64,000 nucleotides of DNA from positions 4,388 through 68,387 of the forward strand of contig JBKDBK010000002.1 of the NCBI GenBank assembly GCA_046315175.1, written 5' to 3'. A program made the translations under genes and the position numbers. Below are positions 1 to 64,000 of the stretch, in pieces. How positions within the stretch are numbered: position 1 is the stretch's first letter; each line of letters starts with the position of its first letter. This DNA comes from Opitutia bacterium. Its GTDB lineage: Bacteria; Verrucomicrobiota; Verrucomicrobiia; Opitutales; UBA953. The notes beneath the pieces were generated by a model that did no database searches, was not told the origin of the DNA, and saw nothing but the letters and a program-made list of their open reading frames with translations.

Positions 1-267
1 CGCCTCCGCCGCGAGCAGGCCGTCGCGGCCGACGCCGACCTCGTCGGCTGGTTCGAGCCCCCTGCCGACGAGCGCCACGCCTTCCTCGCCAAGGCCGTGC
101 AGGAACTGCCCCCCGAGCAGCGCGAGGTCGTCGTCCTCCACCAATGGGGCGGCCTGACCTTCGAGCAGGTCGGCGAACAAATCGGCATTTCCCCAAACAC
201 CGCCGCCTCCCGGTGGCGCTATGCCTTGCAGAACCTCAAGAAAACCCTCGGCCCCGTCCTGTCATGA
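1..267 (+). CDS. ECF-type RNA polymerase sigma factor, C-terminal fragment (5' end lies outside window)
   Basis: Frame 1 is open from base 1 to TGA 265-267. Translation ...LPPEQREVVVLHQWGGLTFEQVGEQIGISPNTAASRWRYALQNLKK is a sigma-70 region-4 HTH of the ECF type. Confidence 0.8.
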   Translation, partial: RLRREQAVAADADLVGWFEPPADERHAFLAKAVQELPPEQREVVVLHQWGGLTFEQVGEQIGISPNTAASRWRYALQNLKKTLGPVLS

Positions 268-806
268 ACGAAGACACCCGCGAGATCGAAGCCGCCCTCG
301 GCTCCCTCCGCCCCCGTCGCCTCCCCGCCGGGCTGGAGGCGCGCCTCACCTCCGCCCTCGACGCCCCCGCGCCCGCCCGCCGACCCCGCGTCATTCCCTT
401 CCTCGCCTGGGGCGGCCTAACCGCCGCCGCCTGCCTCGCCGTCATGCTGGCGTTGCCGGATGATGCGGTCGCGCCCACCGGCGCCGAGCCGATGATCATG
501 GCCGCTCAGGCCGACGCTCCTCCGCCCATGCTGAGGTCCGCCCCGCCCCAGCCCGCCGCCGCCCGCGTGGCCAAGTCGGCCGCGGCCTCCGCCGCTCCCG
601 ACCTTCGCCTCGTCCGCGCCGAGCAGTCGCCTCCGGAGGCCACCCTTCTCGAGCCCGTGCGCCTTTCCGACGGCCTCTTCGCCCGTCCTGTCCGCGTGCG
701 CTGGCACAACACGGCGCATTTCCGCGACACCCGGAGCGGCGCCGAGCTGGTCCGCCACGCGCCGCACGACGAGGTCATCGGCCTTGTTCCCTTCGAGACC
801 GACTGA
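264..806 (+). CDS. putative anti-sigma factor (single-pass membrane protein)
   Basis: ATG 264 overlaps the sigma stop (ATGA). One hydrophobic helix (VIPFLAWGGLTAAACLAVMLAL). Position directly after an ECF sigma gene. Confidence 0.6.
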   Translation: MNEDTREIEAALGSLRPRRLPAGLEARLTSALDAPAPARRPRVIPFLAWGGLTAAACLAVMLALPDDAVAPTGAEPMIMAAQADAPPPMLRSAPPQPAAARVAKSAAASAAPDLRLVRAEQSPPEATLLEPVRLSDGLFARPVRVRWHNTAHFRDTRSGAELVRHAPHDEVIGLVPFETD

Positions 807-847
807 CAGACAATTTCTCCCGCCCACCCCGCTTCCTTCCATACACC

Positions 848-1972
848 ATGAGCCCGCTCCGACACATTCCCCTCCACGTCCTGCTCCTCGCCGGCCTCGC
901 CGCCTCCGCCGACGCCCAGGAGACCTCGCCCAAGCCCGCCGCCCCCAAGGCCCCCAAGGCCTCGCCGGCCGACGCCGCCCAGCCCGCCGGCCCCCTCCAG
1001 CCCTATGTCGGCGTCAACGTCCTCCCCCTCACCCCCCGCTTCCGCGAGCAGGATCTCTCCACCGAGCTGCCCGAGGGCGTCGGCATCGTCGTCGGCTTCG
1101 TCGACCCCAAGGGTCCCGCCGCCGCCGTCCTTCAGGAGAAGGACGTCCTCACCCGGCTCGACGACCAGGTGCTGGTCAACGCCGAGCAGTTCCGGACCCT
1201 CGTTCGCAACCGCAAGCCCGGGCAAGCCGTCAAGCTCGTGCGCGTCCGCGGCTCCGATGTCGAAACCGTGGAGGTCGCCCTCGCCGGGCGCCCGGTCTCA
1301 CAGCCGATCGCGGCCGCTCCCCGCCCCTCCGTCACCGCCGACCCTTCCGCTCCCGGCGGCGTCCGCATCACCATCAACGGCCAGGAGGTCGACCCCAGCC
1401 AGATGATCGGCGGCGGCGCTGTCACCTTCGGAGCGCCCGGCGCGCCGGGCGGCCAGGTGGTCATCGTCGGTCCCGGCGCCGCCAACCTCCCTCCGGAGAT
1501 TCGCGAGCAGCTCGAGTCCATGCGCCAACGCGGCCTGCCCGTGCCCCAGCTCGACCTCGACCCCTCGGCCCCTCCCTCCGGCGCCGTCCGCTCCAGCACC
1601 ACCACCTTCTCCCGCAGCTTCAGCCTCGGGACCGGAGCCGGCGTCAGCGGCACATCCAGCTACACCGACGAGGAGGGCTCGGTGAAGGTTCGCAATGAGA
1701 ACGGCAAGAAGTTCGCCACGGTCAAGGACGCCGCCGGCGAGGTCGTCTTTGACGACGAAATCACGACTCCCGAGCAGCTTAAGGCCGTCCCTGAGGCCGC
1801 CCGGGCACGCATCGCCCTGATCGACGGCCCCGGCAAGTTGCCCAGTTTCCGCGGCCCCGAGGCCGCCCCCGCCCCCTCCGCCGACCCCGCCGCCGGAGCC
1901 GACAAGTCACAGCCCGGCTCCGCCCCCGCCCCCAAGTCGCGCAAGCCCATCGATCCGCGCGAGGGCGCCTGA
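848..1972 (+). CDS. secreted PDZ domain-containing protein
   Basis: N-terminal signal peptide MSPLRHIPLHVLLLAGLAASADAQE. PDZ-like segment GVGIVVGFVDPKGPAAAVLQEKDVLTRLDDQVLVNAEQFRTLVRNRKPGQAVKLVRVRG. Confidence 0.75.
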   Translation: MSPLRHIPLHVLLLAGLAASADAQETSPKPAAPKAPKASPADAAQPAGPLQPYVGVNVLPLTPRFREQDLSTELPEGVGIVVGFVDPKGPAAAVLQEKDVLTRLDDQVLVNAEQFRTLVRNRKPGQAVKLVRVRGSDVETVEVALAGRPVSQPIAAAPRPSVTADPSAPGGVRITINGQEVDPSQMIGGGAVTFGAPGAPGGQVVIVGPGAANLPPEIREQLESMRQRGLPVPQLDLDPSAPPSGAVRSSTTTFSRSFSLGTGAGVSGTSSYTDEEGSVKVRNENGKKFATVKDAAGEVVFDDEITTPEQLKAVPEAARARIALIDGPGKLPSFRGPEAAPAPSADPAAGADKSQPGSAPAPKSRKPIDPREGA

Positions 1973-2029
1973 GCTTTCCCCGGCCTATCGCGCTTGAGTT
2001 CCGGCGGTTGGTCGGTTCGTTGCTTTGCC

Positions 2030-2503
2030 ATGGCATCCGACGTCGAACTGTTCTCCCGGGCCGTGGCGGCCTTCAATCTCGCCGCCACCGCCGCCCTCCT
2101 CGTCGGCTACGCCCGCATCCGGGCCGGCGATCGCCAAGGCCACGGCAAGGCCATGGGCGTCGCCTTCTTCCTGTCCGCCCTCTTCCTCGCCGTCTACCTC
2201 GCCTCCAAGGCCAACCTCGTTCTCCGCCATGACCGGCAGAATGTCGCCTACGCTCCCGAGCCCGGCTCCATCTGGGCCTCGCTCGGCTGGCTGTACTACC
2301 TCATCCTCATCCCTCACATCATCCTCGCCATCGTGGTCACCCCCTTTGTCATCCGGGCCGTCTGGCTCGCGGCCAAGGGGCGCTTCGAGGAGCACAAGCG
2401 CCTCACCCGCTGGGTCTTCCCGGTCTGGGTCTACGTCTCCGTGACCGGCATCCTCGTCTGGGTCTTCATGGAATTCAGCGGCTCCCTGGCGAAGGTTGTG
2501 TAA
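2030..2503 (+). CDS. DUF420 family membrane protein (CtaM-like)
   Basis: Four predicted TM helices. C-terminal motif EEHKRLTRWVFPVWVYVSVTGILVWVFM is typical of DUF420. The ATG at 2030 is preferred over the TTG at 1994. Confidence 0.8.
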   Translation: MASDVELFSRAVAAFNLAATAALLVGYARIRAGDRQGHGKAMGVAFFLSALFLAVYLASKANLVLRHDRQNVAYAPEPGSIWASLGWLYYLILIPHIILAIVVTPFVIRAVWLAAKGRFEEHKRLTRWVFPVWVYVSVTGILVWVFMEFSGSLAKVV

Positions 2504-2510
2504 ACAAGGG

Positions 2511-2536
2511 GCACGGGGGCACAGGGGCTCGGGAGG
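2511..2536. repeat. left arm of a 26-nt inverted repeat (gcacgggggcacaggggctcgggagg)
   Basis: Its reverse complement matches 2703..2728 at 25/26 positions. Related copies in the opposite orientation lie at 2961..2976 and 3555..3580. Confidence 0.85.
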
Positions 2537-2607
2537 TACAGCTGCACAGGGGCGCCGGGGCCTGAGGGGCCCCGGAAAGGTGCACAGCTGCACAGGGGCA
2601 CGGGAGT

Positions 2608-2695
2608 TAGGGCCGGCTCACTGAGCAGGCCTCGGATGTTCGTTTAGCGGTGTCCGCGGGTCAGCGGAGGGCCTCCGGCCCTGCGAGATTTGCAG
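2608..2695 (+). repeat. 88-nt direct repeat, copy A
   Basis: tagggccggctcactgagcaggcctcggatgttcgtttagcggtgt...gcggagggcctccggccctgcgagatttgcag. Aligns without gaps to 2746..2833, with roughly ten mismatches. Confidence 0.9.
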
Positions 2696-2702
2696 CCGTG
2701 TC

Positions 2703-2728
2703 CCTCCCGTGCCCCTGTGCCCCCGTGC
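2703..2728. repeat. right arm of the 26-nt inverted repeat (cctcccgtgcccctgtgcccccgtgc)
   Basis: Pairs with 2511..2536. Together they bracket a roughly 218-nt segment containing copy A of the 88-nt repeat. Confidence 0.85.
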
Positions 2729-2744
2729 TTCTGAAACCCGTTAC

Positions 2745-2769
2745 GTAGGGCCGGCTCACCGAGCCGGCC
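2745..2769 (+). repeat. REP-like element: GTAG + hairpin (gtagggccggctc-acc-gagccggcc)
   Basis: 9-bp perfect stem with an ACC loop, preceded by GTAG. Confidence 0.75.
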
Positions 2770-2833
2770 TCGGATGTTCGTTTAGCGGTGTTAGCGGTTC
2801 CGCGGAGGGCCTCCGGCCCTGCGAGATTTGCAG
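2746..2833 (+). repeat. 88-nt direct repeat, copy B
   Basis: Same as copy A, offset by 138 nt. This copy carries the intact GTAG hairpin. Confidence 0.9.
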
Positions 2834-2844
2834 ACGAGAAAATC

Positions 2845-2976
2845 GCGCCGCAGGCGCGACTACGGGGAGCACAGCTCCCTCCGCAGACACCGCAGACACC
2901 GCAGTTACCGCAGACACCGCTAAACCTACCGGTCACCGGCCACCGGCATTTCCCGCGCTTTCTCCCGAGCCCCTGT
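2845..2976 (+). repeat. collinear three-module dispersed repeat, copy 1
   Basis: Modules gcgccgcaggcgcgactacgggg (2845-2867), acaccgctaaacctaccggtcaccgg (2914-2939) and tctcccgagcccctgt (2961-2976) recur in the same order at 3421-3580. Confidence 0.8.
2881..2920 (+). repeat. 9-nt tandem repeat (ccgcagaca) x ~4.4
   Basis: ccgcagaca ccgcagaca ccgcagtta ccgcagaca ccgc, read directly. Confidence 0.9.
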
Positions 2977-3060
2977 AAGCAGCGGGCTATTCCCGCTGTG
3001 CCCCTTGCAAAATAGTCCCCCACTTGCCCTCCGGGGGGAATCCCCTAACCTCAGTTACGT

Positions 3061-3258
3061 CGGAGAAAACAATCCGACCCGTGGCCACGGAGCTGAAACG
3101 ATAGCGAAAGCGAAACGACAGCGAAAAGTGGAAGGCGGTGCCCATCGGGAAAAGGGATGGGATGGAAAAAGAGCGAAAGCGGAAGTCGGCCGAAAAAGGA
3201 CAGGACACCGCCAAGATCAGGGAGGCCGGGCTCGGAGCCCGGCCTCCCTCCTTTTCCC
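3061..3258 (+). ncRNA. candidate small RNA: purine-rich, GGA-dense segment ending in a terminator-like hairpin
   Basis: Eleven GGA triplets between 3062 and 3223, almost no T. No convincing ORF. 14-nt-arm palindrome at 3220..3248 followed by tccttttccc. The 5' end is unknown. Confidence 0.3.
3220..3258 (+). terminator. candidate intrinsic terminator (gggaggccgggctc g gagcccggcctccc + tccTTTTccc)
   Basis: Perfect 14-nt complementary arms. The T tract is short (4 T), hence the moderate confidence. On the minus strand the hairpin is not followed by T residues. Confidence 0.5.
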
Positions 3259-3307
3259 GGGCGGGAAGCATGCTGCGCATCCTCCGACCCCCAATAATCT
3301 GTCTTGG

Positions 3308-3332
3308 GTAGGGCCGTTGCGCCGCAACGGCC
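3308..3332 (+). repeat. REP-like element: GTAG + hairpin (gtagggccgttgcg-c-cgcaacggcc), left half of an inverted doublet
   Basis: 10-nt arms are perfectly complementary, with a GTAG prefix. Confidence 0.75.
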
Positions 3333-3334
3333 GC

Positions 3335-3359
3335 GGCCCGCGCGGCGCGCGGACCCTAC
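3335..3359 (-). repeat. REP-like element on the minus strand (gtagggtccgcgc-gcc-gcgcgggcc), right half of the inverted doublet
   Basis: Plus strand reads ggcccgcgcggcgcgcggaccctac. Stem ccgcgc/gcgcgg with a GTAG prefix on the minus strand, 2 nt from the left REP. Confidence 0.7.
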
Positions 3360-3420
3360 CCTCTGCCCCTCCCTGTATCTCCCATGCTCCTGAGCCCCTC
3401 ACGGAGAGGCGTCCCTACCT

Positions 3421-3580
3421 GCGCCGCAGGCGCGACTACCGGGGCCGCAGGCCCCTCCGCCGACCCGCTGACACCGCTAACCCTACCTGTCACCGGTCAT
3501 CCGCATCTCGTATTCCCTATTCCCCTAGTCCCCCGGTCCCCTGCCCCCCTGCCATCTCCCGAGCCCCTGTGCCCCTGCGC
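3421..3580 (+). repeat. collinear three-module dispersed repeat, copy 2
   Basis: gcgccgcaggcgcgactaccgggg (3421-3444), acaccgctaaccctacctgtcaccgg (3471-3496) and tctcccgagcccctgtgcccctgcgc (3555-3580). Spacers differ in length from copy 1. Confidence 0.8.
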
Positions 3581-3640
3581 ACTTTCCCTTCCGATTCCGC
3601 CTCGACCTTCCTTCCCGCTGTCTCCACATTTCCGTCACCG

Positions 3641-4024
3641 ATGGAAGCCGAGCACACGACGCCGCCCCCCAGCCCCCAGACGGATCGATTCATCTTCTGG
3701 GGCGCCCTCCTCTTCCTTCTCGCCGCCGGCTTCTTCATGTACGCCTCGCTGCGCGAGGAGGAGCTTCGCCTCGCCGGCCTCCAAAAACTCGAGGCCGACC
3801 GCCGCGCCGAGCGCGCCGCCATCGAGCGGAGCCTCGCCCAGGGCACCCAGACCCTGAGCCTTTTCAGCGACAACCCCGAGTTCGTCCGCGACCAAGCCCG
3901 CGAGCGGCTCGGCGTGGCCGCCCCTGACGAGCTGGTCATTCGCCTCGAGCCCGGGGTCGCCGTCCCTTCCTCCAATTCGGCCCGCCCCGTCTCCTCGTTT
4001 GTCAATCTCCCGGCCGCGGAGTGA
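3641..4024 (+). CDS. septum formation initiator family protein (FtsB/DivIC-like)
   Basis: Only the 3' third of ORF 3005..4024 looks coding. From ATG 3641 there is a TM helix (FIFWGALLFLLAAGFFMYA), then a coiled coil, then NPEFVRDQARERLGVAAPDELVI, which resembles the FtsB motif ARE.LG...P.E. Confidence 0.65.
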   Translation: MEAEHTTPPPSPQTDRFIFWGALLFLLAAGFFMYASLREEELRLAGLQKLEADRRAERAAIERSLAQGTQTLSLFSDNPEFVRDQARERLGVAAPDELVIRLEPGVAVPSSNSARPVSSFVNLPAAE

Positions 4025-4081
4025 GTCCGGAGCCCCTTTGCGTTTGCCACGGCGCGCCGCGCGCCGCGTAATCCCTTCCCG

Positions 4082-5482
4082 ATGGCCAAGAAAAAGCAGG
4101 TCACCTGGGGCGGCCGGTTCTCAACCGGCCCCGGCGCCCTCATGCGGCGCTTCAGCGAGTCGGTCTCCTTCGACCGGCGCCTCGCGCCCTTCGACATCCA
4201 AGGCTCGGTCGCCCACGCGACCATGCTGGCCAAGGTCGGCATCCTGACCCGCCGCGAGCGCGACCAGATCGTCGCCGGCCTGACCCGGCTCGGCCGCGAG
4301 GTCGCCGCCGGCAAGTTCCGCTGGAAGGAGGAGCTCGAGGACGTGCACATGAACCTCGAGCAGGCCCTCACCGCGCGCGTGCCCGCCGCCGCCAAGCTCC
4401 ACACCGCCCGGTCCCGCAACGACCAGGTCGCCACCGACATGCGGCTCTATCTCAAGGCCGCCTGCGCCGAGGTCGACGTCGCCCTCGCCGGCCTCCTCCG
4501 CGCCCTTGTCCGCCAGGCCGACCGCCACGCCGACATCCTCATCCCCGGCTACACCCACCTTCAGCGCGCCCAGCCCGTCTCCGTCGCCCACCACCTGCTC
4601 GCCTACTGCGAGATGCTCGGCCGCGACCGCGCGCGCTTCGCCGCCGTGGCCGACGCCGCCAACTGGTGCCCGCTCGGCTCCGGCGCCATCGCCGGCACCA
4701 CCCTGCCCATCGACCGCGAGCTCACCGCGCGGCTGCTCGGCTTTGTCGACGCCAAGGGCCGCCCGCGCGTCACCCCCAACTCGATGGACGCCGTCGCCGA
4801 CCGCGACGCCGCCACCGAGTTCGCCTTCGCCGCCGCCCTCTGCGCCACCCACCTCTCCCGCATGGCCGAGGACCTCATCCTCTGGTCCACCGCCGAGTTC
4901 GGCTTCGCGCGCATGCCCGACGCCTTCTCCACGGGCTCCTCGCTCATGCCGCAGAAGCGCAACCCCGACTCGCTCGAGCTGCTGCGGGGCAAGGCCGCCC
5001 GGACGCACGCCTCGCTCACCCACCTGCTCTGCCTCGCCAAGGGCCTGCCCCTGACCTACAACCGCGACCTGCAGGACGACAAGCCGCCGGTCTTCGACGC
5101 CCACGACCAGGTCCTGCTCGGCCTCCAGGTCATGGCCGGCACCGTCGGCGGCATGACCCTCGACCGTCGCCGCTGCGCCGCCGCCGTGTCCGATCCGGCC
5201 CTGCTCGCCACCGACCTCGCCGATTGGCTCGTCCGCAAGGGCATGCCCTTCCGCCACGCCCACCACGCCGTCGGCCGGCTCGTCGCCGCCGCCGAGCGCC
5301 TGGGCACGCCCCTCGACCAGGTGCCCGACGCCGCCGCGCGCGAGGCCGACCCCGCCTTCCGCGGCGACTGGCGCAAGGTGTTCGACCTTGGCCGCGCCCT
5401 GCGCGCCCGGGACAACATCGGCATGCCCGGCCCCCGCCAGGTCGCCGCCCAGCTCAGGCGCTGGCAGCGCGCCCTCGGCTAA
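4082..5482 (+). CDS. argH: argininosuccinate lyase
   Basis: WGGRFS N-terminus and fumarate-lyase signature [12 protein letters not shown]. Full-length, 466 aa. Confidence 0.97.
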
Positions 5483-5488
5483 GGCCCG

Positions 5489-6100
5489 ATGGAACTCGGT
5501 TACCTCGCCGCGGCTTGCCTCCTGGCCAGCCTGTCGCCGGGGCCCGCCAGCCTCTCCACCCTCGGCACCGCCCTGAGGTCGGGCTCCGCCCGAGCCCAGT
5601 GGCACACCCTCGGTCTCGCCGTCGCCGAGATTCCGGTCTCGCTGCTCGCCCTCGCCGTCGCCTCCGGCCTCAGCCAGTGGCCGTGGATGCTCACCGCCAT
5701 CGCCTGGGCCGGCGTCGCCTGGTTCGGCCACCTCGGCGTCACGCTCCTCCTTTACCCGCGCGACTCGCTGCGCGAGGAGGACGCCGGGATCGACGGCCGG
5801 CTCGCCCTCTTCCTGCGCGGCCTGATCGTCAACCTGACCAACCCCAAGACCATCCCCTGGATGCTCCTTGTCATCCAGACCGCCCGGGTGCCGGTCGACA
5901 ACCTCACCCCCGGCGTCATCGCCCTCTTCCTCCTCTGCACGGTCGGCGCCGAGGCCCTCGTCATGTCCGGCTACGCCGGCCTGGCCGGCAAGCTCCGCCC
6001 CCGCCTCGCCGACCCCGCCTTCGCCCGGGGCATCGACCGGGTCACGGGCGTCCTCTGGCTCGTCCTGGCCGGTCTGGCCCTGCGCGCCGCGCTCGGCTGA
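5489..6100 (+). CDS. LysE/RhtB family amino-acid exporter
   Basis: About 200 aa with six hydrophobic segments. N-terminal SPGP motif and the LTNPK motif characteristic of the LysE family. Confidence 0.8.
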   Translation: MELGYLAAACLLASLSPGPASLSTLGTALRSGSARAQWHTLGLAVAEIPVSLLALAVASGLSQWPWMLTAIAWAGVAWFGHLGVTLLLYPRDSLREEDAGIDGRLALFLRGLIVNLTNPKTIPWMLLVIQTARVPVDNLTPGVIALFLLCTVGAEALVMSGYAGLAGKLRPRLADPAFARGIDRVTGVLWLVLAGLALRAALG

Positions 6101-6152
6101 TTTTCCGGTTTCCGCCGCCCCGCGCCTGTGCAGGCTGGCGGATGCCCCGACC

Positions 6153-6935
6153 ATGCGCCCCTTCCTCGCCCTCGCCGCCTTGCTCCTCGCCGGCTGCGCC
6201 TCCCAGCCCGTCGCCCAGCCCGACCCCCGCCTGTTCGAGATGCGCGTCTACTACGCCGAGCCCGGCAAGCTCGACGCGCTCCACGCGCGCTTCCGCGACC
6301 ACACCTGCGCCCTCTTCGAGAGGCACGGCATGACCAACCTCGGCTACTTCGTGCCCGCGGGCGACAACCCCGAGCGCAAGCTGGTCTACTTCCTCGCCTT
6401 CCCCGACCGCGCGGCGCGTGACAAGTCCTTCCGTGATTTCGCTGCCGATCCCGCCTGGAAGGGCGCCGTCGCCTCGAGCGAGGCCCAGGGCAAGCTCGTG
6501 GCGCGCATCGACAACGCCTTCCTCCGCGCGACCGACTTCTCGCCGCGCGCCGAGCCCGGCACCCTCGGCCGCCCGCTCTTCGAGCTGCGCACCTACGCCA
6601 CCGAGCCCGGCCGCCTGCCCAACCTGCTCGCGCGCTTCCGCGACCACACCTGCGCCCTCTTCGAGAGGCACGGCATGACCAACCTTCCCTACTGGGTGAT
6701 GGACGCCGACCAGCGCGGCGCCCGCTCCAACCTCATTCCCGGACGCACCCTGGTCTATCTCCTCGCGCACCGCGACGAGGCCGCCGCCCGCGCCTCCTTC
6801 GCCGCCTTCCGCGCCGACCCCGCCTGGGTCCGCGCCAAGGCCGACTCGGAAGCCGCCGCCGGGGGCCCGCTCACCGTTCCCGATGGGGTCAAGGGCGAGT
6901 TCCTTGTCCCGACCGACTATTCCCGGGTCAAGTGA
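6153..6935 (+). CDS. lipoprotein with two tandem NIPSNAP domains
   Basis: Lipobox LLLAGC. Two repeats of LFE(M/L)R.Y...PG.L..L.ARFRDHTCALFERHGMTNL (NIPSNAP-like). Confidence 0.8.
   Translation: MRPFLALAALLLAGCASQPVAQPDPRLFEMRVYYAEPGKLDALHARFRDHTCALFERHGMTNLGYFVPAGDNPERKLVYFLAFPDRAARDKSFRDFAADPAWKGAVASSEAQGKLVARIDNAFLRATDFSPRAEPGTLGRPLFELRTYATEPGRLPNLLARFRDHTCALFERHGMTNLPYWVMDADQRGARSNLIPGRTLVYLLAHRDEAAARASFAAFRADPAWVRAKADSEAAAGGPLTVPDGVKGEFLVPTDYSRVK
6284..6340 (+). repeat. 57-nt perfect intragenic direct repeat, copy 1 (inside the NIPSNAP gene)
   Basis: cgcgcgcttccgcgaccacacctgcgccctcttcgagaggcacggcatgaccaacct is identical to 6629..6685. Confidence 0.95.
6629..6685 (+). repeat. 57-nt perfect intragenic direct repeat, copy 2
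   Basis: Identical to 6284..6340, offset 345 nt (115 codons). Confidence 0.95.
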
Positions 6936-8086
6936 GCCCGCGGCTGCCCTCGGTCGACCTCGTCCGCGCCTTCGCGCTGCTCGGCATCTGCGTGGTCAAC
7001 CTTCCGCAGATGGGAATGGAGTATGGCGACTCGCTCGCCGCCCCCGTCGGCGGCGTCGACCAGGCCGCCCGGCTTTTCGTGGCGACCTTCCTCGAGGCCA
7101 AGTCCTTCCCCGTCTTCGCCTTCCTGCTCGGCTGGGGGCTGGGGGGACAATGGGAGCGCGGCCGCTTCGAGGGGTTCGCCCCGCGCCACCTCCGCCGCTG
7201 CGCCGCCCTCGCCGTCCTCGGCCTCCTGCATGGCGCGCTGGTTTACACCGGCGACATCCTTCTGCCCTACGCCATCCTTTCCCTTCTCGCCTGGCCGCTG
7301 CTGGCGGCCACTCCCCGCACCCTCCTGCGCGTCGCGCTCGCCATGCTCGCCCTCGGCGTGCTCTTCCTGCTCCTTCTGGGATTCACGCTTCGGTTCTTCG
7401 CCGGCTTCGCCGACGACCCCATGCTGCTCAGCCGCTTGGGCGGCACCTTCGCCGAGGCCACCCGCCAGCGCATGGAGGATTTGCCGACCGACTTCTTCTC
7501 CGCGATGCTCTTCAACGGACCCATCGCCCTCGGAGCCCTGCTCGCCGGCGTGGCCGCCGCCAAGTCCCGCTTCCTGGAAGCCCCGGATCTCCTTGCGAGA
7601 ACCCGCGCCCTCCTTCCCCTCCCCCTCGTCCTCGTCCTCGGGATCGGTTTTGCCGCCAATCTCATCTACGGAACGACCATGGCCTTCGCGGGCGCCGAGA
7701 GCCCGGCCGCCTTTCCCGCCTTCGGCGCCGTGGGCGTCGGCTCGCCCATTCTCGCGGCCCTCTGGCTCGTCCTCCTTCTCCGCCTGGCTTCCCGCTGGGA
7801 TGCGCCCGGCTGGCTGATGGCCGCCGGCCGCAACTCCCTCAGCGCCTATGTTTTCCAGGGCGTCGCGGCCGGTTGGGTTTTCGGTTCCTACGGCCTCGGC
7901 CTCTTCGGTCATCTCGGCTTCGCCGGCCTGCTCGCCCTCGCCCTCGGGGTCTGGCTCGCGAGCTGCCTCGTTGCGGCCGCCTGTGAGCGACTCCTCGGGG
8001 CCGGGCCGCTTGAGCACCTGCTCCGGGCGGTCACGGGCCGGCGCCCCCCGGCGCGCCCCCAGCCCCCGCCCTTGCCGGTCGGCTGA
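6932..8086 (+). CDS. DUF418 (YeiB-like) membrane protein
   Basis: GTG 6932 overlaps the upstream stop (GTGA). N-terminus VDLVRAFALLGICVVNLPQMG is typical of YeiB/DUF418. Multiple TM helices. Confidence 0.7.
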   Translation: MSPRLPSVDLVRAFALLGICVVNLPQMGMEYGDSLAAPVGGVDQAARLFVATFLEAKSFPVFAFLLGWGLGGQWERGRFEGFAPRHLRRCAALAVLGLLHGALVYTGDILLPYAILSLLAWPLLAATPRTLLRVALAMLALGVLFLLLLGFTLRFFAGFADDPMLLSRLGGTFAEATRQRMEDLPTDFFSAMLFNGPIALGALLAGVAAAKSRFLEAPDLLARTRALLPLPLVLVLGIGFAANLIYGTTMAFAGAESPAAFPAFGAVGVGSPILAALWLVLLLRLASRWDAPGWLMAAGRNSLSAYVFQGVAAGWVFGSYGLGLFGHLGFAGLLALALGVWLASCLVAAACERLLGAGPLEHLLRAVTGRRPPARPQPPPLPVG

Positions 8087-8097
8087 ATCCGACCCGC

Positions 8098-9570
8098 CTA
8101 GGCCAGCAGGCCCTTGACCAGCTTGCCATGGACGTCGGTCAGGCGGAACTGGCGTCCCTGGTAGCGATACGTCAGCGCCTCGTGGTTGATGCCGCAGAGG
8201 TGGAGGAGCGTCGCCTGCATGTCGTGCACGTGCACCGGATCCTTGGTGATGTTCCAGCCGAAGTCGTCCGTCGCCCCGTGCACATGGCCCTTGCGGACGC
8301 CCCCCCCGGCCAGCCACCAGCTGTAGGCGCGCCCGAAGTGGTCGCGCCCGTTGGGCTTCGCGGTCGGGCCCTGGCCGAAGGGCGTGCGCCCGAACTCCCC
8401 GCCCCAGACGACCAGGGTGTCGTCCAGCATCCCGCGCTGCCTGAGGTCCTTGACCAGCGCGGCGCTCGGCTGGTCGGTGTCCTTGCACTGCACCTCGAGC
8501 TGGGAGAAGAGGTTGTTGTGCTGGTCCCAGCCCGCGTGCATCAGCTGGGTGAACCGCACCCCGCGCTCGGCGAGCCGCCGCGCGATCAGGCAGTTGTTGG
8601 CGAAGGTGCCCGGCACGAGCACATCCGGCCCGTACATCTCCAGGACGGACTTGGGCTCGTTGCGGAAGTCGAGCAGGTCCGGCACCGACGCCTGCATGCG
8701 AAACGCCATCTCGTACTGCGAGATGCGGGTCTCGATGGCCGGGTCGCCGACCGCCCCGAAGTGCGCCCGGTTGAGCGCCTGCATGTCCTCGAGCAGCCGG
8801 CCGCGGGCCTCGCGGCTGACGCCGGCGGGATTGCGCACGTAGGGCACCGGGTCGCCCGAGCCGCTGAAGCGCACGCCCTGGTGTTTCCCGGGCAGGAAGC
8901 CGTTGCCCCAGTAGTGCTCGAAGAACAGCTGGCCGCAGGACTTCGCGCGGTCCGACGAGGTCATGACCACGAACGCGGGCAGGTCGGCGTTCATCGTGCC
9001 CAGGCCATAGGCCAGCCAGGCCCCCATGGAGGGCCGGCCGGGAATCTGCGACCCCGTCATGAAGAAGGTCACACCGGGCGCGTGGTTGACCGCCTCGGTG
9101 TGGAGCGAGCGCACCACGCAGATCTCGTCGGCGATCTCGCCGATGTGGGGGATGAGGTCGCTCAGGCCCATGCCGCTCCGCCCGCGGTTGCGGAAGGGCT
9201 TGAGCGCGGGGACGGCCGGGAAGCTCTTGTAGCCGCTGGACATCGTCGAGAGGCGCGTCTCGCCGCGCACGCTCGCCGGGATGTCCTTCCCCGCGTGCGC
9301 CAGCAGCGCGGGCTTCTCGTCGAAGAGGTCGACATGCGAGGGGCCCCCTCCCTGCCACAGGCAGATGACCCGCTTGGCCTTCGGCGCGAGGTGGGGCAGG
9401 CCGGGCAGGGCGCCCAGCGGGTCGACGGCGGCCTTGCCGCCCGCGAGCAGGTCCTTCGCCAGCAGCGAGGAAAGGGCGACCGTGCCGATGCCCTGGACGG
9501 AGGCGCTGAGGAAGCTGCGGCGCGTCAGGGCGGCGCGCCACTCGGAGGGCGAGAGGAGGGAGGGGTCCAT
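8098..9570 (-). CDS. DUF1501 domain-containing protein (sulfatase-like fold, Tat signal)
   Basis: Twin-arginine N-terminus LTRRSFLSASVQGIGTVAL. 490 aa. Paired with a DUF1553 gene, as is typical in PVC bacteria. Confidence 0.9.
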   Translation of the reverse strand: MDPSLLSPSEWRAALTRRSFLSASVQGIGTVALSSLLAKDLLAGGKAAVDPLGALPGLPHLAPKAKRVICLWQGGGPSHVDLFDEKPALLAHAGKDIPASVRGETRLSTMSSGYKSFPAVPALKPFRNRGRSGMGLSDLIPHIGEIADEICVVRSLHTEAVNHAPGVTFFMTGSQIPGRPSMGAWLAYGLGTMNADLPAFVVMTSSDRAKSCGQLFFEHYWGNGFLPGKHQGVRFSGSGDPVPYVRNPAGVSREARGRLLEDMQALNRAHFGAVGDPAIETRISQYEMAFRMQASVPDLLDFRNEPKSVLEMYGPDVLVPGTFANNCLIARRLAERGVRFTQLMHAGWDQHNNLFSQLEVQCKDTDQPSAALVKDLRQRGMLDDTLVVWGGEFGRTPFGQGPTAKPNGRDHFGRAYSWWLAGGGVRKGHVHGATDDFGWNITKDPVHVHDMQATLLHLCGINHEALTYRYQGRQFRLTDVHGKLVKGLLA

Positions 9571-9571
9571 G

Positions 9572-11878
9572 TCAGTCGCGGGTCTGGGCGGCGTCGAGGT
9601 TGAGGATGCCGAGGCAGGTGGCGGTCAGGGCGGCGTGCTCCGCGGCGGGAAGGGAGGCGTCGCGGGGCACCGTGCCGATGGCGAGCAGCTCGCCCGCCGC
9701 CTTGGCGTCGGCCGCGTACACCGCGCGCTGCCCGGCCAGCATGCGCGCGAGCAGCCCGGCCTCGGCCGCGTCGGGCGCGCGGCCCAGGGCGAGCCGGAAG
9801 GCATGGCTGAGCCGGGTGGCGTCGTCGCCCCCCGCCTTCCAGGCGCGCTCCGCGAGCATCCGCGAGGCCTCGACCCAGGTCGGGTCGTTCATCATGGTGA
9901 GGGCGTGGAGGGGCGAGGCGGTGGGGGTCAGGCGCACGCGGCAGGCCTGGCGCGTCGAGGTGTCGAACAGGTTGACCGGCGCGATGGTGCGTCGCCAGAA
10001 GGTGTAGAGGCTCCGGCGGTGGAGGTCGCGGCCCTTGGACGCCGGGTAGGTGAAGTCGCGTTCCTTCGTGATCGCGAGGCTGGCCCAGGGATTGGGCGGC
10101 ATGTAGGGGTAGACCGGCGCGCCTCCCAGCTCGCGATTGAGCAAGCCGGATGAGGCCAGCGCGAGGTCGCGCAGCACGGGCGAGGGCAGCCGGTAGCGCG
10201 GCGCCCGGGCGAGCAGCCGGTTTTCCGGGTCCTTGGCCAGGTGCTCCGGTGTCACCTTGCTCGACTGCCGGTAGGTGCGGCTGGTCACCATCAGGCGCTG
10301 CAGGGCCTTGGTCTTCCAGCCCGACTCGCGGAACTCCACCGCCAGCCAGTCGAGCAGCTCGGGATGGGTCGGCAGCTCGGCCTGCACGCCGAGGTCCTCG
10401 GACGTCCGCACGATGCCTTGGCCGAAGAAATGCTGCCACTGCCGGTTCACCTGCACGCGCGCGACCAGGGGATTGGCGGGGTCGAACATCCAGCGCGCCA
10501 GGCCGAGCCGATTCGAGGCCGCGCCGGCGGGCAGCGGGGGCAGGAAGGCGGGGGTGCCGAAGGGGACCTTCTCCCTGGGCATGCTGTAGTCGCCTCGGTC
10601 GAGCCGGTGCGTGTCGCGGCGCTTCGCGTCGCTCATGACCATGACCTTGGCGACGGACTTGCGGAGCGCGTCCAGGCGGCCCTTGGCGTCCTTGTCGCCC
10701 GCCTTTGCCAGCGGCTCCAGCCGGGCGATCTCCGCCTCCTCGGCCGCCGTGGGCACGTCGAGCACCGGCGTGTCCAGTCGGAATCGACCGTTGTTCAGGT
10801 GGGGCACGCCCTTCTCCGGCACCTGGTTGAACGCGGCGAGGAAGCCGTAGTAGTCCCGCATCGTGATCGGGTCGTACTTGTGGTCGTGGCACTGGGCGCA
10901 GGACACGGTGAGCCCGAGCCAGGTCGTCGCCGTGGTGTCGACCCGGTCGAAGAGGCTGACGAACCGCTGCTCCTCCTCGATGTTGCCGCCCTCGCCGTTG
11001 AGGATGTGGTTGCGGTTGAAGGCCGTGGCGAGGATCTGCTCGCGCGTCGCCCCGGGAAGCAGGTCGCCCGCCAGCATCTCCGTGCTCAGCTGGTCAAAGG
11101 GCTTGTCCGCGTTGAGCTGCCGCACCAGCCAGTCGCGCCAGACCCACTGGTGCGTGTCACCGTCCTGCTGGAAGCCGTTGCTGTCCGCGTACCGCGCGGC
11201 GTCCAGCCAGGGCAGGGCCATGCGCTCGCCGTAGTGCGGCGAGGCCAGCAGGCGGTCGACCTGGCGCTCGTAGGCCCCCGGGGCCTTGTCCGCCACGAAC
11301 GCGGCGGTCTCCTCCGGGGTCGGCGGGAGGCCGGTCAGGTCGAGCGACAGCCGTCGGAGCAGGGTCTCGCGCGAGGCCTCCGGCGACCAGCCTAGCCCGG
11401 CCTTGCGCAGCCGGGCGCCCACGAACGCGTCGATCGGGTTCGCCTCCCCGACCTCGGGGGGCTTGGGGCGGACCGGGGCGACGTACGCCCAGTGGTCGCG
11501 GTAGACCGCGCCCTCGGCGATCCAGCGCCTCAGGGTCGCGCGCTGCTCGGGTGTGACCGTCCGATGGGAGTCCGGCGGCGGCATGATGTCGTCGGGATCC
11601 GTGGTCTCGAGGCGCCGGATGATCTCGCTCGCGTCCGGGTCGCCCGGCACGATGGCCTTGGCCGCGACGGCGGCGTCCCGCACATCCAGCCGGAGGTCGG
11701 CCTCGCGCTTCGCCCCGTCGGGGCCGTGGCAGTAGAGGCAGTTCTCCGAGATGATGGGCCGGACCTCCGTGTTGAAGTCCACGGGTAGCTTCGCCTCGCC
11801 GCACGAGGACAGGCCGGCGGCGGCCACCCCGGCAAGGATGGCCGCAACGCTGGACTTGGCCAAGGCGGGGCGGGGCAC
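9572..11878 (-). CDS. PSCyt (planctomycete cytochrome c) / DUF1549 / DUF1553 domain protein
   Basis: N-terminal heme-binding motif CLYCHG followed by DLRLD. 768 aa with the DUF1549 and DUF1553 architecture. Stop lies 1 nt before the DUF1501 start. Confidence 0.9.
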   Translation of the reverse strand: MPRPALAKSSVAAILAGVAAAGLSSCGEAKLPVDFNTEVRPIISENCLYCHGPDGAKREADLRLDVRDAAVAAKAIVPGDPDASEIIRRLETTDPDDIMPPPDSHRTVTPEQRATLRRWIAEGAVYRDHWAYVAPVRPKPPEVGEANPIDAFVGARLRKAGLGWSPEASRETLLRRLSLDLTGLPPTPEETAAFVADKAPGAYERQVDRLLASPHYGERMALPWLDAARYADSNGFQQDGDTHQWVWRDWLVRQLNADKPFDQLSTEMLAGDLLPGATREQILATAFNRNHILNGEGGNIEEEQRFVSLFDRVDTTATTWLGLTVSCAQCHDHKYDPITMRDYYGFLAAFNQVPEKGVPHLNNGRFRLDTPVLDVPTAAEEAEIARLEPLAKAGDKDAKGRLDALRKSVAKVMVMSDAKRRDTHRLDRGDYSMPREKVPFGTPAFLPPLPAGAASNRLGLARWMFDPANPLVARVQVNRQWQHFFGQGIVRTSEDLGVQAELPTHPELLDWLAVEFRESGWKTKALQRLMVTSRTYRQSSKVTPEHLAKDPENRLLARAPRYRLPSPVLRDLALASSGLLNRELGGAPVYPYMPPNPWASLAITKERDFTYPASKGRDLHRRSLYTFWRRTIAPVNLFDTSTRQACRVRLTPTASPLHALTMMNDPTWVEASRMLAERAWKAGGDDATRLSHAFRLALGRAPDAAEAGLLARMLAGQRAVYAADAKAAGELLAIGTVPRDASLPAAEHAALTATCLGILNLDAAQTRD

Positions 11879-11924
11879 GCCGTTTCAGACAGGCCGATGG
11901 CGGCCAGGTTTCAGCCCTTCTCGC

Positions 11925-12608
11925 TCAGAAGCTGTAGCCGACCGAGAGCTTGATGACTGGGAAGAGGTTGAGCTTGTCCAGGTCGTCGCGCAGCTCGGCG
12001 GCCTCGCGATCGAGGATGCCTGGGTCCTCGTCCAGCGCCAGATCCAAGGCGCCGCCGGGGATGGTGGTCGGGCTGACGCCGATGTCGGGGCTGCCGAGCT
12101 CCAAGCCGATGTCCAGCGCCACGGTGAAGCCGTCGCGGGCCAGGCCCCAGCCGATTCCCAGGTAGGGTCGCGCGCTGTAATCTACGGATCCAGTCACACT
12201 TTCGCCGGGATCGACGACCACGGAGCCGCCCCCGAGATCGAGGGCCGCGCCGGTGCCGCGTGCGGTCAGCTTGGCCAGGCTGTGGTTGGAGAAGTTGACC
12301 CCCGCGGTTAGCCGAAAGGACCCGGCGAAGGGCTTGTAGTCGAGAAAGACTCCCTGGGTGGCGAGCTCCAGGTCGCCCTCCCACTCGATGCCCGACTCGG
12401 TCACGGTGTCGTCGTAGCTGAGGCTCGCGATCTCGCCGCGCACGGAGAAGTTGTCGTTGATGTGGTAGCCGACGCCGGCGCCGATGCCGCCGGTGCCGCC
12501 GACCGCGTAGACGAGGATGCCGAGGTCTTGGCGCCCCGGCTCAGGGGCGGCATGAACGGCCGCGGCGACGAGGGTGGTGAGGGCGATGACGGGGATTTTC
12601 ATCCCCAT
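11925..12608 (-). CDS. outer-membrane beta-barrel protein
   Basis: Signal peptide MKIPVIALTTLVAAAVHA. Alternating amphipathic strands and a C-terminal aromatic residue (...LSVGYSF). Start is ambiguous (12629, 12608 or 12602). Confidence 0.6.
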   Translation of the reverse strand: MGMKIPVIALTTLVAAAVHAAPEPGRQDLGILVYAVGGTGGIGAGVGYHINDNFSVRGEIASLSYDDTVTESGIEWEGDLELATQGVFLDYKPFAGSFRLTAGVNFSNHSLAKLTARGTGAALDLGGGSVVVDPGESVTGSVDYSARPYLGIGWGLARDGFTVALDIGLELGSPDIGVSPTTIPGGALDLALDEDPGILDREAAELRDDLDKLNLFPVIKLSVGYSF

Positions 12609-12648
12609 CACCCTAGTCGAGATCACCATTCTGGGTCAACGGACTGTT

Positions 12649-12968
12649 TTAGGCCGAGGGGTCGAAGCCGTGGGTGGAGAGGAAATCCTCCACCGACCTG
12701 CTCAGGCCTGGGCGCATGGCGGCCGGGACGGGTTTGGACGCCTCCGCGGCGCAGCTCAGGTAGCCGAGCTTGCGGCGGCCGTCAGCATCCACGCCTCGGG
12801 CCTCGGTCCAGCGCTGGAGGATGGCGGCGGCGCGCGCCCACTCGGGCCAATCCTGACCCGCGGCGTCCGCGGCCTCCACGAGGGCGCAGAGCGGGAGGTC
12901 GCCGAGCAGGCGCAGGGCGGCGTCGGCGTCGGCCTCTCCGACGGCGCCGACCAGCTTGGCCCGGTCGC

Positions 12969-12972
<4 letters not shown>
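12649..12972 (-). CDS. hypothetical protein, translationally coupled to metH
   Basis: ATG 12972 overlaps the metH stop (ATGA). 107 aa with GC3-rich codons. I recognise no motif. Confidence 0.5.
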
Positions 12973-16658
<3,686 letters not shown>

Positions 16659-16742
16659 CCCCTCCACCCTGCCCAGCCTCCCGCCACCGTCAAGGAGGGG
16701 ATGGGACATAGGGGGATGAGGTGGATAGGATAATGGGCTTGG

Positions 16743-16765
16743 GTAAGGACTGCTCACCGAGACGT
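16743..16765 (+). repeat. degenerate REP-like element (gtaaggactgctcaccgagacgt) in the metH leader
   Basis: Resembles the GTAG-hairpin consensus but with a degenerated stem. Inverted relative to the intact copy at 16782..16806. Confidence 0.55.
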
Positions 16766-16781
16766 TCGACCAAAGGCATGC

Positions 16782-16806
16782 GGACGCCTCGGTGAGGCGT
16801 CCCTAC
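16782..16806 (-). repeat. REP-like element on the minus strand (gtagggacgcctc-acc-gaggcgtcc) between rsmG and metH
   Basis: Plus strand reads ggacgcctcggtgaggcgtccctac. 9-bp stem and ACC loop on the minus strand, with a GTAG prefix. Confidence 0.75.
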
Positions 16807-16841
16807 CCATGGAAAACCCACCACAAAAAGATGCGTCGCCC

Positions 16842-17510
16842 TCAGGGATTTGGATTCGGCGGCTTTTTCGCCCGGACGAGGTCCTGGGCGCGGTAGAGCA
16901 CGAGGCGCTTCTGGAAGAACTTCTCGTCGCCGCCGAGCAGGGGCTGGAGCTCGAGCGTGTGGCTGGGCTTGATGCCGAGGCCGGCGAACTCCGTCTCGGC
17001 GTCGCCGCCCTGCCAGTAAAGGATGCCGTTGGGCAGGGAGTGCTTGGCGCCCTGGCGGACGAGCTGGCGGGTGTGGGCCACGAACTCGGGCATGCTCGCC
17101 ACGGCGCGGCCGGTGACGAAGTCGTGCTCGTGGCGGAGCGTCTCGGCGCGGGCGTTGCGCACCTCGACGTTCCTGAGGCCGAGCCGCTTGGCGATGTCCT
17201 CCACGCAGGCCACCTTCTTGCCCACCGAGTCGACCAGCGTGACGTGCGCCTGGGGGTAGAGCACGGCGAGGATCAGGCCCGGGAAGCCGCCGCCCGTCCC
17301 CACGTCGATCACCCGGGCTCCGTTCATCAGCTTGAGGAAGCGGACGGCTGCGACGCAGGGCGCGTAGTGGTGCCACTCGAGGTTCTCGATGTCCTTGCGC
17401 GAGACCAGGTTGACCTTCTCGTTCCATTCCCGGTGCAGGGCGGCCATCGCCCTCAGCTTGTCCCATGCCTCGGCGGGCACCTCGGGGAAGATGGGGATCA
17501 TGCGGTCCAT
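16842..17510 (-). CDS. rsmG: 16S rRNA (guanine527-N7)-methyltransferase
   Basis: GidB/RsmG pattern WNEKVNLVS...VIDVGTGGGFPGLILAV. Confidence 0.9.
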   Translation of the reverse strand: MDRMIPIFPEVPAEAWDKLRAMAALHREWNEKVNLVSRKDIENLEWHHYAPCVAAVRFLKLMNGARVIDVGTGGGFPGLILAVLYPQAHVTLVDSVGKKVACVEDIAKRLGLRNVEVRNARAETLRHEHDFVTGRAVASMPEFVAHTRQLVRQGAKHSLPNGILYWQGGDAETEFAGLGIKPSHTLELQPLLGGDEKFFQKRLVLYRAQDLVRAKKPPNPNP

Positions 17511-17725
17511 GGGAGCTAAAGGCTGTGGCGGAGGATACGGAGGTGGCGGAGGAAGAGACGAGGGTCAACCTTGCGCCGACCGCTGGCTCCGGCGCGACCC
17601 CTAACTGCGATGCCGAGGCCAGGGAGCCAAGCCTCCTGCTTGGGTTCGCGCTCGCCTCCGCTCCTTCCTTGGATGTTCTCTCTCCCAATCCTCCGCCCCC
17701 TCCGCCCCCTCTTCCCACCCAAACC

Positions 17726-18022
17726 ATGCTCTCCCACGTCGTCCTCTTCTGGCTCAAGCCCGACCTCACCGTCGCCCAGCGCGCCGAGTTCGAGACGCGT
17801 CTCCGCGCCCTCGGCGCCATCCCGGGCCTGGCCAAGTTCCACGTCGGCACCCCCGCCTCGACCGATCGGTCGGTCATCGACCGCACCTACTCCTTCGGCC
17901 TCAACCTCGTCTTCCCCGACATGGCCGCGCACGACGCCTACCAGGTCCACCCGACCCACCAGGCCTTTGTCGACAACTGCAAGGCCTTCTGGACGAAGGT
18001 CCTGATCTACGACTTCGACTGA
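17726..18022 (+). CDS. Dabb (stress-responsive alpha/beta barrel) family protein
   Basis: MLSHVVLFWLKPDLT...HPTHQAFV... About 98 aa, a typical Dabb domain. The upstream part of ORF 17465.. is non-coding-like. Confidence 0.8.
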   Translation: MLSHVVLFWLKPDLTVAQRAEFETRLRALGAIPGLAKFHVGTPASTDRSVIDRTYSFGLNLVFPDMAAHDAYQVHPTHQAFVDNCKAFWTKVLIYDFD

Positions 18023-18025
18023 GGC

Positions 18026-18484
18026 TCAGCTGGCCGACCGGCAGCGCCAGATTCCCACGCCCAGGATAAGTAGGATGCCAAGCGCCAGGCAGGGCGTGCC
18101 GACATGGAAGGTGACCAGGTTCATCGCCCCCTTGGCGATGCTCGAGAGGATGTCGCTCACCCAACCCGGCATCTCGACGCTGCTCTTCCCGCCGAGGGAG
18201 ACCATGGACAGGAAGGTGGCGAGGACTCCCGCCGCCGACCACACGAACCAGCGGGTGCGTCCGAGCACGGCCAGCGCCAGGGTGGCGGCGGCGAGGGCGA
18301 CCAGCACGTATACCCGCGGCTCCGAGACCAGGCTGAAGGTCACCGTCTTCGCCAAGGGGCCGATGCCCACGCTGGCCAGGGGAGCCGTCGCCCCGATGGC
18401 CAGCAGCACGGCCCCGACGCCGCCGATGATTCGGGCAAGCTGGTGGTTGCGGTCGGCCGAGGGCGGGAAGGCGAGGGGGCTCAT
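18026..18484 (-). CDS. hypothetical membrane protein
   Basis: Four hydrophobic helices and GC3-rich codons. Start chosen at MSPLAFPP. No recognised family. Confidence 0.55.
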   Translation of the reverse strand: MSPLAFPPSADRNHQLARIIGGVGAVLLAIGATAPLASVGIGPLAKTVTFSLVSEPRVYVLVALAAATLALAVLGRTRWFVWSAAGVLATFLSMVSLGGKSSVEMPGWVSDILSSIAKGAMNLVTFHVGTPCLALGILLILGVGIWRCRSAS

Positions 18485-18544
18485 GTCGGGGAGACTGACG
18501 CCCTTGCCACCGCTTCGCCAGCCTTGGAATGCGCCGTCGACCGA

Positions 18545-18568
18545 CAAAAAACCCCGCCTTGGGCGGGG
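18545..18568 (-). terminator. intrinsic terminator downstream of rpmA
   Basis: Minus strand reads ccccgcc-caa-ggcgggg followed by TTTTTTGTC, directly after the rpmA stop (18591). Confidence 0.8.
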
Positions 18569-18590
18569 TTTGTCAAAGCCTGGGGCTTTC

Positions 18591-18857
18591 TCAGATGCCG
18601 CAGCTGGCGTTGGCCGTGGGGACGACCTGCACCGAGCGGTGCTCGCGGTCCCACTTCACGATGCCATCCTTGAGCGCGAACAGGGTGTGGTCGCGGCCCA
18701 TGCCGACGTTGCGGCCCGCGCGCATCTTGGTGCCGCGCTGGCGGAGGAGGATGGAGCCCGCGGAGGCGAACTCGCCGCCGTAGAGCTTCACGCCGAGACG
18801 CTTGGAGGTGGAGTCGCGGCCGTTGGAGGAGGTGCCGCCGCCTTTCTTCGTTGCCAT
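18591..18857 (-). CDS. rpmA: 50S ribosomal protein L27
   Basis: [35 protein letters not shown], the canonical L27 sequence. Confidence 0.97.
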
Positions 18858-18884
18858 GGCAGTTCAGTGAGGGGTTGGGAAGGT

Positions 18885-19199
18885 TCAGCCCTGGATGGAC
18901 TCGATCTTGACGACCGAGAGCTCCTGGCGGTGGCCGCGGCGGCGGTAGTAGTTCTTGCGGCGACGGTGCTTGAAGATGCGGATCTTCTCGCCGCGCTTGT
19001 TCTCAAGGAGCTTGGCCGTGACCTTGGCGCCCGCGACGGTCGGGGTGCCGACCTTGGCGCCCGCGCCCTCGCCGAGGAAGACCACCTGGTCGAAGGTGAT
19101 GGTGTCACCCTCCTTCGACTCCGGGAGGAGGTTGATGGTGAGGATGTCGCCTTGCTTGACGGTGAACTGGCGACCGGAGGTTAGAATCGTGGCCTTCAT
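18885..19199 (-). CDS. rplU: 50S ribosomal protein L21
   Basis: MKATILTSGRQFTVKQGD...KIRIFKHRRRKNYYRRRGHRQ. Lies upstream of rpmA. Confidence 0.95.
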   Translation of the reverse strand: MKATILTSGRQFTVKQGDILTINLLPESKEGDTITFDQVVFLGEGAGAKVGTPTVAGAKVTAKLLENKRGEKIRIFKHRRRKNYYRRRGHRQELSVVKIESIQG

Positions 19200-19303
19200 G
19201 GCGGGCGGAAGGTCGGAGCAAAGGAACCCCGGCTGGCTTGGCAAGGGGTTTTTTGCCTAGGTTTTCGCCTTGGAGCCCCCGTTGCGGCCTTCACCCTAGG
19301 TTC

Positions 19304-19861
19304 ATGAACCCGTTTCAGGCCCCCCTGACCCCTCCGGACGACCTCCGGGCGCGCCTGGACCGCAACCTGGCCAAGGGGCCGGATCTCCATCCCTCAGCCT
19401 TTGTCCACCCCCGCGCCGTGGTGGAGGGGGCGGTGACCGTCGGGGCGAAGTCCAGCATCTGGCCCTGCGCGGTCCTGCGGGGGGACATTGAGCCGATCTC
19501 GGTCGGGCAGGGCACCAACATCCAGGACGGGGCCGTCGTCCATGTGGCCGACGGGCTGCCCGCCCGCATCGGCGACCGCGTGACGGTCGGGCACCTGGCG
19601 ATGATCCACGCCTGCGAGGTCGGCGACGAGTGCCTCATCGGCATGCACGCCACCTTGCTCGACGGGTGCAAGGTGGGCGCCCGCTCGATTGTCGGCGCCG
19701 GCGCGCTGGTCACCAAGGGCACCGTCATTCCCCCGGGCTCGCTCGTCCTCGGCTCGCCCGCCAAGGTCGTCCGCGCCCTCTCCGCCGAGGAGCAGGCGGC
19801 GCTTCCCGGCTGGGCGGAGAAGTACATCGTCGTGGCCGAGCACCACGTGCGGTGGCGCTGA
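19304..19861 (+). CDS. gamma-carbonic anhydrase family protein (left-handed beta-helix)
   Basis: Hexapeptide repeats and the motif SIWPCAVLRGDIEPISVGQGTNIQDGAVVH. Confidence 0.9.
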   Translation: MNPFQAPLTPPDDLRARLDRNLAKGPDLHPSAFVHPRAVVEGAVTVGAKSSIWPCAVLRGDIEPISVGQGTNIQDGAVVHVADGLPARIGDRVTVGHLAMIHACEVGDECLIGMHATLLDGCKVGARSIVGAGALVTKGTVIPPGSLVLGSPAKVVRALSAEEQAALPGWAEKYIVVAEHHVRWR

Positions 19862-20733
19862 TGGCCTCGTCGGCCGAGCTCGCGATTCCAAGGGCCTGCT
19901 GGGAGCGGCGCCGCGCCGCCCACCATGCGCGCGTCGACCGTCTCACCGCCGCCCGTCGCGCGCGCGCCGCGGCGGGCCTCGCCCATCCCGTCGAGGACTT
20001 CCTCTTCACCTACTATCCCTTCCGGATCGGCGCGCTGCGGCGCTGGTCGCCGGGCTGGGGCGCCGCGCTCGAGGGCGAGTCCGCGCCCGAGGGCGAGGGT
20101 TGGTGGTCCCGCGAGGGCGCCGTCCTGCGCGTCGCCGAGGCGGAGCGCGACGCGACCGCGCTCCGCCTCGCCCGCTTCATCCGCGACCTTTGCGCCGCCG
20201 TCGCCGCCCGCCCCGCCTTCCACGGCTGCTTCGGCCTGCACGAGTGGGCGATGGTCTACCGCTCGGCCGAGGCCCGCCGCCATGCCGCCTGGCCCCTGCG
20301 CCTCGGCGCCGAGGGGACCGACGCCGTGGTGGAGTCGATGCCCGTGCGCTGCGGCCACTTCGACGCCTTCCGGTTCTTCACCCCGGAGGCCCGGCCCCTC
20401 AACCGACTCCAGCCCGACCTCGCCGGTCGGCTCGCCAACGAGCAGCCCGGCTGCATCCACGTGAACATGGACCTCTACAAGTGGGCCATGAAGCTGAGGC
20501 AGCTGGTCCCCTCCGAGCTGGCCGCCGACGCCTTCGACCTCGCCCTGCGGGCGCGCGAGACCGACATGCGCGCGAGCCCCTACGACCTGCGCGCCCTCGG
20601 CCTCGAGCCCATCCGCGTCGAGACGCCCGAGGGCCGCGCCGACTACGAGGCGACCCAGCGCGCCCTGGCCGAGGCCGCCGCGCCGATTCGCGCGCGGCTC
20701 CTCGCGGCGTGCGACCTCATCCTGGGGGCCTGA
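19861..20733 (+). CDS. conserved hypothetical protein (family often auto-annotated as 3-methyladenine DNA glycosylase)
   Basis: ATG shares 1 nt with the upstream stop (TGATG). Motifs VEDFLFTYYPFR and GLHEWAMVYR recalled from that family. Function is not established. Confidence 0.55.
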   Translation: MASSAELAIPRACWERRRAAHHARVDRLTAARRARAAAGLAHPVEDFLFTYYPFRIGALRRWSPGWGAALEGESAPEGEGWWSREGAVLRVAEAERDATALRLARFIRDLCAAVAARPAFHGCFGLHEWAMVYRSAEARRHAAWPLRLGAEGTDAVVESMPVRCGHFDAFRFFTPEARPLNRLQPDLAGRLANEQPGCIHVNMDLYKWAMKLRQLVPSELAADAFDLALRARETDMRASPYDLRALGLEPIRVETPEGRADYEATQRALAEAAAPIRARLLAACDLILGA

Positions 20734-20739
20734 GCCCGC

Positions 20740-21369
20740 TCAGGGCAGGCGCCGCACCTTGATGTCGCGGTAGTCGATCTTGCACCCCGGGTCGTGCGCC
20801 TGCAGCGCGAAGGTGCCGGAGCCGAGCCGCCGGCCTTCCATGCCCGCGGGCGGCTTCCAGCCCTCGGGTTCCGTGAAGTCGGTCGTGGGCTTGCCGTTGA
20901 TCCAGACGCGGATGCGCCTGCCCTCGACCCGGATGCGGTACTCGAACCACTCGCCGTCCGGCGCGGGCGGCGTGTCCATCACGTCGGCCACCGCGTAGAG
21001 GCCTCCGGTCTTGCGCCGGTCCTGGTGGCTGGCGTTGACCTGCGCCTCGTAGCCGGCCGAGGGCCAGCCGCTTTCCTGGTAGCGGGTGTGGAAGTAGATG
21101 CCTGAGTTGCCCTTGGGGTGGGTGCGGACCTGGGCCGTCAGCTCGAAGTTGCGGAACTCCGCCTTGCCGTCGGGCCCCACGTAGAAGAGGTGGCCGCGTC
21201 CGCCGCGGATCTCGAGCACACCGTCGGCAACCCGGAACGACCCCTTGTCGTCGCCCGAGGCCTTCCAGCCGGCGAGTGACTTGCCGTCGAAAAGGACCTG
21301 GGGTTCGGGATCCTCGGCGGCGAGCAGCGGGACGGCGAGGAGGGCGAGGAGGGCTGTGGGGCGCAGCAT
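20740..21369 (-). CDS. DUF1080 (3-keto-disaccharide hydrolase-like) domain protein, secreted
   Basis: Signal peptide. LFDGKSLAGWK ... NSGIYFH ... ALQAHDPGCKIDYRDIKV is typical of DUF1080. Confidence 0.85.
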   Translation of the reverse strand: MLRPTALLALLAVPLLAAEDPEPQVLFDGKSLAGWKASGDDKGSFRVADGVLEIRGGRGHLFYVGPDGKAEFRNFELTAQVRTHPKGNSGIYFHTRYQESGWPSAGYEAQVNASHQDRRKTGGLYAVADVMDTPPAPDGEWFEYRIRVEGRRIRVWINGKPTTDFTEPEGWKPPAGMEGRRLGSGTFALQAHDPGCKIDYRDIKVRRLP

Positions 21370-21373
21370 TCGG

Positions 21374-22876
<1,503 letters not shown>

Positions 22877-22987
22877 GCCTGTTAGTCAGCATTTTGGATG
22901 CCTAAAGGACGACAATGCCGATTTTGCACAAAAACAGACATTAACAACTCTCGTGAAAGATTGTCTCTTCGATAGCACTGGGTTTAA

Positions 22988-23632
22988 ATGCGTAAAATGT
23001 CTAATTTTAGGCGATTTTTCCTGCACGGCGCCTTTGCGGTACTTGGGTTCGGAGCCGGCCTCCTGGCTATTTCCAACCTTTGGATCAACGCCGCGGGCTC
23101 CGACAGGTTTCTCTCCGATCCCGGACAAGCACCGGAGGGCGCGGTCGGCATCGTGCTCGGCATATCCGAGTTCTACCCCGACAGCGGTGCGCCAACCGAG
23201 GTCTACCACTCGAGGCTCGATGCGGCGGCTCGCCTCGCCTCGGGAGGGCGCCTGTCGGCCCTGGTCGTCTCCGGCACGCCGGAGCAGTCCGAGACCATGC
23301 GCGCCGAACTCCTGCGCCGCGGCGTCACCCTTCCCATTCACCGCGATCCCCACGGTCTCCGCACCTTGGATTCCGTCGCCAGGGCCGTGGCTCACTTTCC
23401 CGGCCAGCCGCTGGTCTTTGTCTCCCAGGAATGGCATGTGCGGCGGGCGCTCTGGCAGGCGGAGCGGATGGGCTGCCCCTCGCTGGGATTCGCCGCGCCC
23501 GAGGGCGAGGGCCTGCGCGCCCGGGTGGGCGGCCCGGCGCGCGATGTGCTCGCCAAGGCCAAGGCGGTGATCGACTGGATCGGCGGCTTCCGGCTCTCGA
23601 CCGACGTGCCCCCGGGCTCGGGCAACCGCTGA
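22988..23632 (+). CDS. SanA/YdcF (DUF218) family protein
   Basis: N-terminal TM helix followed by a DUF218 core (VVSGTPEQSETMRAELLRRGV...VFVSQEWHVRRA). Confidence 0.8.
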   Translation: MRKMSNFRRFFLHGAFAVLGFGAGLLAISNLWINAAGSDRFLSDPGQAPEGAVGIVLGISEFYPDSGAPTEVYHSRLDAAARLASGGRLSALVVSGTPEQSETMRAELLRRGVTLPIHRDPHGLRTLDSVARAVAHFPGQPLVFVSQEWHVRRALWQAERMGCPSLGFAAPEGEGLRARVGGPARDVLAKAKAVIDWIGGFRLSTDVPPGSGNR

Positions 23633-23634
23633 GA

Positions 23635-24720
23635 TCAGGCCTTCTCGTGCCTGCCGTCGAGGCGTCGGCGCAGCCGTCCCTCGAGCTCCATCAGGGTCAG
23701 GCCGGCCGCCGCCTCGTCGGCCCCGCAGCCGGCCGCCGCCGCCAGCGTCTCCGCATCATGGACACAGCCGCCGGCGAAGTGGCGCATCAGCTCCGGCTCG
23801 GGCTCGTCGCGCTTGCCGCCGGAGGCGCGGCTTGTCGCCACGGGGGACTCGCCCAGCTCCTCCAGGATCTGGTCCGCGCCGGTGACCAGCGTGGCGCCGT
23901 CGCGGATCAAGGCGTGGCAACCCCGGCTGGCCGGGCTGTCCGCCCGGCCCGGCACCGCGCAGAGCGTGCGGCCCAGCTCGCCCGCGAAGCGCGCGGTTAT
24001 CTGGCTTCCGCCGCCCAGGTCGGTCTCCACGACCACGACCGCGCGGCTCAGCCCGGCGACCAGCCGGTTGCGCTGGGGGAAGCTTTGCCGGTCCGGCGGG
24101 CGTCCCAGCGGGAATTCCGAAAGCACCGCGCCCGTCTCGGCGATCCGGCGCCGCAGCGCCCGCGCCTCCCGCGGGTGCGTCTGGTCGAGGCCGTGGCCCA
24201 GGACCGCGGCGGTCCGGCCGCCGCCCTCCAACGCGCCCTCGTGCGCCGCGCGGTCGATGCCCAGCGCCAGGCCGCTCACCACCCACCAGCCCGCCCGCGC
24301 GAGGTCCGCCGCGATCGCGCGCGCCATGCCCTCGCCATAGGGCGTGCAGCGCCGGGTGCCGACGACGGCCACGGCGCGCCGGCAGGGCGCGGAGGGTCCC
24401 TCCGCATAGAGGGCGAGGGGCGGATCCCACAGCTCGTCCAGCGCCTCGGGCCATCCTGGCTGCCCGGCCGTCAGGATGCGCAGGCCGAGCCGCGCGGCGC
24501 GCTCGCGCTCGCCCCGCCAGTCAAAGCGCGCCGCGCCGAGGGTGTCCGCCGCCGCCGGCCCGATTCCCCTCACGGCGAGCAGCTCCTCGCGCGTGGCGCG
24601 CAGCGCGCGGCCGAGGTCGCCGCCAAAGGCCTCGGCCAGGCGACGGGCCGCCACCGGCCCTATCCCGGGCAGGGCGTTGAGGAGGAGGCGTTGGTCGTCG
24701 GGGTGCTCGGGCAGGCTCAT
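23635..24720 (-). CDS. dprA: DNA-processing protein DprA
   Basis: HhH (LPGIGPVAARRL) plus the Rossmann core VAVVGTRRCTPYG...VVSGLALGIDRAAHEGAL. ATG 24720 overlaps the nnr stop (ATGA). Confidence 0.9.
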   Translation of the reverse strand: MSLPEHPDDQRLLLNALPGIGPVAARRLAEAFGGDLGRALRATREELLAVRGIGPAAADTLGAARFDWRGERERAARLGLRILTAGQPGWPEALDELWDPPLALYAEGPSAPCRRAVAVVGTRRCTPYGEGMARAIAADLARAGWWVVSGLALGIDRAAHEGALEGGGRTAAVLGHGLDQTHPREARALRRRIAETGAVLSEFPLGRPPDRQSFPQRNRLVAGLSRAVVVVETDLGGGSQITARFAGELGRTLCAVPGRADSPASRGCHALIRDGATLVTGADQILEELGESPVATSRASGGKRDEPEPELMRHFAGGCVHDAETLAAAAGCGADEAAAGLTLMELEGRLRRRLDGRHEKA

Positions 24721-26207
24721 GCCGGAGCCGAGCCCGGGCCGCCGGTTCGGCGCAAGGCAGGCAAAAGCCCATCGAGCAGCTGGGTGGTTCGCACCACGGT
24801 TTCCCCCCGCTCGCTTGCCACCTCGTCGGCCGCGGCGCCATGCCAGGCCGCGGCGGCCGTCACCGCGCCGAGCAGGTCGAGGCCGAGCGTCGCGCGCGCG
24901 GCGACCACCGCCGCCACCATGCCCGCCAGCAGGTCGCCGCTGCCGCCGCGGGCGAGCACGGGGCCGCCGTGGGGGATGTGGACGAGCCTTGTCCCGTCGG
25001 TCACGCAGGTCAGCGGACCCTTGAGCACGACGACGGAGCGAAGCCGCCGGGCCAGGCGCAAGGCCTCGGCCGGCGTGGCCGCGGCGCCGCCCAGGCGGAG
25101 GAATTCGCCGGCGTGCGGCAGCAGCACGCGGGCCTCGGCCTTGCCGGCGGCGCGGACGATTTCGGGGCGGAGCGCGTCCGCGTCGAGCACCGCGACGCCC
25201 CGCGCGGCTCGGGCGGCGGCTCGGGCCAGGCCCAGCCCGGAGCGTCCGAGCCCGCTGCCGACGAGCGTGGCGTCGGCGGTGGCGGCCAGCGCGCGCATCC
25301 GTCTCGGCGTCGCGCGGGCGCCCTGGGCCATCCACATCGCCTCGGGCAGCGCCAGCGTCGCCGACGCCTGCAGCGCCGCGGGCGCCACGACGCTCACCAG
25401 CCCGGCCCCGGCCTCGAGGCAGGCGCGCGCGTTCATCACCACCGCGCCCGGCATGCCCGCGGAGCCGCCGACGATGAGGACCCGGCCTTGGCGGCGCTTC
25501 TCGCTGCGCGCGTCGCGGGCGGCGGCCAGCGGCGCGAGGACCTCGGCCGTCGCCGAGCCTTCCGCCGCGCCCGGCAGCGGAAGCCCGAGGTCCGCCACGC
25601 GGATCCGCCCGGCCTTCGCCGCCACGCGGGCGCGGAGGAGAGGGCGCTTGAGGCAGCCGAGGGACACGGTCAGGTCCGCCCCGACGCAGGGGCCGTCGGT
25701 GTCGTCGCCGCTGCCGCTGGGCACGTCGACCGCGACCCGCAACCCCCGCAGTCGCCCGGCGGCTTGGATCAGCTTGCGCAGGGCGGGGGCGAGCGGGGCG
25801 CGGAAGCCCGAGCCGAGGATGCCGTCCAGCACGAGGTCGGCCCTCGGCTCAGTCCGCAGGGCCTCGCGCCAGCCCACGATGCGCGCGCCGCGTCGGCGCT
25901 TGGCCAGGCCGAGCGCGCGCGCGGGCAGGCCGGCCGCCACGCCGTCCTCCGCCAGGGCGACGGTGAGCTTGCCGGAGCGTCCCGCCAGGATGAGGCCGGC
26001 CAGCACCGCGTCGGCGCCGTTGCGACCCTTTCCCGCAAGGACGAGCACCGTCCTCGGATTCCGGCCGAGGGCGCGGCGCGCCTCCTCGGCGACCGCCGCG
26101 GCCGCCCGCCGCATCAGCGCCCAGTCCCGACCGGGATGGCGGCGCAGCCAGGAGCGCTCCGCCGCCGCCATCTCGGCGCAGCTCATCACGGGAAGCAGCC
26201 CGGCCAT
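24717..26207 (-). CDS. nnr: bifunctional NAD(P)H-hydrate epimerase / ADP-dependent dehydratase
   Basis: YjeF-N (VLAGKGRNGADA) and YjeF-C (VLIVGGSAGMPGAVVM...GGSGDLLAG) halves, about 496 aa. Confidence 0.9.
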   Translation of the reverse strand: MAGLLPVMSCAEMAAAERSWLRRHPGRDWALMRRAAAAVAEEARRALGRNPRTVLVLAGKGRNGADAVLAGLILAGRSGKLTVALAEDGVAAGLPARALGLAKRRRGARIVGWREALRTEPRADLVLDGILGSGFRAPLAPALRKLIQAAGRLRGLRVAVDVPSGSGDDTDGPCVGADLTVSLGCLKRPLLRARVAAKAGRIRVADLGLPLPGAAEGSATAEVLAPLAAARDARSEKRRQGRVLIVGGSAGMPGAVVMNARACLEAGAGLVSVVAPAALQASATLALPEAMWMAQGARATPRRMRALAATADATLVGSGLGRSGLGLARAAARAARGVAVLDADALRPEIVRAAGKAEARVLLPHAGEFLRLGGAAATPAEALRLARRLRSVVVLKGPLTCVTDGTRLVHIPHGGPVLARGGSGDLLAGMVAAVVAARATLGLDLLGAVTAAAAWHGAAADEVASERGETVVRTTQLLDGLLPALRRTGGPGSAPA

Positions 26208-26209
26208 GC

Positions 26210-26608
26210 TCAGGAGACGACGGCGGCGGTGGCGAGCGCCATCCCCCCGTCGTGGGAAAGCGAGACGAGGATGCGGCGCCCCCCGCGCGACCGGAGCGTC
26301 CGCTCCCCCAGCGCGTCCAGCCGCACCGAGGGCGCGCCCGTCGCGGGATCGGTCACGACCTCGACCGAGGTCAGCCCGAGCTCGGCCCCGATGCCGCAGC
26401 CGAGGGCCTTGCTGACGGCCTCCTTCGCCGCCCAGCGCGCGGCAAGGGAGGCGTCGGGATCGCCCCGCCCGAGGCAGTCCGCCTGCTCGGCGGCGGTGAA
26501 CACCTTGTCGAGGAAGGCCTGGCCGTGCCGCGCGCGCGCGGCGGCCAGCCGCGCCACCGCGCACAGGTCGGCGCCGATGCCGAGGAGGTTGGCGGCCCCG
26601 GTTTCCAT
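26210..26608 (-). CDS. acpS: holo-[acyl-carrier-protein] synthase
   Basis: GIGADLCAV...FTAAE...AARWAAKEAVSKALG...SLSHDG pattern. Confidence 0.9.
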   Translation of the reverse strand: METGAANLLGIGADLCAVARLAAARARHGQAFLDKVFTAAEQADCLGRGDPDASLAARWAAKEAVSKALGCGIGAELGLTSVEVVTDPATGAPSVRLDALGERTLRSRGGRRILVSLSHDGGMALATAAVVS

Positions 26609-26609
26609 C

Positions 26610-27356
26610 TCAGCCGAGGGCCGCGCGCATCTCGGCGACGGCCCCGCGCGCGCCGACCAGGAGCGAGCGGGCCACGATGCTGTGGCCGATGTTGAGCTCG
26701 TTGAGGAAGGGCAGGCCGCGGATGATGCGGGCGTTGCGGTAGTTGACGCCGTGACCCGCGTTGACGACCAGCCCGAGGGCGCGCGCCTGCCGCGCGGCCG
26801 ACTCCAGCCGGGCCAGCTCGGCCTCCGCGGCCGCGGAATCGACCCCGAAGGCCCGCGCCCAGCGGCCGGTGTGGAGCTCGATGACGGGCGCCCCCGCGGC
26901 CTTGGCGGCGTCGACCTGCGCCGGGACGGGGTCGATGAAGAGCGAGACCTCGATGCCCGCGGCGGCCAGCGCCGCGGTGGTCGCGCGGACGCGCGGCAGC
27001 TGGCCGGCCGCGTCCAGGCCGCCCTCCGTCGTCACTTCCTCGCGCGACTCCGGGACGAGGCAGGCGGCGGCCGGCCGCAGCCGCGCGGCCAGCTCCGCCA
27101 TCTCGCCCGTGCACGCCATCTCAAGGTTGAGCCGGCACCCGGGCAGGGCGAGCAGGACGGGGAGGTCGGAGTCCTGGAGGTGTCGGCGGTCCTCCCGCAG
27201 GTGGACGGTGATGCCGTCGGCGCCGCCGGCGAGCGCCTCGGCCGCGAAGGCGGCGAGGTCGGGCTCGGCGTGGGGCGAGAGATGCTCCCCGCGGTAGCGG
27301 GCCTGCCGGACCGTGGCCGCATGGTCCACGTTGACCCCCAGCCGGACGCGGCTCAT
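26610..27356 (-). CDS. pdxJ: pyridoxine 5'-phosphate synthase
   Basis: LGVNVDHAATVRQAR...ITVHLREDRRH...ELHTG...VNAGHGV. ATG 27356 overlaps the upstream stop (ATGA). Confidence 0.95.
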   Translation of the reverse strand: MSRVRLGVNVDHAATVRQARYRGEHLSPHAEPDLAAFAAEALAGGADGITVHLREDRRHLQDSDLPVLLALPGCRLNLEMACTGEMAELAARLRPAAACLVPESREEVTTEGGLDAAGQLPRVRATTAALAAAGIEVSLFIDPVPAQVDAAKAAGAPVIELHTGRWARAFGVDSAAAEAELARLESAARQARALGLVVNAGHGVNYRNARIIRGLPFLNELNIGHSIVARSLLVGARGAVAEMRAALG

Positions 27357-29506
27357 TGCTTCTTCAGCTTCTCGAGCTTGCGGGCGATCTCCTCTTGGTC
27401 GCGCTCCAGGCGGCGGAACCGCTCGACCTGGCCGACGCGCTCGTAGTACTCCTTCATCGCGCCGAGTAGGCCGGAGACGGTCTTCATCCGGAAGACGTCG
27501 CCGTCGCCCTCCAGCTTGCGCTTGTAGGTTCGCTCGAGGTCGTTGAGGAAGAAGGTTTCCCGCTCCTTGTCGCCCTTGACCGACAGGTAATAGCCCTCGA
27601 GGGCGGCCTTGAAGGTCGGCAGGTGCTCGGCGTGGTCGCGCATCACGTCGCGGTAGAGGTTGCGCACGCGGTCGGCGTGCTCGGGCCCCTTCGCCGTCCA
27701 GTGGGCCGCCTGCCGGTGAATCGCCTTCAGGATCAGGTCCATCCGGTCGGGGTGCTCCTTGGCGAGGCGGTAGTACTGCCCGCGCAGGGCGGTGATCGCC
27801 TCGTTGTCGGTCCAGGTCGGGGCGATGTGGCGCGCCTCCAGCTCGTCGGCGAGGAGACGCAGGTCGGGCCACTTGTCGAAGGCGGAGCGGATGCCCTTCA
27901 CCACCGACCTCCACGTGGCGAGGGATGTCTTGGCGTCCGTCTCCTCCAGCGCGGCCGCGTAGGCTTCCCAGGCCGGGAGGAAACGGTCGGCGGTGTCCAC
28001 CGCCTGGGCGAGGGTCTCGCGGCGCAGCTCATCCTCGGCGCGCTGCCCGTAGAACCCCGAGATGAGGAGGAGCCGGCGCGCGGCGGTGGCGGCGCCGGAG
28101 CGCCGCTGCTTGTCGCCGAGGAGCTCGACCATGAACTCCGGCACGGCCTTTCCCGTCTGGGGATCGCCGGTCATGCCGCAGGAGTAGCCGTCGCTGTAGC
28201 GTCCGGTGTCCATGTTCCACTCGCCGCGGTCGGAAAGGTAGGCGAACCAGGCGTGGCCGCCGCGGTTGCCCTCGCCTGTCACGTAGGCCGCCGGGATGCC
28301 GACGGCGCGCGCGGTGCTGGTGGCGAAGTGGCCTTGGTGCATGCAGATGCCGCCGCACTTGAGGATGTCGGCCAGCGAGCCGTCGGTGTAGTCGGGCCCC
28401 ATCGGCTTGCCGCCCGTGACGAAGTCCATCCGGTACTTGATCATGCCGTAGGTCGAGCCCCAGCCCTCCTGCTTCAGCCGGCGGAACTCCCTCAGCGCCC
28501 AGTCCATCTCCTCCTCGGAGACGTCGGCGGCGACGACCCAGACCAGCTCCTCGGGCGAGAGCTGGGTGAGCCGCGTCTCGAGCCGGTTGGCCTGGTCGTG
28601 ATCGCGATACCAGCGGTAGCGGCGAAGGGGGTCGATGGGGTTGGCCTCGCGCACCAGGCGCCGCCAATGCATCGGTCGGTCGTAGACCACGGCCATGGCG
28701 ACCTGCAGGTTGAGGTTGCGCCAGCGGAATTCGGGGCGGTCGTCTTCCCAGAGCCTGGCCCAGGTGCGCAGGCCGGCCGCGACGTCGTCCTGCGGCTTGA
28801 CCGTGGCGAGCCACGCCTCGAGCGCCTCGGGGCGGGCGGTCAGCTCGCGGAGGAAGTCGGCCGCGGGCTCGTTGTCGCGCGTCAGCTCGCGGAGCTTGTC
28901 CGGCCCGGCGCGCCGGATGAACGCGGCCTGCATGGCGCCGAGGGTGAAGTAGGGGCTTTGCCATAGCCGGTCGTAGCGCTTGGCGCCGCTCGACCGGGTG
29001 GTCGCCTTGAGGGCGGGCACGAGGCCGCGCTCGAGGCGGGAGGCGTGGACTTCCCAGCGGCCGTCGGCGACGCGCGCGGCGGTGTCGGCCAGCAGCTTTT
29101 CCCGCGTCGCCCGGTCGGTCAGGGCGGGGCCGATGAACGAGTAGGCGGTGTCATCCTCCGATGTCTCGGTGTAGGCCGGTCCCGAGTCCTTGGGCTTGGA
29201 CTCGGCCACCACCGCGGGCTTGGCCTCGGGTGCGGCCGGCTTGGCCGGCTCCGGCGCGACGGCGACCGGTGCGGCAGGCTCGGGCTCCCGGCCGAGCAGG
29301 TCGTCGACCAAGCTGTAGGTGCGACCCTCGGTCTTGGCCTCGTTGACGCGTTCCTGATACTCATCCCAGGCCAGGAAGCCCACGATCGCGACCAAGGGGA
29401 TGAGCAGCAGCGAGGCATAGCCGTCGGCGGAGCCTCCCTCCTTGGGGGCCTGCGGCGGCCGGTAAGGCTGAGGACGGCGCGGCGGGATGCGGCGGGGTGT
29501 GGACAT
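27353..29506 (-). CDS. membrane-anchored transglutaminase-like domain protein
   Basis: N-terminal TM helix, then a Pro/Ala-rich linker. Papain-like transglutaminase core CGGICMHQGHFATSTARAVGIPAAYVTGEGNRGGHAWFAY, followed by a long helical C-terminal region. Confidence 0.75.
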   Translation of the reverse strand: MSTPRRIPPRRPQPYRPPQAPKEGGSADGYASLLLIPLVAIVGFLAWDEYQERVNEAKTEGRTYSLVDDLLGREPEPAAPVAVAPEPAKPAAPEAKPAVVAESKPKDSGPAYTETSEDDTAYSFIGPALTDRATREKLLADTAARVADGRWEVHASRLERGLVPALKATTRSSGAKRYDRLWQSPYFTLGAMQAAFIRRAGPDKLRELTRDNEPAADFLRELTARPEALEAWLATVKPQDDVAAGLRTWARLWEDDRPEFRWRNLNLQVAMAVVYDRPMHWRRLVREANPIDPLRRYRWYRDHDQANRLETRLTQLSPEELVWVVAADVSEEEMDWALREFRRLKQEGWGSTYGMIKYRMDFVTGGKPMGPDYTDGSLADILKCGGICMHQGHFATSTARAVGIPAAYVTGEGNRGGHAWFAYLSDRGEWNMDTGRYSDGYSCGMTGDPQTGKAVPEFMVELLGDKQRRSGAATAARRLLLISGFYGQRAEDELRRETLAQAVDTADRFLPAWEAYAAALEETDAKTSLATWRSVVKGIRSAFDKWPDLRLLADELEARHIAPTWTDNEAITALRGQYYRLAKEHPDRMDLILKAIHRQAAHWTAKGPEHADRVRNLYRDVMRDHAEHLPTFKAALEGYYLSVKGDKERETFFLNDLERTYKRKLEGDGDVFRMKTVSGLLGAMKEYYERVGQVERFRRLERDQEEIARKLEKLKKQ

Positions 29507-29564
29507 GTCGGGCGAGGGTGTGGCGTTCCTCCTGGGCTAGGCGGCGGGTGGAGGTTGTCGGGCT

Positions 29565-32500
29565 TTATTGTAGACGCTTGGCCCTTGGTTCCAATCCGAT
29601 TCGGAGGGCGGTGGCCAGCGCGGGCGCCGTCGGGGAGCCCTTTTTTCCGGCCAAGCCCTCGGGCGGGCCTTGGTGCAGCAGGCGCCCGCCCCCGGCGCCG
29701 CCCTCGGGGCCGATTTCCACGAGCCAGTCGGCCTCGGCGAGGATGTCGGGATGGTGCTCGATGACGACCACGGTGTGGCCTTGGTCGACCAGCTCGTGGA
29801 GCAGGGCGAGGAGCTTGCGGATGTCGGCCGGGTGCAGGCCGATGCTGGGCTCCTCGAGGAGGTAGAGGTTGGGTTGGATCCGGCCCCGCGCGCGCTCGGC
29901 GAAGGTGGGCAACCCGCGGATCAGCTCGCTGACCAGCTTCAGGCGCTGCGCCTCGCCGCCCGAGAGCGTCGGGCTGCTTTGACCGAGGGCGAGGTAGCCG
30001 AGCCCCGTCCGGGCCATCAGGCCGCACATCTCGCGCAGGCGGATGTCGCTCCCGAGGAAGTCGGCCGCCTCGGCGAAGGTCATCGCGAGGATGTCGGCCG
30101 CCGACTTGCCGTTCCAGCGGATGGAGCCCGCCACCGGCCCGAAGCGGCTGCCGCCGCAGGCCTCGCAGGGGACATAGGTCTCCGGCAGGAAGCTCATCTC
30201 GAGGCGGGCGCGGCCCGCGCCGGAGCACGCCTCGCAGCGCCCGCCCGGGGTGTTGAACGAGAAGAAGCCCGGCCCGAGGCCGCGCAGCGCCGCCTCGGGC
30301 AGCTTGGCCAGCCGCTCGCGCACGAGGTCCCACGCCCCGATGTAGGTGGCGGGCGTCGAGCGCGGCGTCTTGCCGATGGGGTCCTGGTCGACGACCACCA
30401 GCTGCCGCAGGCCGCGCAGGCCGCGCAGCTCGCGGAAGGCCCGGTCGCCGAGGCCGAGCGCGGCGCCGTCGGAGGCCTTGGCGCCATCCCTCCCGCGCTG
30501 GATGGCCTGCCGGGCAACCGGCGCGAGGAGGTCGGAGAGCAGGGTGGACTTGCCCGCGCCCGAGACGCCCGCCACCACGCAGAGGCGCCCGCGCGGCAGC
30601 CGCAGGTCGAAGCCGCGCAGGTTGCGCAGCGCGGCGCCGTCCAGCTCGATCCAGCCCTCCGGGGCCTCCTTGCCGCGCGGGTTCACCGGCCGCCGGGAGC
30701 CGCGCATCGGGTGCGCCATCGGCTCCCGCAGCGCCGCGCCGGTCAGCGAGCCCGCGGTTGCCATCACCTCGCGCACCGTGCCTTGGGCGAGGATGCGGCC
30801 GCCGTCGCGCCCGGCGCCCGGCCCCATGTCCACCACCCGGTCGGCCGCCCGCATGGTGTCCTCGTCGTGCTCCACGACCAGCACGGTGTTGCCGCGGTCG
30901 CGCAGCGCCTTGAGCGAGTCGATCAGCCGGTCGTTGTCCCTCGGGTGCAACCCGATGCTCGGCTCGTCGAGCACGTAGAGCGCGCCCGAGAGGGTGGACC
31001 CAAGCTGCGAGGCGAGCCGGATGCGCTGGGCCTCCCCGCCGGAGAGCGTGTCGGCCGGGCGGTCGAGCGCGAGATAGCCCAGGCCCACTCCCGAGAGGAA
31101 GTCGAGCCGGGCCGCGATTTCCGGCAGGAGGGCGTCGGCCACCGCCCGCTCGCGCGCGGCCAGCCTCAGCCCGCGCAGGAAGGCGAGCCCCTCCGACGGC
31201 GGCAGGGCGAGCAGCCCGGGGAGGGAGAGCGAGCGGGAGCCCTCGCCCAGGCGGATGTTCCTGCCCAGCGGGGCGAGGCGCGCCCCCGAGCAGGCCGGGC
31301 AGACGGCCTCGCCCACGCGGTCCGCCAGCGCGTCCTCGTTGAGCGTCTCCGCCTCGTCGGCCGCGAACCGCTCGATGACGCGGCCGTGCCCGCGGCAGGC
31401 GGGACACCAGCCGCGGGGGGAGTTCCAGGAGAGGTGCTTTGGGTCGATCTCGGGGTAGGCCTCGCCCGTCGCCGCGTCGACCCGCGCGGTGGAGAGGAGC
31501 GCGACCTCGCGGCCGCGGGCGTCGACCAGCGCGACGACGCCCTTCCCGATGCGCAGGGCCTCGCGCGCCGCGGCCCGGAGCGCCCGCTCGCCCTTCCCGG
31601 GCTCGGCGCCGGGCCGGGTGACGGCGCCGCGCGGGCCGAGGTCGGCCACCACGGCGTCGACGTCGTGCTCGCGGTAACGGTCCAGGCCCTTGAAGCCGGT
31701 CGCGTCGACCAGCTCGCCGTCGCACCTCAGCCGCGACATCCCGTGGTCCAGCGCCCACTCGGCCAGCGGCCGGTGGTGGCCCTTTCGCCCGCGCACAAGC
31801 GGGGCGGCCAGGTGAAGGATCCCCTTTGCGCCCGCGGCGAGCTCCGCCAGCCGCCGCACCACCGCGTCCTCGGTCAGGCTCACCAGGGGCTTGCCCGTGG
31901 AGGGGCTGTGCGGGGTTCCCGCCCGCGCGTAGAGCACCCGGAGGTACTGGGCCACCTCCGTGACCGTGGCCACGGTGGACTTCGAGGAGCCGCGGGTGAC
32001 GCGCTGCTCGATCGCGACCGCCGGCGGCAGGCCGCGGAGCGCGTCCAGGTCGGGCTTGGGCAGCTGCTCGACGAACTGGCGCGCATAGGCCGAGACGCAC
32101 TCGAGGTACCGCCGCTGGCCCTCGGCGAAGAGGATGTCGAAGGCCAGGGTCGACTTGCCCGAGCCGGAGACGCCCGTCAGCACGGTCAGCTGGCCGTGCG
32201 GCAGGTCGAGGGAGACATCCCGCAGGTTGTGCTCGCGTCCGCCTCGCAACTCGATCGCCCGGGTTCGGGCCTGCCTCGGCGCCGCCGCGGACGGGGCGAA
32301 GGCGTCGGATTCCGAGGCCAGCAGCCGGCCCGTCGGGGTCGTGCCCCGGGCCAAGTCGGCCGGAGTCCCCTCCGCCACGAGCCGCCCGCCCGCCGGTCCC
32401 GCCTCGGGGCCGAGCTCGGCGAGCCAGTCGCAGGCGGCCAGCACGTCGCGGTGGTGCTCGACCACGACCAGCGAGTGGCCGCGGCCGGCGAGCCGCTGGA

Positions 32501-35129
32501 GCAGGCCGAGCAGCCGGTCCACGTCCTCGCGGTGCAGCCCGGTCGTGGGCTCGTCGAGCAGCAGCAGGGCGCCGTCCGGTCGCTTGCCGCGCGCCTTGGC
32601 GCCCCGTCCCTTCCGGACGGGCTCGCGGTCGAGCTCGCCGAGGAAACGGACCAGCTTGAGGCGCTGCGCCTCGCCGCCCGAGAGCGTGGTCAGCGGCTGG
32701 CCCAGGCGCAGGTACCCCAGGCCGACCTCCTCGAGAACGGCGAGCTGCCCGGTCGCGGGCGTGCGCGCGCCGAGGAAGGCGCGAGCCTCCGCCACCGTCA
32801 TGCCGAGCAGGTCCGCGACGGATTGACCGTCCACCTTCAGCCGCAGGATCTCGTCCCGGAACCGCTTGCCCTCGCAGGCGGGGCAGGGGACGGCGACGTC
32901 CGACAGGAACTGCATCTCGACCGTCTCCCAGCCCGCGCCGCCGCAGCGCTCGCAGCGGCCCTCGCCCGCGTTGAAGGAGAAGTGCGAGGGCGTGAGACCC
33001 TCGGCCTTCGCCGCCTCGCTGTTGCCCAGCCAGTTGCGGATGGCGTCCCAAGCCCCGGTGTAGAGGGCCGGGTTCGAGCGCGGCGTCCGGGTTACCGGCG
33101 ATTGGTCGACCAGCGCGACCTCCGACACCGCCTGGCCGAGCCGAACCCAGCCCGGGTCCTCGCCTCGCGCCTCGCCCGTCTCCGGGTCGCGGCCGCCCAG
33201 CACCTGGTGCAGGAGCGTCGACTTGCCCGACCCGGATACGCCGCAGAGGCCGACCAAACGGCCCATGGGCAGCGACACGCGGAAGTCGCGCAGGTTGTTC
33301 GCGGACGCGCCGCGCACCTCGATGCGCGGCGTCGAGGCCGTCACCGGGCGGCCCGCCGACGCGGCCGGCCGGCGCCTGCCCGAGAGCCACTCGCCCGTGG
33401 CCGAGCCCTTGGCCCTCGTCACGCCCGCCGGCGGCCCCTCGTAGACGAGCCGGCCGCCCTCGGCGCCGGGGCGCGGCCCGATCTCGATCAGCCAGTCGGC
33501 CGACCGCATGACCGACTCGTCGTGCTCGACCACGACCACCGTGTTGCCTTGGTCGACCAGGCTGCGGAGAATCCCGACCATGCGGCCGATGTCCCGCGCG
33601 TGCATGCCCACGCTGGGCTCGTCGAGGATGAAGACCGTGTCGGCCAGCGCCGCGCCCAGGCACGAGGTCAGGTTGACCCGCTGGACCTCGCCGCCGGACA
33701 GCGTGCGGGAAAGCCGGTCGAGCGCGAGGTAGCCAAGGCCGACCGTCTCGAGGTAGCCCAGCCGCGCGAGGATGGCCTCGTGCGCGTGCTCCGCCGGGTG
33801 GCGGGCCTTGGCCGGCCGCCCCGGCTCCAGGCGGGCGCGGAGCTCGGTCACCGTCAGCCGATACAGCTCGGGGAGCGTCGAACCCTCCCATCGCCAGCAG
33901 AGCGACTCCGGCTGGAAGCGGGCGCCGGCGCAGCCAGGGCACGTCTCGTAGGCCCGGTAACGCGAGAGGAAGACGCGCACATGCATCTTGTAGGTGGTCG
34001 ACTCAAGCCAGCGGAAAAAGCCGCGGATGCCGTACCACTTGCTCGACCACTCGCCCGGCTGGTAATCCGGCTGCCCGTCGCGCACGAGGTCGCGCTGGGC
34101 CTCGGTCAGCGCCGACCAGGGCCGGTCGACCGGGATTCCCCTGGCGCGGCAGGCGCGCATGAGGTCGCGCTGGCTCTCGCCGTAGACCGAGCCTTGGAAG
34201 GGGGCGATCGCGCCCTCGGCCAGCGAGAGCGACGGGTCGGGGATGATCTTGGACCAGTCGAGGCCGATCACCCGCCCGAAGCCGCGGCAGGCGGGACACG
34301 CCCCGAGCGGGGAGTTGAAGGAGAAGAGTCCCGGCGTCGCCGGGCGGAAGCGTCGGCCGTCCACCGGCGACTCCAGGTGCTCGGAGACCCGCAGCCGCTC
34401 TCCGCCCTCGGACCCGAGCAGCCGGATGCGCCCCCCGCCGAGCCGGAAGGCCGCGCGCGCCGCCTCGTCGAAGCGCCCGCGCTCCCCGTCCGCCAGGCGC
34501 AGGCGATCCTGCGCCACGGTGATCTCGGCCAGGCTTTCCGGCAGCGCCTCCTCGCCCAGCCGCGCCCAGCGGTCGCCCGCCCAGGCACGCGTGAAGCCGG
34601 CGCGCGCGAATTCGCCCGCCACCGCCTTCCAATCCAGGCCCTCGGGCTTGGCCACCGCGAAGCCGACCACGCACTCGCCGTCGCCGAGGGCCGCCCGCCC
34701 CCGCTCCCAGGCCGCCTCGGCGCCCCCGGGGCGGATGACGCGGCCGTCCGCGGGGTCGACCAGCTCCGCGCGGTGGGCGAACCACACCTTGAACCAGTCG
34801 CAGAGCTCGGTCATCGTGCCGACGGTCGAGCGCGAGGTGCGCACGGCGTTGCCCTGGCGGATGGCGACCGACGGGCGGATGTTCTCCGCCGAGTCGAGCG
34901 CGGGCGCCGGAAGCAGCTCGAGGAACTGGCGCACATAGGGCGAGAAGGTCTCGACGTAGCGCCGCTGCCCCTCGGCGTGCAGCGTGTCGAAGACAAGCGA
35001 CGACTTGCCCGCCCCGCTCAGGCCGGTGACGACGACCAGCTTCCCGACGGGGATGTCGACGTCCAGGTCCTTCAGGTTGTTCTGGCGCACGCCGCGCAGG
35101 CGGATGCTCTCGGGGGTTCGGCGCGACAT
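29565..35129 (-). CDS. tandem-duplicated UvrA-like ABC ATPase (two UvrA units fused in one polypeptide)
   Basis: Four Walker A loops (GLSGAGKSS, GVSGSGKST twice, GVSGAGKST), four LSGGE signatures and four LDEP/LEEP Walker B motifs. UvrA-type CxxC zinc modules occur in both halves. Start chosen at MSRRTPESIRLRGVRQNNL. Confidence 0.9.
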   Translation of the reverse strand: MSRRTPESIRLRGVRQNNLKDLDVDIPVGKLVVVTGLSGAGKSSLVFDTLHAEGQRRYVETFSPYVRQFLELLPAPALDSAENIRPSVAIRQGNAVRTSRSTVGTMTELCDWFKVWFAHRAELVDPADGRVIRPGGAEAAWERGRAALGDGECVVGFAVAKPEGLDWKAVAGEFARAGFTRAWAGDRWARLGEEALPESLAEITVAQDRLRLADGERGRFDEAARAAFRLGGGRIRLLGSEGGERLRVSEHLESPVDGRRFRPATPGLFSFNSPLGACPACRGFGRVIGLDWSKIIPDPSLSLAEGAIAPFQGSVYGESQRDLMRACRARGIPVDRPWSALTEAQRDLVRDGQPDYQPGEWSSKWYGIRGFFRWLESTTYKMHVRVFLSRYRAYETCPGCAGARFQPESLCWRWEGSTLPELYRLTVTELRARLEPGRPAKARHPAEHAHEAILARLGYLETVGLGYLALDRLSRTLSGGEVQRVNLTSCLGAALADTVFILDEPSVGMHARDIGRMVGILRSLVDQGNTVVVVEHDESVMRSADWLIEIGPRPGAEGGRLVYEGPPAGVTRAKGSATGEWLSGRRRPAASAGRPVTASTPRIEVRGASANNLRDFRVSLPMGRLVGLCGVSGSGKSTLLHQVLGGRDPETGEARGEDPGWVRLGQAVSEVALVDQSPVTRTPRSNPALYTGAWDAIRNWLGNSEAAKAEGLTPSHFSFNAGEGRCERCGGAGWETVEMQFLSDVAVPCPACEGKRFRDEILRLKVDGQSVADLLGMTVAEARAFLGARTPATGQLAVLEEVGLGYLRLGQPLTTLSGGEAQRLKLVRFLGELDREPVRKGRGAKARGKRPDGALLLLDEPTTGLHREDVDRLLGLLQRLAGRGHSLVVVEHHRDVLAACDWLAELGPEAGPAGGRLVAEGTPADLARGTTPTGRLLASESDAFAPSAAAPRQARTRAIELRGGREHNLRDVSLDLPHGQLTVLTGVSGSGKSTLAFDILFAEGQRRYLECVSAYARQFVEQLPKPDLDALRGLPPAVAIEQRVTRGSSKSTVATVTEVAQYLRVLYARAGTPHSPSTGKPLVSLTEDAVVRRLAELAAGAKGILHLAAPLVRGRKGHHRPLAEWALDHGMSRLRCDGELVDATGFKGLDRYREHDVDAVVADLGPRGAVTRPGAEPGKGERALRAAAREALRIGKGVVALVDARGREVALLSTARVDAATGEAYPEIDPKHLSWNSPRGWCPACRGHGRVIERFAADEAETLNEDALADRVGEAVCPACSGARLAPLGRNIRLGEGSRSLSLPGLLALPPSEGLAFLRGLRLAARERAVADALLPEIAARLDFLSGVGLGYLALDRPADTLSGGEAQRIRLASQLGSTLSGALYVLDEPSIGLHPRDNDRLIDSLKALRDRGNTVLVVEHDEDTMRAADRVVDMGPGAGRDGGRILAQGTVREVMATAGSLTGAALREPMAHPMRGSRRPVNPRGKEAPEGWIELDGAALRNLRGFDLRLPRGRLCVVAGVSGAGKSTLLSDLLAPVARQAIQRGRDGAKASDGAALGLGDRAFRELRGLRGLRQLVVVDQDPIGKTPRSTPATYIGAWDLVRERLAKLPEAALRGLGPGFFSFNTPGGRCEACSGAGRARLEMSFLPETYVPCEACGGSRFGPVAGSIRWNGKSAADILAMTFAEAADFLGSDIRLREMCGLMARTGLGYLALGQSSPTLSGGEAQRLKLVSELIRGLPTFAERARGRIQPNLYLLEEPSIGLHPADIRKLLALLHELVDQGHTVVVIEHHPDILAEADWLVEIGPEGGAGGGRLLHQGPPEGLAGKKGSPTAPALATALRIGLEPRAKRLQ

Positions 35130-35177
35130 GGAAACCCGCCAACGGAGGGGAATCGGCCGGCTTGGCAAGCGACCCGC

Positions 35178-35738
35178 TCAGCCCGCCCGCACCAGGCCGG
35201 AGGGCGCGCAAAGCCAGCCAACCCTCCGGTCGTGAGGCTCGGTCGGCACGCGCTCGACCAGCTGGAAGTCGTGGCACCAGCCCACCGTCGCCGTCCCGGC
35301 GGGCAGCATCGCGAGCAGGCGGTCGTAATCGCCCCCGCCTTGGCCTAGCCGATTGCCGAGCCGATCAAAGGCGATCCCTGGCGCGAGGACCAGGTCGTGG
35401 TCGGCCGCGGCGACCGCGGTCGCCGTCGCCGGCGGCTCAGGTATCCCGTGGGGACCCGCCGCCAGACCCAAGGGGCTGGAAGCCAGCCGGAGCTCCATGC
35501 CGGCGGCCCCCTGGCGGGGCAACGCGACCCGCTTGCCCGCCGCAAGCGCGGCGGCGAGCAGGAGGTCCGTCGGGAGCTCCCCGCGCGTCGCCACGTGGAG
35601 CGCAACCGCGCGGGCCGAGCGCCAGCAGTCATGGGCGAGCAGCGCCGCGGCCGCGCGCGCCTCCGCCTCCCGCTGCGCGGCCTCCCCGAGCGCCCGGCGG
35701 CGGGCGCGCATCTCGGAGCGCAGGGCGGCCTTGTCCAT
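35178..35738 (-). CDS. 5-formyltetrahydrofolate cyclo-ligase
   Basis: About 186 aa. ...LVLAPGIAFDRLGNRLGQGGGDYDR is characteristic of the MTHFS family. Confidence 0.85.
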   Translation of the reverse strand: MDKAALRSEMRARRRALGEAAQREAEARAAAALLAHDCWRSARAVALHVATRGELPTDLLLAAALAAGKRVALPRQGAAGMELRLASSPLGLAAGPHGIPEPPATATAVAAADHDLVLAPGIAFDRLGNRLGQGGGDYDRLLAMLPAGTATVGWCHDFQLVERVPTEPHDRRVGWLCAPSGLVRAG

Positions 35739-35740
35739 GC

Positions 35741-36601
35741 TCAGAACATCCGGTCGAGCACGAGCGCCAGCAGGACCAGCGGCAGGTAGAGCAGCGAGAA
35801 GAGGAAGAACGGTCGCGCGGCCTCGGCCCGGGTGGCGCCCCGGTGGAAGCGCAGGCCCAGCCGGGCGAAACCGATGCCGGCGAGGATCGCCACCGCCGCG
35901 TAGGCGACCAGGGAGGGGTCGAGCAGGACGGGCGCGGCCGAGGCGGCCAAGGTGCCCGCGAGGAAGAGCGAGGATTGCCGGGCGGCCGACTCGCCGCTCG
36001 GATCCTCCACCGTCGCGACCCGGAATCCTCCGGCCGCGTAGTCGTCGCGCCACAGCACGGCCAGACCCATGAAATGGGGGACCTGCCAGCAGAACAGGAG
36101 GCCGAAGATCGCCAGGTCGAAGGCCCCCACCGTGCCGGTGCGGGCCGTCGAGCCGATGAGCACCGGAAGGGCTCCGGGCAGCGAGCCCGCCACCGTGCAC
36201 CAAGGGGTGCGGCACTTCAGCGGCGTGTAGAGGAAGAGGTAGGTGACGGCCGTCGCGGCGGTCATCGCCATGGCGGCGAAGTTCGCGCCGTGTCCGACCG
36301 CGGCCAGCCCGGCGGCGAGCAGGACCGAACCGAAGACGAGGGCTTGGCTTGGGCGCAGCGCGCCGGAGGGCAAGGGGCGGCCCGCCGTCCGGCGCATGCG
36401 CGCGTCCGGCCCGCGCTCCATCCACTGGTTGAGCGCCCCGCAGGCGCCCGCGGCCAGCGCCGTGCCGAGGGTCAGCCAGCCGAGCGTGGTCCAGGAGGCG
36501 CCACCGCCCGGCACGGCCGCGAGGTAACCCGCCACCGCGGTCAGCACCGCGAGAAGGGAGAGTCGGGGCTTGGTCAGCTCCCAGTAGGCCCGCCTGCTCA
36601 T
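35741..36601 (-). CDS. ctaB: protoheme IX farnesyltransferase (heme O synthase)
   Basis: UbiA-family membrane protein: YWELTKPRLSLL..., NQWMERGPDARMRRTAGRPLPSG. ATG overlaps the ctaA stop (ATGA). Confidence 0.9.
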   Translation of the reverse strand: MSRRAYWELTKPRLSLLAVLTAVAGYLAAVPGGGASWTTLGWLTLGTALAAGACGALNQWMERGPDARMRRTAGRPLPSGALRPSQALVFGSVLLAAGLAAVGHGANFAAMAMTAATAVTYLFLYTPLKCRTPWCTVAGSLPGALPVLIGSTARTGTVGAFDLAIFGLLFCWQVPHFMGLAVLWRDDYAAGGFRVATVEDPSGESAARQSSLFLAGTLAASAAPVLLDPSLVAYAAVAILAGIGFARLGLRFHRGATRAEAARPFFLFSLLYLPLVLLALVLDRMF

Positions 36602-37542
36602 GTCGTGGCGGGCGTCGCGCGCCGCAGGTGCATCAGGGCGAGCGCGCAGGTGCCGGAGAAGAGGACCGCCCCGATGATGACGTGCACGGTGCGCACGTGC
36701 GGGTTGGCGGGCAGGCCGATGGCGAGGATGCCGAGCGCCAGCTGCAGCGCGAGCGCGCCGGACACCAGACCCACGAGCCGCCTCGGCGCCCCGGCCCGCC
36801 ACGCGGCGGCGAGGAGCCAGGCCACGCCGGCGGCGGCCAGCAGGGCGCCCGCCCGGTGGGCGGCGTTGACCGCCCAGATCCAGCCCTGGCCCTGGTCGGG
36901 AAGAAAGAGCGCTCCGCCGTCCGAGACCCAGAGCGTCACGCGGTTCTGGCGCATGACCGCGCCGGCCACCATCACCGCGAGCAGGAGAGCGGGAGCGGCG
37001 ATGGCCGCGACGCGCAGCCCGCGTCCCGGAGCCGCCTTGAACTCGCGCCAGGAGCGCGTGTGGGCGAGGGTGAGGCAGGCGAGGAGCGCCACGGTCAGCT
37101 GCGCGGTCACCGCGTGGGCGATGCCGAAGCCGACGCCCCCCATGTTGTGCTCCGTTCCGGTGTTCTGCTGGTCGAGGAGGACCCGCAGCCCCCCCAGCAG
37201 GCCTTGAAAGACCACCAAGCCGGCGAGGGCGTAGGCCGCGAGGCGCACGGCGGGGCGCGGCTCGCGCAGGCGGTGCGCCAAGGCCACGCCCGCCAGCAGC
37301 AGGCCGAACTTCGCGGCGGCGAGCCGGTGCGAGTGCTCGGCGAACATGTCGAGGTCGGTCAGCCAGCCGGGCGGGTTGACCGAGCCGTTGGAGAGGGGCC
37401 AGTCGAGGAAGGCCATGCCGGCGCCGATGGAGGTGGTGAACCCGCCCGCCTGGAAGACCACGATGGCCCAGGCGAGGGCGAAGGCGCAAAAGCCAAGCAG
37501 GAACCGGTCCGGTCCGCGTTCATGCCTCGCTGTGTTCTCCAT
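36598..37542 (-). CDS. ctaA: COX15/CtaA family heme A synthase
   Basis: Multi-TM protein with FLDWPLSNG and FAEHSHRL motifs. Located upstream of ctaB. Confidence 0.8.
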   Translation of the reverse strand: MENTARHERGPDRFLLGFCAFALAWAIVVFQAGGFTTSIGAGMAFLDWPLSNGSVNPPGWLTDLDMFAEHSHRLAAAKFGLLLAGVALAHRLREPRPAVRLAAYALAGLVVFQGLLGGLRVLLDQQNTGTEHNMGGVGFGIAHAVTAQLTVALLACLTLAHTRSWREFKAAPGRGLRVAAIAAPALLLAVMVAGAVMRQNRVTLWVSDGGALFLPDQGQGWIWAVNAAHRAGALLAAAGVAWLLAAAWRAGAPRRLVGLVSGALALQLALGILAIGLPANPHVRTVHVIIGAVLFSGTCALALMHLRRATPATT

Positions 37543-37588
37543 GGGCGGGAGTGGAAGGGTTTGTCGGCCCGGGGCAAGCCGAGTCCCC

Positions 37589-38014
37589 TCAGGCCCCGGC
37601 CGCGTGCCGGCCGAAGGCCCGGATGCGCCCCACGAGGTTGGACAGGCCGTTGCGGCGGTTGGGGGAAAGGTGCTGGGTCACGCCGACCTCGGAGAGGAAA
37701 TCGGCGTCGGTCGCCGCGACCTCCGCGGGGGTGGCCCCGTCGTAGAGCTCGCAGACCAGGGTGGCGACGCCCTTGGTGATGAGCGAGTCGGCGTCGCAGC
37801 GGAAGCGGCAGGCGCCCGCCTCGACCGTCGGATGGAGCCAGAGGTTCGAGGTGCACCCCTCGATCAGGAGGCTCGGCACCTTGAACTCAGCGGGCAGGCC
37901 CGGGGCTCCCTTGGCCCGGTCGATGATGTACTGGAACCGCTCGTGCGGGTCCTCGAAGGGCGCCAGCTCGGCGACCAGGGCGGCGCGCTTTTCCGCGAGC
38001 GTCATGAGGGGCAT
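37589..38014 (-). CDS. sufE: SufE family cysteine desulfuration protein
   Basis: FEDPHERFQYIID...IEGCTSNLWL...SNLVGRIR pattern. Confidence 0.9.
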   Translation of the reverse strand: MPLMTLAEKRAALVAELAPFEDPHERFQYIIDRAKGAPGLPAEFKVPSLLIEGCTSNLWLHPTVEAGACRFRCDADSLITKGVATLVCELYDGATPAEVAATDADFLSEVGVTQHLSPNRRNGLSNLVGRIRAFGRHAAGA

Positions 38015-39777
38015 CAGCGCCCTAGGAAGGCGTCCTTGTCAAGGTCGGGCCGGACAAGCGGGGTGATCGCCGCCTCGAGCTTTCGCCGCCGCTCGGGCGC
38101 GATGTCGCCCGCCTCGCTCCGCAGCCAGGCGAGCAGGTCGCCCCAGACCGTCGGGATGGGGCGGCGACCGGAAAGCAGGCTCTCCGCCTCGTCCGCCAGG
38201 GATCGTCGCGTCCCCCGGGCGTCGGCCTGCCCGGCGAGGATGCGCGCCGAGATCCAATCCGCCCTCAGCTGGGAATGCCAAGGATTGAGCCGGACTCCCT
38301 GGGCCAGCACGCGCGCGGCGGGCTCCGCCGCGCCTCCCTCCATCAGGTGCCGCGCGACCGAACGGTAGGCCTCCGGGCCGGGCAGCTCCGCCAGGAAGGC
38401 CTCCAGGTGCTTGTCGGCGACGCTGCGGTCGGCCGTTTCCGCCGCGGCGTTGGCCTTGGGCCTGAGGTGGTGGGCGATGCCGAGCAGGGCCTGCACCATC
38501 GCCTGGTTGGAGCGGAAGTGCGTCGGCTGGGCTCGGTTGATGTTCTGGTAGGTGCGGATGGCGAGGTCCGGCCGGCCCGCGCGGATGAGCGACTCCAGGT
38601 GCAGCGCGCTGAAGGTCGCCGTGTCGTACCCCTTGGCGATCGCGAGGTTGGCCAAGGTCTCGCAGATGGCGCTCGCCCCGCGCTGGGAGGCGAAGTTGGC
38701 CAAGGCGAGCATCACGGCGTCGTTGTCGCCGTGCCGCTGGAGGATCGACTGGAGCTCGCGGTCGAAGTCCTCCGCCTGGCCGAGCTTCGAGAGCACCGCG
38801 AGCCGCTGCACGCGCAGGAAGCCGTTGGAGGCGTCGAGCGAGATTCGGTCGTTCAGGATGGAGAGGGCTTGCCGCGGCTGCTTCGCCAGCAGGAGAAGCC
38901 GACCGTGTTGGCCGAGGATGGCATCCCGCTCCGGGCCCTTGAAATCTGCCACCCGGTTCTCCAGCAGGCTGAAGGCCTGTTGAATCCGGCCTCCATCGAA
39001 GAGGGCCAAGGCATGGAGCATCACCCCGTTGGCGGTCCGATCGATGCGGTACTGCTCAATCGTCGCCACAGCCTCCGGGTATCTTCCTGCCCAATAGAGA
39101 GAGGTGGCGAGCTGGCCAGCGGCTATAGCGCGGGTTTCGGAGTCTAAATCGTTGATTTTCAGTATTTTGTAAAAAACATCGATCACCGTTCCATCTTCAT
39201 GCCTGGCTTGCAGGAGTTGACCGTACCGTTCGAGGAGGGCACGGTCGGTTACATCAAAAGGGGCTGAAAACCTTATCCCATTCTTGAGCAACGAGATAGC
39301 CTCATCGGTCTGCCCTAAGCGGCGGTGCAAAAGGTCCGCATAAAAGAGCTTAACCCGTGGGTTGGTCGGGTTACATTTTAGGGCTAGTTGGGCGGCCTGA
39401 AGAGCGGTGGGGATATCACCCTCATCGAGGTGTTTCTTGCCCACCTCCATGAAGTATCCGGCAATGGATGCCAAGTGGCGCTGGCGAATGGCGGCCGCAT
39501 TTTCGGGCTCCGCTTGGATAGCCGCAAGGGTTAGCCGGACGCCTGAGCGAAGCACTGGATCTTCAATAAGCGCGGTTTTTTCGCCTATTTTAGCCACATA
39601 ATCGAGTGTAGCTGCCTTTCCCTGGGTTACGGGCATGCCCATCAAGAGAATGGGCTCGGGGTCGATTTCCGTCTTGGTTTGAGCCGAAGGCGCAGGGGCG
39701 GTAGGGGCTCCCGGGGGTGTCTGTCCAGGGGAGGGCAGGGCCAAGCCGAGGAGCAGGAGGCAGACGAGGCTTCGCAT
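38014..39777 (-). CDS. secreted tetratricopeptide (TPR) repeat protein
   Basis: Signal peptide MRSLVCLLLLGLALPSPGQ, then helical TPR-like repeats throughout. Stop shares 1 nt with the sufE start (TGATG). Confidence 0.8.
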   Translation of the reverse strand: MRSLVCLLLLGLALPSPGQTPPGAPTAPAPSAQTKTEIDPEPILLMGMPVTQGKAATLDYVAKIGEKTALIEDPVLRSGVRLTLAAIQAEPENAAAIRQRHLASIAGYFMEVGKKHLDEGDIPTALQAAQLALKCNPTNPRVKLFYADLLHRRLGQTDEAISLLKNGIRFSAPFDVTDRALLERYGQLLQARHEDGTVIDVFYKILKINDLDSETRAIAAGQLATSLYWAGRYPEAVATIEQYRIDRTANGVMLHALALFDGGRIQQAFSLLENRVADFKGPERDAILGQHGRLLLLAKQPRQALSILNDRISLDASNGFLRVQRLAVLSKLGQAEDFDRELQSILQRHGDNDAVMLALANFASQRGASAICETLANLAIAKGYDTATFSALHLESLIRAGRPDLAIRTYQNINRAQPTHFRSNQAMVQALLGIAHHLRPKANAAAETADRSVADKHLEAFLAELPGPEAYRSVARHLMEGGAAEPAARVLAQGVRLNPWHSQLRADWISARILAGQADARGTRRSLADEAESLLSGRRPIPTVWGDLLAWLRSEAGDIAPERRRKLEAAITPLVRPDLDKDAFLGR

Positions 39778-39948
39778 CGGAGGTGTCACCTTGCGGTTTC
39801 GTCCGAGGATGTCGCTAGAAAAAGCGACGCCGGTGAGGGTGCGCTCCGAGGCCGTCGGTCGAAATGTTAAAATCCCGCTATTTTCCTCTTGCACGAGGGG
39901 TTGGGAGTCCTATGCCCCAACGCTCTTTTCTCCGCAAAACACGGCACC

Positions 39949-40335
39949 ATGCCCACCATCAACCAGCTCATCCGCCAGCCCCGCGTCCAGCCCAAGGGCA
40001 AGTCGAAGTCGCCCGCCCTCGCCGGCGGCCCCTTCAAGCGCGGCGTCTGCACGCAGGTGATGACGCGCACGCCCAAGAAGCCCAACTCGGCCCAGCGCAA
40101 GGTCGCCAAGGTTCGCCTGACCAACGGCATGGAGGTCATCTGCTACATCCCCGACGAGGGCCACAAGCTCCAGGAGCACTCCGTCGTCCTCGTCCGAGGC
40201 GGCCGCGTCAAGGACCTCCCCGGCGTGCGCTACCACATCGTGCGCGGCCCGCTCGACTGCTCCGGCGTCGAGAAGCGCCGCCGCTCCCGCTCCAAGTACG
40301 GCGTCAAGCGCCCCAAGGCCGCCAAGGCCGCCTGA
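39949..40335 (+). CDS. rpsL: 30S ribosomal protein S12
   Basis: [12 protein letters not shown]...[18 protein letters not shown]... Confidence 0.98.
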
Positions 40336-40353
40336 TCCAACCCCTTTCGCACC

Positions 40354-40827
40354 ATGTCCCGTCGTCGCCGAGCCACCAAGCGAGCCCACCAGCCGGACGC
40401 CCTTTACGGCAGCCCCCTGGTCAGCCAGCTGATCAACGTCGTCATGAAGAGCGGCAAGCGCTCGCTCGCCGAGCGCCTCGTCTACGGCGCCATCTCCAAG
40501 GTCAGCGAGAAGCTCGAGAAGGGCAACGCGGTCGAGCTCCTGCTCGGCGCCCTCGAGAACTGCCGCCCCAAGCTCGAGGTCAAGAGCCGCCGCGTCGGCG
40601 GCGCCACCTACCAGGTTCCCGTTGAGATCTCCATCGAGCGGCAGAATTCCATGGCCCTCCGCTGGCTGGTCGCCGCCGCCCAGGGGCGCAAGGGCACCAC
40701 GATGGAGGCCGCCCTCGCCGCCGAGCTCGTCGACGCCTACAACAACACCGGCAACGTGGTGAAGAAGCGCGAGGAGACCCACAAGATGGCCCAGGCCAAC
40801 AAGGCCTTCGCGCACCTCCGCTGGTAA
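40354..40827 (+). CDS. rpsG: 30S ribosomal protein S7
   Basis: [10 protein letters not shown]...[17 protein letters not shown]...[14 protein letters not shown]. Confidence 0.98.
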
Positions 40828-40864
40828 GCCCACCCGTCCCGTCCCCGTCCCCGCGCACGCCGCC

Positions 40865-43309
40865 ATGTCCACCGCCCTTTCCCAGCTCAACGCCGCCGGC
40901 CGCAAGTTCCCGCTTGAGCACACCCGGAACATCGGCATCGCCGCCCACATCGACGCGGGCAAGACCACCACGACCGAGCGCATCCTCTTCTACACCGGCG
41001 TCGTCCACAAGATGGGCGAGGTCCACGACGGCACCGCCACCACCGACTGGATGGAGCAGGAGCGCGAGCGCGGCATCACCATCACCGCCGCCGCCATCTC
41101 CGCCGGCTGGAAGACGAAGGAGGGCCACTTCGCCAACATCGACCACCGGATCAACATCATCGACACCCCTGGCCACGTCGACTTCACCGCCGAGGTGGAG
41201 CGCTCGCTCCGCGTGCTCGACGGCGCGGTCGCCGTCTTCTGCGCCGTCGCCGGCGTCCAGCCCCAGTCCGAGACCGTCTGGCGCCAGATGAACAAGTACG
41301 GCGTCCCCCGCGTCGCCTTCGTCAACAAGATGGACCGCACCGGCGCCGACTTCTTCGGCGCGGTCGACGACATCCGCGAGAAGCTCAAGGGCAACGCCCA
41401 CCCCCTCTTCATTCCCATCGGCCAGGGCGAGGAGTTCAAGGGCATGATCGACCTGATCAAGAACGTCGCCTACGTCTACGACGAGACCGACCCCAAGGGG
41501 ATGAAGTTCAACACGGTCGACATCCCCGAGGGGCAGAAGGCCGAGGCCAAGCAGTGGCGCACCAAGCTCATCGAGGCCCTCGCCGACTTCGACGACACGC
41601 TCGCCGCCAAGTACCTCGACGGCCAGGACGTGACCATCGACGAGATGCGCACCGGCATCCGCAAGGCCACCCTCTCCCTCAAGTTCATCGGCGTCATTCC
41701 CGGCTCCGCCTTCAAGAACAAGGGCGTGCAGATGCTCCTCGACTGCGTCGTCGACTTCCTGCCCTCGCCCGTCGACATGCGCCCGCAGCGCGCCTTCGTC
41801 GACGACGGCGACAAGGAGATCGCCATCGGCCCCGACGACAAGGCCAAGGTCACCGGCCTCTGCTTCAAGCTCTGGTCCGACCCCCACGTCGGGCAGCTCG
41901 TCTTCTACCGCGTCTACCGCGGCCAGCTGAAGAAGGGCGAGGCCCTCTACAACCCTCGCACCCGCAAGAACGAGCGCATCTCGCGCATCGTCCTGCTGCG
42001 CGCCATGGACCGCGAGGAGATCGACGTCGCCTACTCGGGCGACATCTGCGCCATCATCGGGCCGAAGGACATCGCCACCGGCGACACCCTCACCGCCGAG
42101 GACGACCTCATCCTCGAGAAGACCACCTTCGCCGACCCCGTCATCTCGATGTCCATCGAGCCCAACTCGAAGGGCGACTCCGAGCGTCTCTCCATCGGCC
42201 TCCAGCGCCTCGCCCAGGAGGACCCCACCTTCCGCGTCACCTCCAACCCCGAGACCGGCCAGACCCTCATCTCCGGCATGGGCGAGCTCCACCTCGAGAT
42301 CATCGTCGACCGCCTGAAGCGCGAGTTCAAGGTCGAGGCCAAGTCGGGCAAGCCCCAGATCTCGTACCGCGAGACCATCAACCTCCCCGCCGAGGGCGTG
42401 GGCAAGTTCATCCGCCAGTCCGGCGGCCGCGGCCAGTACGGCCACGTCGAGATCAAGCTCGAGCCCAACCCCGTCGCCGGCCGCGAGGAGGGCGCCAAGG
42501 GCGAGGAGGTCATCAACGAGATCGTCGGCGGCGTCATCCCGAAGGAGTTCATCAAGCCCGCCACCGAGGGCATCCTCGAGGCCTCCCACACCGGCACCAT
42601 CGCCGGCTACCCGGTGATCAACTTCCGCGCCCGCATCGTCTTCGGCTCCTTCCACGAGGTCGACTCCAACGAGCTCGCCTTCAAGATGGCCGGCATCTTC
42701 GCCTTCAAGGAGGCGATGAAGGAGGCCAAGCCCATCCTGCTCGAGCCGATCATGAAGGTCGAGGTCGTCACCCCCGAGGAGTACCAGGGCGACATCATGG
42801 GCGACCTCAACCGCCGCCGCGGCCAGATCCAGGGCATGGAGACCAAGAACAACCTCTGCACCATCGACGCGCGCGTCCCGCTCGCCGAGATGTTCGGCTA
42901 CGCGACCGACGTGCGCTCCCTCTCCAAGGGCCGCGCCTCCTACACGATGGAGCCCGCCAACTACGAGCAGGTGCCCGCCCAGGTGCTCAAGCACGTGGTC
43001 GAGACCTCCACCCGCGCCCCCGCCCGCACCGAATCCCACCCCACCCGATGGCCCGCCACAAGATCCGCATCAAGCTCCAAGGCTTCGACTACCGCCTCGT
43101 CGACCACTCCGCCACGGAGATCGTCGACACCGCGAAGCGCACCGGCGCCACCGTCGCCGGCCCCGTGCCCCTGCCGACCACCCACGAGGTCTGGACCGTC
43201 AACCGCTCGCCCCACGTCGACAAGAAGTCGATGGACCAGTTCGAGCTGCGCACCCACAAGCGCCTCATCGAGATCCACGAGCCCAACGCCCAGACCGTCG
43301 ACGAGCTGA
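40865..43309 (+). CDS. fusA: elongation factor G. The conserved EF-G sequence ends near 43,010-43,045, but the ORF has no stop until 43309 and overlaps rpsJ out of frame.
   Basis: [21 protein letters not shown]-domain and all EF-G domains through ...[20 protein letters not shown]. The tail beyond that is S/T/P/R-rich and low-complexity. Confidence 0.9.
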
Positions 43310-43356
43310 AGAAGCTCAACCTGCCCACCGGCGTCCAGGTCAACATCACCGCCTAA
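43048..43356 (+). CDS. rpsJ: 30S ribosomal protein S10
   Basis: [34 protein letters not shown]...[24 protein letters not shown]. Confidence 0.97.
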
Positions 43357-43486
43357 CCCCAACCCTCAACCGCAACCCCCAACGCAGGTCCCCCTGCCCG
43401 CGCCAAGCCCAAGGTTCCGCAAGGACATCCGAAGCCTAACGCAGGCCCCGACCAACGGCGCCCCCGCCACCTGCCTCTTAGCGATC

Positions 43487-44119
43487 ATGAAACTCCACCT
43501 CATCGGCAAGAAAATCGGCATGACCCAGGTCTACGACGGCGAGAACAACCTCGTCCCCGTGACCGTGGTGCAGGCCGGCCCCTGTCCCGTCACCCAGGTC
43601 AAGACCGCGGCCAAGGACGGCTACCACGCCGTCCAGATCGGCTTCGGCGTCCAGAAGGAGCACCGCCTCTCCCAGCCCGAGCTCGGCCACCTCCGCAAGG
43701 CCGGCGCCGGCGCCCTCTCCCACCTCTCCGAGATCCGCCTCGACGGCGAGTCCGCCCACAAGGTCGGCGACGTCCTCACCGTCGAGACCTTCGCCCCCGG
43801 CCAGATGGTCGACGTCATCGGCACCGTCAAGGGCCGCGGCTTCCAGGGCGTGATGAAGCGCCACAACATGGCCGGCCAGCCCGACACCCACGGCCACATG
43901 ATGCACCGCCGAGTCGGGTCCATCGGCATGCGCCAGACCCCCGGCCACGTCTTCAAGGGCAAGCGCATGCCCGGCCACATGGGCAACGTCCGCCGCACCT
44001 CCCAGAACCTGCGCGTCGTCCAGGTCCTCGCGGAGAAGAACCTCATCCTCATCAAGGGCAGCCTCCCCGGCGCCAACGGCGAGATCGTCCTCGTCCGCCA
44101 GGCCAAGAAGGCGAAGTGA
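43487..44119 (+). CDS. rplC: 50S ribosomal protein L3
   Basis: LIGKKIGMTQVYD...GKGFQGVMKRHNMAG... Confidence 0.97.
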   Translation: MKLHLIGKKIGMTQVYDGENNLVPVTVVQAGPCPVTQVKTAAKDGYHAVQIGFGVQKEHRLSQPELGHLRKAGAGALSHLSEIRLDGESAHKVGDVLTVETFAPGQMVDVIGTVKGRGFQGVMKRHNMAGQPDTHGHMMHRRVGSIGMRQTPGHVFKGKRMPGHMGNVRRTSQNLRVVQVLAEKNLILIKGSLPGANGEIVLVRQAKKAK

Positions 44120-44145
44120 ACCCGAACCCGCACGAACGCACGCAC

Positions 44146-44772
44146 ATGAAGCTCAAGTTCCACAAGGCCGATGGCTCCCCTGCCGGGGAGCGCGACTTCG
44201 CCATTCCCGCCTTCGAGGGCGACAGCGCCGTCGCCCTGCTCAAGCAGGCCGTCATCGGCTACCAGGCCAACCGCCGCCAGGGCAACGCCAAGGCCAAGAA
44301 CTACGGCGAGGTCGCCGGTTCGGGCAAGAAGATGCTCCCCCAGAAGGGCTCCGGCGGCTCCCGCCACGGGGACAAGCGCGCCCCCCAGCTGTACAAGGGC
44401 GGCGTCGTCTTCGGCCCCCGTCCCCGCGACTGGTCCAAGGCCATCCCCGCCACCCAGCGCCGCAAGGCCCTCGGCCGCGCCCTCTTCGACCTCGCGACCG
44501 CCGGCGGCCTGTCCGTCATCGAGCGCTTCGAGGTCGCCAAGCCCAAGACCAAGGCCTTCGTCAGCGTCCTCGACAAGGTGAGCCCCGGCGAGCGCCGCGT
44601 CCTCCTCGTCGACGCCGCCTGGGCCGAGCCCGTCCGCCGCGCCAGCCGCAACGTCGCCCGCGCCGCCTTCGCCAACTCGACCAACCTCAACGCCCTCGAC
44701 CTGGTGCGCCACGGCAACGTGGTCATCTCCGAGAAGGCGCTCGAGCTGGTCCTCGCCCGCGCCGCCAACTGA
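44146..44772 (+). CDS. rplD: 50S ribosomal protein L4
   Basis: ...QKGSGGSRHGDKRAPQLYKGGVVFGPRPRDW. ATG 44146 preferred over the GTG at 44116. Confidence 0.93.
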   Translation: MKLKFHKADGSPAGERDFAIPAFEGDSAVALLKQAVIGYQANRRQGNAKAKNYGEVAGSGKKMLPQKGSGGSRHGDKRAPQLYKGGVVFGPRPRDWSKAIPATQRRKALGRALFDLATAGGLSVIERFEVAKPKTKAFVSVLDKVSPGERRVLLVDAAWAEPVRRASRNVARAAFANSTNLNALDLVRHGNVVISEKALELVLARAAN

Positions 44773-44779
44773 TTCCGCC

Positions 44780-45067
44780 ATGAAACCCGCTTCCCAGGTC
44801 ATCGCCCGCCCCGTGCTCACGGAGAAGGCCACCGGCCTCGCCACCGAGGGCCGCTATGTCTTCGACCTCGTCCCCGGCGCCGACCGCCGCCAGGTCAAGG
44901 CCGCCGTCGAGGCCGCCTTCAAGGTCACCGTGACCAAGGTCAACATCCTCGTCCGCAAGGGCAAGGTCCGCCGCTCCCGCCTCTCCGGCGGCAGCGTCTA
45001 CCGCGAGACCGACACCCGCCGCGCCATCGTCACCCTGAAGAAGGGCGACACCATCTCCTTCGCCTGA
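44780..45067 (+). CDS. rplW: 50S ribosomal protein L23
   Basis: VIARPVLTEKAT...FKVTVTKVNIL. Position between rplD and rplB. Confidence 0.95.
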   Translation: MKPASQVIARPVLTEKATGLATEGRYVFDLVPGADRRQVKAAVEAAFKVTVTKVNILVRKGKVRRSRLSGGSVYRETDTRRAIVTLKKGDTISFA

Positions 45068-45080
45068 CACCGGCACCGCC

Positions 45081-45941
45081 ATGGCCCTGATCAACCACCG
45101 CCCCATCACCCCCGGCACCCGCTTCCTCGTCCGGAACCGGACCGAGGGCCTGCACAACGGCAGCCCCGTCAAGGAGCTCGTCGAGAGCGTGCACCGCGCC
45201 AAGGGCCGCAACTGCTACGGCCGCATCACCTCGCGCCGCCGCGGCGGAGGCCACAAGCGCCTCTTCCGCAAGGTCGACTTCCGCCGCGCCCGCCTCGACG
45301 CGCCCGCCAAGGTCGTCCGCCTGGAGTACGATCCCAACCGCACCGCCCACCTCGCCCTCCTCGCCTACGCCGACGGCGAGCAGACCTACATCCTCGCGCC
45401 CGACGGCCTCAAGGTCGGCGACACCGTGCTCAGCACCAACACCCCCCAGGAGACCCTCGTCCCCGGCCTGTCGCTGCCCCTTCGCCTCATCGCCCCCGCC
45501 ACCTTCATCCACGCCATCGAGATGCAGCCCGGCAAGGGCGCCCAGCTCGCCCGCGGCGCCGGCGCCTACGCCCAGCTCCTCGGTCTTGAGGGCGACCGCG
45601 CCATCCTGCGCATGCCTTCCGGCGAGCAGCGCTACCTCAACGCCGACTGCCGCGCCACCGTCGGCCTGGTCGGCAACGTCGACCACCACAACAACTCGCT
45701 CGGCAAGGCCGGCCGCAACCGCTGGAAGGGTCGCCGTCCCCGCGTCCGCGGCATGGTGATGAACCCCGTCGACCACCCCAACGGCGGCGGCCAGGGCAAG
45801 TCCAAGGGCGGCGGCGGTCGCCAGCACCCGCGCTCGCCGTGGGGCCAGCTCGCCAAGCACTTCCCGACCCGGACCAAGTCGAAGACCACCAACTCGCAGA
45901 TCATCGTCCGCCGCAACGGCCGGAAGGTGAAGTCCGCCTGA
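45081..45941 (+). CDS. rplB: 50S ribosomal protein L2
   Basis: ...RRRGGGHKRLFR...MNPVDHPNGGGQGKSKGG... Confidence 0.98.
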   Translation: MALINHRPITPGTRFLVRNRTEGLHNGSPVKELVESVHRAKGRNCYGRITSRRRGGGHKRLFRKVDFRRARLDAPAKVVRLEYDPNRTAHLALLAYADGEQTYILAPDGLKVGDTVLSTNTPQETLVPGLSLPLRLIAPATFIHAIEMQPGKGAQLARGAGAYAQLLGLEGDRAILRMPSGEQRYLNADCRATVGLVGNVDHHNNSLGKAGRNRWKGRRPRVRGMVMNPVDHPNGGGQGKSKGGGGRQHPRSPWGQLAKHFPTRTKSKTTNSQIIVRRNGRKVKSA

Positions 45942-45962
45942 CCTTAGAACCGCACCCGCACC

Positions 45963-46238
45963 ATGGCACGCTCCCGCAAGAAAGGCTTCTTCGTCGACCC
46001 TCCCCTGATGGAGAAGGTCGAGGCCGCGCAGAAGGCCGGCAACCGCAAGCCGATCAAGACCTGGTCCCGCCGCTCCACCGTCACCCCGGTGTTCGTCGGC
46101 GTGAACCTCGAGGTCCACAACGGCAAGACCTTCGTCCCCGTCTACGTCACGGAGAACATGGTCGGGCACAAGCTCGGCGAGTTCGCCCCGACCCGCACCT
46201 TCAAGCAGCACACCCAGCCTTCCAAGAAGGTCGAGTGA
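45963..46238 (+). CDS. rpsS: 30S ribosomal protein S19
   Basis: [12 protein letters not shown]...[30 protein letters not shown]. Confidence 0.98.
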
Positions 46239-46245
46239 TCCCCCG

Positions 46246-46578
46246 ATGAACCGCCTCGCCGCCAGCCTCTGTCTCCTCCTCGCCCCTCTCGGCGCGGCGG
46301 AGCCTGCGCTCGGCTCGGCGGTCGCCACCGGCGCGGTCGCCGTCGCCGCGGTCCTGCCCGGCGAGTCGGCCGACCTGGTCATCCTCGACGGCGGCCACGC
46401 CCAGGGGCTCCGGCCCGGCATGGTCTGCGGCGTCACCCGCGCCGGCCGCGCCGTCGCCCGTCTCGTCGTCGCCGAATCCCGCGAGACCCGCGCCGTCGCC
46501 CTCGTCCTCGACCTCGTCCCTGGCGAGGCGCTCCGCCCCGGCGACCGCGCCGAGGCGCGCGCCAACTCCCGAATCTAA
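46246..46578 (+). CDS. hypothetical small secreted protein inserted between rpsS and rplV
   Basis: ATG lies 7 nt after the rpsS stop and its TAA 9 nt before the rplV ATG. Signal-peptide-like MNRLAASLCLLLAPLGAAEP. GC3-rich codons. No ribosomal protein is expected at this position. Confidence 0.6.
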   Translation: MNRLAASLCLLLAPLGAAEPALGSAVATGAVAVAAVLPGESADLVILDGGHAQGLRPGMVCGVTRAGRAVARLVVAESRETRAVALVLDLVPGEALRPGDRAEARANSRI

Positions 46579-46587
46579 CCCACCCTC

Positions 46588-46920
46588 ATGAACGTCCAAG
46601 CCACCACCCGCTACGCCCGGATGTCTCCCGGCAAGGTCCGGGATGTCGCCCGCCAGATCCAGGGCATGCCCGCCGAGGAGGCGCTGCAGCTCCTGCGCTT
46701 CATCCCGCGCAAGTCCGCCCGCATCATCTCCAAGACCCTCGCCAGCGCCATCGCCAACGCCGAGAACAACCACAACCTGAGCTCGGCCGGCCTCGTCGTG
46801 GTCTCGGCCACCGTCAACCAGGGCCCCGCCATCAAGCGCTTCCGCCCCGCCGCCCGCGGCTCCGCCCACCCCATCCTCCGCTCGATGAGCCACGTCAAGG
46901 TGGTCCTCGCCGCCAAGTAA
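46588..46920 (+). CDS. rplV: 50S ribosomal protein L22
   Basis: ATTRYARMSPGKVRDVARQIQG...AENNHNL...RGSAHPILRSMSHV. Confidence 0.97.
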   Translation: MNVQATTRYARMSPGKVRDVARQIQGMPAEEALQLLRFIPRKSARIISKTLASAIANAENNHNLSSAGLVVVSATVNQGPAIKRFRPAARGSAHPILRSMSHVKVVLAAK

Positions 46921-46936
46921 CCCCCTTCGCACTCTC

Positions 46937-47575
46937 ATGGGACAGAAAGTCAATCCGACCGGCTTCCGCCTCGCGGTCCGCCGCAACTGGGAATCCCGCT
47001 GGTTCGCCGACAAGCGCACCTTCCCGGGCCTCCTCCGCGAGGACTACCGCATCCGCGAGTTCCTCAAGGACCGCCTCCGCCAGGCCGCCGTGCCCCGCAT
47101 CTTCATCGAGCGCGCCGGCTCCAAGGTCCGCGTCCGCATCTGGACCGCCCGCCCCGGCATGGTCATCGGCCGCAAGGGCGACGACCTGAAGAACCTCCGC
47201 GTCGAGATCGCCCAGGTCGCCGGCCGCAAGGAGGGCGACATCGCCCTCGAGGTCAACGAGGTGCGCCGTCCCGACCTCGTCGCCCAGCTCGTGGCCGAGA
47301 ACATCGCCCTCCAGCTTGAGCGCCGCATCTCCTTCCGCCGCGCCATGAAGAAGGCCGTCCAGACCACCATGTCGATGGGCGCCGACGGCATCCGCCTCCG
47401 CCTCGGCGGCCGCCTCGGCGGCGCCGAGATCGCCCGCGTCGAGTCCGCCCGCGTCGGCCGCGTCCCCCTCCACACCCTCCGCGAGAACATCGACTACGGT
47501 TTCGCCGAGGCCCGCACCCTCTACGGCAAGCTCGGCATCAAGTGCTGGATCTGCACCAAGGAGTCCGAGTTCTGA
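46937..47575 (+). CDS. rpsC: 30S ribosomal protein S3
   Basis: MGQKVNPTGFRLAV.R.W.SRWFA... KH domain. Confidence 0.98.
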   Translation: MGQKVNPTGFRLAVRRNWESRWFADKRTFPGLLREDYRIREFLKDRLRQAAVPRIFIERAGSKVRVRIWTARPGMVIGRKGDDLKNLRVEIAQVAGRKEGDIALEVNEVRRPDLVAQLVAENIALQLERRISFRRAMKKAVQTTMSMGADGIRLRLGGRLGGAEIARVESARVGRVPLHTLRENIDYGFAEARTLYGKLGIKCWICTKESEF

Positions 47576-47599
47576 TCCCCGCCCCACCTCGCAGCCCCC

Positions 47600-48028
47600 A
47601 TGGCCAATCTCCAACCCTCCCGCACCGCCTGGCGCAAAGCCAAGAAGGGCCGCATCCGCGGCAACGCCACCGCGTGCAACACCCTCGCCTTCGGCGACTT
47701 CGGCATCCAGTCCCTTGACCGGGCCCGCATCCGCGCCAACCAGATCGAGGCCGCCCGCATCGCCATCTCCCGCGCCCTCAAGCGCAAGGGCAAGATGTGG
47801 ATGCGCATCTTCCCCCACACCCCCGTCACCCGCAAGCCCGCCGAGGTTCGCATGGGTTCCGGCAAGGGCGGGGTGGAGTACTACGTCGCCGTCGTCAAGC
47901 CCGGCACCATGCTCTTCGAGGTCGGCGGCGTCCCCGTCGCCGCGGCCCGCGAGGCCATGCGCCTGGCCGACACCAAGCTCCAGGTCCGCTGCCGCTTCGT
48001 GGCCCGCGAGGAGCTCGAAAAGTATTGA
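47600..48028 (+). CDS. rplP: 50S ribosomal protein L16
   Basis: ...RIFPHTPVTRKPAEVRMGSGKGGVEYYVAVVKPG. Confidence 0.97.
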   Translation: MANLQPSRTAWRKAKKGRIRGNATACNTLAFGDFGIQSLDRARIRANQIEAARIAISRALKRKGKMWMRIFPHTPVTRKPAEVRMGSGKGGVEYYVAVVKPGTMLFEVGGVPVAAAREAMRLADTKLQVRCRFVAREELEKY

Positions 48029-48066
48029 TAACGACCCCCTTCGAGACCCTTATCCAACCCTTTTCC

Positions 48067-48282
48067 ATGCCGAAGTTCACCCCTGGCAAGACCTCCCCCG
48101 CGGCCGCCCTGCGCCCGCTCGCCCCGGCCGAGCTCGAGAAGCGCGTCCGCGAGGCCGGCGACGAGCTGCTCCAGCTCCGCCTGCGCAAGGCCACCGGCGG
48201 GATCGAGAACCCGGCCCGCCTCCGCGCCCTCCGCCGCGAGGTCGCCCGCTGCCGCACCCTCCTCCGCCAGAGGCAGGCCTGA
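48067..48282 (+). CDS. rpmC: 50S ribosomal protein L29
   Basis: 71 aa. ...ELEKRVREAGDELLQLRLRKATGGIENPARLRALRREVAR. Position between rplP and rpsQ. Confidence 0.9.
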   Translation: MPKFTPGKTSPAAALRPLAPAELEKRVREAGDELLQLRLRKATGGIENPARLRALRREVARCRTLLRQRQA

Positions 48283-48293
48283 GAACCCTTCCG

Positions 48294-48578
48294 ATGTCCG
48301 AAGCCAACCGCACCCACCGCAAGACGCTCACCGGCGTCGTCGTCTCCCGCTCGGGCGACAAGACCATCAAGGTCGCGTACCTCTACAAGACCCCCCACCC
48401 GCTCTACGGCAAGGAGGTCAAGCGCCGCACCATGCTGCACGCCCACGACGAGGCCAACGCCTGCAAGCCCGGCGACTCCGTGGAGATCACCCAGACCCGC
48501 CCCCTCTCCAAGCTGAAGCGCTGGCGCGTCATCCGCGTCGTCGAGTCCGCCAAGGTCGCCCTCGGCCAGGCCGAGTGA
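48294..48578 (+). CDS. rpsQ: 30S ribosomal protein S17
   Basis: RKTLTGVVVSRSGDKTIKV...YGKEVKRRTMLHAHDE...GDSVEITQTRPLSKLKRW. Confidence 0.96.
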   Translation: MSEANRTHRKTLTGVVVSRSGDKTIKVAYLYKTPHPLYGKEVKRRTMLHAHDEANACKPGDSVEITQTRPLSKLKRWRVIRVVESAKVALGQAE

Positions 48579-48610
48579 CCCCCGCCACCCCCTGACCGGC
48601 ACCCACCGCC

Positions 48611-48976
48611 ATGATCCAGCTCCTCACCCGCCTCGACGTCGCCGACAACACCGGCGCCAAGACCGTGGCCATGATCCGCCGCATCGGCCAGCTGACCGAC
48701 ACCGCCGGCATCGGCGACGTCATCGTCTGCTCCATCAAGGACTCGACTCCCGACGCCACCGCCAAGAAGGGCACCGTCTCCCGCGCCGTCATCGTCCGGA
48801 CCAAGGCCCCCATCCGCCGCGCGGACGGGAGCTACCTCCGCTTCGACAGCAACGCGGTCGTCCTCCTCGACGCCAACGGCAATCCCCGCGGCACCCGCAT
48901 CTTCGGGCCCGTCGCCCGCGAGCTCCGCGGCAAGAACTTCATGAAGATCATCTCCCTCGCCCCCGAGGTTCTCTGA
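48611..48976 (+). CDS. rplN: 50S ribosomal protein L14
   Basis: [17 protein letters not shown]...[10 protein letters not shown]. Confidence 0.98.
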
Positions 48977-48981
48977 ACGCC

Positions 48982-49251
48982 ATGCCCAAGACCGACATCA
49001 AGATCAGCGACGACGTCGTCGTCATCTCCGGCGCCCACAAGGGCAAGCGCGCCAAGGTCGTCGCCTACGACCGCGGCGCCGAGCGCGTCACGCTCGAGGG
49101 CGTCAACCTCGTCAAGCGCCACCTCAAGCGCGCCGAGGACGGCTCCGGCGGCATCACCGAGAAGGCCGCCCCCCTGGCCCGCTCCAACGTCATGCTCGCC
49201 TCCCTCTGGGACGCCCGCCGCGCCAAGCGCCCGGCCGCCAAGACCCGCTGA
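48982..49251 (+). CDS. rplX: 50S ribosomal protein L24
   Basis: KOW motif [19 protein letters not shown]. Position after rplN. Confidence 0.93.
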
Positions 49252-49268
49252 CCCCCACCCTCACCCCC

Positions 49269-49859
49269 ATGGCCAAGGCCCAAGCCCCCTACCTCAAGCA
49301 GCGCTACCTCGAGAAGGTCGTGCCCGAGCTGCGCAAGTCGCGCGGCTACGCCAATCCCCACCAGGTCCCCACCCTGGTCAAGATTGTCCTCAACTCCGCC
49401 TTCGACGCCGAGGCCGACAAGTCCCAGACCGCCGAGGTGGTCAAGGAGATCACCAAGCTCGCCGGCCAGAAGCCCGTCGTGACCAAGGCCCGCAAGAGCG
49501 TGTCCAACTTCAAGGTCCGCGAGGGCATGCCCCTCGGCTGCACCGTCACCCTGCGCGGCGCCCGCATGTGGGACTTCCTCGCCCGCCTCACCCTCATCGC
49601 CCTCCCGATGATCCGCGACTTCCGCGGCGTCTCCAACCGCCTCGACGGCCAGGGCAACTACTCGCTCGGCATCACCGACCACACCATCTTCCCCGAGACC
49701 CAGGCCGACGGCTCCCAGCGCGCCAACATCGGCCTCGACATCTCCATCGTCACCACCGCCTCGTCCGACGACGAGGCCCGCGAGCTCCTGCGCCTCCTCG
49801 GCATGCCCTTCCGCGCCGTCGCGGCCAAGGCCGCCGAGTCCGCCCCCGCCCAAGCCTGA
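49269..49859 (+). CDS. rplE: 50S ribosomal protein L5
   Basis: ...[29 protein letters not shown]...RDFRG. Confidence 0.97.
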
Positions 49860-49867
49860 CCTTACCC

Positions 49868-50173
49868 ATGGCCAAGCAGTCCGTCATCCAACGCCAGCTC
49901 AAGCGCGAGCGCCTCGTCGCCAAGCACGCCGCCAAGCGCGCCGAGCTCAAGAAGGTCCTCGCCGACCCCAAGGTCACCGAGGAGGCCTTCTACGCCGCCC
50001 AGAGCAAGCTCACCAAGCTCCCCCGCAACGGCTCCAAGGTCCGCCTCAAGAACCGCTGCGGCATCTCCGGCCGCCCCCGCGCCTACCTGCGCAAGTTCGG
50101 CCTCTCCCGCCTCACCTTCCGCGAGCTCGCGCTCGCCGGCCAGATCCCCGGCGTGACCAAGGCCTCCTGGTAA
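49868..50173 (+). CDS. rpsN: 30S ribosomal protein S14 (long, non-zinc form)
   Basis: [19 protein letters not shown]...[43 protein letters not shown]. Confidence 0.96.
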
Positions 50174-50181
50174 CCCTCCCC

Positions 50182-50580
50182 ATGTCCGCATCCTCCGACA
50201 CCCTCGGCGACTTCCTGACCGCCATCCGCAACGGCTCCAAGGCCCAGCGCGCCGCCGTCACCGTCCAGTGGTCCCGCCTCCGCGAGGAGGTCGCCCGCAC
50301 CCTCGCCCAGTCCGGCTACATCGCCGGCTACCGCAAGGCCGAGCGCGACAAGCTCCCCGTCCTCGAGGTCAGCCTCAAGTACGTCTCCGGCGCCCCCGCC
50401 ATCACCGGCATCGAGCGCCTCTCCTCCCCCGGCCGCCGCCGCTACGCCGGCGTGGCCGACGTCCCCAAGGTCATCGGGGGCATGGGCGTCACCATCGTCA
50501 CCACCTCCCGCGGCATCCTGACCGACGCCGAGTGCCGCCGCCAGAAGGTCTCCGGCGAGCTCCTCGCCAAGGTCTGGTAA
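50182..50580 (+). CDS. rpsH: 30S ribosomal protein S8
   Basis: DTLGDFLTAIRNGSKA...GMGVTIVTTSRGILTD...GGELLAKVW. Confidence 0.97.
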   Translation: MSASSDTLGDFLTAIRNGSKAQRAAVTVQWSRLREEVARTLAQSGYIAGYRKAERDKLPVLEVSLKYVSGAPAITGIERLSSPGRRRYAGVADVPKVIGGMGVTIVTTSRGILTDAECRRQKVSGELLAKVW

Positions 50581-50605
50581 CCGCCCCCAAACGCCCACCC
50601 ACGCC

Positions 50606-51139
50606 ATGAGCCGAATCGGCAAACAACCCATCACCGTCCCCGCCGGGGTCAAGGTCGCCATCAACGGCGACCACGTCAGCGTCGAGGGCCCCAAGGGCAA
50701 GCTCGCCCGCTCCTTCCGCGGCGTCGGGTTCGCCCTCGAGGGCAACCAGGTCCGCGTCGTCCGCCAGGGCGAAGACCGGCTCTCCGGCGCCCTCCACGGC
50801 ACCGCCCGCGCCATCGTCCGCAACATGGTCGAAGGCTGCGCCACCGGGTACAAGAAGAACCTCGAGATCGAGGGCGTCGGCTTCAAGGCCCTCCTCAAGG
50901 GAGACACCCTCGACCTCGTCCTCGGTTACTCCCACCCCATCCTCTACAAGCTGCCCGCCGGCGTGAAGGTCACCGTCACCGAGAACGTGAAGATCGAGGT
51001 CACCGGCCCCGACCGCCACCTCGTCGGCCAGGTCGCCGCCGACATCTACAGCTACTACCCTGTCGAGCCCTACAAGGGCAAGGGCGTCCGCATCGTTGGC
51101 CAGTTCATCCGCCGCAAGGAAGGCAAGAAGACGGCCTAA
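50606..51139 (+). CDS. rplF: 50S ribosomal protein L6
   Basis: [17 protein letters not shown]...[19 protein letters not shown]. Confidence 0.97.
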
Positions 51140-51150
51140 GCCACGTTCCC

Positions 51151-51528
51151 ATGAGCAAGCCCGCCACCAAGGTTTCCCGCAAGCACGCCCTCGCCGCCAA
51201 GCGCCGGCTGCGCCTTCGCAAGCGCATCCGCGGCACCGCCGAGCGCCCCCGCCTCGCGATCAAGTTCACCCACCTGCACATCCACGCCCAGGCCGTGGAC
51301 GACGACAAGGGCGCCACCCTCGCCGCCGCCAGCACCACCGAGAAGGAGTTCCGCGCCGCCAAGCTCCGGCCCAACGCCGCCGGCGCCACCGCCTTCGGCA
51401 AGGCCTTCGGCGAGCGCGCCCGCAAGAAGGGCATCACCGCCGTCGTCCTCGACCGCGGCTCCCGCGCCTACCACGGCACCGTCAAGGCGTTCTCCGACGC
51501 CGCCCGCCAGGCCGGCCTCGCCTTCTGA
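51151..51528 (+). CDS. rplR: 50S ribosomal protein L18
   Basis: ...[20 protein letters not shown]...[28 protein letters not shown]. Confidence 0.96.
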
Positions 51529-51545
51529 AGCCCTCCGCACCTCTC

Positions 51546-52157
51546 ATGAGCGAAAACCCTCCCGAAGCCGCCCCCGCCGCCGCCCCCGCCGCGGGTGCTG
51601 ACGCCGCCCGCGGTCCCCGCGGCGACGGCCGCGGCCGTCCCGGTCCCGGCGGCCAGCGCCGCGGTCCCCGCCCCCCCCGCCGCGACGACCGCCCCGCCTC
51701 CCCCTACAACGAGAAGGTTGTCCACATCAACCGCTGCAGCAAGGCCACCAAGGGCGGACGCCGCTTCAACTTCGCGGCGCTCGTCGTCGCCGGCGACGGC
51801 AAGGGCCGCGTCGGCGTCGGCTACGGCAAGGCCAAGGAGGTCCCCGACGCCATCCGCAAGGGCACCGACCGCGCCCACCGCGCGCTCAAGCCCGTCAACA
51901 CCCGCGGAAACACCATTCCCCATGAGGTCATCGGCCGCTGCGACGGCGGCGTCGTCCTCCTCCGCCCGGCCGCGCCCGGCACCGGGCTGATCGCCGGCGG
52001 CGGCGTCCGCGCCGTCCTCGAGGTCGTCGGCCTCCGCGACGTCCTCTCCAAGTCCCTCGGCTCCCAGAATCCCGCCGCGGTCGTCAAGGCGACCCTCGAC
52101 GGCCTGGCCAAGCTCCGCACCCTTGAGAACATCCGCGCCATCCGCGCGGTCCAATGA
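51546..52157 (+). CDS. rpsE: 30S ribosomal protein S5 (with Arg/Gly/Pro-rich N-terminal extension)
   Basis: Core [44 protein letters not shown]..., preceded by about 50 low-complexity residues. Confidence 0.95.
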
Positions 52158-52161
52158 CACC

Positions 52162-52620
52162 ATGAAGCTCCACGCTCTCCCCCACATCAAGGGCGCCACC
52201 CACCGCCACAAGCGCCTCGGCTGCGGCCGCGGATCCGGCCACGGCAAGACCAGCGGACGCGGCCACAAGGGCATGAAGGCCCGCTCCGGCGGCGGCCACC
52301 GCCCCGGCTTCGAGGGCGGCCAGATGCCCCTCTACCGTCGCCTGCCTCACCGCGGCTTCCGCAACATCAACCGCGTCGACTATGCCGTGGTCAACGTCGC
52401 CGACCTCGAGGCCGCCGAAGGCGCCAAGCTCGGTCCCGCCGAGCTCGCCGCCCAGTCCCTTGTGCGCTCCGCCGACGGCCTGCTCAAGGTCCTCGGCAAC
52501 GGCGAGATCACCCGCGCCGTCACCGTGACCGCCCACGCGGTCTCGGCCTCGGCCAAGGCCAAGATCGAGAAGGCCGGCGGCAAGGTCGTCCTCCTCGGCG
52601 GCGAGGCCAAGCCGGAGTGA
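52162..52620 (+). CDS. rplO: 50S ribosomal protein L15
   Basis: MKLHALPH...GRGSGHGKTSGRGHKG...GFEGGQMPLYRRLP.RGF. It follows rpsE directly, with no rpmD. Confidence 0.96.
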   Translation: MKLHALPHIKGATHRHKRLGCGRGSGHGKTSGRGHKGMKARSGGGHRPGFEGGQMPLYRRLPHRGFRNINRVDYAVVNVADLEAAEGAKLGPAELAAQSLVRSADGLLKVLGNGEITRAVTVTAHAVSASAKAKIEKAGGKVVLLGGEAKPE

Positions 52621-52636
52621 ACCCGACCGGGCCCTG

Positions 52637-54166
52637 ATGCTCGCGACGCTCGCCAACTGCTGGCGCATCCCGGAACTCCGGGCCCGCATCCTCGCGACCG
52701 TCACCCTCGTCTTCGTCGCCCGCATCGGCGCGAACATCCCCCTGCCGGGCGTCGACCCGCGCGACATCCTGCAGTACTACCAGCAGATGGCGGACAACAC
52801 CGCCGGCGGGGTCGTCGCGATGTACAACATGTTCACCGGCGGGGCGCTCCTCAAGGGCGCCATCTTCTCGCTGGGGATCATGCCCTACATCAGCGCCTCG
52901 ATCATCCTCCAGCTGATGACCGCCGTGGTGCCCTCGCTCGCCCGCCTCCAGCAGGAGGGTGAGCTGGGTCGCCAGAAGATCGCCCAGTACACGCGCTACC
53001 TCACCATCCTCATCGCGCTCGTCCAGTCGGCGCTGCTCCTCGGCGCCTTCTGCAACCCCCAGTCGGTCGGCTCCGCGCTCGGGCTCGGCTCCGATTTCCG
53101 CGGCATCATCGTCGTGATGGAGAACCAGACGCTCTTCGTCGCCCTCGGCATCGCCCTGCTCACCTCCGGCTCCGTCATCATGCTCTGGCTGGGCGAGCAG
53201 ATCACCCAGCGCGGCATCGGCAACGGCACCTCCATCCTCATCACCATCGGCATCCTCGCCGACCTGCCCGGCGCCTTCCGCTCCTTCTCGGCCATCGCCT
53301 TCGGCGGCGCGGTCGGCAGCGGCGCGACCCAGCACGGCCCCGAGAAGGCCGTCGGCATGGCCATCCTCTTCCTCCTCGTCACCGCGGCGATGGTCGCCCT
53401 CAACCAGGCCGTCCGGAAGATTCCCGTCCAGTACGCCCAGCGCATGGTCGGTCGCAAGGTCTACGGCGGGCAGAGCACCTACCTCCCGCTCAAGGTCAAC
53501 TACGCCGGGGTCATGCCCGTCATCTTCGCCGGCGCCATCATCGCCTTCCCGCCGATGATGCTCCGCCCCCTGGCGAGCAACTTCCCGACGGTCGGCTTCC
53601 TCGCCGAGTGGGCCGACGTGATCCAGTACCCGACCGTCCTGCATTACGCGCTGCTCTCCGCCCTCATCTTCGGCTTCAGCTACTTCTGGATCTCCATCAT
53701 GTTCCGGCCGGTCCAGATCGCCGACGACCTCAAGAAGAACAACGGCTACGTGGTCGGCGTCCGCCCGGGCGAGCCCACCGCCATGTTCCTCGACTTCGTC
53801 ATGACCCGGCTGACCGTCGCCGGCTCCCTCTTCCTCCTCATCATCGCGCTGCTGCCTGACCTGTTCATGTACAAGCTCGATTTCCCCGCCCGCCTCGCGA
53901 GCTTCCTCGGCGGCACCGGCGGCCTCATCACCGTCGGCGTCATGCTCGACACCATGCGCCAGGTCGAGACCTTCCTCCTTCAGAGCCATTACGACGGCTT
54001 CCTGAAGAAGGGCAGGGTGGGGGGCGTCGCCACGCCGCCGCCGCCCCGCCGCCCCGCGTCCCCCGACGCGTCCGGCCCCGGCTCCCTCGGCACCGCCTGC
54101 CTCGCGCTCTTCCTCCTCGGCCTCGTCGCCTGGGCCGCCGGTCACTGGGGCCAGCTCTTCGGCTAA
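52637..54166 (+). CDS. secY: preprotein translocase subunit SecY (with about 55-aa C-terminal extension)
   Basis: 10-TM SecY core (GIMPYISASIILQL..., LPLKVNYAGVMPVIFA...). Extra tail ends in the hydrophobic segment ACLALFLLGLVAWAAGHW. Confidence 0.96.
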   Translation: MLATLANCWRIPELRARILATVTLVFVARIGANIPLPGVDPRDILQYYQQMADNTAGGVVAMYNMFTGGALLKGAIFSLGIMPYISASIILQLMTAVVPSLARLQQEGELGRQKIAQYTRYLTILIALVQSALLLGAFCNPQSVGSALGLGSDFRGIIVVMENQTLFVALGIALLTSGSVIMLWLGEQITQRGIGNGTSILITIGILADLPGAFRSFSAIAFGGAVGSGATQHGPEKAVGMAILFLLVTAAMVALNQAVRKIPVQYAQRMVGRKVYGGQSTYLPLKVNYAGVMPVIFAGAIIAFPPMMLRPLASNFPTVGFLAEWADVIQYPTVLHYALLSALIFGFSYFWISIMFRPVQIADDLKKNNGYVVGVRPGEPTAMFLDFVMTRLTVAGSLFLLIIALLPDLFMYKLDFPARLASFLGGTGGLITVGVMLDTMRQVETFLLQSHYDGFLKKGRVGGVATPPPPRRPASPDASGPGSLGTACLALFLLGLVAWAAGHWGQLFG

Positions 54167-54182
54167 GCCGCTTCCGCGGCCG

Positions 54183-54944
54183 ATGATCGACCTCCGGAGC
54201 CAGGGCGACGTCGACGGCATGCGCGCCGCCGGACGCGCCGCGGCCCGCGTCCTCGCCGACCTTCGCCGCCGCGTCGCCCCGGGCGTCACCACCGGCCAGC
54301 TCGACGCCGCCGCGGGCGACCTCATGTCCCTCCACGGCTGCGAGAGCGCCTGCCTCGGCTACGTCGTCGGCCGCCTCACCTACCCCGGCCGCGTCTGCAT
54401 CTCCGTCAACGACGAGGTTGTCCACGGCATCGGGCACCCCGGGCGCGTCCTCCAGGAGGGCGACCTCGTCTCGCTCGACGTCGTCGTCCGCAAGGGAGGC
54501 TTCATCGGCGACAACGCCGCCACCGTCCCCGTCGGCGCCGTCCCCGAGCCCCTCCGTCGCCTCTGCGCCGCCACCGAGTCCGCCCTCGCCGCCGGCATCG
54601 AGGCCGCCCGCCCCGGCGGCAACGTCGGCGACATCTCCGCCGCCATCCAAGGCACCGTCCAACCCCTCGGCCTCGGCATCGTCCGCGAATTCGTCGGCCA
54701 CGGGGTCGGCCGGCGCATGCACGAGGAGCCCCAGGTGCCCAATTGGGGCAAAAAGGGCGTCGGACCCCGCCTCCTGCCCGGCATGGCCCTCGCCATCGAG
54801 CCCATGATCACCCTCGGCTCCCCCAAGATCGCCATGGACCCCGACGGCTGGACCGCCCGGACCCGCGACGGCTCCCCCGCAGCCCATTTCGAGCACACCA
54901 TCCTCATCACCGAGGGGGGGGTCGAAATCCTCACCCTCCCCTAG
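54183..54944 (+). CDS. map: type I methionine aminopeptidase
   Basis: ...[14 protein letters not shown]...DVV..KGGFIGD...[16 protein letters not shown]...[10 protein letters not shown]. Confidence 0.96.
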
Positions 54945-55030
54945 GTATTTTAGGCTTCCCTTGGCCCCCCAAAGTTAGCAACTTTCGACCCTTTTCCTCC
55001 ACCTCCCACCCGCACCTCCGGAAGACCCTC

Positions 55031-55423
55031 ATGCCCCGCATCCTCGGCGTCGACATCCCCAACAACAAGAAGGTCGAGTACTCGCTCCGCTACATCTACG
55101 GCGTGGGTCCCCAGCGCGCCACGCTCATCTGCCAGACCCTCGGCTTCCGCCCTGAGATGCGCGCCAGCGAGCTCACCGAGGAGCAGCTCAACAAGATCGT
55201 CGACATGATTGTCCGCGAGGGCTGGCGCTGCGAGGGCGACCTCCGCCGCGAGATCGCCCAGGACCTCAAGCGCCTCCAGGCCATCAAGTCCTACCGCGGC
55301 CTCCGCCACTTCCGCGGCCTGCCCGTCCGCGGCCAGCGCACCCGCACCAACGCCCGCACCCGCAAGGGCAAGCGCAAGACCGTCGGCGTGGCCACCGCCG
55401 CCGCCCCCGCCGCGGCCAAGTAA
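55031..55423 (+). CDS. rpsM: 30S ribosomal protein S13
   Basis: [26 protein letters not shown]...[24 protein letters not shown]. Confidence 0.98.
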
Positions 55424-55444
55424 TTTCCGACCGAACCCTTCCCG

Positions 55445-56002
55445 ATGAGCGACGAGACCCCCAAGACCGACAAGCCCGCCCGCAAGGCCAAGCCCGCCGC
55501 GGCCCCCGCCGCCGAGGCCGCCCCCGCCCCCGCGGCCCCCGCCGCCGACGCCTCGGCCCCCGCCGCCCCCGGCGAGAAGCAGGAGGTCACCGCCGCCTCC
55601 CTCCTCGGCGACGAGATCGGCGAGATCAAGGTCCGCCGCGCCAAGGGCTCGAAGAACATCGTCTCCGGCGTCTGCCACATCCTCGCCACCTTCAACAACA
55701 CCAAGGTCACCTTCACCGACCCCAACGGCAACGTCGTCTCCTGGGGCAGCGCCGGCCGCCACGCCTTCCGCGGCTCCCGCAAGTCCACCGCCTACGCCGC
55801 CCAGGTCGTCTGCCAGGAGGCCGCCAAGGCCGCCATGGCCCACGGCCTGAAGGACGTCGCCGTCCGCGTCCGCGGTCCCGGCATGGGTCGCGACAGCGCC
55901 ATCCGCGCCCTCTCCCTCCTCGGCCTCAACATCCTTTCCATCGTCGACACGACCCCGATCCCCCACAACGGGTGCCGTCCGCCGAAGCGCCGCCGCGTCT
56001 GA
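55445..56002 (+). CDS. rpsK: 30S ribosomal protein S11 (with Ala/Pro/Lys-rich N-terminal extension)
   Basis: Core [30 protein letters not shown]...[13 protein letters not shown], preceded by about 55 low-complexity residues. Confidence 0.95.
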
Positions 56003-56094
56003 CCGCGGGCCGCGCCGCCAACTGACCGTCCGGGGATGGCAAGCCGGACGGGAACATCCAACGCCACCCCCAACAACCCAAAGCACCCACCGCG

Positions 56095-56703
56095 ATGTCC
56101 CGCTACACCGGACCCACCACCAAGATCAACCGCCGGTTCAACAAGGCCCTCCTGCCCACCTCCAAGGGCGAGGAGCGCAAGCCCTATCCCCCCGGCGTCC
56201 ACGGCCAGACCCGCGGCCGCAAGGTCTCCGAGTACGGCCAGGGCCTCGCTGAGAAGCAGCAGCTGCGCTTCATGTACGGCCTGAACGAGCGCCAGTTCCG
56301 CCTCGCCTTCGCCCGCGCCAAGCGCCTCGGCGGGGTGGCCGGAGAGAACTTCCTCCGCATCCTCGAGACCCGCCTCGACAACGTCATCTACCGCCTCGGC
56401 TTCGCCTCCAGCCGCGCCGCCGCCCGTCAGTTCGTCGGCCACGGCCACGTCCGCGTCAACGGCCACAAGGTCGACATCTCCAGCTACGCCGTCCAGACCG
56501 GCGACGAGGTCGCCGTCCGCGACCGCGCCTCCTCCAAGCAGCTCGCCACCCGCGCCGCCGAGGAGAACCAGTCGCGCGCCGTCCCCGGCTGGCTCGCCGC
56601 CTCCCCCGACCAGCTTCGCGGCACCGTCGTCCGCGAGCCCGCCAAGGAGGAGCTCCCCACCGAGATCAACGTCCAGGTCATCGTCGAGTTCTACAGCCGC
56701 TGA
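56095..56703 (+). CDS. rpsD: 30S ribosomal protein S4
   Basis: MSRYTGPTTKINRRF...S4 domain RLDNVIYRLGFASSRAAARQFVGHGHVRVNG. Confidence 0.97.
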   Translation: MSRYTGPTTKINRRFNKALLPTSKGEERKPYPPGVHGQTRGRKVSEYGQGLAEKQQLRFMYGLNERQFRLAFARAKRLGGVAGENFLRILETRLDNVIYRLGFASSRAAARQFVGHGHVRVNGHKVDISSYAVQTGDEVAVRDRASSKQLATRAAEENQSRAVPGWLAASPDQLRGTVVREPAKEELPTEINVQVIVEFYSR

Positions 56704-56734
56704 CCCGAAACCAACCCCAAACCCACCCAACGCC

Positions 56735-57736
56735 ATGCCCAAGCGCCTCGGAAAATTCCAGCTTCCCAACAAGCTTCGCAAGGACGAGTCCGGCTCGTCC
56801 GCCCACCACGCCCGCTACACCGCCGAGCCCTTCGAGACGGGCTTCGGTCACACCATCGGCAACTCCCTCCGCCGCGTGCTCCTCGGCTCCGTCGAGGGCG
56901 CAGCCATCGCCTCGGTCAAGATCGAGGGCGTCTCCCATGAGTTCCAGCCCCTCGAGGGCGTGGTCGAGGACGTGACCGAGATCGTCCTCAACCTCAAGAA
57001 GGTCCTCATCCGCCATGACCGCCGCGAGGACTTCAAGGCCTCGATCGACGTCAACAAGGCCGGCGCCATCAAGGCGTCCGACATCCAGCTCCCCGCCGGG
57101 CTCACCCTGGTCAACCCCGACCTCGTCCTCTGCACCCTCGACCGCAAGCGCCGCTTCACCGCGGAGCTCGAGATCAAGGTCGGCCGCAGCTGGTCCTCCG
57201 CCGAGGAGAACAAGTCGGCCGAGCAGACCATCGGCGTCATCCCCATCGACGCCCTGTTCTCCCCCGTCACCTCCGTCCGCTACGCGGTCGAGAACTCCCG
57301 CGAGGGCCAGAAGACCGACTACGACCGCCTCGTCCTCGAGGTGACCACCGACGGCCGCATCTCCCCCGACGAGGCGCTCAAGGAGGCCTCCGCCATCCTG
57401 AGCAAGCACCTCGAGGTGTTCAACGGCGTCGCCGGCACCGAGATCGAGTTCGAGTCCAAGGCCCGCGAGGAGGCCGACGACCAGAACCGCCTCCGCAACC
57501 TGCTCAACATGTCGGTCAACGAGATCGAGCTCTCGGTCCGCGCCGCCAACTGCCTCAACAACGCCAACATCACCACCGTCGGCTCCCTGGCGATGAAGAC
57601 CGAGCAGGAGATGCTCAAGTACCGCAACTTCGGCAAGAAGTCCCTCAACGAGATCAAGCAGAAGCTCGAGCAGCTCGGCCTCTCCCTCGGCATGACCGGC
57701 CTCGAGCGCCTCATGGACAAGGGCGCCGCCAACTGA
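56735..57736 (+). CDS. rpoA: DNA-directed RNA polymerase subunit alpha
   Basis: GFGHTIGNSLRRVLL N-terminal domain plus C-terminal domain ELSVRAANCLNNANITTVGSL. Confidence 0.97.
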   Translation: MPKRLGKFQLPNKLRKDESGSSAHHARYTAEPFETGFGHTIGNSLRRVLLGSVEGAAIASVKIEGVSHEFQPLEGVVEDVTEIVLNLKKVLIRHDRREDFKASIDVNKAGAIKASDIQLPAGLTLVNPDLVLCTLDRKRRFTAELEIKVGRSWSSAEENKSAEQTIGVIPIDALFSPVTSVRYAVENSREGQKTDYDRLVLEVTTDGRISPDEALKEASAILSKHLEVFNGVAGTEIEFESKAREEADDQNRLRNLLNMSVNEIELSVRAANCLNNANITTVGSLAMKTEQEMLKYRNFGKKSLNEIKQKLEQLGLSLGMTGLERLMDKGAAN

Positions 57737-57757
57737 TTCCCCCGAACCCGCCAAGCC

Positions 57758-58213
57758 ATGCGCCACCGCAGCCACCGCAACACCCTCGGGGTCAAGAAGG
57801 AGCACCGCATCTCGCTGGTCGCCAACCTCGCCGCCCAGCTCATCACCCACGCGCGCATCCGCACCACGCTGTCGCGCGCCCGGGCCGTCCGCCCCTTCGT
57901 CGAGAAGATCATCACCCTGGCCAAGAAGGGCGTCGCCGCCGACTCCCCCTCGGTCCGCCTCCACTACTACCGCCTCGCCCTCTCCCGCGTCCGCGACGAG
58001 TCCGCGGTCGCCCTCCTCTTCAAGGAGCGCGCCTCCGGCTTCGCCAACCGCAAGGGCGGCTACACCCGCATCTACAAGCTTGACGCCCGCCGCGGCGACG
58101 CCGCCGAGACCGCCCTGATCGAGCTCGTGGGCAAGGACGACGTCGCCCCCGCCAAGCCCAAGCCCCGCGTCCGCAAGGCCAAGGCGCCCGAGGCCGCCCC
58201 GGCCCAGGCCTAA
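57758..58213 (+). CDS. rplQ: 50S ribosomal protein L17
   Basis: MRHRSHRNTLGVKKEHR..LVANLA..LITHARIRTTL.RA...RPFVEKIIT. Confidence 0.97.
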   Translation: MRHRSHRNTLGVKKEHRISLVANLAAQLITHARIRTTLSRARAVRPFVEKIITLAKKGVAADSPSVRLHYYRLALSRVRDESAVALLFKERASGFANRKGGYTRIYKLDARRGDAAETALIELVGKDDVAPAKPKPRVRKAKAPEAAPAQA

Positions 58214-58282
58214 GCCGCGGAGCCCGCCCGGCCCCACCGGACGCGCCCGCCCGCCGCGGGCGCGCCCGGCGCCGTTTCCCCG

Positions 58283-58516
58283 ATGATCGCCGTTGAGCTC
58301 GGAACCTTCCTCGCCCTCGCCGTGGGCCTGGGCTGCGCCCTGCCGCTCGGGGCCTGGCTCTGGTACGACCGCCGCGAGGCCCTCCTCGCCGACCCCCGCC
58401 GCCTACGCTCCGCCTTCGCCTGCGGCCGCTGCGGGCGCACCTACTCCCGGCCCCGCCTCCGCGAGGAGGCCCCCTGCCCGGGCTGCGGGGCGAACAATGT
58501 TCGCCTCCGCTTCTGA
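58283..58516 (+). CDS. hypothetical small membrane-anchored zinc-ribbon protein
   Basis: 77 aa. N-terminal TM helix (LGTFLALAVGLGCALPLGAWLW), then CGRCG...CPGCG (two CxxC pairs). GC3-rich codons. Confidence 0.5.
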   Translation: MIAVELGTFLALAVGLGCALPLGAWLWYDRREALLADPRRLRSAFACGRCGRTYSRPRLREEAPCPGCGANNVRLRF

Positions 58517-58540
58517 AGCCCCCCATCCTCCCCCCTCCCC

Positions 58541-60091
58541 ATGGCCAACCAGACCATCGCCGTCCTCGATTTCGGGTCCCAGTACACCCAGGTCATCGCC
58601 CGGCGCATCCGCGAGTGCCGCGTCCACTCCCGCATCTATCCCTTCGGCGTCGACGCCGCCACCCTCCGCGCCGACGGCGTCCGCGGCGTCATCCTCTCCG
58701 GCGGTCCCGCCAGCGTCCGCGCCAAGGGCTCGCCCCGCCCCGATCCTGCCGTCTTCGACCTCGGCGTGCCCGTCCTCGGCATCTGCTACGGCGTCCAGCT
58801 GATGGGCGAGATGCTCGGCGGCAAGGTCGCCCCCTCCGCCCACCGCGAGTACGGGCACGGCACCCTCCGCTTCCGCGCCGGCTCCGACCTCCTCCACGGC
58901 CTTCGCGGCCCCCTCCGCGTCTGGAACTCCCACGGCGACAAGGTCGCGCGGCTCCCCCGGGGCTTCCGCGCCGTCGCCAGCACCGAGAACTCGGAGCACG
59001 CCGTCGTGCAGGACTCCGCCCGGCGCTTCTACGGCATCCAGTTCCACCCCGAGGTCGCCCACTCCGAGCGCGGGATGGACATCCTCCGCAACTTCCTCTT
59101 CCGCATCTGCCGCTGCCGCCCCGACTGGGTGATGGAGGACTACGCCGGCGCCGCCATCCGCCAGATCCGCGCCCAGGTCGGGAAGTCCCACGTCATCCTC
59201 GGCCTTTCCGGCGGGGTCGACTCCTCCGTCGCCGCCGCCCTCATCCAGAAGGCGATCGGCCGCCAGCTGACCTGCGTCTTCGTCGACAACGGCCTGCTCC
59301 GCCTCGGCGAGCGCCAGCAGGTCGAGCGCATGTTCCGCGGCCGCTTCAAGGTCGACCTCCGCGTGGTCGACGCCTCCGACCGCTTCCTGCGCAAGCTCCG
59401 CGGCGTCACCGACCCCGAGCGCAAGCGGAAGATCATCGGCCACGAGTTCATCCGCGTGTTCGACGCCGAGGTCGCCAAGATCCGCCGCCGCGGCAAGGTC
59501 GAGTTCCTCGCCCAGGGCACCCTCTACCCCGACATCATCGAGTCCGTCGCCATCGACGGCAACCCCGCCGCCACCATCAAGAGCCACCACAACGTCGGCG
59601 GCCTCCCCAAGCGCATGAAGCTCCGCCTCCTCGAGCCCCTGCGCGAGCTCTTCAAGGACGAGGTCCGCGCTCTCGGCGAGGCCCTCGGCCTCCCCAAGCC
59701 CATGGTCTGGCGCCACCCCTTCCCCGGCCCCGGCCTCGCCGTCCGCGTCTGCGGCGAGATCACGCGCGAGCGCCTCGACATCCTCCGCCAGGCCGACGCC
59801 ATCTTCATCGACGAGCTCCGCGCCTCCGGCCTCTACGACAAGGTCTGGCAGGCCTTCGCCGTCTTCCTTCCCGTCCGCACCGTCGGCGTGATGGGCGATG
59901 AGCGCACCTACGACCACGTCTGCGCCCTCCGCGCCGTCACCTCGTCCGACGCCATGACGGCCGACTGGGCCCACCTTCCCCACGACTTCCTCCGCAAGGT
60001 CTCGTCCCGCGTCATCAACGAGGTCAAGGGCTTCAACCGCGTCGTCTACGACATCTCCTCCAAGCCGCCCTCCACCATCGAGTGGGAGTGA
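58541..60091 (+). CDS. guaA: glutamine-hydrolysing GMP synthase
   Basis: GATase domain ([20 protein letters not shown]), PP-loop SGGVDSSV, and C-terminal ...KPPSTIEWE. Confidence 0.98.
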
Positions 60092-60101
60092 GCCGGGGCC
60101 G

Positions 60102-61631
60102 TTGACACCCGCCCCCGCCCTCGCCACCCTCCGGCCAGTGCCCGAACCCGCCTTCCAGGTCATCGCCCGCCGCTGGCGCCCCCGCGCCTTCGGCGAGATC
60201 GTCGGCCAGCAGCACATCGTCCGCACCCTCGGCAACGCCATCCGCGGCGGCCGCATCGCCCACGCCTACCTCTTCGTCGGCCCCCGCGGCACCGGCAAGA
60301 CCACCACCGCCCGCATCCTCGCCAAGGCCCTCTGCTGCGAGGGCGGCCCCAAGGCCGACTTCGACCCCGACGACCCCGTCTGCCGCGAGATCGAGCAGGG
60401 CTCGTACCTCGACGTCGTCGAGATCGACGCCGCCTCCAACCGCGGCATCGACGACGCCAAGTCCATCCGCGAGGCCTGCCAGGTCCGCCCCGCCGGACGG
60501 TTCAAGGTCTTCATCATCGACGAGGTCCACCAGCTCAGCAAGGACGCCTTCAACGCCCTCCTCAAGACCATCGAGGAGCCCCCGCCCTGGGTGAAGTTCA
60601 TCTTCGCCACCACCGAGTCCGACAAGGTCCTCGAGACCATCGTCTCCCGCTGCCAGCGCCTCGAGTTCCAGCCCATCCCCGACGCGCTCATCGCCGACCG
60701 CCTCGAGGCCATCGTCAAGGCCGACGGCATCCAGGCCGACCGCGAGGCCCTCCTCGCCATCGCCCGCCTCGCCCAGGGCGGCATGCGCGACTCCCAGTCC
60801 ATCCTCGACCAGATCATCGCCTTCGCCGGCAAGAAGGTCGCCGAGAAGGACGTGCTCGACATCTACGGCCTCGCCTCCGCCCGCGAGCTCCAGGACCTCG
60901 CCGCCGCCCTCGCCAAGGCCGACGCGTCCGCCCTCCTCGCCCTCGCCGACCGCTTCCACGCCGACGGTCGCGACCTCCTCCGCATCCACGCCGACCTCCA
61001 GTCACACGTCCGAGCCGCCATGCTCGACGCCGCCCGCTCCGGCGGCCGCAGCGCCCGGCTCGGCGCCGAGCTCGGTTCCGACACCCTCGTGCGCATGCTC
61101 GACACGCTCCAGCAGGCCGAGCCCTCCCTCCGCCATGGACTCTCCCCGCGCGCCGTCTTCGAGGTCACCCTCCTCAAGGCCGCCGAGCAGACCCGACACC
61201 GATCGGTCGACGCGCTCATCCGCGACCTCAGCGCCGCCGCCAACGGACTCCCCCGGGAGCCCGGCCAAAAAAAAATAGGCACTCCGCCTCCCGCGGTCGC
61301 CCCCGCCGCGCCAGCCCCCGTCGCATCGGCGGCCCCGGTCGCTTCGGTTGCCCCGGTCCCGCCCGCGCGGCCCGTCGACGACGGCCCGCCCGACGACGTC
61401 CTCGACGTTCCGGAGGCCGCCGCCGATCTCGCTGAGTCTTGGCCCGAGCCCTCGACCGCCGCCGCCCAGGTCCTTCCCGAGGCCGCGCCCGCCCGGCCCG
61501 GCGCCCCGGAGTTCGACCAAGCCCTCGGCGCCATCCCCCCCGGCGTCCGCGCCAAGCTCAAGGAAACCCTCGGCGCGGAGTTCTCCCAGCTGCGCCCCCT
61601 CAAGCCCGGCGCGCTCCGCCGCCCGCGCTGA
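60102..61631 (+). CDS. dnaX: DNA polymerase III subunits gamma/tau
   Basis: AAA+ clamp-loader core (GQQHIVRTLGNAI..GRIAHAYLFVGPRGTGKTT, FIIDEVHQLS, SRCQRLEF) with a Pro/Ala-rich linker after the A9 tract. Start uncertain (TTG 60102 or GTG 60138). Confidence 0.93.
   Translation: MTPAPALATLRPVPEPAFQVIARRWRPRAFGEIVGQQHIVRTLGNAIRGGRIAHAYLFVGPRGTGKTTTARILAKALCCEGGPKADFDPDDPVCREIEQGSYLDVVEIDAASNRGIDDAKSIREACQVRPAGRFKVFIIDEVHQLSKDAFNALLKTIEEPPPWVKFIFATTESDKVLETIVSRCQRLEFQPIPDALIADRLEAIVKADGIQADREALLAIARLAQGGMRDSQSILDQIIAFAGKKVAEKDVLDIYGLASARELQDLAAALAKADASALLALADRFHADGRDLLRIHADLQSHVRAAMLDAARSGGRSARLGAELGSDTLVRMLDTLQQAEPSLRHGLSPRAVFEVTLLKAAEQTRHRSVDALIRDLSAAANGLPREPGQKKIGTPPPAVAPAAPAPVASAAPVASVAPVPPARPVDDGPPDDVLDVPEAAADLAESWPEPSTAAAQVLPEAAPARPGAPEFDQALGAIPPGVRAKLKETLGAEFSQLRPLKPGALRRPR
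61267..61278 (+). other. A9 homopolymer immediately followed by TAG inside dnaX (candidate recoding / slippage site)
   Basis: ggc caa aaa aaa ata ggc in frame. TAG at 61276-78 is in the +1 frame. The -1 frame runs to TGA 61433-35. Confidence 0.6.
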
Positions 61632-61641
61632 GGCCGAGGCC

Positions 61642-62094
61642 ATGACGCGCATCGGCCTGATCGCGGACACCCACGGGCTCCTGCGCCCGCAGGCCCTCGT
61701 CGCCCTCGAGGGGTGCGACGCCATCCTGCACGCGGGCGATGTCGGCGAGGCCGACCTGCTCGACGCCCTCGGCGACCTCGCCCCGACCCTCGCCGTCGCC
61801 GGCAACTGCGACGACCTTCCCGGCCTCCCCCTCGAGCTCATCCACCTCGCCGCCTCCCGCCGCATTCTCCTCCACCACGGCCACCGCGCCGTCGACGAGG
61901 CCGCCCACCGGCCCGACATCGTCGTCACCGGCCACACCCACCAACCCCTCGTCCGCCGCGACGCCGCCGGCCCCCTCCGCGTCAATCCCGGCTCCGCCGG
62001 CCCCCGCCGCTTCCGCCTCCCCGTCACGGTGGCCATCCTCACCCTCGGTCCGGGCGAGCCCGCCGCCGAGATCATCGAGCTCGACGTCCGATGA
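61642..62094 (+). CDS. YfcE/MJ0936-family metallophosphoesterase
   Basis: IGLIADTHG...HAGD...GNCD...HHGH...GHTH motif series. 150 aa. Confidence 0.85.
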   Translation: MTRIGLIADTHGLLRPQALVALEGCDAILHAGDVGEADLLDALGDLAPTLAVAGNCDDLPGLPLELIHLAASRRILLHHGHRAVDEAAHRPDIVVTGHTHQPLVRRDAAGPLRVNPGSAGPRRFRLPVTVAILTLGPGEPAAEIIELDVR

Positions 62095-64000
62095 GCTCCG
62101 CCCTGCCCATCGAGTCCCTCCGCGAACCCCTGCGCGAAGCCTGCGCCCGCACCCGCCGCATCGTCCTCCGCGCCCCCACCGGCTCCGGCAAGTCCACCCA
62201 GGTGCCCCAGATGCTCGTCGACCTCGGCCTCGTCCAGGGCCAGGTCGTCGTCCTCCAACCCCGCCGCATCGCCGCCCGGCTCCTCGCCGCCCGCATTGCC
62301 GCCGAGCGCGGCGGCCGGCTCGGCGACGAGGTCGGCTACCAGATCCGCTTCGACCGCGTCGAGTCCGCCGCCACCCGCATCAAGTTCGTCACCGAGGGCC
62401 TCCTCCTCCGCCAGATGGCCGCCGACCCCGCCCTGCGCGGCGTCGGCGCCGTCGTCTTCGACGAGTTCCACGAGCGCAACCTCCACGCCGATGTCGCCCT
62501 GGCCCTCGCCCGCCGCCTCCAGGCCACCGAGCGGCCCGACCTCCTCCTCGTGGCCATGTCCGCCACGCTCGACACCGACGCCCTCGCCGCCTGGCTGGGC
62601 GACGCCGTCACCCTCGCCGCCGACGGCCGCACCTATCCCGTCGACATTGAGAACGTCGCCACCCCCCAGGTCGCCGGCCGCTGGCCCTGGGAACCCGCCG
62701 CCGAGCAGGTGCGCCGCCTCCTCCGCGAGGAACCCTCGGGCGACCTCCTCGTCTTCATGCCCGGCGCCCACGAGATCAGCCGCACTCTCGGCCTCCTCCG
62801 CAACGCGCCCGAGTGCCGCGGCGTCGACCTCCTCCCCCTCCACGGCGACCTGCCCGCCGACGAGCAGGACCGCGCCGTCCGCGCCGGCGACACCCGCAAG
62901 GTCGTCGTCGCCACCAACGTCGCCGAGACCTCCCTCACCCTCCCCGGCATCCGCGCCGTCGTCGACGCCGGCCTCGCCCGCGTCGCCCGCTTCGACCCCG
63001 TCCGCGGCATCGACACCCTCCTGACCGAGCCCATATCCCAGGCCTCCGCCGAGCAGCGCGCCGGCCGCGCCGGACGCACCGGCCCCGGCCGCTGCGTCCG
63101 CCTCTGGTCCCGCTCCGAGCACGAGGCCCGCCCCGCCCGCCAGACCCCCGAGATCCGCCGCGTCGACCTCTGCGAGACCCTCCTCCTGCTCCGCGCCGGC
63201 GGCTGGGGCGACGCCGCCGACTTCCCCTGGTTCGAGCCGCCCGAGCCCCGCGCCGTCGAGCGCGCCCGCGCCACCCTCGCCGACCTCGGCGCCCTCGGCC
63301 CCGAGGGCGACATCACCCCCCTCGGCCGTCGCATGGCCGCCTTCCCCGCCCACCCCCGCCTCGCCCGCATGCTCCTCGCCGCCGGCGACCTCGCCTGCGT
63401 CCCCGAGGTCGCCCGCATCGCCGGCCTCGAGCAGGGCAGGGACATCCTCCTGCGCAATGTCGACGCGTCCGTCGAGGCCGCGCGCGACGCCATCCCCTGC
63501 CCCCCGGGTTCCGACTTCCACCTGCGCCTCGCCCTCCTCGCCCGCGCCGCCGACCTCCGCTTCGACCCCGACGCCTGCGACCGCCTCGGCATCCACGCCC
63601 AGGGCGCCCGCGAGGCCGAGCGCGCCGCCCAGCAGTTCCTCCGCATCGCCCGCGCCCAGGGCCTCCCCGCCGACACACCCCCCGCCGACCCCGACGCCCT
63701 CCGCCGCTGCCTCCTCCTCGGCCATTCCGACCGCATCGCCGTCCGCCTCGACGCCGGCACCCTCCGCTGCGCCGTCGCCCACGGCCGCAAGGGCGAGCTG
63801 CGCCGCGAGACCTGCGTGCGCGACGCCCGCCTCCTCGTCGCCGCCGAGATGGAGGAGGTCCAGGTCCGCGGCCAGGTCGTCACCCTCCTCGCTCTCGCCA
63901 CCGCCGTCGACGAGGCCTGGCTCCGCGACCTCTTTCCCGGCGACTTCCACGAGGTCGCCGCGCCCCGCTACGACCCGACCCTCCGCCGCGTCGTCACCCG
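62091..64000 (+). CDS. hrpB: ATP-dependent DEAH-box helicase HrpB (3' end outside window)
   Basis: ATG overlaps the upstream stop (ATGA). Motifs APTGSGKSTQVPQ, DEFHERN, SATL, TNVAETSLT, QRAGRAGR. Frame is open to base 64000 and not in the ORF track because it has no stop. Confidence 0.9.
   Translation, partial: MSSALPIESLREPLREACARTRRIVLRAPTGSGKSTQVPQMLVDLGLVQGQVVVLQPRRIAARLLAARIAAERGGRLGDEVGYQIRFDRVESAATRIKFVTEGLLLRQMAADPALRGVGAVVFDEFHERNLHADVALALARRLQATERPDLLLVAMSATLDTDALAAWLGDAVTLAADGRTYPVDIENVATPQVAGRWPWEPAAEQVRRLLREEPSGDLLVFMPGAHEISRTLGLLRNAPECRGVDLLPLHGDLPADEQDRAVRAGDTRKVVVATNVAETSLTLPGIRAVVDAGLARVARFDPVRGIDTLLTEPISQASAEQRAGRAGRTGPGRCVRLWSRSEHEARPARQTPEIRRVDLCETLLLLRAGGWGDAADFPWFEPPEPRAVERARATLADLGALGPEGDITPLGRRMAAFPAHPRLARMLLAAGDLACVPEVARIAGLEQGRDILLRNVDASVEAARDAIPCPPGSDFHLRLALLARAADLRFDPDACDRLGIHAQGAREAERAAQQFLRIARAQGLPADTPPADPDALRRCLLLGHSDRIAVRLDAGTLRCAVAHGRKGELRRETCVRDARLLVAAEMEEVQVRGQVVTLLALATAVDEAWLRDLFPGDFHEVAAPRYDPTLRRVVT

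Follow-up and report, generated by a model that had tools for sequence, protein, structure and literature searches.

A single polypeptide of an Opitutales bacterium carries two UvrA units in tandem, and it is probable that this chain acts as an intramolecular, subfunctionalised UvrA pseudo-dimer that serves as the nucleotide-excision-repair damage sensor of the organism. Since UvrA is normally a homodimer (canonical length about 940 aa), the roles of its two protomers are genetically inseparable. The number of UvrB molecules that are loaded (A2B2 or A2B1) and the choice of the damaged strand are still debated (PMC7835731, PMC11985968). Double UvrAs are widespread, both in this group of bacteria and outside it; what stands out here is that the two halves have diverged from each other.

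One gene and one reading frame

The gene occupies the minus strand of the window, i.e. the whole 64-kb stretch of DNA that was analysed, as a single unbroken frame of 1,854 codons according to the ORF and its translation (Table 1). The ORF itself (29565..35168) opens at an upstream TTG; the ATG at 35129 is preferred as start because it is supported by the N-termini of homologues. Third-position GC is 0.954 in this frame. Two long ORFs overlap the gene, one antisense and one in another same-strand frame, and are regarded as high-GC shadows because GC peaks at codon position 1 and not at position 3.

The full protein matches UvrA chains in the PDB at E = 1e-222 and passes the cut-offs of both TIGR00630 (1,612 bits against 729.8) and NF001503 (1,647 bits against 1,147). 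Scored singly, half 1 and half 2 each exceed the TIGR00630 cut-off (765.6 and 852.7 bits) and stay below that of NF001503 (783.7 and 868.9 bits). The original prediction of an uninterrupted ORF encoding a tandem UvrA-UvrA chain is thus borne out by its motifs and by the end-to-end alignment of both halves with solved UvrA structures.

The UvrA homology of half 1 stops near residue 940 and half 2 opens at RAIELRG. The linker SDAFAPSAAAPRQART in between, which lies where the junction had been placed (near 32,260), is the least conserved block of the family (0.33). That a missed stop codon or a frameshift merged two adjacent uvrA-like genes during sequencing or assembly is a negligible prospect: the region is indeed split into two ORFs in a few related loci (L019, L021, L024), but the same layout is found as a continuous frame in more than 110 independent clusters of homologous proteins, dozens of genomes produced by different projects have it too, a 99 %-identical protein of 1,854 aa (P0001) is present in a JGI data set, and third-position GC remains evenly high through the junction.

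Table 1. Features of the tandem UvrA gene (positions in the window; residues of the 1,854-aa protein)
Feature	Position	Strand	Basis
Complete CDS, tandem UvrA-UvrA, 1,854 aa + stop codon	29565..35129	-	ORF, GC3, NCBIfam and PDB matches
Half 1, residues 1-940, divergent but full-length UvrA unit	32310..35129	-	Alignment with 2r6f, AF2, Foldseek, TIGR00630
Walker A 1 GLSGAGKSS, residue 36	34998..35024	-	Motif positions
Half 1 domain at the UvrB-binding-domain position, residues 121-265	34335..34769	-	Alignments, AF2, motif counts
Half 1 Zn module 2 (C278, C281, C397, C400) around the protein's only insertion domain	33921..34298	-	Pfam, CxxC positions
Walker A 2 GVSGSGKST, residue 630	33216..33242	-	Motif positions
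Half 1 Zn module 3 (C726, C729, C749, C752)	32874..32954	-	CxxC positions
Inter-half linker, 16 aa, residues 941-956	32262..32309	-	Gap between matches to the C- and N-terminal ends of E. coli UvrA
Half 2, residues 957-1854, UvrA unit with more canonical ATPase core	29568..32261	-	Alignment with 9gxk and E. coli UvrA, AF2, TIGR00630
Walker A 3 GVSGSGKST, residue 986	32148..32174	-	Motif positions
Half 2 UvrB-binding-type domain, residues about 1075-1228	31446..31907	-	Pfam, alignments, motif counts, AF2
Half 2 Zn module 2 stub (C1242/C1245, C1277/C1280)	31290..31406	-	CxxC positions, alignments, motif counts
Walker A 4 GVSGAGKST, residue 1521	30543..30569	-	Motif positions
Half 2 Zn module 3 (C1632, C1635, C1655, C1658)	30156..30236	-	CxxC positions
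Fourth Walker B LYLLEEPSIGLH, LLEEP, Asp to Glu	29832..29867	-	Motif positions

Architecture of the two halves

Half 1 comprises NBD-I, a UBD-like domain, Zn module 2 with the insertion domain, NBD-II and Zn module 3. It aligns in a single stretch to residues 23-941 of 2r6f (E about 1e-207), and its AF2 model (pLDDT 84.8) finds 3uwx_A as top Foldseek match, lying closer to class I UvrA (TM 0.84) than to class II (0.67). Half 2 contains a UBD, a Zn2 stub without insertion domain, NBD-II and Zn module 3. It aligns to residues 24-306 and 423-956 of 9gxk (E about 1e-214), has no counterpart to reference residues 307-422, shares 45 % identity with E. coli UvrA over 589 aa and is modelled by AF2 with a pLDDT of 85.2.

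The spacing of the Zn2 Cys pairs reflects this difference. In half 1 they are 119 aa apart, a distance conserved in 117 homologues, and Pfam UvrA_DNA-bind matches residues 291-355, in this half only. In half 2 they are merely 35 aa apart, from which a deletion of the insertion domain (roughly 115 aa) is deduced. The earlier description of two complete UvrA units therefore holds in that both halves are UvrA-like, but not for half 2, from which this domain is missing. The asymmetry that had been proposed for the chain is real: the insertion domain belongs to half 1 alone and the Pfam UvrA_inter match to half 2 alone (residues 1087-1200, 61.8 bits).

ATPase sites and zinc modules

Each of the four ABC modules carries the complete motif set of Walker A, Q-loop, signature, Walker B and H-loop, with LSGGE signatures at residues 477, 816, 1362 and 1722, Walker B motifs at 499, 855, 1384 and 1755, and H-loops at 531, 887, 1416 and 1787. 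All motifs announced for the four Walker A, LSGGE and Walker B sets could thus be located, the fourth Walker B reading LLEEPS. The Walker A Lys, the signature, the catalytic Glu and the H-loop His are kept at every one of the four ATP sites. The Glu that replaces Asp in the fourth Walker B is common to 117 of 117 Opitutales-type homologues and to the Akkermansia and Verrucomicrobiaceae proteins, while proteobacterial relatives, like 23 of 28 other G1-type representatives, have Asp. Two of the four signature-II DNA-binding arginines are kept in each half.

CxxC pairs begin at residues 278/397, 726/749, 1242/1277 and 1632/1655, so that both halves do possess the zinc modules attributed to them, namely Zn2 and Zn3. 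This layout of eight CxxC motifs is common to the full-length homologues among 120 matches, down to 55 % identity, and motif counts confirm it in 117. Equally well founded was the claim that the Zn1 Cys pair is absent from both halves. In the alignments the Cys/His ligands are missing from the first and second pair alike, the sites reading ELVDPADG and LESPVDG in half 1 (D, D / S, D at the ligand positions) and PHSPSTG and VDAATGE in half 2 (S, T / D, T). Motifs of the Zn1 type (C..[CH]) occur in 0 of 117 half-1 homologues and in 2 of 112 half-2 homologues. The complete loss of Zn1 ligands from both halves is specific to the Opitutales clade. With non-metal residues in both structural Zn1 sites and the fold of the domain retained, four zinc ions are expected per chain instead of six.

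The domain at the UvrB-binding position

That Zn1 is gone need not mean that the UvrB-binding domain is gone too. At the corresponding position AF2 confidently places a folded domain of 145–155 aa and of the same topology in both halves. In half 1 this domain is modelled with a pLDDT of 91–95 and a b-a-b-a-b-b-b-a-b-b topology; Pfam UvrA_inter has no match in this half, and the RKG and KxxH motifs are absent, but VxDR and R219 (equivalent to E. coli R216) are retained. Its conserved residues are D125, P126, W141, F157, W167, D208, R209, R219 and E222 (own numbering). The domain of half 2, likewise predicted with high confidence, retains APLVRGRKGHH and LDRYxEH and has lost VxDR and the R216/E222 helix; among its homologues RKG is found in 112 of 112 and KxxH in 111 of 112. 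The canonical UBD motifs are thus divided between the two halves.

The residues R216 and E222 of E. coli UvrA have been mapped as UvrB contacts (PMC3025350). Neither half has the complete pair: half 1 combines R219 with R225 in place of the Glu, and half 2 has neither residue. UvrB coupling may be altered, as had been proposed. In the Akkermansia, Verrucomicrobiaceae and Gilvimarinus relatives both contacts are kept in half 1, and never in half 2. This weakens a simple division of labour that assigns UvrB binding to half 2 and DNA clamping to half 1. The Pfam pattern recurs in the proteins of Akkermansia, Verrucomicrobiaceae, Gilvimarinus and Thiomonas, which match UvrA_DNA-bind in half 1 only and UvrA_inter most strongly in half 2.

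An incomplete contact pair in both halves, together with a Zn1 loss as in class II UvrA (PMC9328131), would fit an accessory paralogue that works independently of UvrB, for instance in the removal of DNA-bound toxins or in the recognition of special lesions, a canonical uvrA being located elsewhere in the genome. The models for such a protein are the class II UvrAs DrrC, Ecm16 (7SH1) and D. radiodurans UvrA2 (2VF7), which also lack Zn1 and may be UvrB-independent. Class II proteins are single-length homodimers in which the whole UvrB-binding domain is missing (PMC9328131, PMC3167621); the criteria for this class are the absence of both this domain and Zn1 and a single length of about 800–840 aa. 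In the tandem protein Zn1 is gone, yet a domain of UBD topology stays in both halves, and Foldseek favours class I. For this and for the genomic reasons given below, we regard an accessory function as rather unlikely.

Genomic neighbourhood

The gene sits between an MTHFS gene upstream and a transglutaminase-like gene downstream. These are the neighbours that had been named for a housekeeping array, and the array is syntenic in related Opitutales, the gene order being kept in five loci. A conserved housekeeping context, as opposed to a place beside biosynthetic or resistance genes, speaks against an accessory paralogue. On the other hand, neither uvrB nor uvrC is found within the 64 kb, as had been stated for the vicinity of the gene, and in a set of 80 loci uvrB occurs only beside single uvrA genes, mostly of Firmicutes, and never next to a fused one. 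That uvrB and uvrC adjoin no fused gene, compared with the many Firmicutes loci where uvrB lies beside uvrA, is in keeping with an accessory role. Rfam and tRNA searches found nothing in the window.

Distribution and evolution of double UvrAs

Grouped at 50 % identity, double UvrAs of 1,500–2,340 aa make up more than 120 clusters; they are carried by Opitutales, Akkermansia, other Verrucomicrobiota, Planctomycetota, Fibrobacterales and some Proteobacteria. The names of the clusters were too few to show their taxonomy, with an organism given for one of ten representatives, a Planctomycetota MAG. Such a fusion is by no means rare: the double UvrA looks like the normal form of the protein in Verrucomicrobiota, it occurs in further phyla, and it is modelled in NCBIfam. 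Its public name is already 'excinuclease ABC subunit UvrA', and reviews reportedly mention duplicated UvrAs. A full-text literature search found no paper discussing natural fused, duplicated or class III UvrAs, or the UvrA of Chlamydia, the PVC group or Akkermansia.

In a neighbour-joining tree the half-1 sequences of this type form one clade and the half-2 sequences another; each half is orthologous across Verrucomicrobiota. We define here, as an uncurated group, a Verrucomicrobiota-type tandem UvrA in which half 1 has the insertion domain and no RKG, and half 2 the reverse. The protein of the window shows all of these characters, including the orthologous halves. Single-length UvrAs of Pyrinomonadaceae, which BLAST had suggested as free-standing relatives of half 1, cluster with ordinary UvrAs in the tree and were dropped.

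Other double UvrAs, among them the planctomycete type, represent separate events in the same tree. The planctomycete-type proteins (2,200–2,360 aa, e.g., Roseimaritima sediminicola L035 and Fimbriiglobus L032) come from a related PVC phylum and are also tandem, but have Zn1, UBD and insertion domain in both halves plus a C-terminal extension of 350–500 aa; their halves are sisters in the tree, hence a separate duplication. NCBIfam contains a further tandem UvrA-UvrA in one polypeptide, NF001885 / PRK00635 (curated as 'excinuclease ABC subunit A', 1,809 positions), which we take to be the roughly 1,790-aa UvrA of Chlamydiae. The existence of this model means that the double-UvrA design is already catalogued. 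However, the window protein reaches only 963.5 bits where the cut-off demands 3,054, and five other representatives of its type fall short as well; it belongs to another fused-UvrA lineage. It appears that tandem UvrA fusion arose several times in bacteria, each time with a short linker.

The distribution also bears on the question of an accessory paralogue. Orthologous fused genes also exist in Proteobacteria, where a standard uvrA is the rule, and the carriers Thiomonas and Gilvimarinus almost certainly possess an ordinary uvrA too, which makes the fused protein an additional paralogue at least in these bacteria. In Verrucomicrobiota, by contrast, the fused gene is present in all lineages sampled, small-genome Akkermansia included, and no single-length class I uvrA of this phylum turned up in a non-exhaustive scan of genomes.

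A single-chain, asymmetric UvrA

Each half has the full core of class I UvrA (E. coli; Geobacillus 2R6F/3UWX; M. tuberculosis 3ZQJ/9GA3/9GA4), which consists of a pair of ABC modules, a domain at the UBD position, and Zn2 along with the Zn3 hairpin module. Half 1 has the insertion domain as well; identity of the halves with E. coli UvrA is 38–45 %. Class I UvrA is a homodimer with Zn1 and two insertion domains per dimer, whereas the window protein is one chain without Zn1 ligands and has one insertion domain per pseudo-dimer. It differs further in the division of the UBD motifs between the halves and in the Asp to Glu exchange in one Walker B.

In the single-chain pseudo-dimer that we favour, both protomers of the usual UvrA2 homodimer would be joined via the 16-aa linker and would pack as they do in UvrA2. 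Half 1 holds the sole copy of the insertion domain, the DNA-clamping element of canonical UvrA, and half 2 brings the more canonical ATPase core and the Pfam-matching UvrB-interaction domain. The protein would scan DNA and pass lesions to UvrB, a single UvrB docking per chain to give an A2B1-like complex. The fact that fusion has apparently recurred, each time through a short linker, indirectly supports a chain that reproduces the UvrA dimer. Against this reading count the R216/E222 pair, complete in neither half, the retention of only two of four signature-II arginines per half, and the scores of the separate halves below the NF001503 cut-off. The shortness of the linker, together with the retention of all ATPase and Zn3 elements in both halves, would also suit two chains that pair half-to-half by domain swapping, as a dimer of double UvrAs or in higher assemblies, four UvrA units being combined. 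Fusion would then bring no evident gain, since intermolecular pairing would still be required; the two halves have lost accessory elements in a complementary way, as suits a fixed 1:1 partnership, and independent lineages have converged on the same tandem design. We consider such assemblies improbable.

Canonical UvrA2 is itself asymmetric on damaged DNA, where one insertion domain serves recognition and the other support; a given protomer can either dock UvrB or clamp DNA with its insertion domain, but not do both at once, and both A2B1 and A2B2 complexes have been observed (PMC11985968). Tentatively, and with some doubt, the tandem protein may be seen as a UvrA in which this asymmetry is hard-wired: half 1 would clamp and recognise DNA, half 2 would be the docking and ATPase partner, and exactly one UvrB would be loaded without steric conflict between docking and clamping, a zinc-free hinge and the Glu of the fourth site tuning the one-sided cycle. 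By analogy only, the MutS homodimer and the eukaryotic MSH2-MSH6 pair illustrate how an asymmetrically working homodimer can give way to two differentiated subunits after duplication; they belong to another protein family, and MSH2 and MSH6 are separate subunits, while the two units considered here are covalently joined.

A natural single-chain UvrA provides a handle on the roles of the two protomers, because each half can be mutated separately. Moreover, its hinge, predicted to be zinc-free yet folded, offers a test of whether Zn1 is necessary.

The tandem gene and its junction

ORF analysis and translation place uvrAA in one open frame with a GC content of 0.954 at third codon positions, as in the window's other real genes, and the N-termini of homologues match the ATG and not the upstream TTG. 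Two long ORFs overlapping it are shadow frames of the 75 % GC sequence, not genes. A regular-expression scan finds four copies each of Walker A, LSGGE, Walker B and the H-loop together with eight CxxC motifs, in agreement with the original prediction of a single uninterrupted ORF carrying four of each of the first three motifs. The predicted junction was likewise accurate, since UvrA homology of half 1 stops at about residue 940.

Positions of the features (window coordinates unless stated otherwise)
Feature	Coordinates (strand)	Residues	Observation
uvrAA, from ATG at 35129	29565-35129 (-)	1-1854	1,854 aa
Upstream TTG	35168		13 extra residues
Walker A motifs		36, 630, 986, 1521
UvrA_DNA-bind (Pfam)		291-355	half 1 only
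Linker	32262-32309	941-956	16 aa
Half 2		957-1854	begins RAIELRG
UvrA_inter (Pfam)		1087-1200	half 2 only
Large ORF, 982 aa, at window end	61002-63950 (-)		first-codon-position GC unusually high, 0.87
Large ORF	43621-44844 (-)
Large ORF	19630-20733 (+)
Low-GC region	38000-39900		GC falls to 0.64 just upstream of rpsL/rpsG/fusA
DUF1501, then PSCyt1/PSCyt2/PSD1 (planctomycete cytochrome-like)	8098-11878 (-)		adjoining
Single uvrA, locus L027 (Verrucomicrobia bacterium UBA673)	10001-12640 of locus
Single uvrA, locus L025	9889-12672 of locus

Two UvrA halves of unequal content

Aligned separately, both halves are UvrA: half 1 matches residues 23-941 of Geobacillus UvrA (2r6f) in one continuous alignment (E = 4e-207), and half 2 matches residues 24-306 and 423-956 of C. 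thermocellum UvrA (9gxk; E = 2e-214). Residues 307-422 of 9gxk, the insertion domain, have no counterpart in half 2, so that of the two complete UvrA units originally described the UvrA character stands and the completeness of the second does not. The spacing of the two Zn2 cysteine pairs is 119 aa in half 1 versus 35 aa in half 2. Identity is 45 % between the cores of the halves, 38 % between half 1 and E. coli UvrA, and 41-45 % between half 2 and E. coli UvrA. Each half alone scores above the TIGR00630 cut-off and below that of NF001503.

None of the four modules has lost its Walker A lysine, Q-loop glutamine, signature, catalytic glutamate or H-loop histidine. In its fourth copy Walker B is LLEEP, with Glu for Asp, as in 117/117 close homologues; the same change occurs in Akkermansia and Verrucomicrobiaceae and not in proteobacterial relatives. 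In E. coli, DNA binding requires the signature-II arginines R712, R722, R724 and R730 (PMC3025350). The corresponding residues here are R, K, E and H in half 1 and R, A, R and F in half 2; related fused proteins usually keep all four arginines in half 2 and not in half 1.

Zn1 and the UvrB-binding position

The cysteines of zinc module Zn1 had been reported missing from both halves, and alignments bear this out: all four ligand positions are replaced in each, the two sites reading ELVDPADG and LESPVDG in half 1 and PHSPSTG and VDAATGE in half 2. The domain between them is nonetheless kept in both halves, with the same b-a-b-a-b-b-b-a-b-b topology predicted by AlphaFold2 (mean pLDDT 84.8 for half 1 and 85.2 for half 2, about 85-95 in this region). 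The half-1 model is closer to class I UvrA (3uwx_A, TM 0.84) than to class II (2vf7, TM 0.67). Four motifs that canonical single UvrAs carry together in their UvrB-binding domain are divided between the halves of the fused protein.

Motif counts at the UvrB-binding position in canonical single UvrAs and in the halves of homologues
Motif	Canonical (n=16)	Half 1 (n=117)	Half 2 (n=112)
RKG (APxxxxRKGxH)	13/16	0/117	112/112
KxxH	13/16	1/117	111/112
VxDR	16/16	112/117	1/112
R..D/E..E helix	15/16	6/117	0/112

The R..D/E..E helix is the location of E. coli R216 and E222, which were mutated to disrupt the interaction surface for UvrB and Mfd (PMC3025350). Half 1 of the window protein has R219 as the equivalent of R216 and R225 where E222 is expected, and half 2 has neither residue; in Akkermansia, Verrucomicrobiaceae and Gilvimarinus both equivalents lie in half 1 and neither in half 2. 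Half 2, at first taken as the half that docks UvrB, is therefore not a secure choice, and either half may do so. Verrucomicrobiaceae and Proteobacteria have Zn1 in both halves, Akkermansia in half 2 only, and Opitutales in neither half; its loss looks stepwise across the fused lineages.

Distribution and origin of fused UvrAs

Among 5.8 billion proteins searched there are at least 120 clusters of close homologues at 54-99 % identity, nearly all of 1,830-1,975 aa; among the clusters listed, a few are truncated and one has 2,403 aa. Those with names are called 'excinuclease ABC subunit UvrA [Opitutales bacterium]'. The eight-CxxC layout is common to the full-length members and was confirmed in 117 by motif counts. 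In the 2,403-aa relative (P0098) Walker A occurs five times and CxxC ten times, equivalent to two and a half units of UvrA, an additional NBD-II-like module lying between its halves; P0098 may be a genuine triple-module protein or a product of misassembly.

The survey of long UvrA homologues that had been proposed found double-length proteins in several phyla. The best 150 matches of a junction-spanning 1,200-aa query, searched exhaustively against 1.84 billion cluster representatives, are almost all proteins of 1,500-2,343 aa. A scan of one genome per species located double-length uvrA genes in Opitutales (69-71 % identity), Akkermansia including A. muciniphila (45 %), Verrucomicrobiales and Methylacidiphilales, many Planctomycetota (35-38 %), one Fibrobacterales MAG, and the isolates Thiomonas bhubaneswarensis and Gilvimarinus sp. 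On four MAG contigs (L019, L021, L024, L006) the region reads as two or more ORFs, which could reflect frameshifts or truly separate half-1 and half-2 genes. Locus L002 (CALPIW020000041.1), a 9.2-kb contig labelled as a Polynucleobacter meluiroseus MAG, bears a fused uvrA of the Opitutales type (71 % identity) and has MTHFS and ACPS where the Opitutales loci have them; it is probably a binning contaminant.

Several architectures occur. In the present type the insertion domain is in half 1 and absent from half 2; others resemble it with the half-2 insertion domain intact, or have the insertion-less half first. The planctomycete type (L026, L029, L032, L035, L037 and L038 from Planctomycetota; P0143, P0159; 2,200-2,360 aa) has all modules, including Zn1, UvrB-binding and insertion domains, in both halves, and a C-terminal extension of 350-500 aa without a Pfam match. 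A separate class of about 1,590-1,650 aa (P0236, P0270, P0246 and about 25 other representatives) lacks the UvrB-binding domain in both halves and consists of tandem class II-like units.

In a neighbour-joining tree of UvrA halves (786 core columns, midpoint rooting, no support values), half-1 sequences of the present type form one clade and half-2 sequences another, each spanning Verrucomicrobiota and two Proteobacteria. The planctomycete halves are mutual sisters near ordinary UvrAs, and tandem fusion therefore seems to have arisen several times. The single-length, insertion-less uvrA genes of L027 and L025 nest within the verrucomicrobial half-2 clade, with no half-1-like sequence within 10 kb upstream; they may have arisen by fission of the gene or because half 1 was lost.

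Genomic context

The window (GC about 72 %) encodes PSCyt1/PSCyt2/PSD1 and DUF1501 proteins, MetH, EF-G and a ribosomal-protein operon, a PVC-typical set; the DUF1501 and PSCyt1/PSCyt2/PSD1 pairing, itself PVC-typical, fits the taxonomic assignment. The three large ORFs in the table show a GC3 like that of coding sequence, and none of them matches Pfam at E <= 1e-5. The low-GC region contains no ORF by a simple gene-caller and no Rfam or tRNA match.

The placement of uvrAA between MTHFS and a transglutaminase-like gene was confirmed within the array SufE - CtaA - MTHFS - uvrAA - transglutaminase-like - ACPS - DUF218 - NtrC-type regulator, and five related Opitutales loci share this synteny. 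As predicted, the 64-kb window has no uvrB or uvrC, nor does either adjoin any fused uvrA in the related loci examined; uvrB adjoins single uvrA genes in other loci, mostly Firmicutes.

A probable single-chain pseudo-dimer

UvrA-UvrA fusions as such are already known: they are widespread and routinely carry the annotation UvrA, and one lineage is covered by a curated model. Against this curated double-UvrA model, NF001885 (NCBIfam; 1,809 positions), whose cut-off is 3,054 bits, the scores of the window protein and of five relatives are about 1,000 bits. In the literature searched we found no description of the conserved asymmetry of this fused type, of UvrB-domain motifs split between fused halves, of complete Zn1 loss with the fold kept (Opitutales), or of the Glu-for-Asp fourth Walker B site.

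UvrA2 detects distortion of the helix and loads UvrB, and the insertion domains of UvrA act as DNA clamps. Cryo-EM of the M. tuberculosis proteins assigns the two insertion domains distinct roles, recognition versus support, finds that a protomer does not dock UvrB while its own insertion domain clamps DNA, and shows that A2B1 and A2B2 complexes both exist (PMC11985968). Fusion could fix the asymmetry of UvrA2 at the gene level, after which either half could shed whatever the pseudo-dimer requires once only; a single insertion domain and complementary decay of two UvrB-binding-like domains, as seen here, match the pattern to be expected from such free loss. We regard the window protein as probably a single-chain pseudo-dimer acting as a repair sensor. 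On the evidence of the window and its homologues, the main rival reading, an accessory, UvrB-independent paralogue, is less likely but still plausible. The stronger claim, that the protein would be an obligate loader of one UvrB, is tentative.

Follow-up and report, generated by a model that had tools for sequence, protein, structure and literature searches.

The stretch of DNA analyzed here (referred to as the window) has a length of 64 kb and a GC content of 71.5% according to a base composition count. It contains a dnaX gene, which codes for the gamma/tau subunits of DNA polymerase III and is present as one single open reading frame (ORF), whose full-length product is tau and whose zero-frame stop is the TGA at positions 61629-61631. 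In the ORF list the gene starts with TTG at position 60102, whereby the GTG at position 60138 is the likelier real start since the homologues begin with M/V-S-E-P-x-FQVIARRW. The protein matches the NCBIfam profile TIGR02397 (dnaX_nterm) with 374 bits (cutoff 250), and the Pfam profiles PF13177, PF22608, and PF12169 all score above their cutoffs. It thus possesses the N-terminal AAA+ clamp-loader module, the lid, and the domain III by which DnaX proteins are recognized, and a PDB search matched it to the gamma/tau structures of Escherichia coli at an E value of 1e-66. The features of the locus are the following:

60102..61631, forward strand: dnaX ORF (DNA polymerase III gamma/tau), 509 codons
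61244..61263, forward strand: hairpin CGG-A-CUCC-(cccg)-GGAG-C-CCG in the nascent RNA, predicted by RNA folding
61255..61259, forward strand: Shine-Dalgarno (SD)-like motif GGGAG, 7 nt 5' of the A run, at the same time 3' arm of the inner stem of the hairpin
61267..61275, forward strand: slippage-prone A9 run, in frame 0 cAA AAA AAA Ata, conserved in relatives
61274..61435, forward strand: read-through in the -1 frame, 53 codons with an Arg-rich tail
61276..61278, forward strand: TAG stop in the +1 frame, abutting the run (after 0 codons)
61278..61496, forward strand: Pro/Ala-rich linker, hypervariable in the homologue comparison, present in tau only
61497..61628, forward strand: C-terminal motif of tau, 44 residues, conserved across 107 homologues, absent from the predicted gamma

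For the tau-only C-terminus, searches in Pfam, NCBIfam, and PDB yielded no match; it is presumed to represent a contact to the polymerase or the helicase. A clamp-loader core that ends at the A run, which is the predicted gamma, corresponds to the crystallized gamma core of E. coli.

An A9 Run With an Abutting Out-of-Frame Stop in dnaX

The sequence around the run reads ...ccc ggg agc ccg gcc AAAAAAAAA tag gca c..., and in the dnaX frame the codons ccc ggc caa aaa aaa ata ggc are translated to P G Q K K I G. This is how the initial annotation had read the A9, and the sequence bears it out, as it does the further claims that the +1 frame leads immediately to a stop and that the -1 frame remains open for about 53 codons, with the translation NRHSASRGRPRR... 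up to the TGA at 61433-61435; for the -1 route there is no sign of selection. The proposed placement of the site at the border between domain III and the linker agrees with the Pfam match, as the run lies about 25 residues past the end of domain III and directly before the Pro/Ala linker.

The A9 is the sole run of more than six A or T in the 64-kb window. From the base composition, 0.0017 such runs would be expected per window, and no comparable run occurred in 100 dinucleotide-preserving shuffles of the window. In addition, the site (codons 389-392 when counted from TTG 60102 and 377-380 when counted from GTG 60138) holds both AAA codons of dnaX (2 AAA among 20 Lys codons) and its only ATA codon (28 Ile codons in total), and this in a gene with a GC3 of 0.95. 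An independent Logan assembly (L170) encodes an identical protein and contains the A9 together with the TAG. Thus, the run is not an assembly artifact.

The Run and the +1 Stop Are Conserved Among Opitutales

Opitutales loci were retrieved from genome and metagenome contigs with a query that comprised only the N-terminal part of the protein and thereby excluded the slippage site. The resulting sample is without cultured Opitutus and without other classes of Verrucomicrobiota. Among the matches listed, a run of at least nine A's is present at the homologous border in 36 of 36 Opitutales genomes, with A9 in 29 loci, A10 in six, and A11 in one. At the protein level, all 120 homologues, down to an identity of 58%, show the motif G[QE]KKI, and the residue behind it is one for which codons beginning with A or G exist. 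A TAA or TAG in the +1 frame abuts the run in each of the 39 A9 loci tested (among the matches listed), for which the chance per locus is 0.004-0.06. The distance to the first stop in the -1 frame ranges from 4 to 289 codons across the relatives and does not depart from chance (median p 0.31).

The conservation extends to the choice of codons. The stretch REPGQKKI has a normalized codon entropy of 0.026, compared to a gene median of 0.65, and is the lowest eight-codon stretch of the gene, with CGG GAG CCC GGC CAA AAA AAA ATA as the least variable codons and an entropy of 0 at CAA/GAA, AAA, AAA, and ATA. Even the first two A's of the run are invariant, as the respective codon is CAA or GAA but never CAG or GAG. 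At a GC3 of up to 0.97, the run is therefore kept among the relatives beyond the requirement of the protein, which is a feature of Thermus-type sites (see below).

Swapped Frames in Sister Clades

Two groups of relatives have an A10 run and a different arrangement of the reading frames. In a gut clade (L029-35, L090, L133/136/138), frame 0 ends at the stop, and the conserved tau C-terminus is encoded in the +1 frame. Marine relatives of the "A10 GCCCTAG" type, to which Coraliomargarita in the study of Antonov et al. (2013) belongs, likewise have the stop in frame 0, and their tau C-terminus is encoded in the -1 frame. A dnaX consisting of two ORFs is found in L029-35, L090, and L132-L169, whereas the window gene is a single ORF. 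Since in these sister clades frame 0 yields gamma and tau requires a shift, the run appears to be decoded in more than one frame, and the occurrence of both shift directions within one bacterial class is what the literature gives as a signature of slippage at transcription.

These data also bear on the question of whether any recoding takes place at all. It might be that the run is kept because the protein needs QKKI or because it serves as a DNA or RNA signal, and that gamma is formed by proteolysis or is absent. Precedents would be bacteria that make tau only or, as Caulobacter, obtain gamma via ClpXP cleavage. Nevertheless, we consider this very unlikely: a need of the protein leaves the frozen synonymous positions at a GC3 of 0.95 unexplained, and neither the invariant +1 stop nor the relatives whose essential tau C-terminus is out of frame find an explanation. 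The recoding at the A9 that had been suggested in the initial annotation is supported by the frozen codon choice and by the A10 clades in which tau needs a shift. The absence of the run and of the adjacent stop from close relatives was named there as an argument against recoding. It is refuted, as the run is present in the 36 listed Opitutales loci and the out-of-frame stop recurred in all of the A9 loci tested among the matches listed.

A Hairpin Is Predicted Directly Upstream of the Run

In the window genome, the predicted hairpin ends 3 nt before the run, whereas in most relatives the distance is 1 nt and the stem is longer. The window hairpin is weak, with a dG of -10 kcal/mol, and ranks within the top 10% of local folds; the hairpins of most type I relatives reach -16 to -19 kcal/mol and rank within the top 0.3-0.8%. 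In the hairpin alignment, 87% of the cells are paired and there are a few compensatory changes, with double changes at only two pairs and in five cells. When 24 sequences were analyzed, the covariation score and the percentage of paired cells exceeded those of 500/500 shuffles, although such figures are inflated by relatedness; pair-count measures with 20 sequences were not significant (27/500). A strong proof of the hairpin by covariation was rejected, as the region is too conserved, and covariation appears to lend it moderate support. The assumption that a hairpin accompanies every dnaX A run was also rejected, as it is mostly absent at the A9 sites of Acidobacteriota and at the marine type II A10 sites. 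Sites at which one A has to be lost have hairpins more often than those at which one A has to be gained (Mann-Whitney U test, p = 0.0097; the clades are not independent). From the conservation of the hairpin and from this association with the direction of the shift, we infer a role of the hairpin at the window site.

The SD-like GGGAG, which doubles as an arm of the hairpin, is conserved, and a GGAG or AGGA core is retained in all type I relatives. Together with the run, it could point to a shift during translation. In a +1 ribosomal frameshift, the mRNA would remain A9, the tRNA-Lys on the second AAA codon in the P site would re-pair one base forward while the rare AUA waits in the A site, and the TAG would enter, giving a gamma that ends with ...GQKK. 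The run permits perfect re-pairing, the single ATA among 28 Ile codons is plausibly decoded slowly, and the +1 TAG/TAA is the only out-of-frame stop under selection. For such a shift, however, four to seven A's would suffice, yet none of the nine varies, not even the one at the synonymous third position of CAA/GAA. That all nine A's are frozen fits the need for nine A's of hybrid length and not a ribosomal shift site of 4-7 nt. Sister clades retain A10 instead of a short motif and need either direction. Furthermore, prfB-type sites have a stop codon in the A site and an SD sequence 3 nt 5' of the shift codon, whereas here the A-site codon is AUA, a sense codon, and 12 nt separate the GGGAG from the P-site codon. 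Such an SD spacing reportedly favors -1 and not +1 shifts, as Larsen is said to have found in 1994, and prfB is said to use 3 nt. A +1 ribosomal shift is therefore regarded as rather unlikely.

Comparison With Known dnaX Recoding Systems

That a single dnaX gene gives rise to both tau and gamma is a textbook example of recoding, whereby it is still debated what cells need gamma for. In E. coli, gamma results from a -1 programmed ribosomal frameshift at A_AAA_AAG, which involves an SD-like element on the 5' side and a stem-loop on the 3' side. The E. coli gene and the window gene have in common the A-rich shift site in dnaX and a gamma without the tau C-terminus as output, which in the window is a prediction. 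The SD-like element of an E. coli-type site lies about 10 nt 5' of the heptamer; the GGGAG upstream of the window run resembles it but may act as such an element or as an arm of the hairpin. A frameshift of this type could take place on the in-phase heptamer A_AAA_AAA (61268-61274), 8 nt upstream of which the GGGAG that would stimulate it ends, and would result in the core plus 53 residues. Different from E. coli, the heptamer ends with A and not G, and A_AAA_AAA is far less shift-prone in bacteria than A_AAA_AAG. There is no conserved 3' stem-loop, as downstream folding is at background level (z = 0.15 in the window; median percentile 0.21 in 17 relatives), and an Rfam search up to an E value of 10 yielded only an unrelated chance match. 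Finally, the -1 frame continues for 53 codons, where an E. coli-type site has its stop within a codon or two, the distance to this stop is chance-like among the relatives, and the conserved TAG sits in the other frame. With no Rfam match, no 3' structure, and an unselected -1 stop, an E. coli-type frameshift element was rejected, and a -1 ribosomal shift is extremely unlikely to account for the site.

For dnaX of Thermus thermophilus, programmed transcriptional slippage at an A9 run has been shown experimentally, with about 50% gamma (Larsen et al., 2000, as described in PMC1088944, PMC5009743, and PMC3711429). The window gene shares with it the A9 on the sense strand of dnaX (a Thermus-type run has at least nine A's), the position at the border between the core (gamma) and the tau-specific part, the single ORF for tau, and the nearby out-of-frame stop, and the likeness that had been drawn to Thermus is correct. 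There are also differences. The Thermus gene has stops close to the run in either alternative frame (GAGAAAAAAAAAGCCTGA), and its slipped mRNAs mainly gain A's, whereas in the window only the +1 stop is selected, which abuts the run (A9 TAG), and stops nearby in both non-zero frames are not found. The open -1 frame counts against the likeness since A10, the commonest product of the Thermus type, would use this frame. It might be either that the slippage spectrum differs or that a wasteful A10 product is tolerated. A further difference is the conserved GC-rich hairpin that is predicted before the run in the window and in relatives. Moreover, slippage in Thermus is known by experiment, whereas that in the window is a prediction.

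With respect to the hairpin, the site resembles the IS630 transposase gene of Roseiflexus, where slippage depends on a stem-loop in the nascent RNA and one nucleotide is lost (Penno et al., 2015, as described in PMC5009743). In both, a GC-rich stem-loop, which in the window is a predicted one, is located directly 5' of the slippage motif, and the loss of one nucleotide as in Roseiflexus would bring the conserved TAG of the window into frame. The Roseiflexus motif (T5C5) is a heteropolymer at which no slippage can be detected once the stem-loop is missing, whereas the window motif is an A9, a run which slips unaided in other bacteria.

With regard to Opitutales or Verrucomicrobia, the only report on dnaX slippage that was found in the literature is that of Antonov et al. 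(2013; PMC3711429), who described two-ORF dnaX genes with A10 in Chlorobi, Bacteroidetes, and Coraliomargarita akajimensis. Their set thus includes A-run recoding in dnaX of a member of the same class (Opitutae), and the marine relatives L132-L169 share the "A10 G..C..TAG/TGA" form of Coraliomargarita. In contrast to the window gene, where one ORF encodes tau without any shift, these genes are split, with gamma in frame and tau reached via a shift. A frameshift detection as that of Antonov et al. (2013) would therefore miss the window gene.

Proposed Model of Transcriptional Slippage

The window dnaX probably makes use of programmed transcriptional slippage of the Thermus type (realignment), by which tau and gamma would be produced from one gene. 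A shift at transcription is favored over one at translation. When RNA polymerase copies the T9 template, the whole RNA:DNA hybrid of 9-10 bp would be homopolymeric, which would allow the transcript to shift its register and would lead to mRNAs that differ in the number of A's. From A9 mRNAs (and A12 mRNAs), tau would be translated, consisting of the clamp-loader core, the linker, and the conserved C-terminal motif. In A8 mRNAs (one A lost) or A11 mRNAs (two A's gained), the abutting TAG would come into frame and terminate a gamma that comprises the clamp-loader core and ends with ...LPREPGQKK or ...QKKK, with a length of about 379 aa from GTG 60138 or 391 aa from TTG 60102. A10 mRNAs would give the core with an out-of-frame tail of 53 residues. 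We infer from the sequence features described above that dnaX of the window gives rise to heterogeneous transcripts and two proteins. Most likely, the site adds a single-ORF case from Opitutales to the slippage already known from Thermus dnaX.

The frame that is reached by losing one A is the frame of the selected stop, and the position of the hairpin 5' of the run suggests that it may bias slippage toward this loss. A distinct variant of the model, which we put forward as a tentative possibility, goes one step further: as at the Roseiflexus IS630 element, the abutting hairpin would cause a forward realignment of the polymerase by which exactly one A is left out, and gamma would be made from A8 mRNAs that end at the adjoining TAR, with little A10. 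With such a hairpin-driven loss of exactly one A, it would be understandable that selection acts on the +1 stop only. If this is true, an RNA structure would dictate in which direction the polymerase slips, and an essential replication gene would, in the evolution of one bacterial class, have switched back and forth between an A9 form that encodes tau in frame and an A10 form that does so for gamma.

If the model applies, slippage at an A9 is retained throughout an entire order of Verrucomicrobiota, and this in a gene with an extremely high GC content. As single-ORF slippage sites are invisible to annotation and frameshift pipelines, the short clamp-loader subunit would be missing from the proteomes of these bacteria. 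The class also provides a natural series of sites, at which tau is either in frame (A9) or shifted to the +1 or the -1 frame (A10), and some of which have a 5' hairpin while others lack it. Such a series would be useful for finding out which factors determine in what direction and how efficiently RNA polymerase slips.

Run Length Differences Between Assemblies

On the minus strand, a terminator scan proposed an intrinsic terminator (AGGCGGAGTGCCT followed by T9, 61289..61267) antisense to dnaX. This candidate was rejected because the stem is weak (five pairs, three of them GC), the flanking linker is hypervariable in relatives, and no minus-strand gene convincingly ends there.

Among the matches listed, 79 of the 85 type I loci have an A9. 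Assemblies of some type I relatives (L100, L109, L142, and L017, which equals L116) show A8, A10, or A11. Such versions would be expected if the chromosomal run itself changed by replication slippage and thereby switched between tau-encoding and gamma-only cells. Phase variation of this kind is hardly credible here. Tau is essential in the bacteria studied, and gamma-only cells would be inviable unless they were rescued by slippage at the RNA level; also, the large majority of the listed loci are A9, and the variants may be assembly errors at the homopolymer. In the handling of assemblies, the run should be left as it is and not be "corrected", and slippage should be considered wherever its length differs.

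The A9 Run and Its Reading Frames in dnaX

The gene that carries the run was identified as dnaX, its product scoring 374 bits against TIGR02397 (cutoff 250), exceeding the thresholds of the Pfam clamp-loader, lid and domain III models and matching the E. coli gamma/tau structures at E 1e-66. Translation from the listed TTG (60102) gives 12 extra residues without counterpart in the homologues; because the homologues begin with M/V-SEP-FQVIARRW, GTG at 60138 (MPEPAFQVIARRW...) appears to be the likelier start. The features of the gene are the following.

60102..61631, + strand: dnaX open reading frame, 509 codons, with the A9 run in frame
61244-61263, + strand: predicted hairpin CGG-A-CUCC-(cccg)-GGAG-C-CCG, dG -10 kcal/mol, ending 3 nt before the run
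61267-61275, + strand: A9 run, dnaX frame ccc ggc caa aaa aaa ata ggc
61276-78, + strand: TAG, +1-frame stop, met at once when read one base forward
61433-35, + strand: TGA, -1-frame stop, 53 codons on when read one base back
61497-61628, + strand: tau-only C-terminal motif, ...PEFxxAxxxxPxGxxxKLKxTLGAEFxxLRP....LRRP, conserved across 107 homologues

The initial annotation had described an in-frame A9 tract in a very GC-rich gene, an immediate TAG after loss of one A or a +1 shift, 53 further codons to TGA after gain of one A or a -1 shift, and a position between the AAA+/domain III core and the Pro/Ala linker. Direct reading bears out each of these points: the run lies within cgggagcccggccAAAAAAAAAtaggcactccgcctc (61254-61290), the GC content of the window is 71.5%, and domain III ends about 25 residues N-terminal of the run, which is followed by a hypervariable Pro/Ala linker and then the conserved motif of about 45 residues. 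This motif gave no match in Pfam, NCBIfam or PDB and is a candidate for a previously undescribed tail that binds the polymerase or a helicase. Gamma in other bacteria is the clamp-loader core minus the tau-specific C-terminal part, and a product ending at the TAG would be just such a core without the C-terminal motif. The run is the sole A or T run of more than six bases in the 64 kb (0.0017 such runs expected from composition, 0 in 100 shuffles), and the site holds the sole two AAA codons and the sole ATA codon of the window gene, whose GC3 is 0.95. An independent assembly (locus L170) encodes an identical protein and contains A9 and TAG, with a synonymous change one codon downstream.

Conservation of the Site in Relatives

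In all 120 best protein homologues (58-99% identity; Verrucomicrobia/Opitutales MAGs), G[QE]KKI stands at the edge of the variable linker, and the residue behind this motif is always one with a possible A- or G-initial codon. In order to avoid circularity, the alignment used to retrieve DNA loci comprised just the N-terminal 376 residues. The orthologue comparison that the initial annotation had called for showed that both the A run and the out-of-frame stop are kept: among the matches listed, the run occurs in 36/36 site-covering Opitutales loci (A9 in 29, A10 in 6, A11 in 1), the 29 A9 loci all having the same phase followed by TAA or TAG. Seven more relatives, picked because their residues around the site differ, agree with this; the codons replacing Arg near the site are AAG and ACG, both of which retain the hairpin-pairing G. 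The stretch CGG GAG CCC GGC CAA AAA AAA ATA has a normalised codon entropy of 0.026 versus a gene median of 0.65 (27 of these genes), and no other stretch of the gene scores lower. In 39 A9 loci, the +1 stop adjoins the run without exception (per-locus chance 0.004-0.06), and the first -1 stop follows at 4-289 codons, a chance-like distance (median empirical p 0.31). A gene without any recoding at the run does not explain these data, as it leaves open why synonymous sites are frozen, why the +1 stop never varies and why relatives have split genes. An E. coli-type -1 frameshift at the window site is contradicted by the open -1 frame; furthermore, no conserved 3' structure and no relevant Rfam match were found.

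Assemblies of type I relatives, which share the window's A9 design, occasionally vary in run length with identical flanks (A8 in L100, A10 in L109 and L142, A11 in L017 = L116), and locus L091 has a genuine-looking A8 after TT (Gln to Leu). These A8/A10/A11 versions may represent polymorphism, homopolymer assembly error or, if a sample was a metatranscriptome, slipped RNA. Phase variation of the run length at the DNA level is very improbable: such rare assemblies are its sole hint and may be errors, and tau-less cells should die without rescue at the RNA level. The GTDB titles of the clearly Opitutales-like contigs of L001, L002, L005, L024 and L030 include uncultured Enterobacteriaceae, Klebsiella sp., Akkermansia muciniphila and Sphaerochaetaceae; these look like mislabelled MAGs.

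Three dnaX Designs Within One Class

A second retrieval, run on metagenomes with divergent Opitutae as seeds, yielded three designs within the class among the matches listed.

dnaX designs in Opitutae (site; frame 0; tau C-terminus; requirement)
Type I (window): A9 + TAR; frame 0 is tau; in frame 0; gamma needs one A fewer or two more
Type II (marine): A10 GCCCTAG; stops after 2 codons; in -1 frame; tau needs one added A
Type III (gut clade L029-35, L090; L133/136/138): A10 + TAA/TGA/TAGCTGA; stops; in +1 frame; tau needs one A fewer or two more

A9 is present in 79/85 type I loci among the matches listed. Type II, whose +1 frame is closed after about 7 codons, is the Coraliomargarita form of Antonov et al. 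(2013; PMC3711429), and the type III tau C-terminus in the +1 frame was identified by its RFxAEFSxxR motif. The split dnaX genes of other Opitutae (L029-L035, L090, L132-L169) need opposite shift directions within one class. That the essential tau C-terminus is displaced from frame 0 in close relatives, to one side or the other, means that decoding of the run uses more than one frame. The occurrence of both shift directions within one gene family is described in the literature as a mark of transcriptional slippage, and the architecture series makes the family a useful natural test case for the direction in which RNA polymerase slips.

Outside the class, A9 was found at the same domain III/linker border in 11/43 Acidobacteriota dnaX loci among the matches listed (L038, L044, L047, L054, L057, L058, L063, L064, L071, L074 and L080, from Pyrinomonadaceae/Blastocatellia-type MAGs), with the pattern gAAAAAAAAActYTRA. 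The nearest stop is at 1 codon in the +1 frame and at 4 codons in the -1 frame, a Thermus-like layout with nearby stops in both alternative frames.

Slippage as the Proposed Mechanism

Judged from sequence comparison, Thermus-type programmed transcriptional slippage is the best-supported reading of the site. The proposal of the initial annotation that the solution known from other dnaX genes operates here gains support from the frozen codons, the abutting +1 stop and the A10 relatives with out-of-frame tau. The RNA:DNA hybrid spans 9-10 bp and, if homopolymeric, permits realignment (reviews on slippage, PMC5009743); nine template T's would render the whole hybrid homopolymeric, so that the transcript could realign. 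Since all nine A's are invariant, including the synonymous positions of CAA/GAA, a hybrid-length requirement fits better than a ribosomal shift site of 4-7 nt. A9 and A12 mRNAs would then encode tau, A8 and A11 mRNAs gamma ending in ...GQKK(K), and A10 mRNA the core with a 53-residue tail.

The same product as by slippage would arise from a +1 ribosomal shift, in which the P-site tRNA-Lys re-pairs on AAA_A with the rare AUA in the A site. This is unlikely, as it explains neither the nine invariant A's nor the A10 clades, and 12 nt separate the SD-like GGGAG from the P-site codon, whereas the SD of the prfB +1 frameshift stands at short spacing from the shift codon.

Slippage at the window site is what a recoding specialist would expect. 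A9 slippage in dnaX is known from Thermus, where, as far as the reviews describe it, A's are added in diminishing proportion and both alternative frames are closed (Larsen et al., 2000, via PMC1088944, PMC5009743 and PMC3711429). The window site differs from Thermus in that gain of one A leads into an open frame and a GC-rich hairpin lies directly 5' of the run. A10 split dnaX genes have been described in Chlorobi, Bacteroidetes and Coraliomargarita (Antonov et al., 2013; PMC3711429); single-ORF A9-TAR sites could not have been visible to the frameshift-detecting approach of that survey, and no report of this form or its hairpin in Opitutales was found in the literature.

A Hairpin Directly 5' of the Run

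Among local folds, the window hairpin comes no higher than the top 10%. Most relatives have GCYGG-N-CUCC-(NNNG)-GGAG-N-CCGGC, with a dG of -16 to -19; this hairpin stops 1 nt short of the run and surpasses every other 26-nt fold of the gene in stability (top 0.3-0.8%). Across 24 distinct sequences, 87% of the hairpin cells are paired, the covariation score exceeds all 500 shuffles, and base-pair exchanges (G-C/A-U and A-U/C-G) occur at two pairs; given the relatedness and high conservation of the sequences, this covariation support is moderate.

Stability of the 5' hairpin (median percentile; sites in top 5%)
Type I sites: 0.003; 88%
Type III sites (need one A fewer): 0.05; 5/10
Type II sites (need one A more): 0.23; 3/22
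Acidobacteriota A9 sites, mostly without hairpin: 0.28; 2/11

Type III and type II differ with p = 0.0097 (Mann-Whitney U), the clades not being independent, and A8 and A11 mRNAs share one frame. In the Roseiflexus IS630 transposase gene, as described in the review, a stem-loop directly 5' of the slippage motif drives the loss of one nucleotide (PMC5009743). The window site resembles it in having a hairpin directly 5' of the motif and a conserved TAG that comes into frame when one A is lost, and the association of hairpin stability with shift direction agrees with this. It is conceivable, if tentative, that slippage at the Opitutales site is hairpin-driven and biased toward deletion of one A; if confirmed, hairpin and deletion bias would set the site apart as a variant of dnaX slippage.

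The minus strand shows a terminator-like pattern (61289..61267), with the T9 opposite the A run preceded by a weak hairpin (AGGCGGAGTGCCT); the pattern is probably incidental because the flank is not kept among relatives. The order guaA, dnaX, Metallophos_2 phosphoesterase and hrpB-type helicase is the same in all relatives examined (window 58541-64000; L081-L089, L170). Over the window, C makes up 39% and G 32%; the strand asymmetry noted at 58000-64000 is strong and uniform, with a GC skew of about -0.25 throughout and all convincing genes on the + strand, and probably reflects the preference of the genome for C-ending codons.
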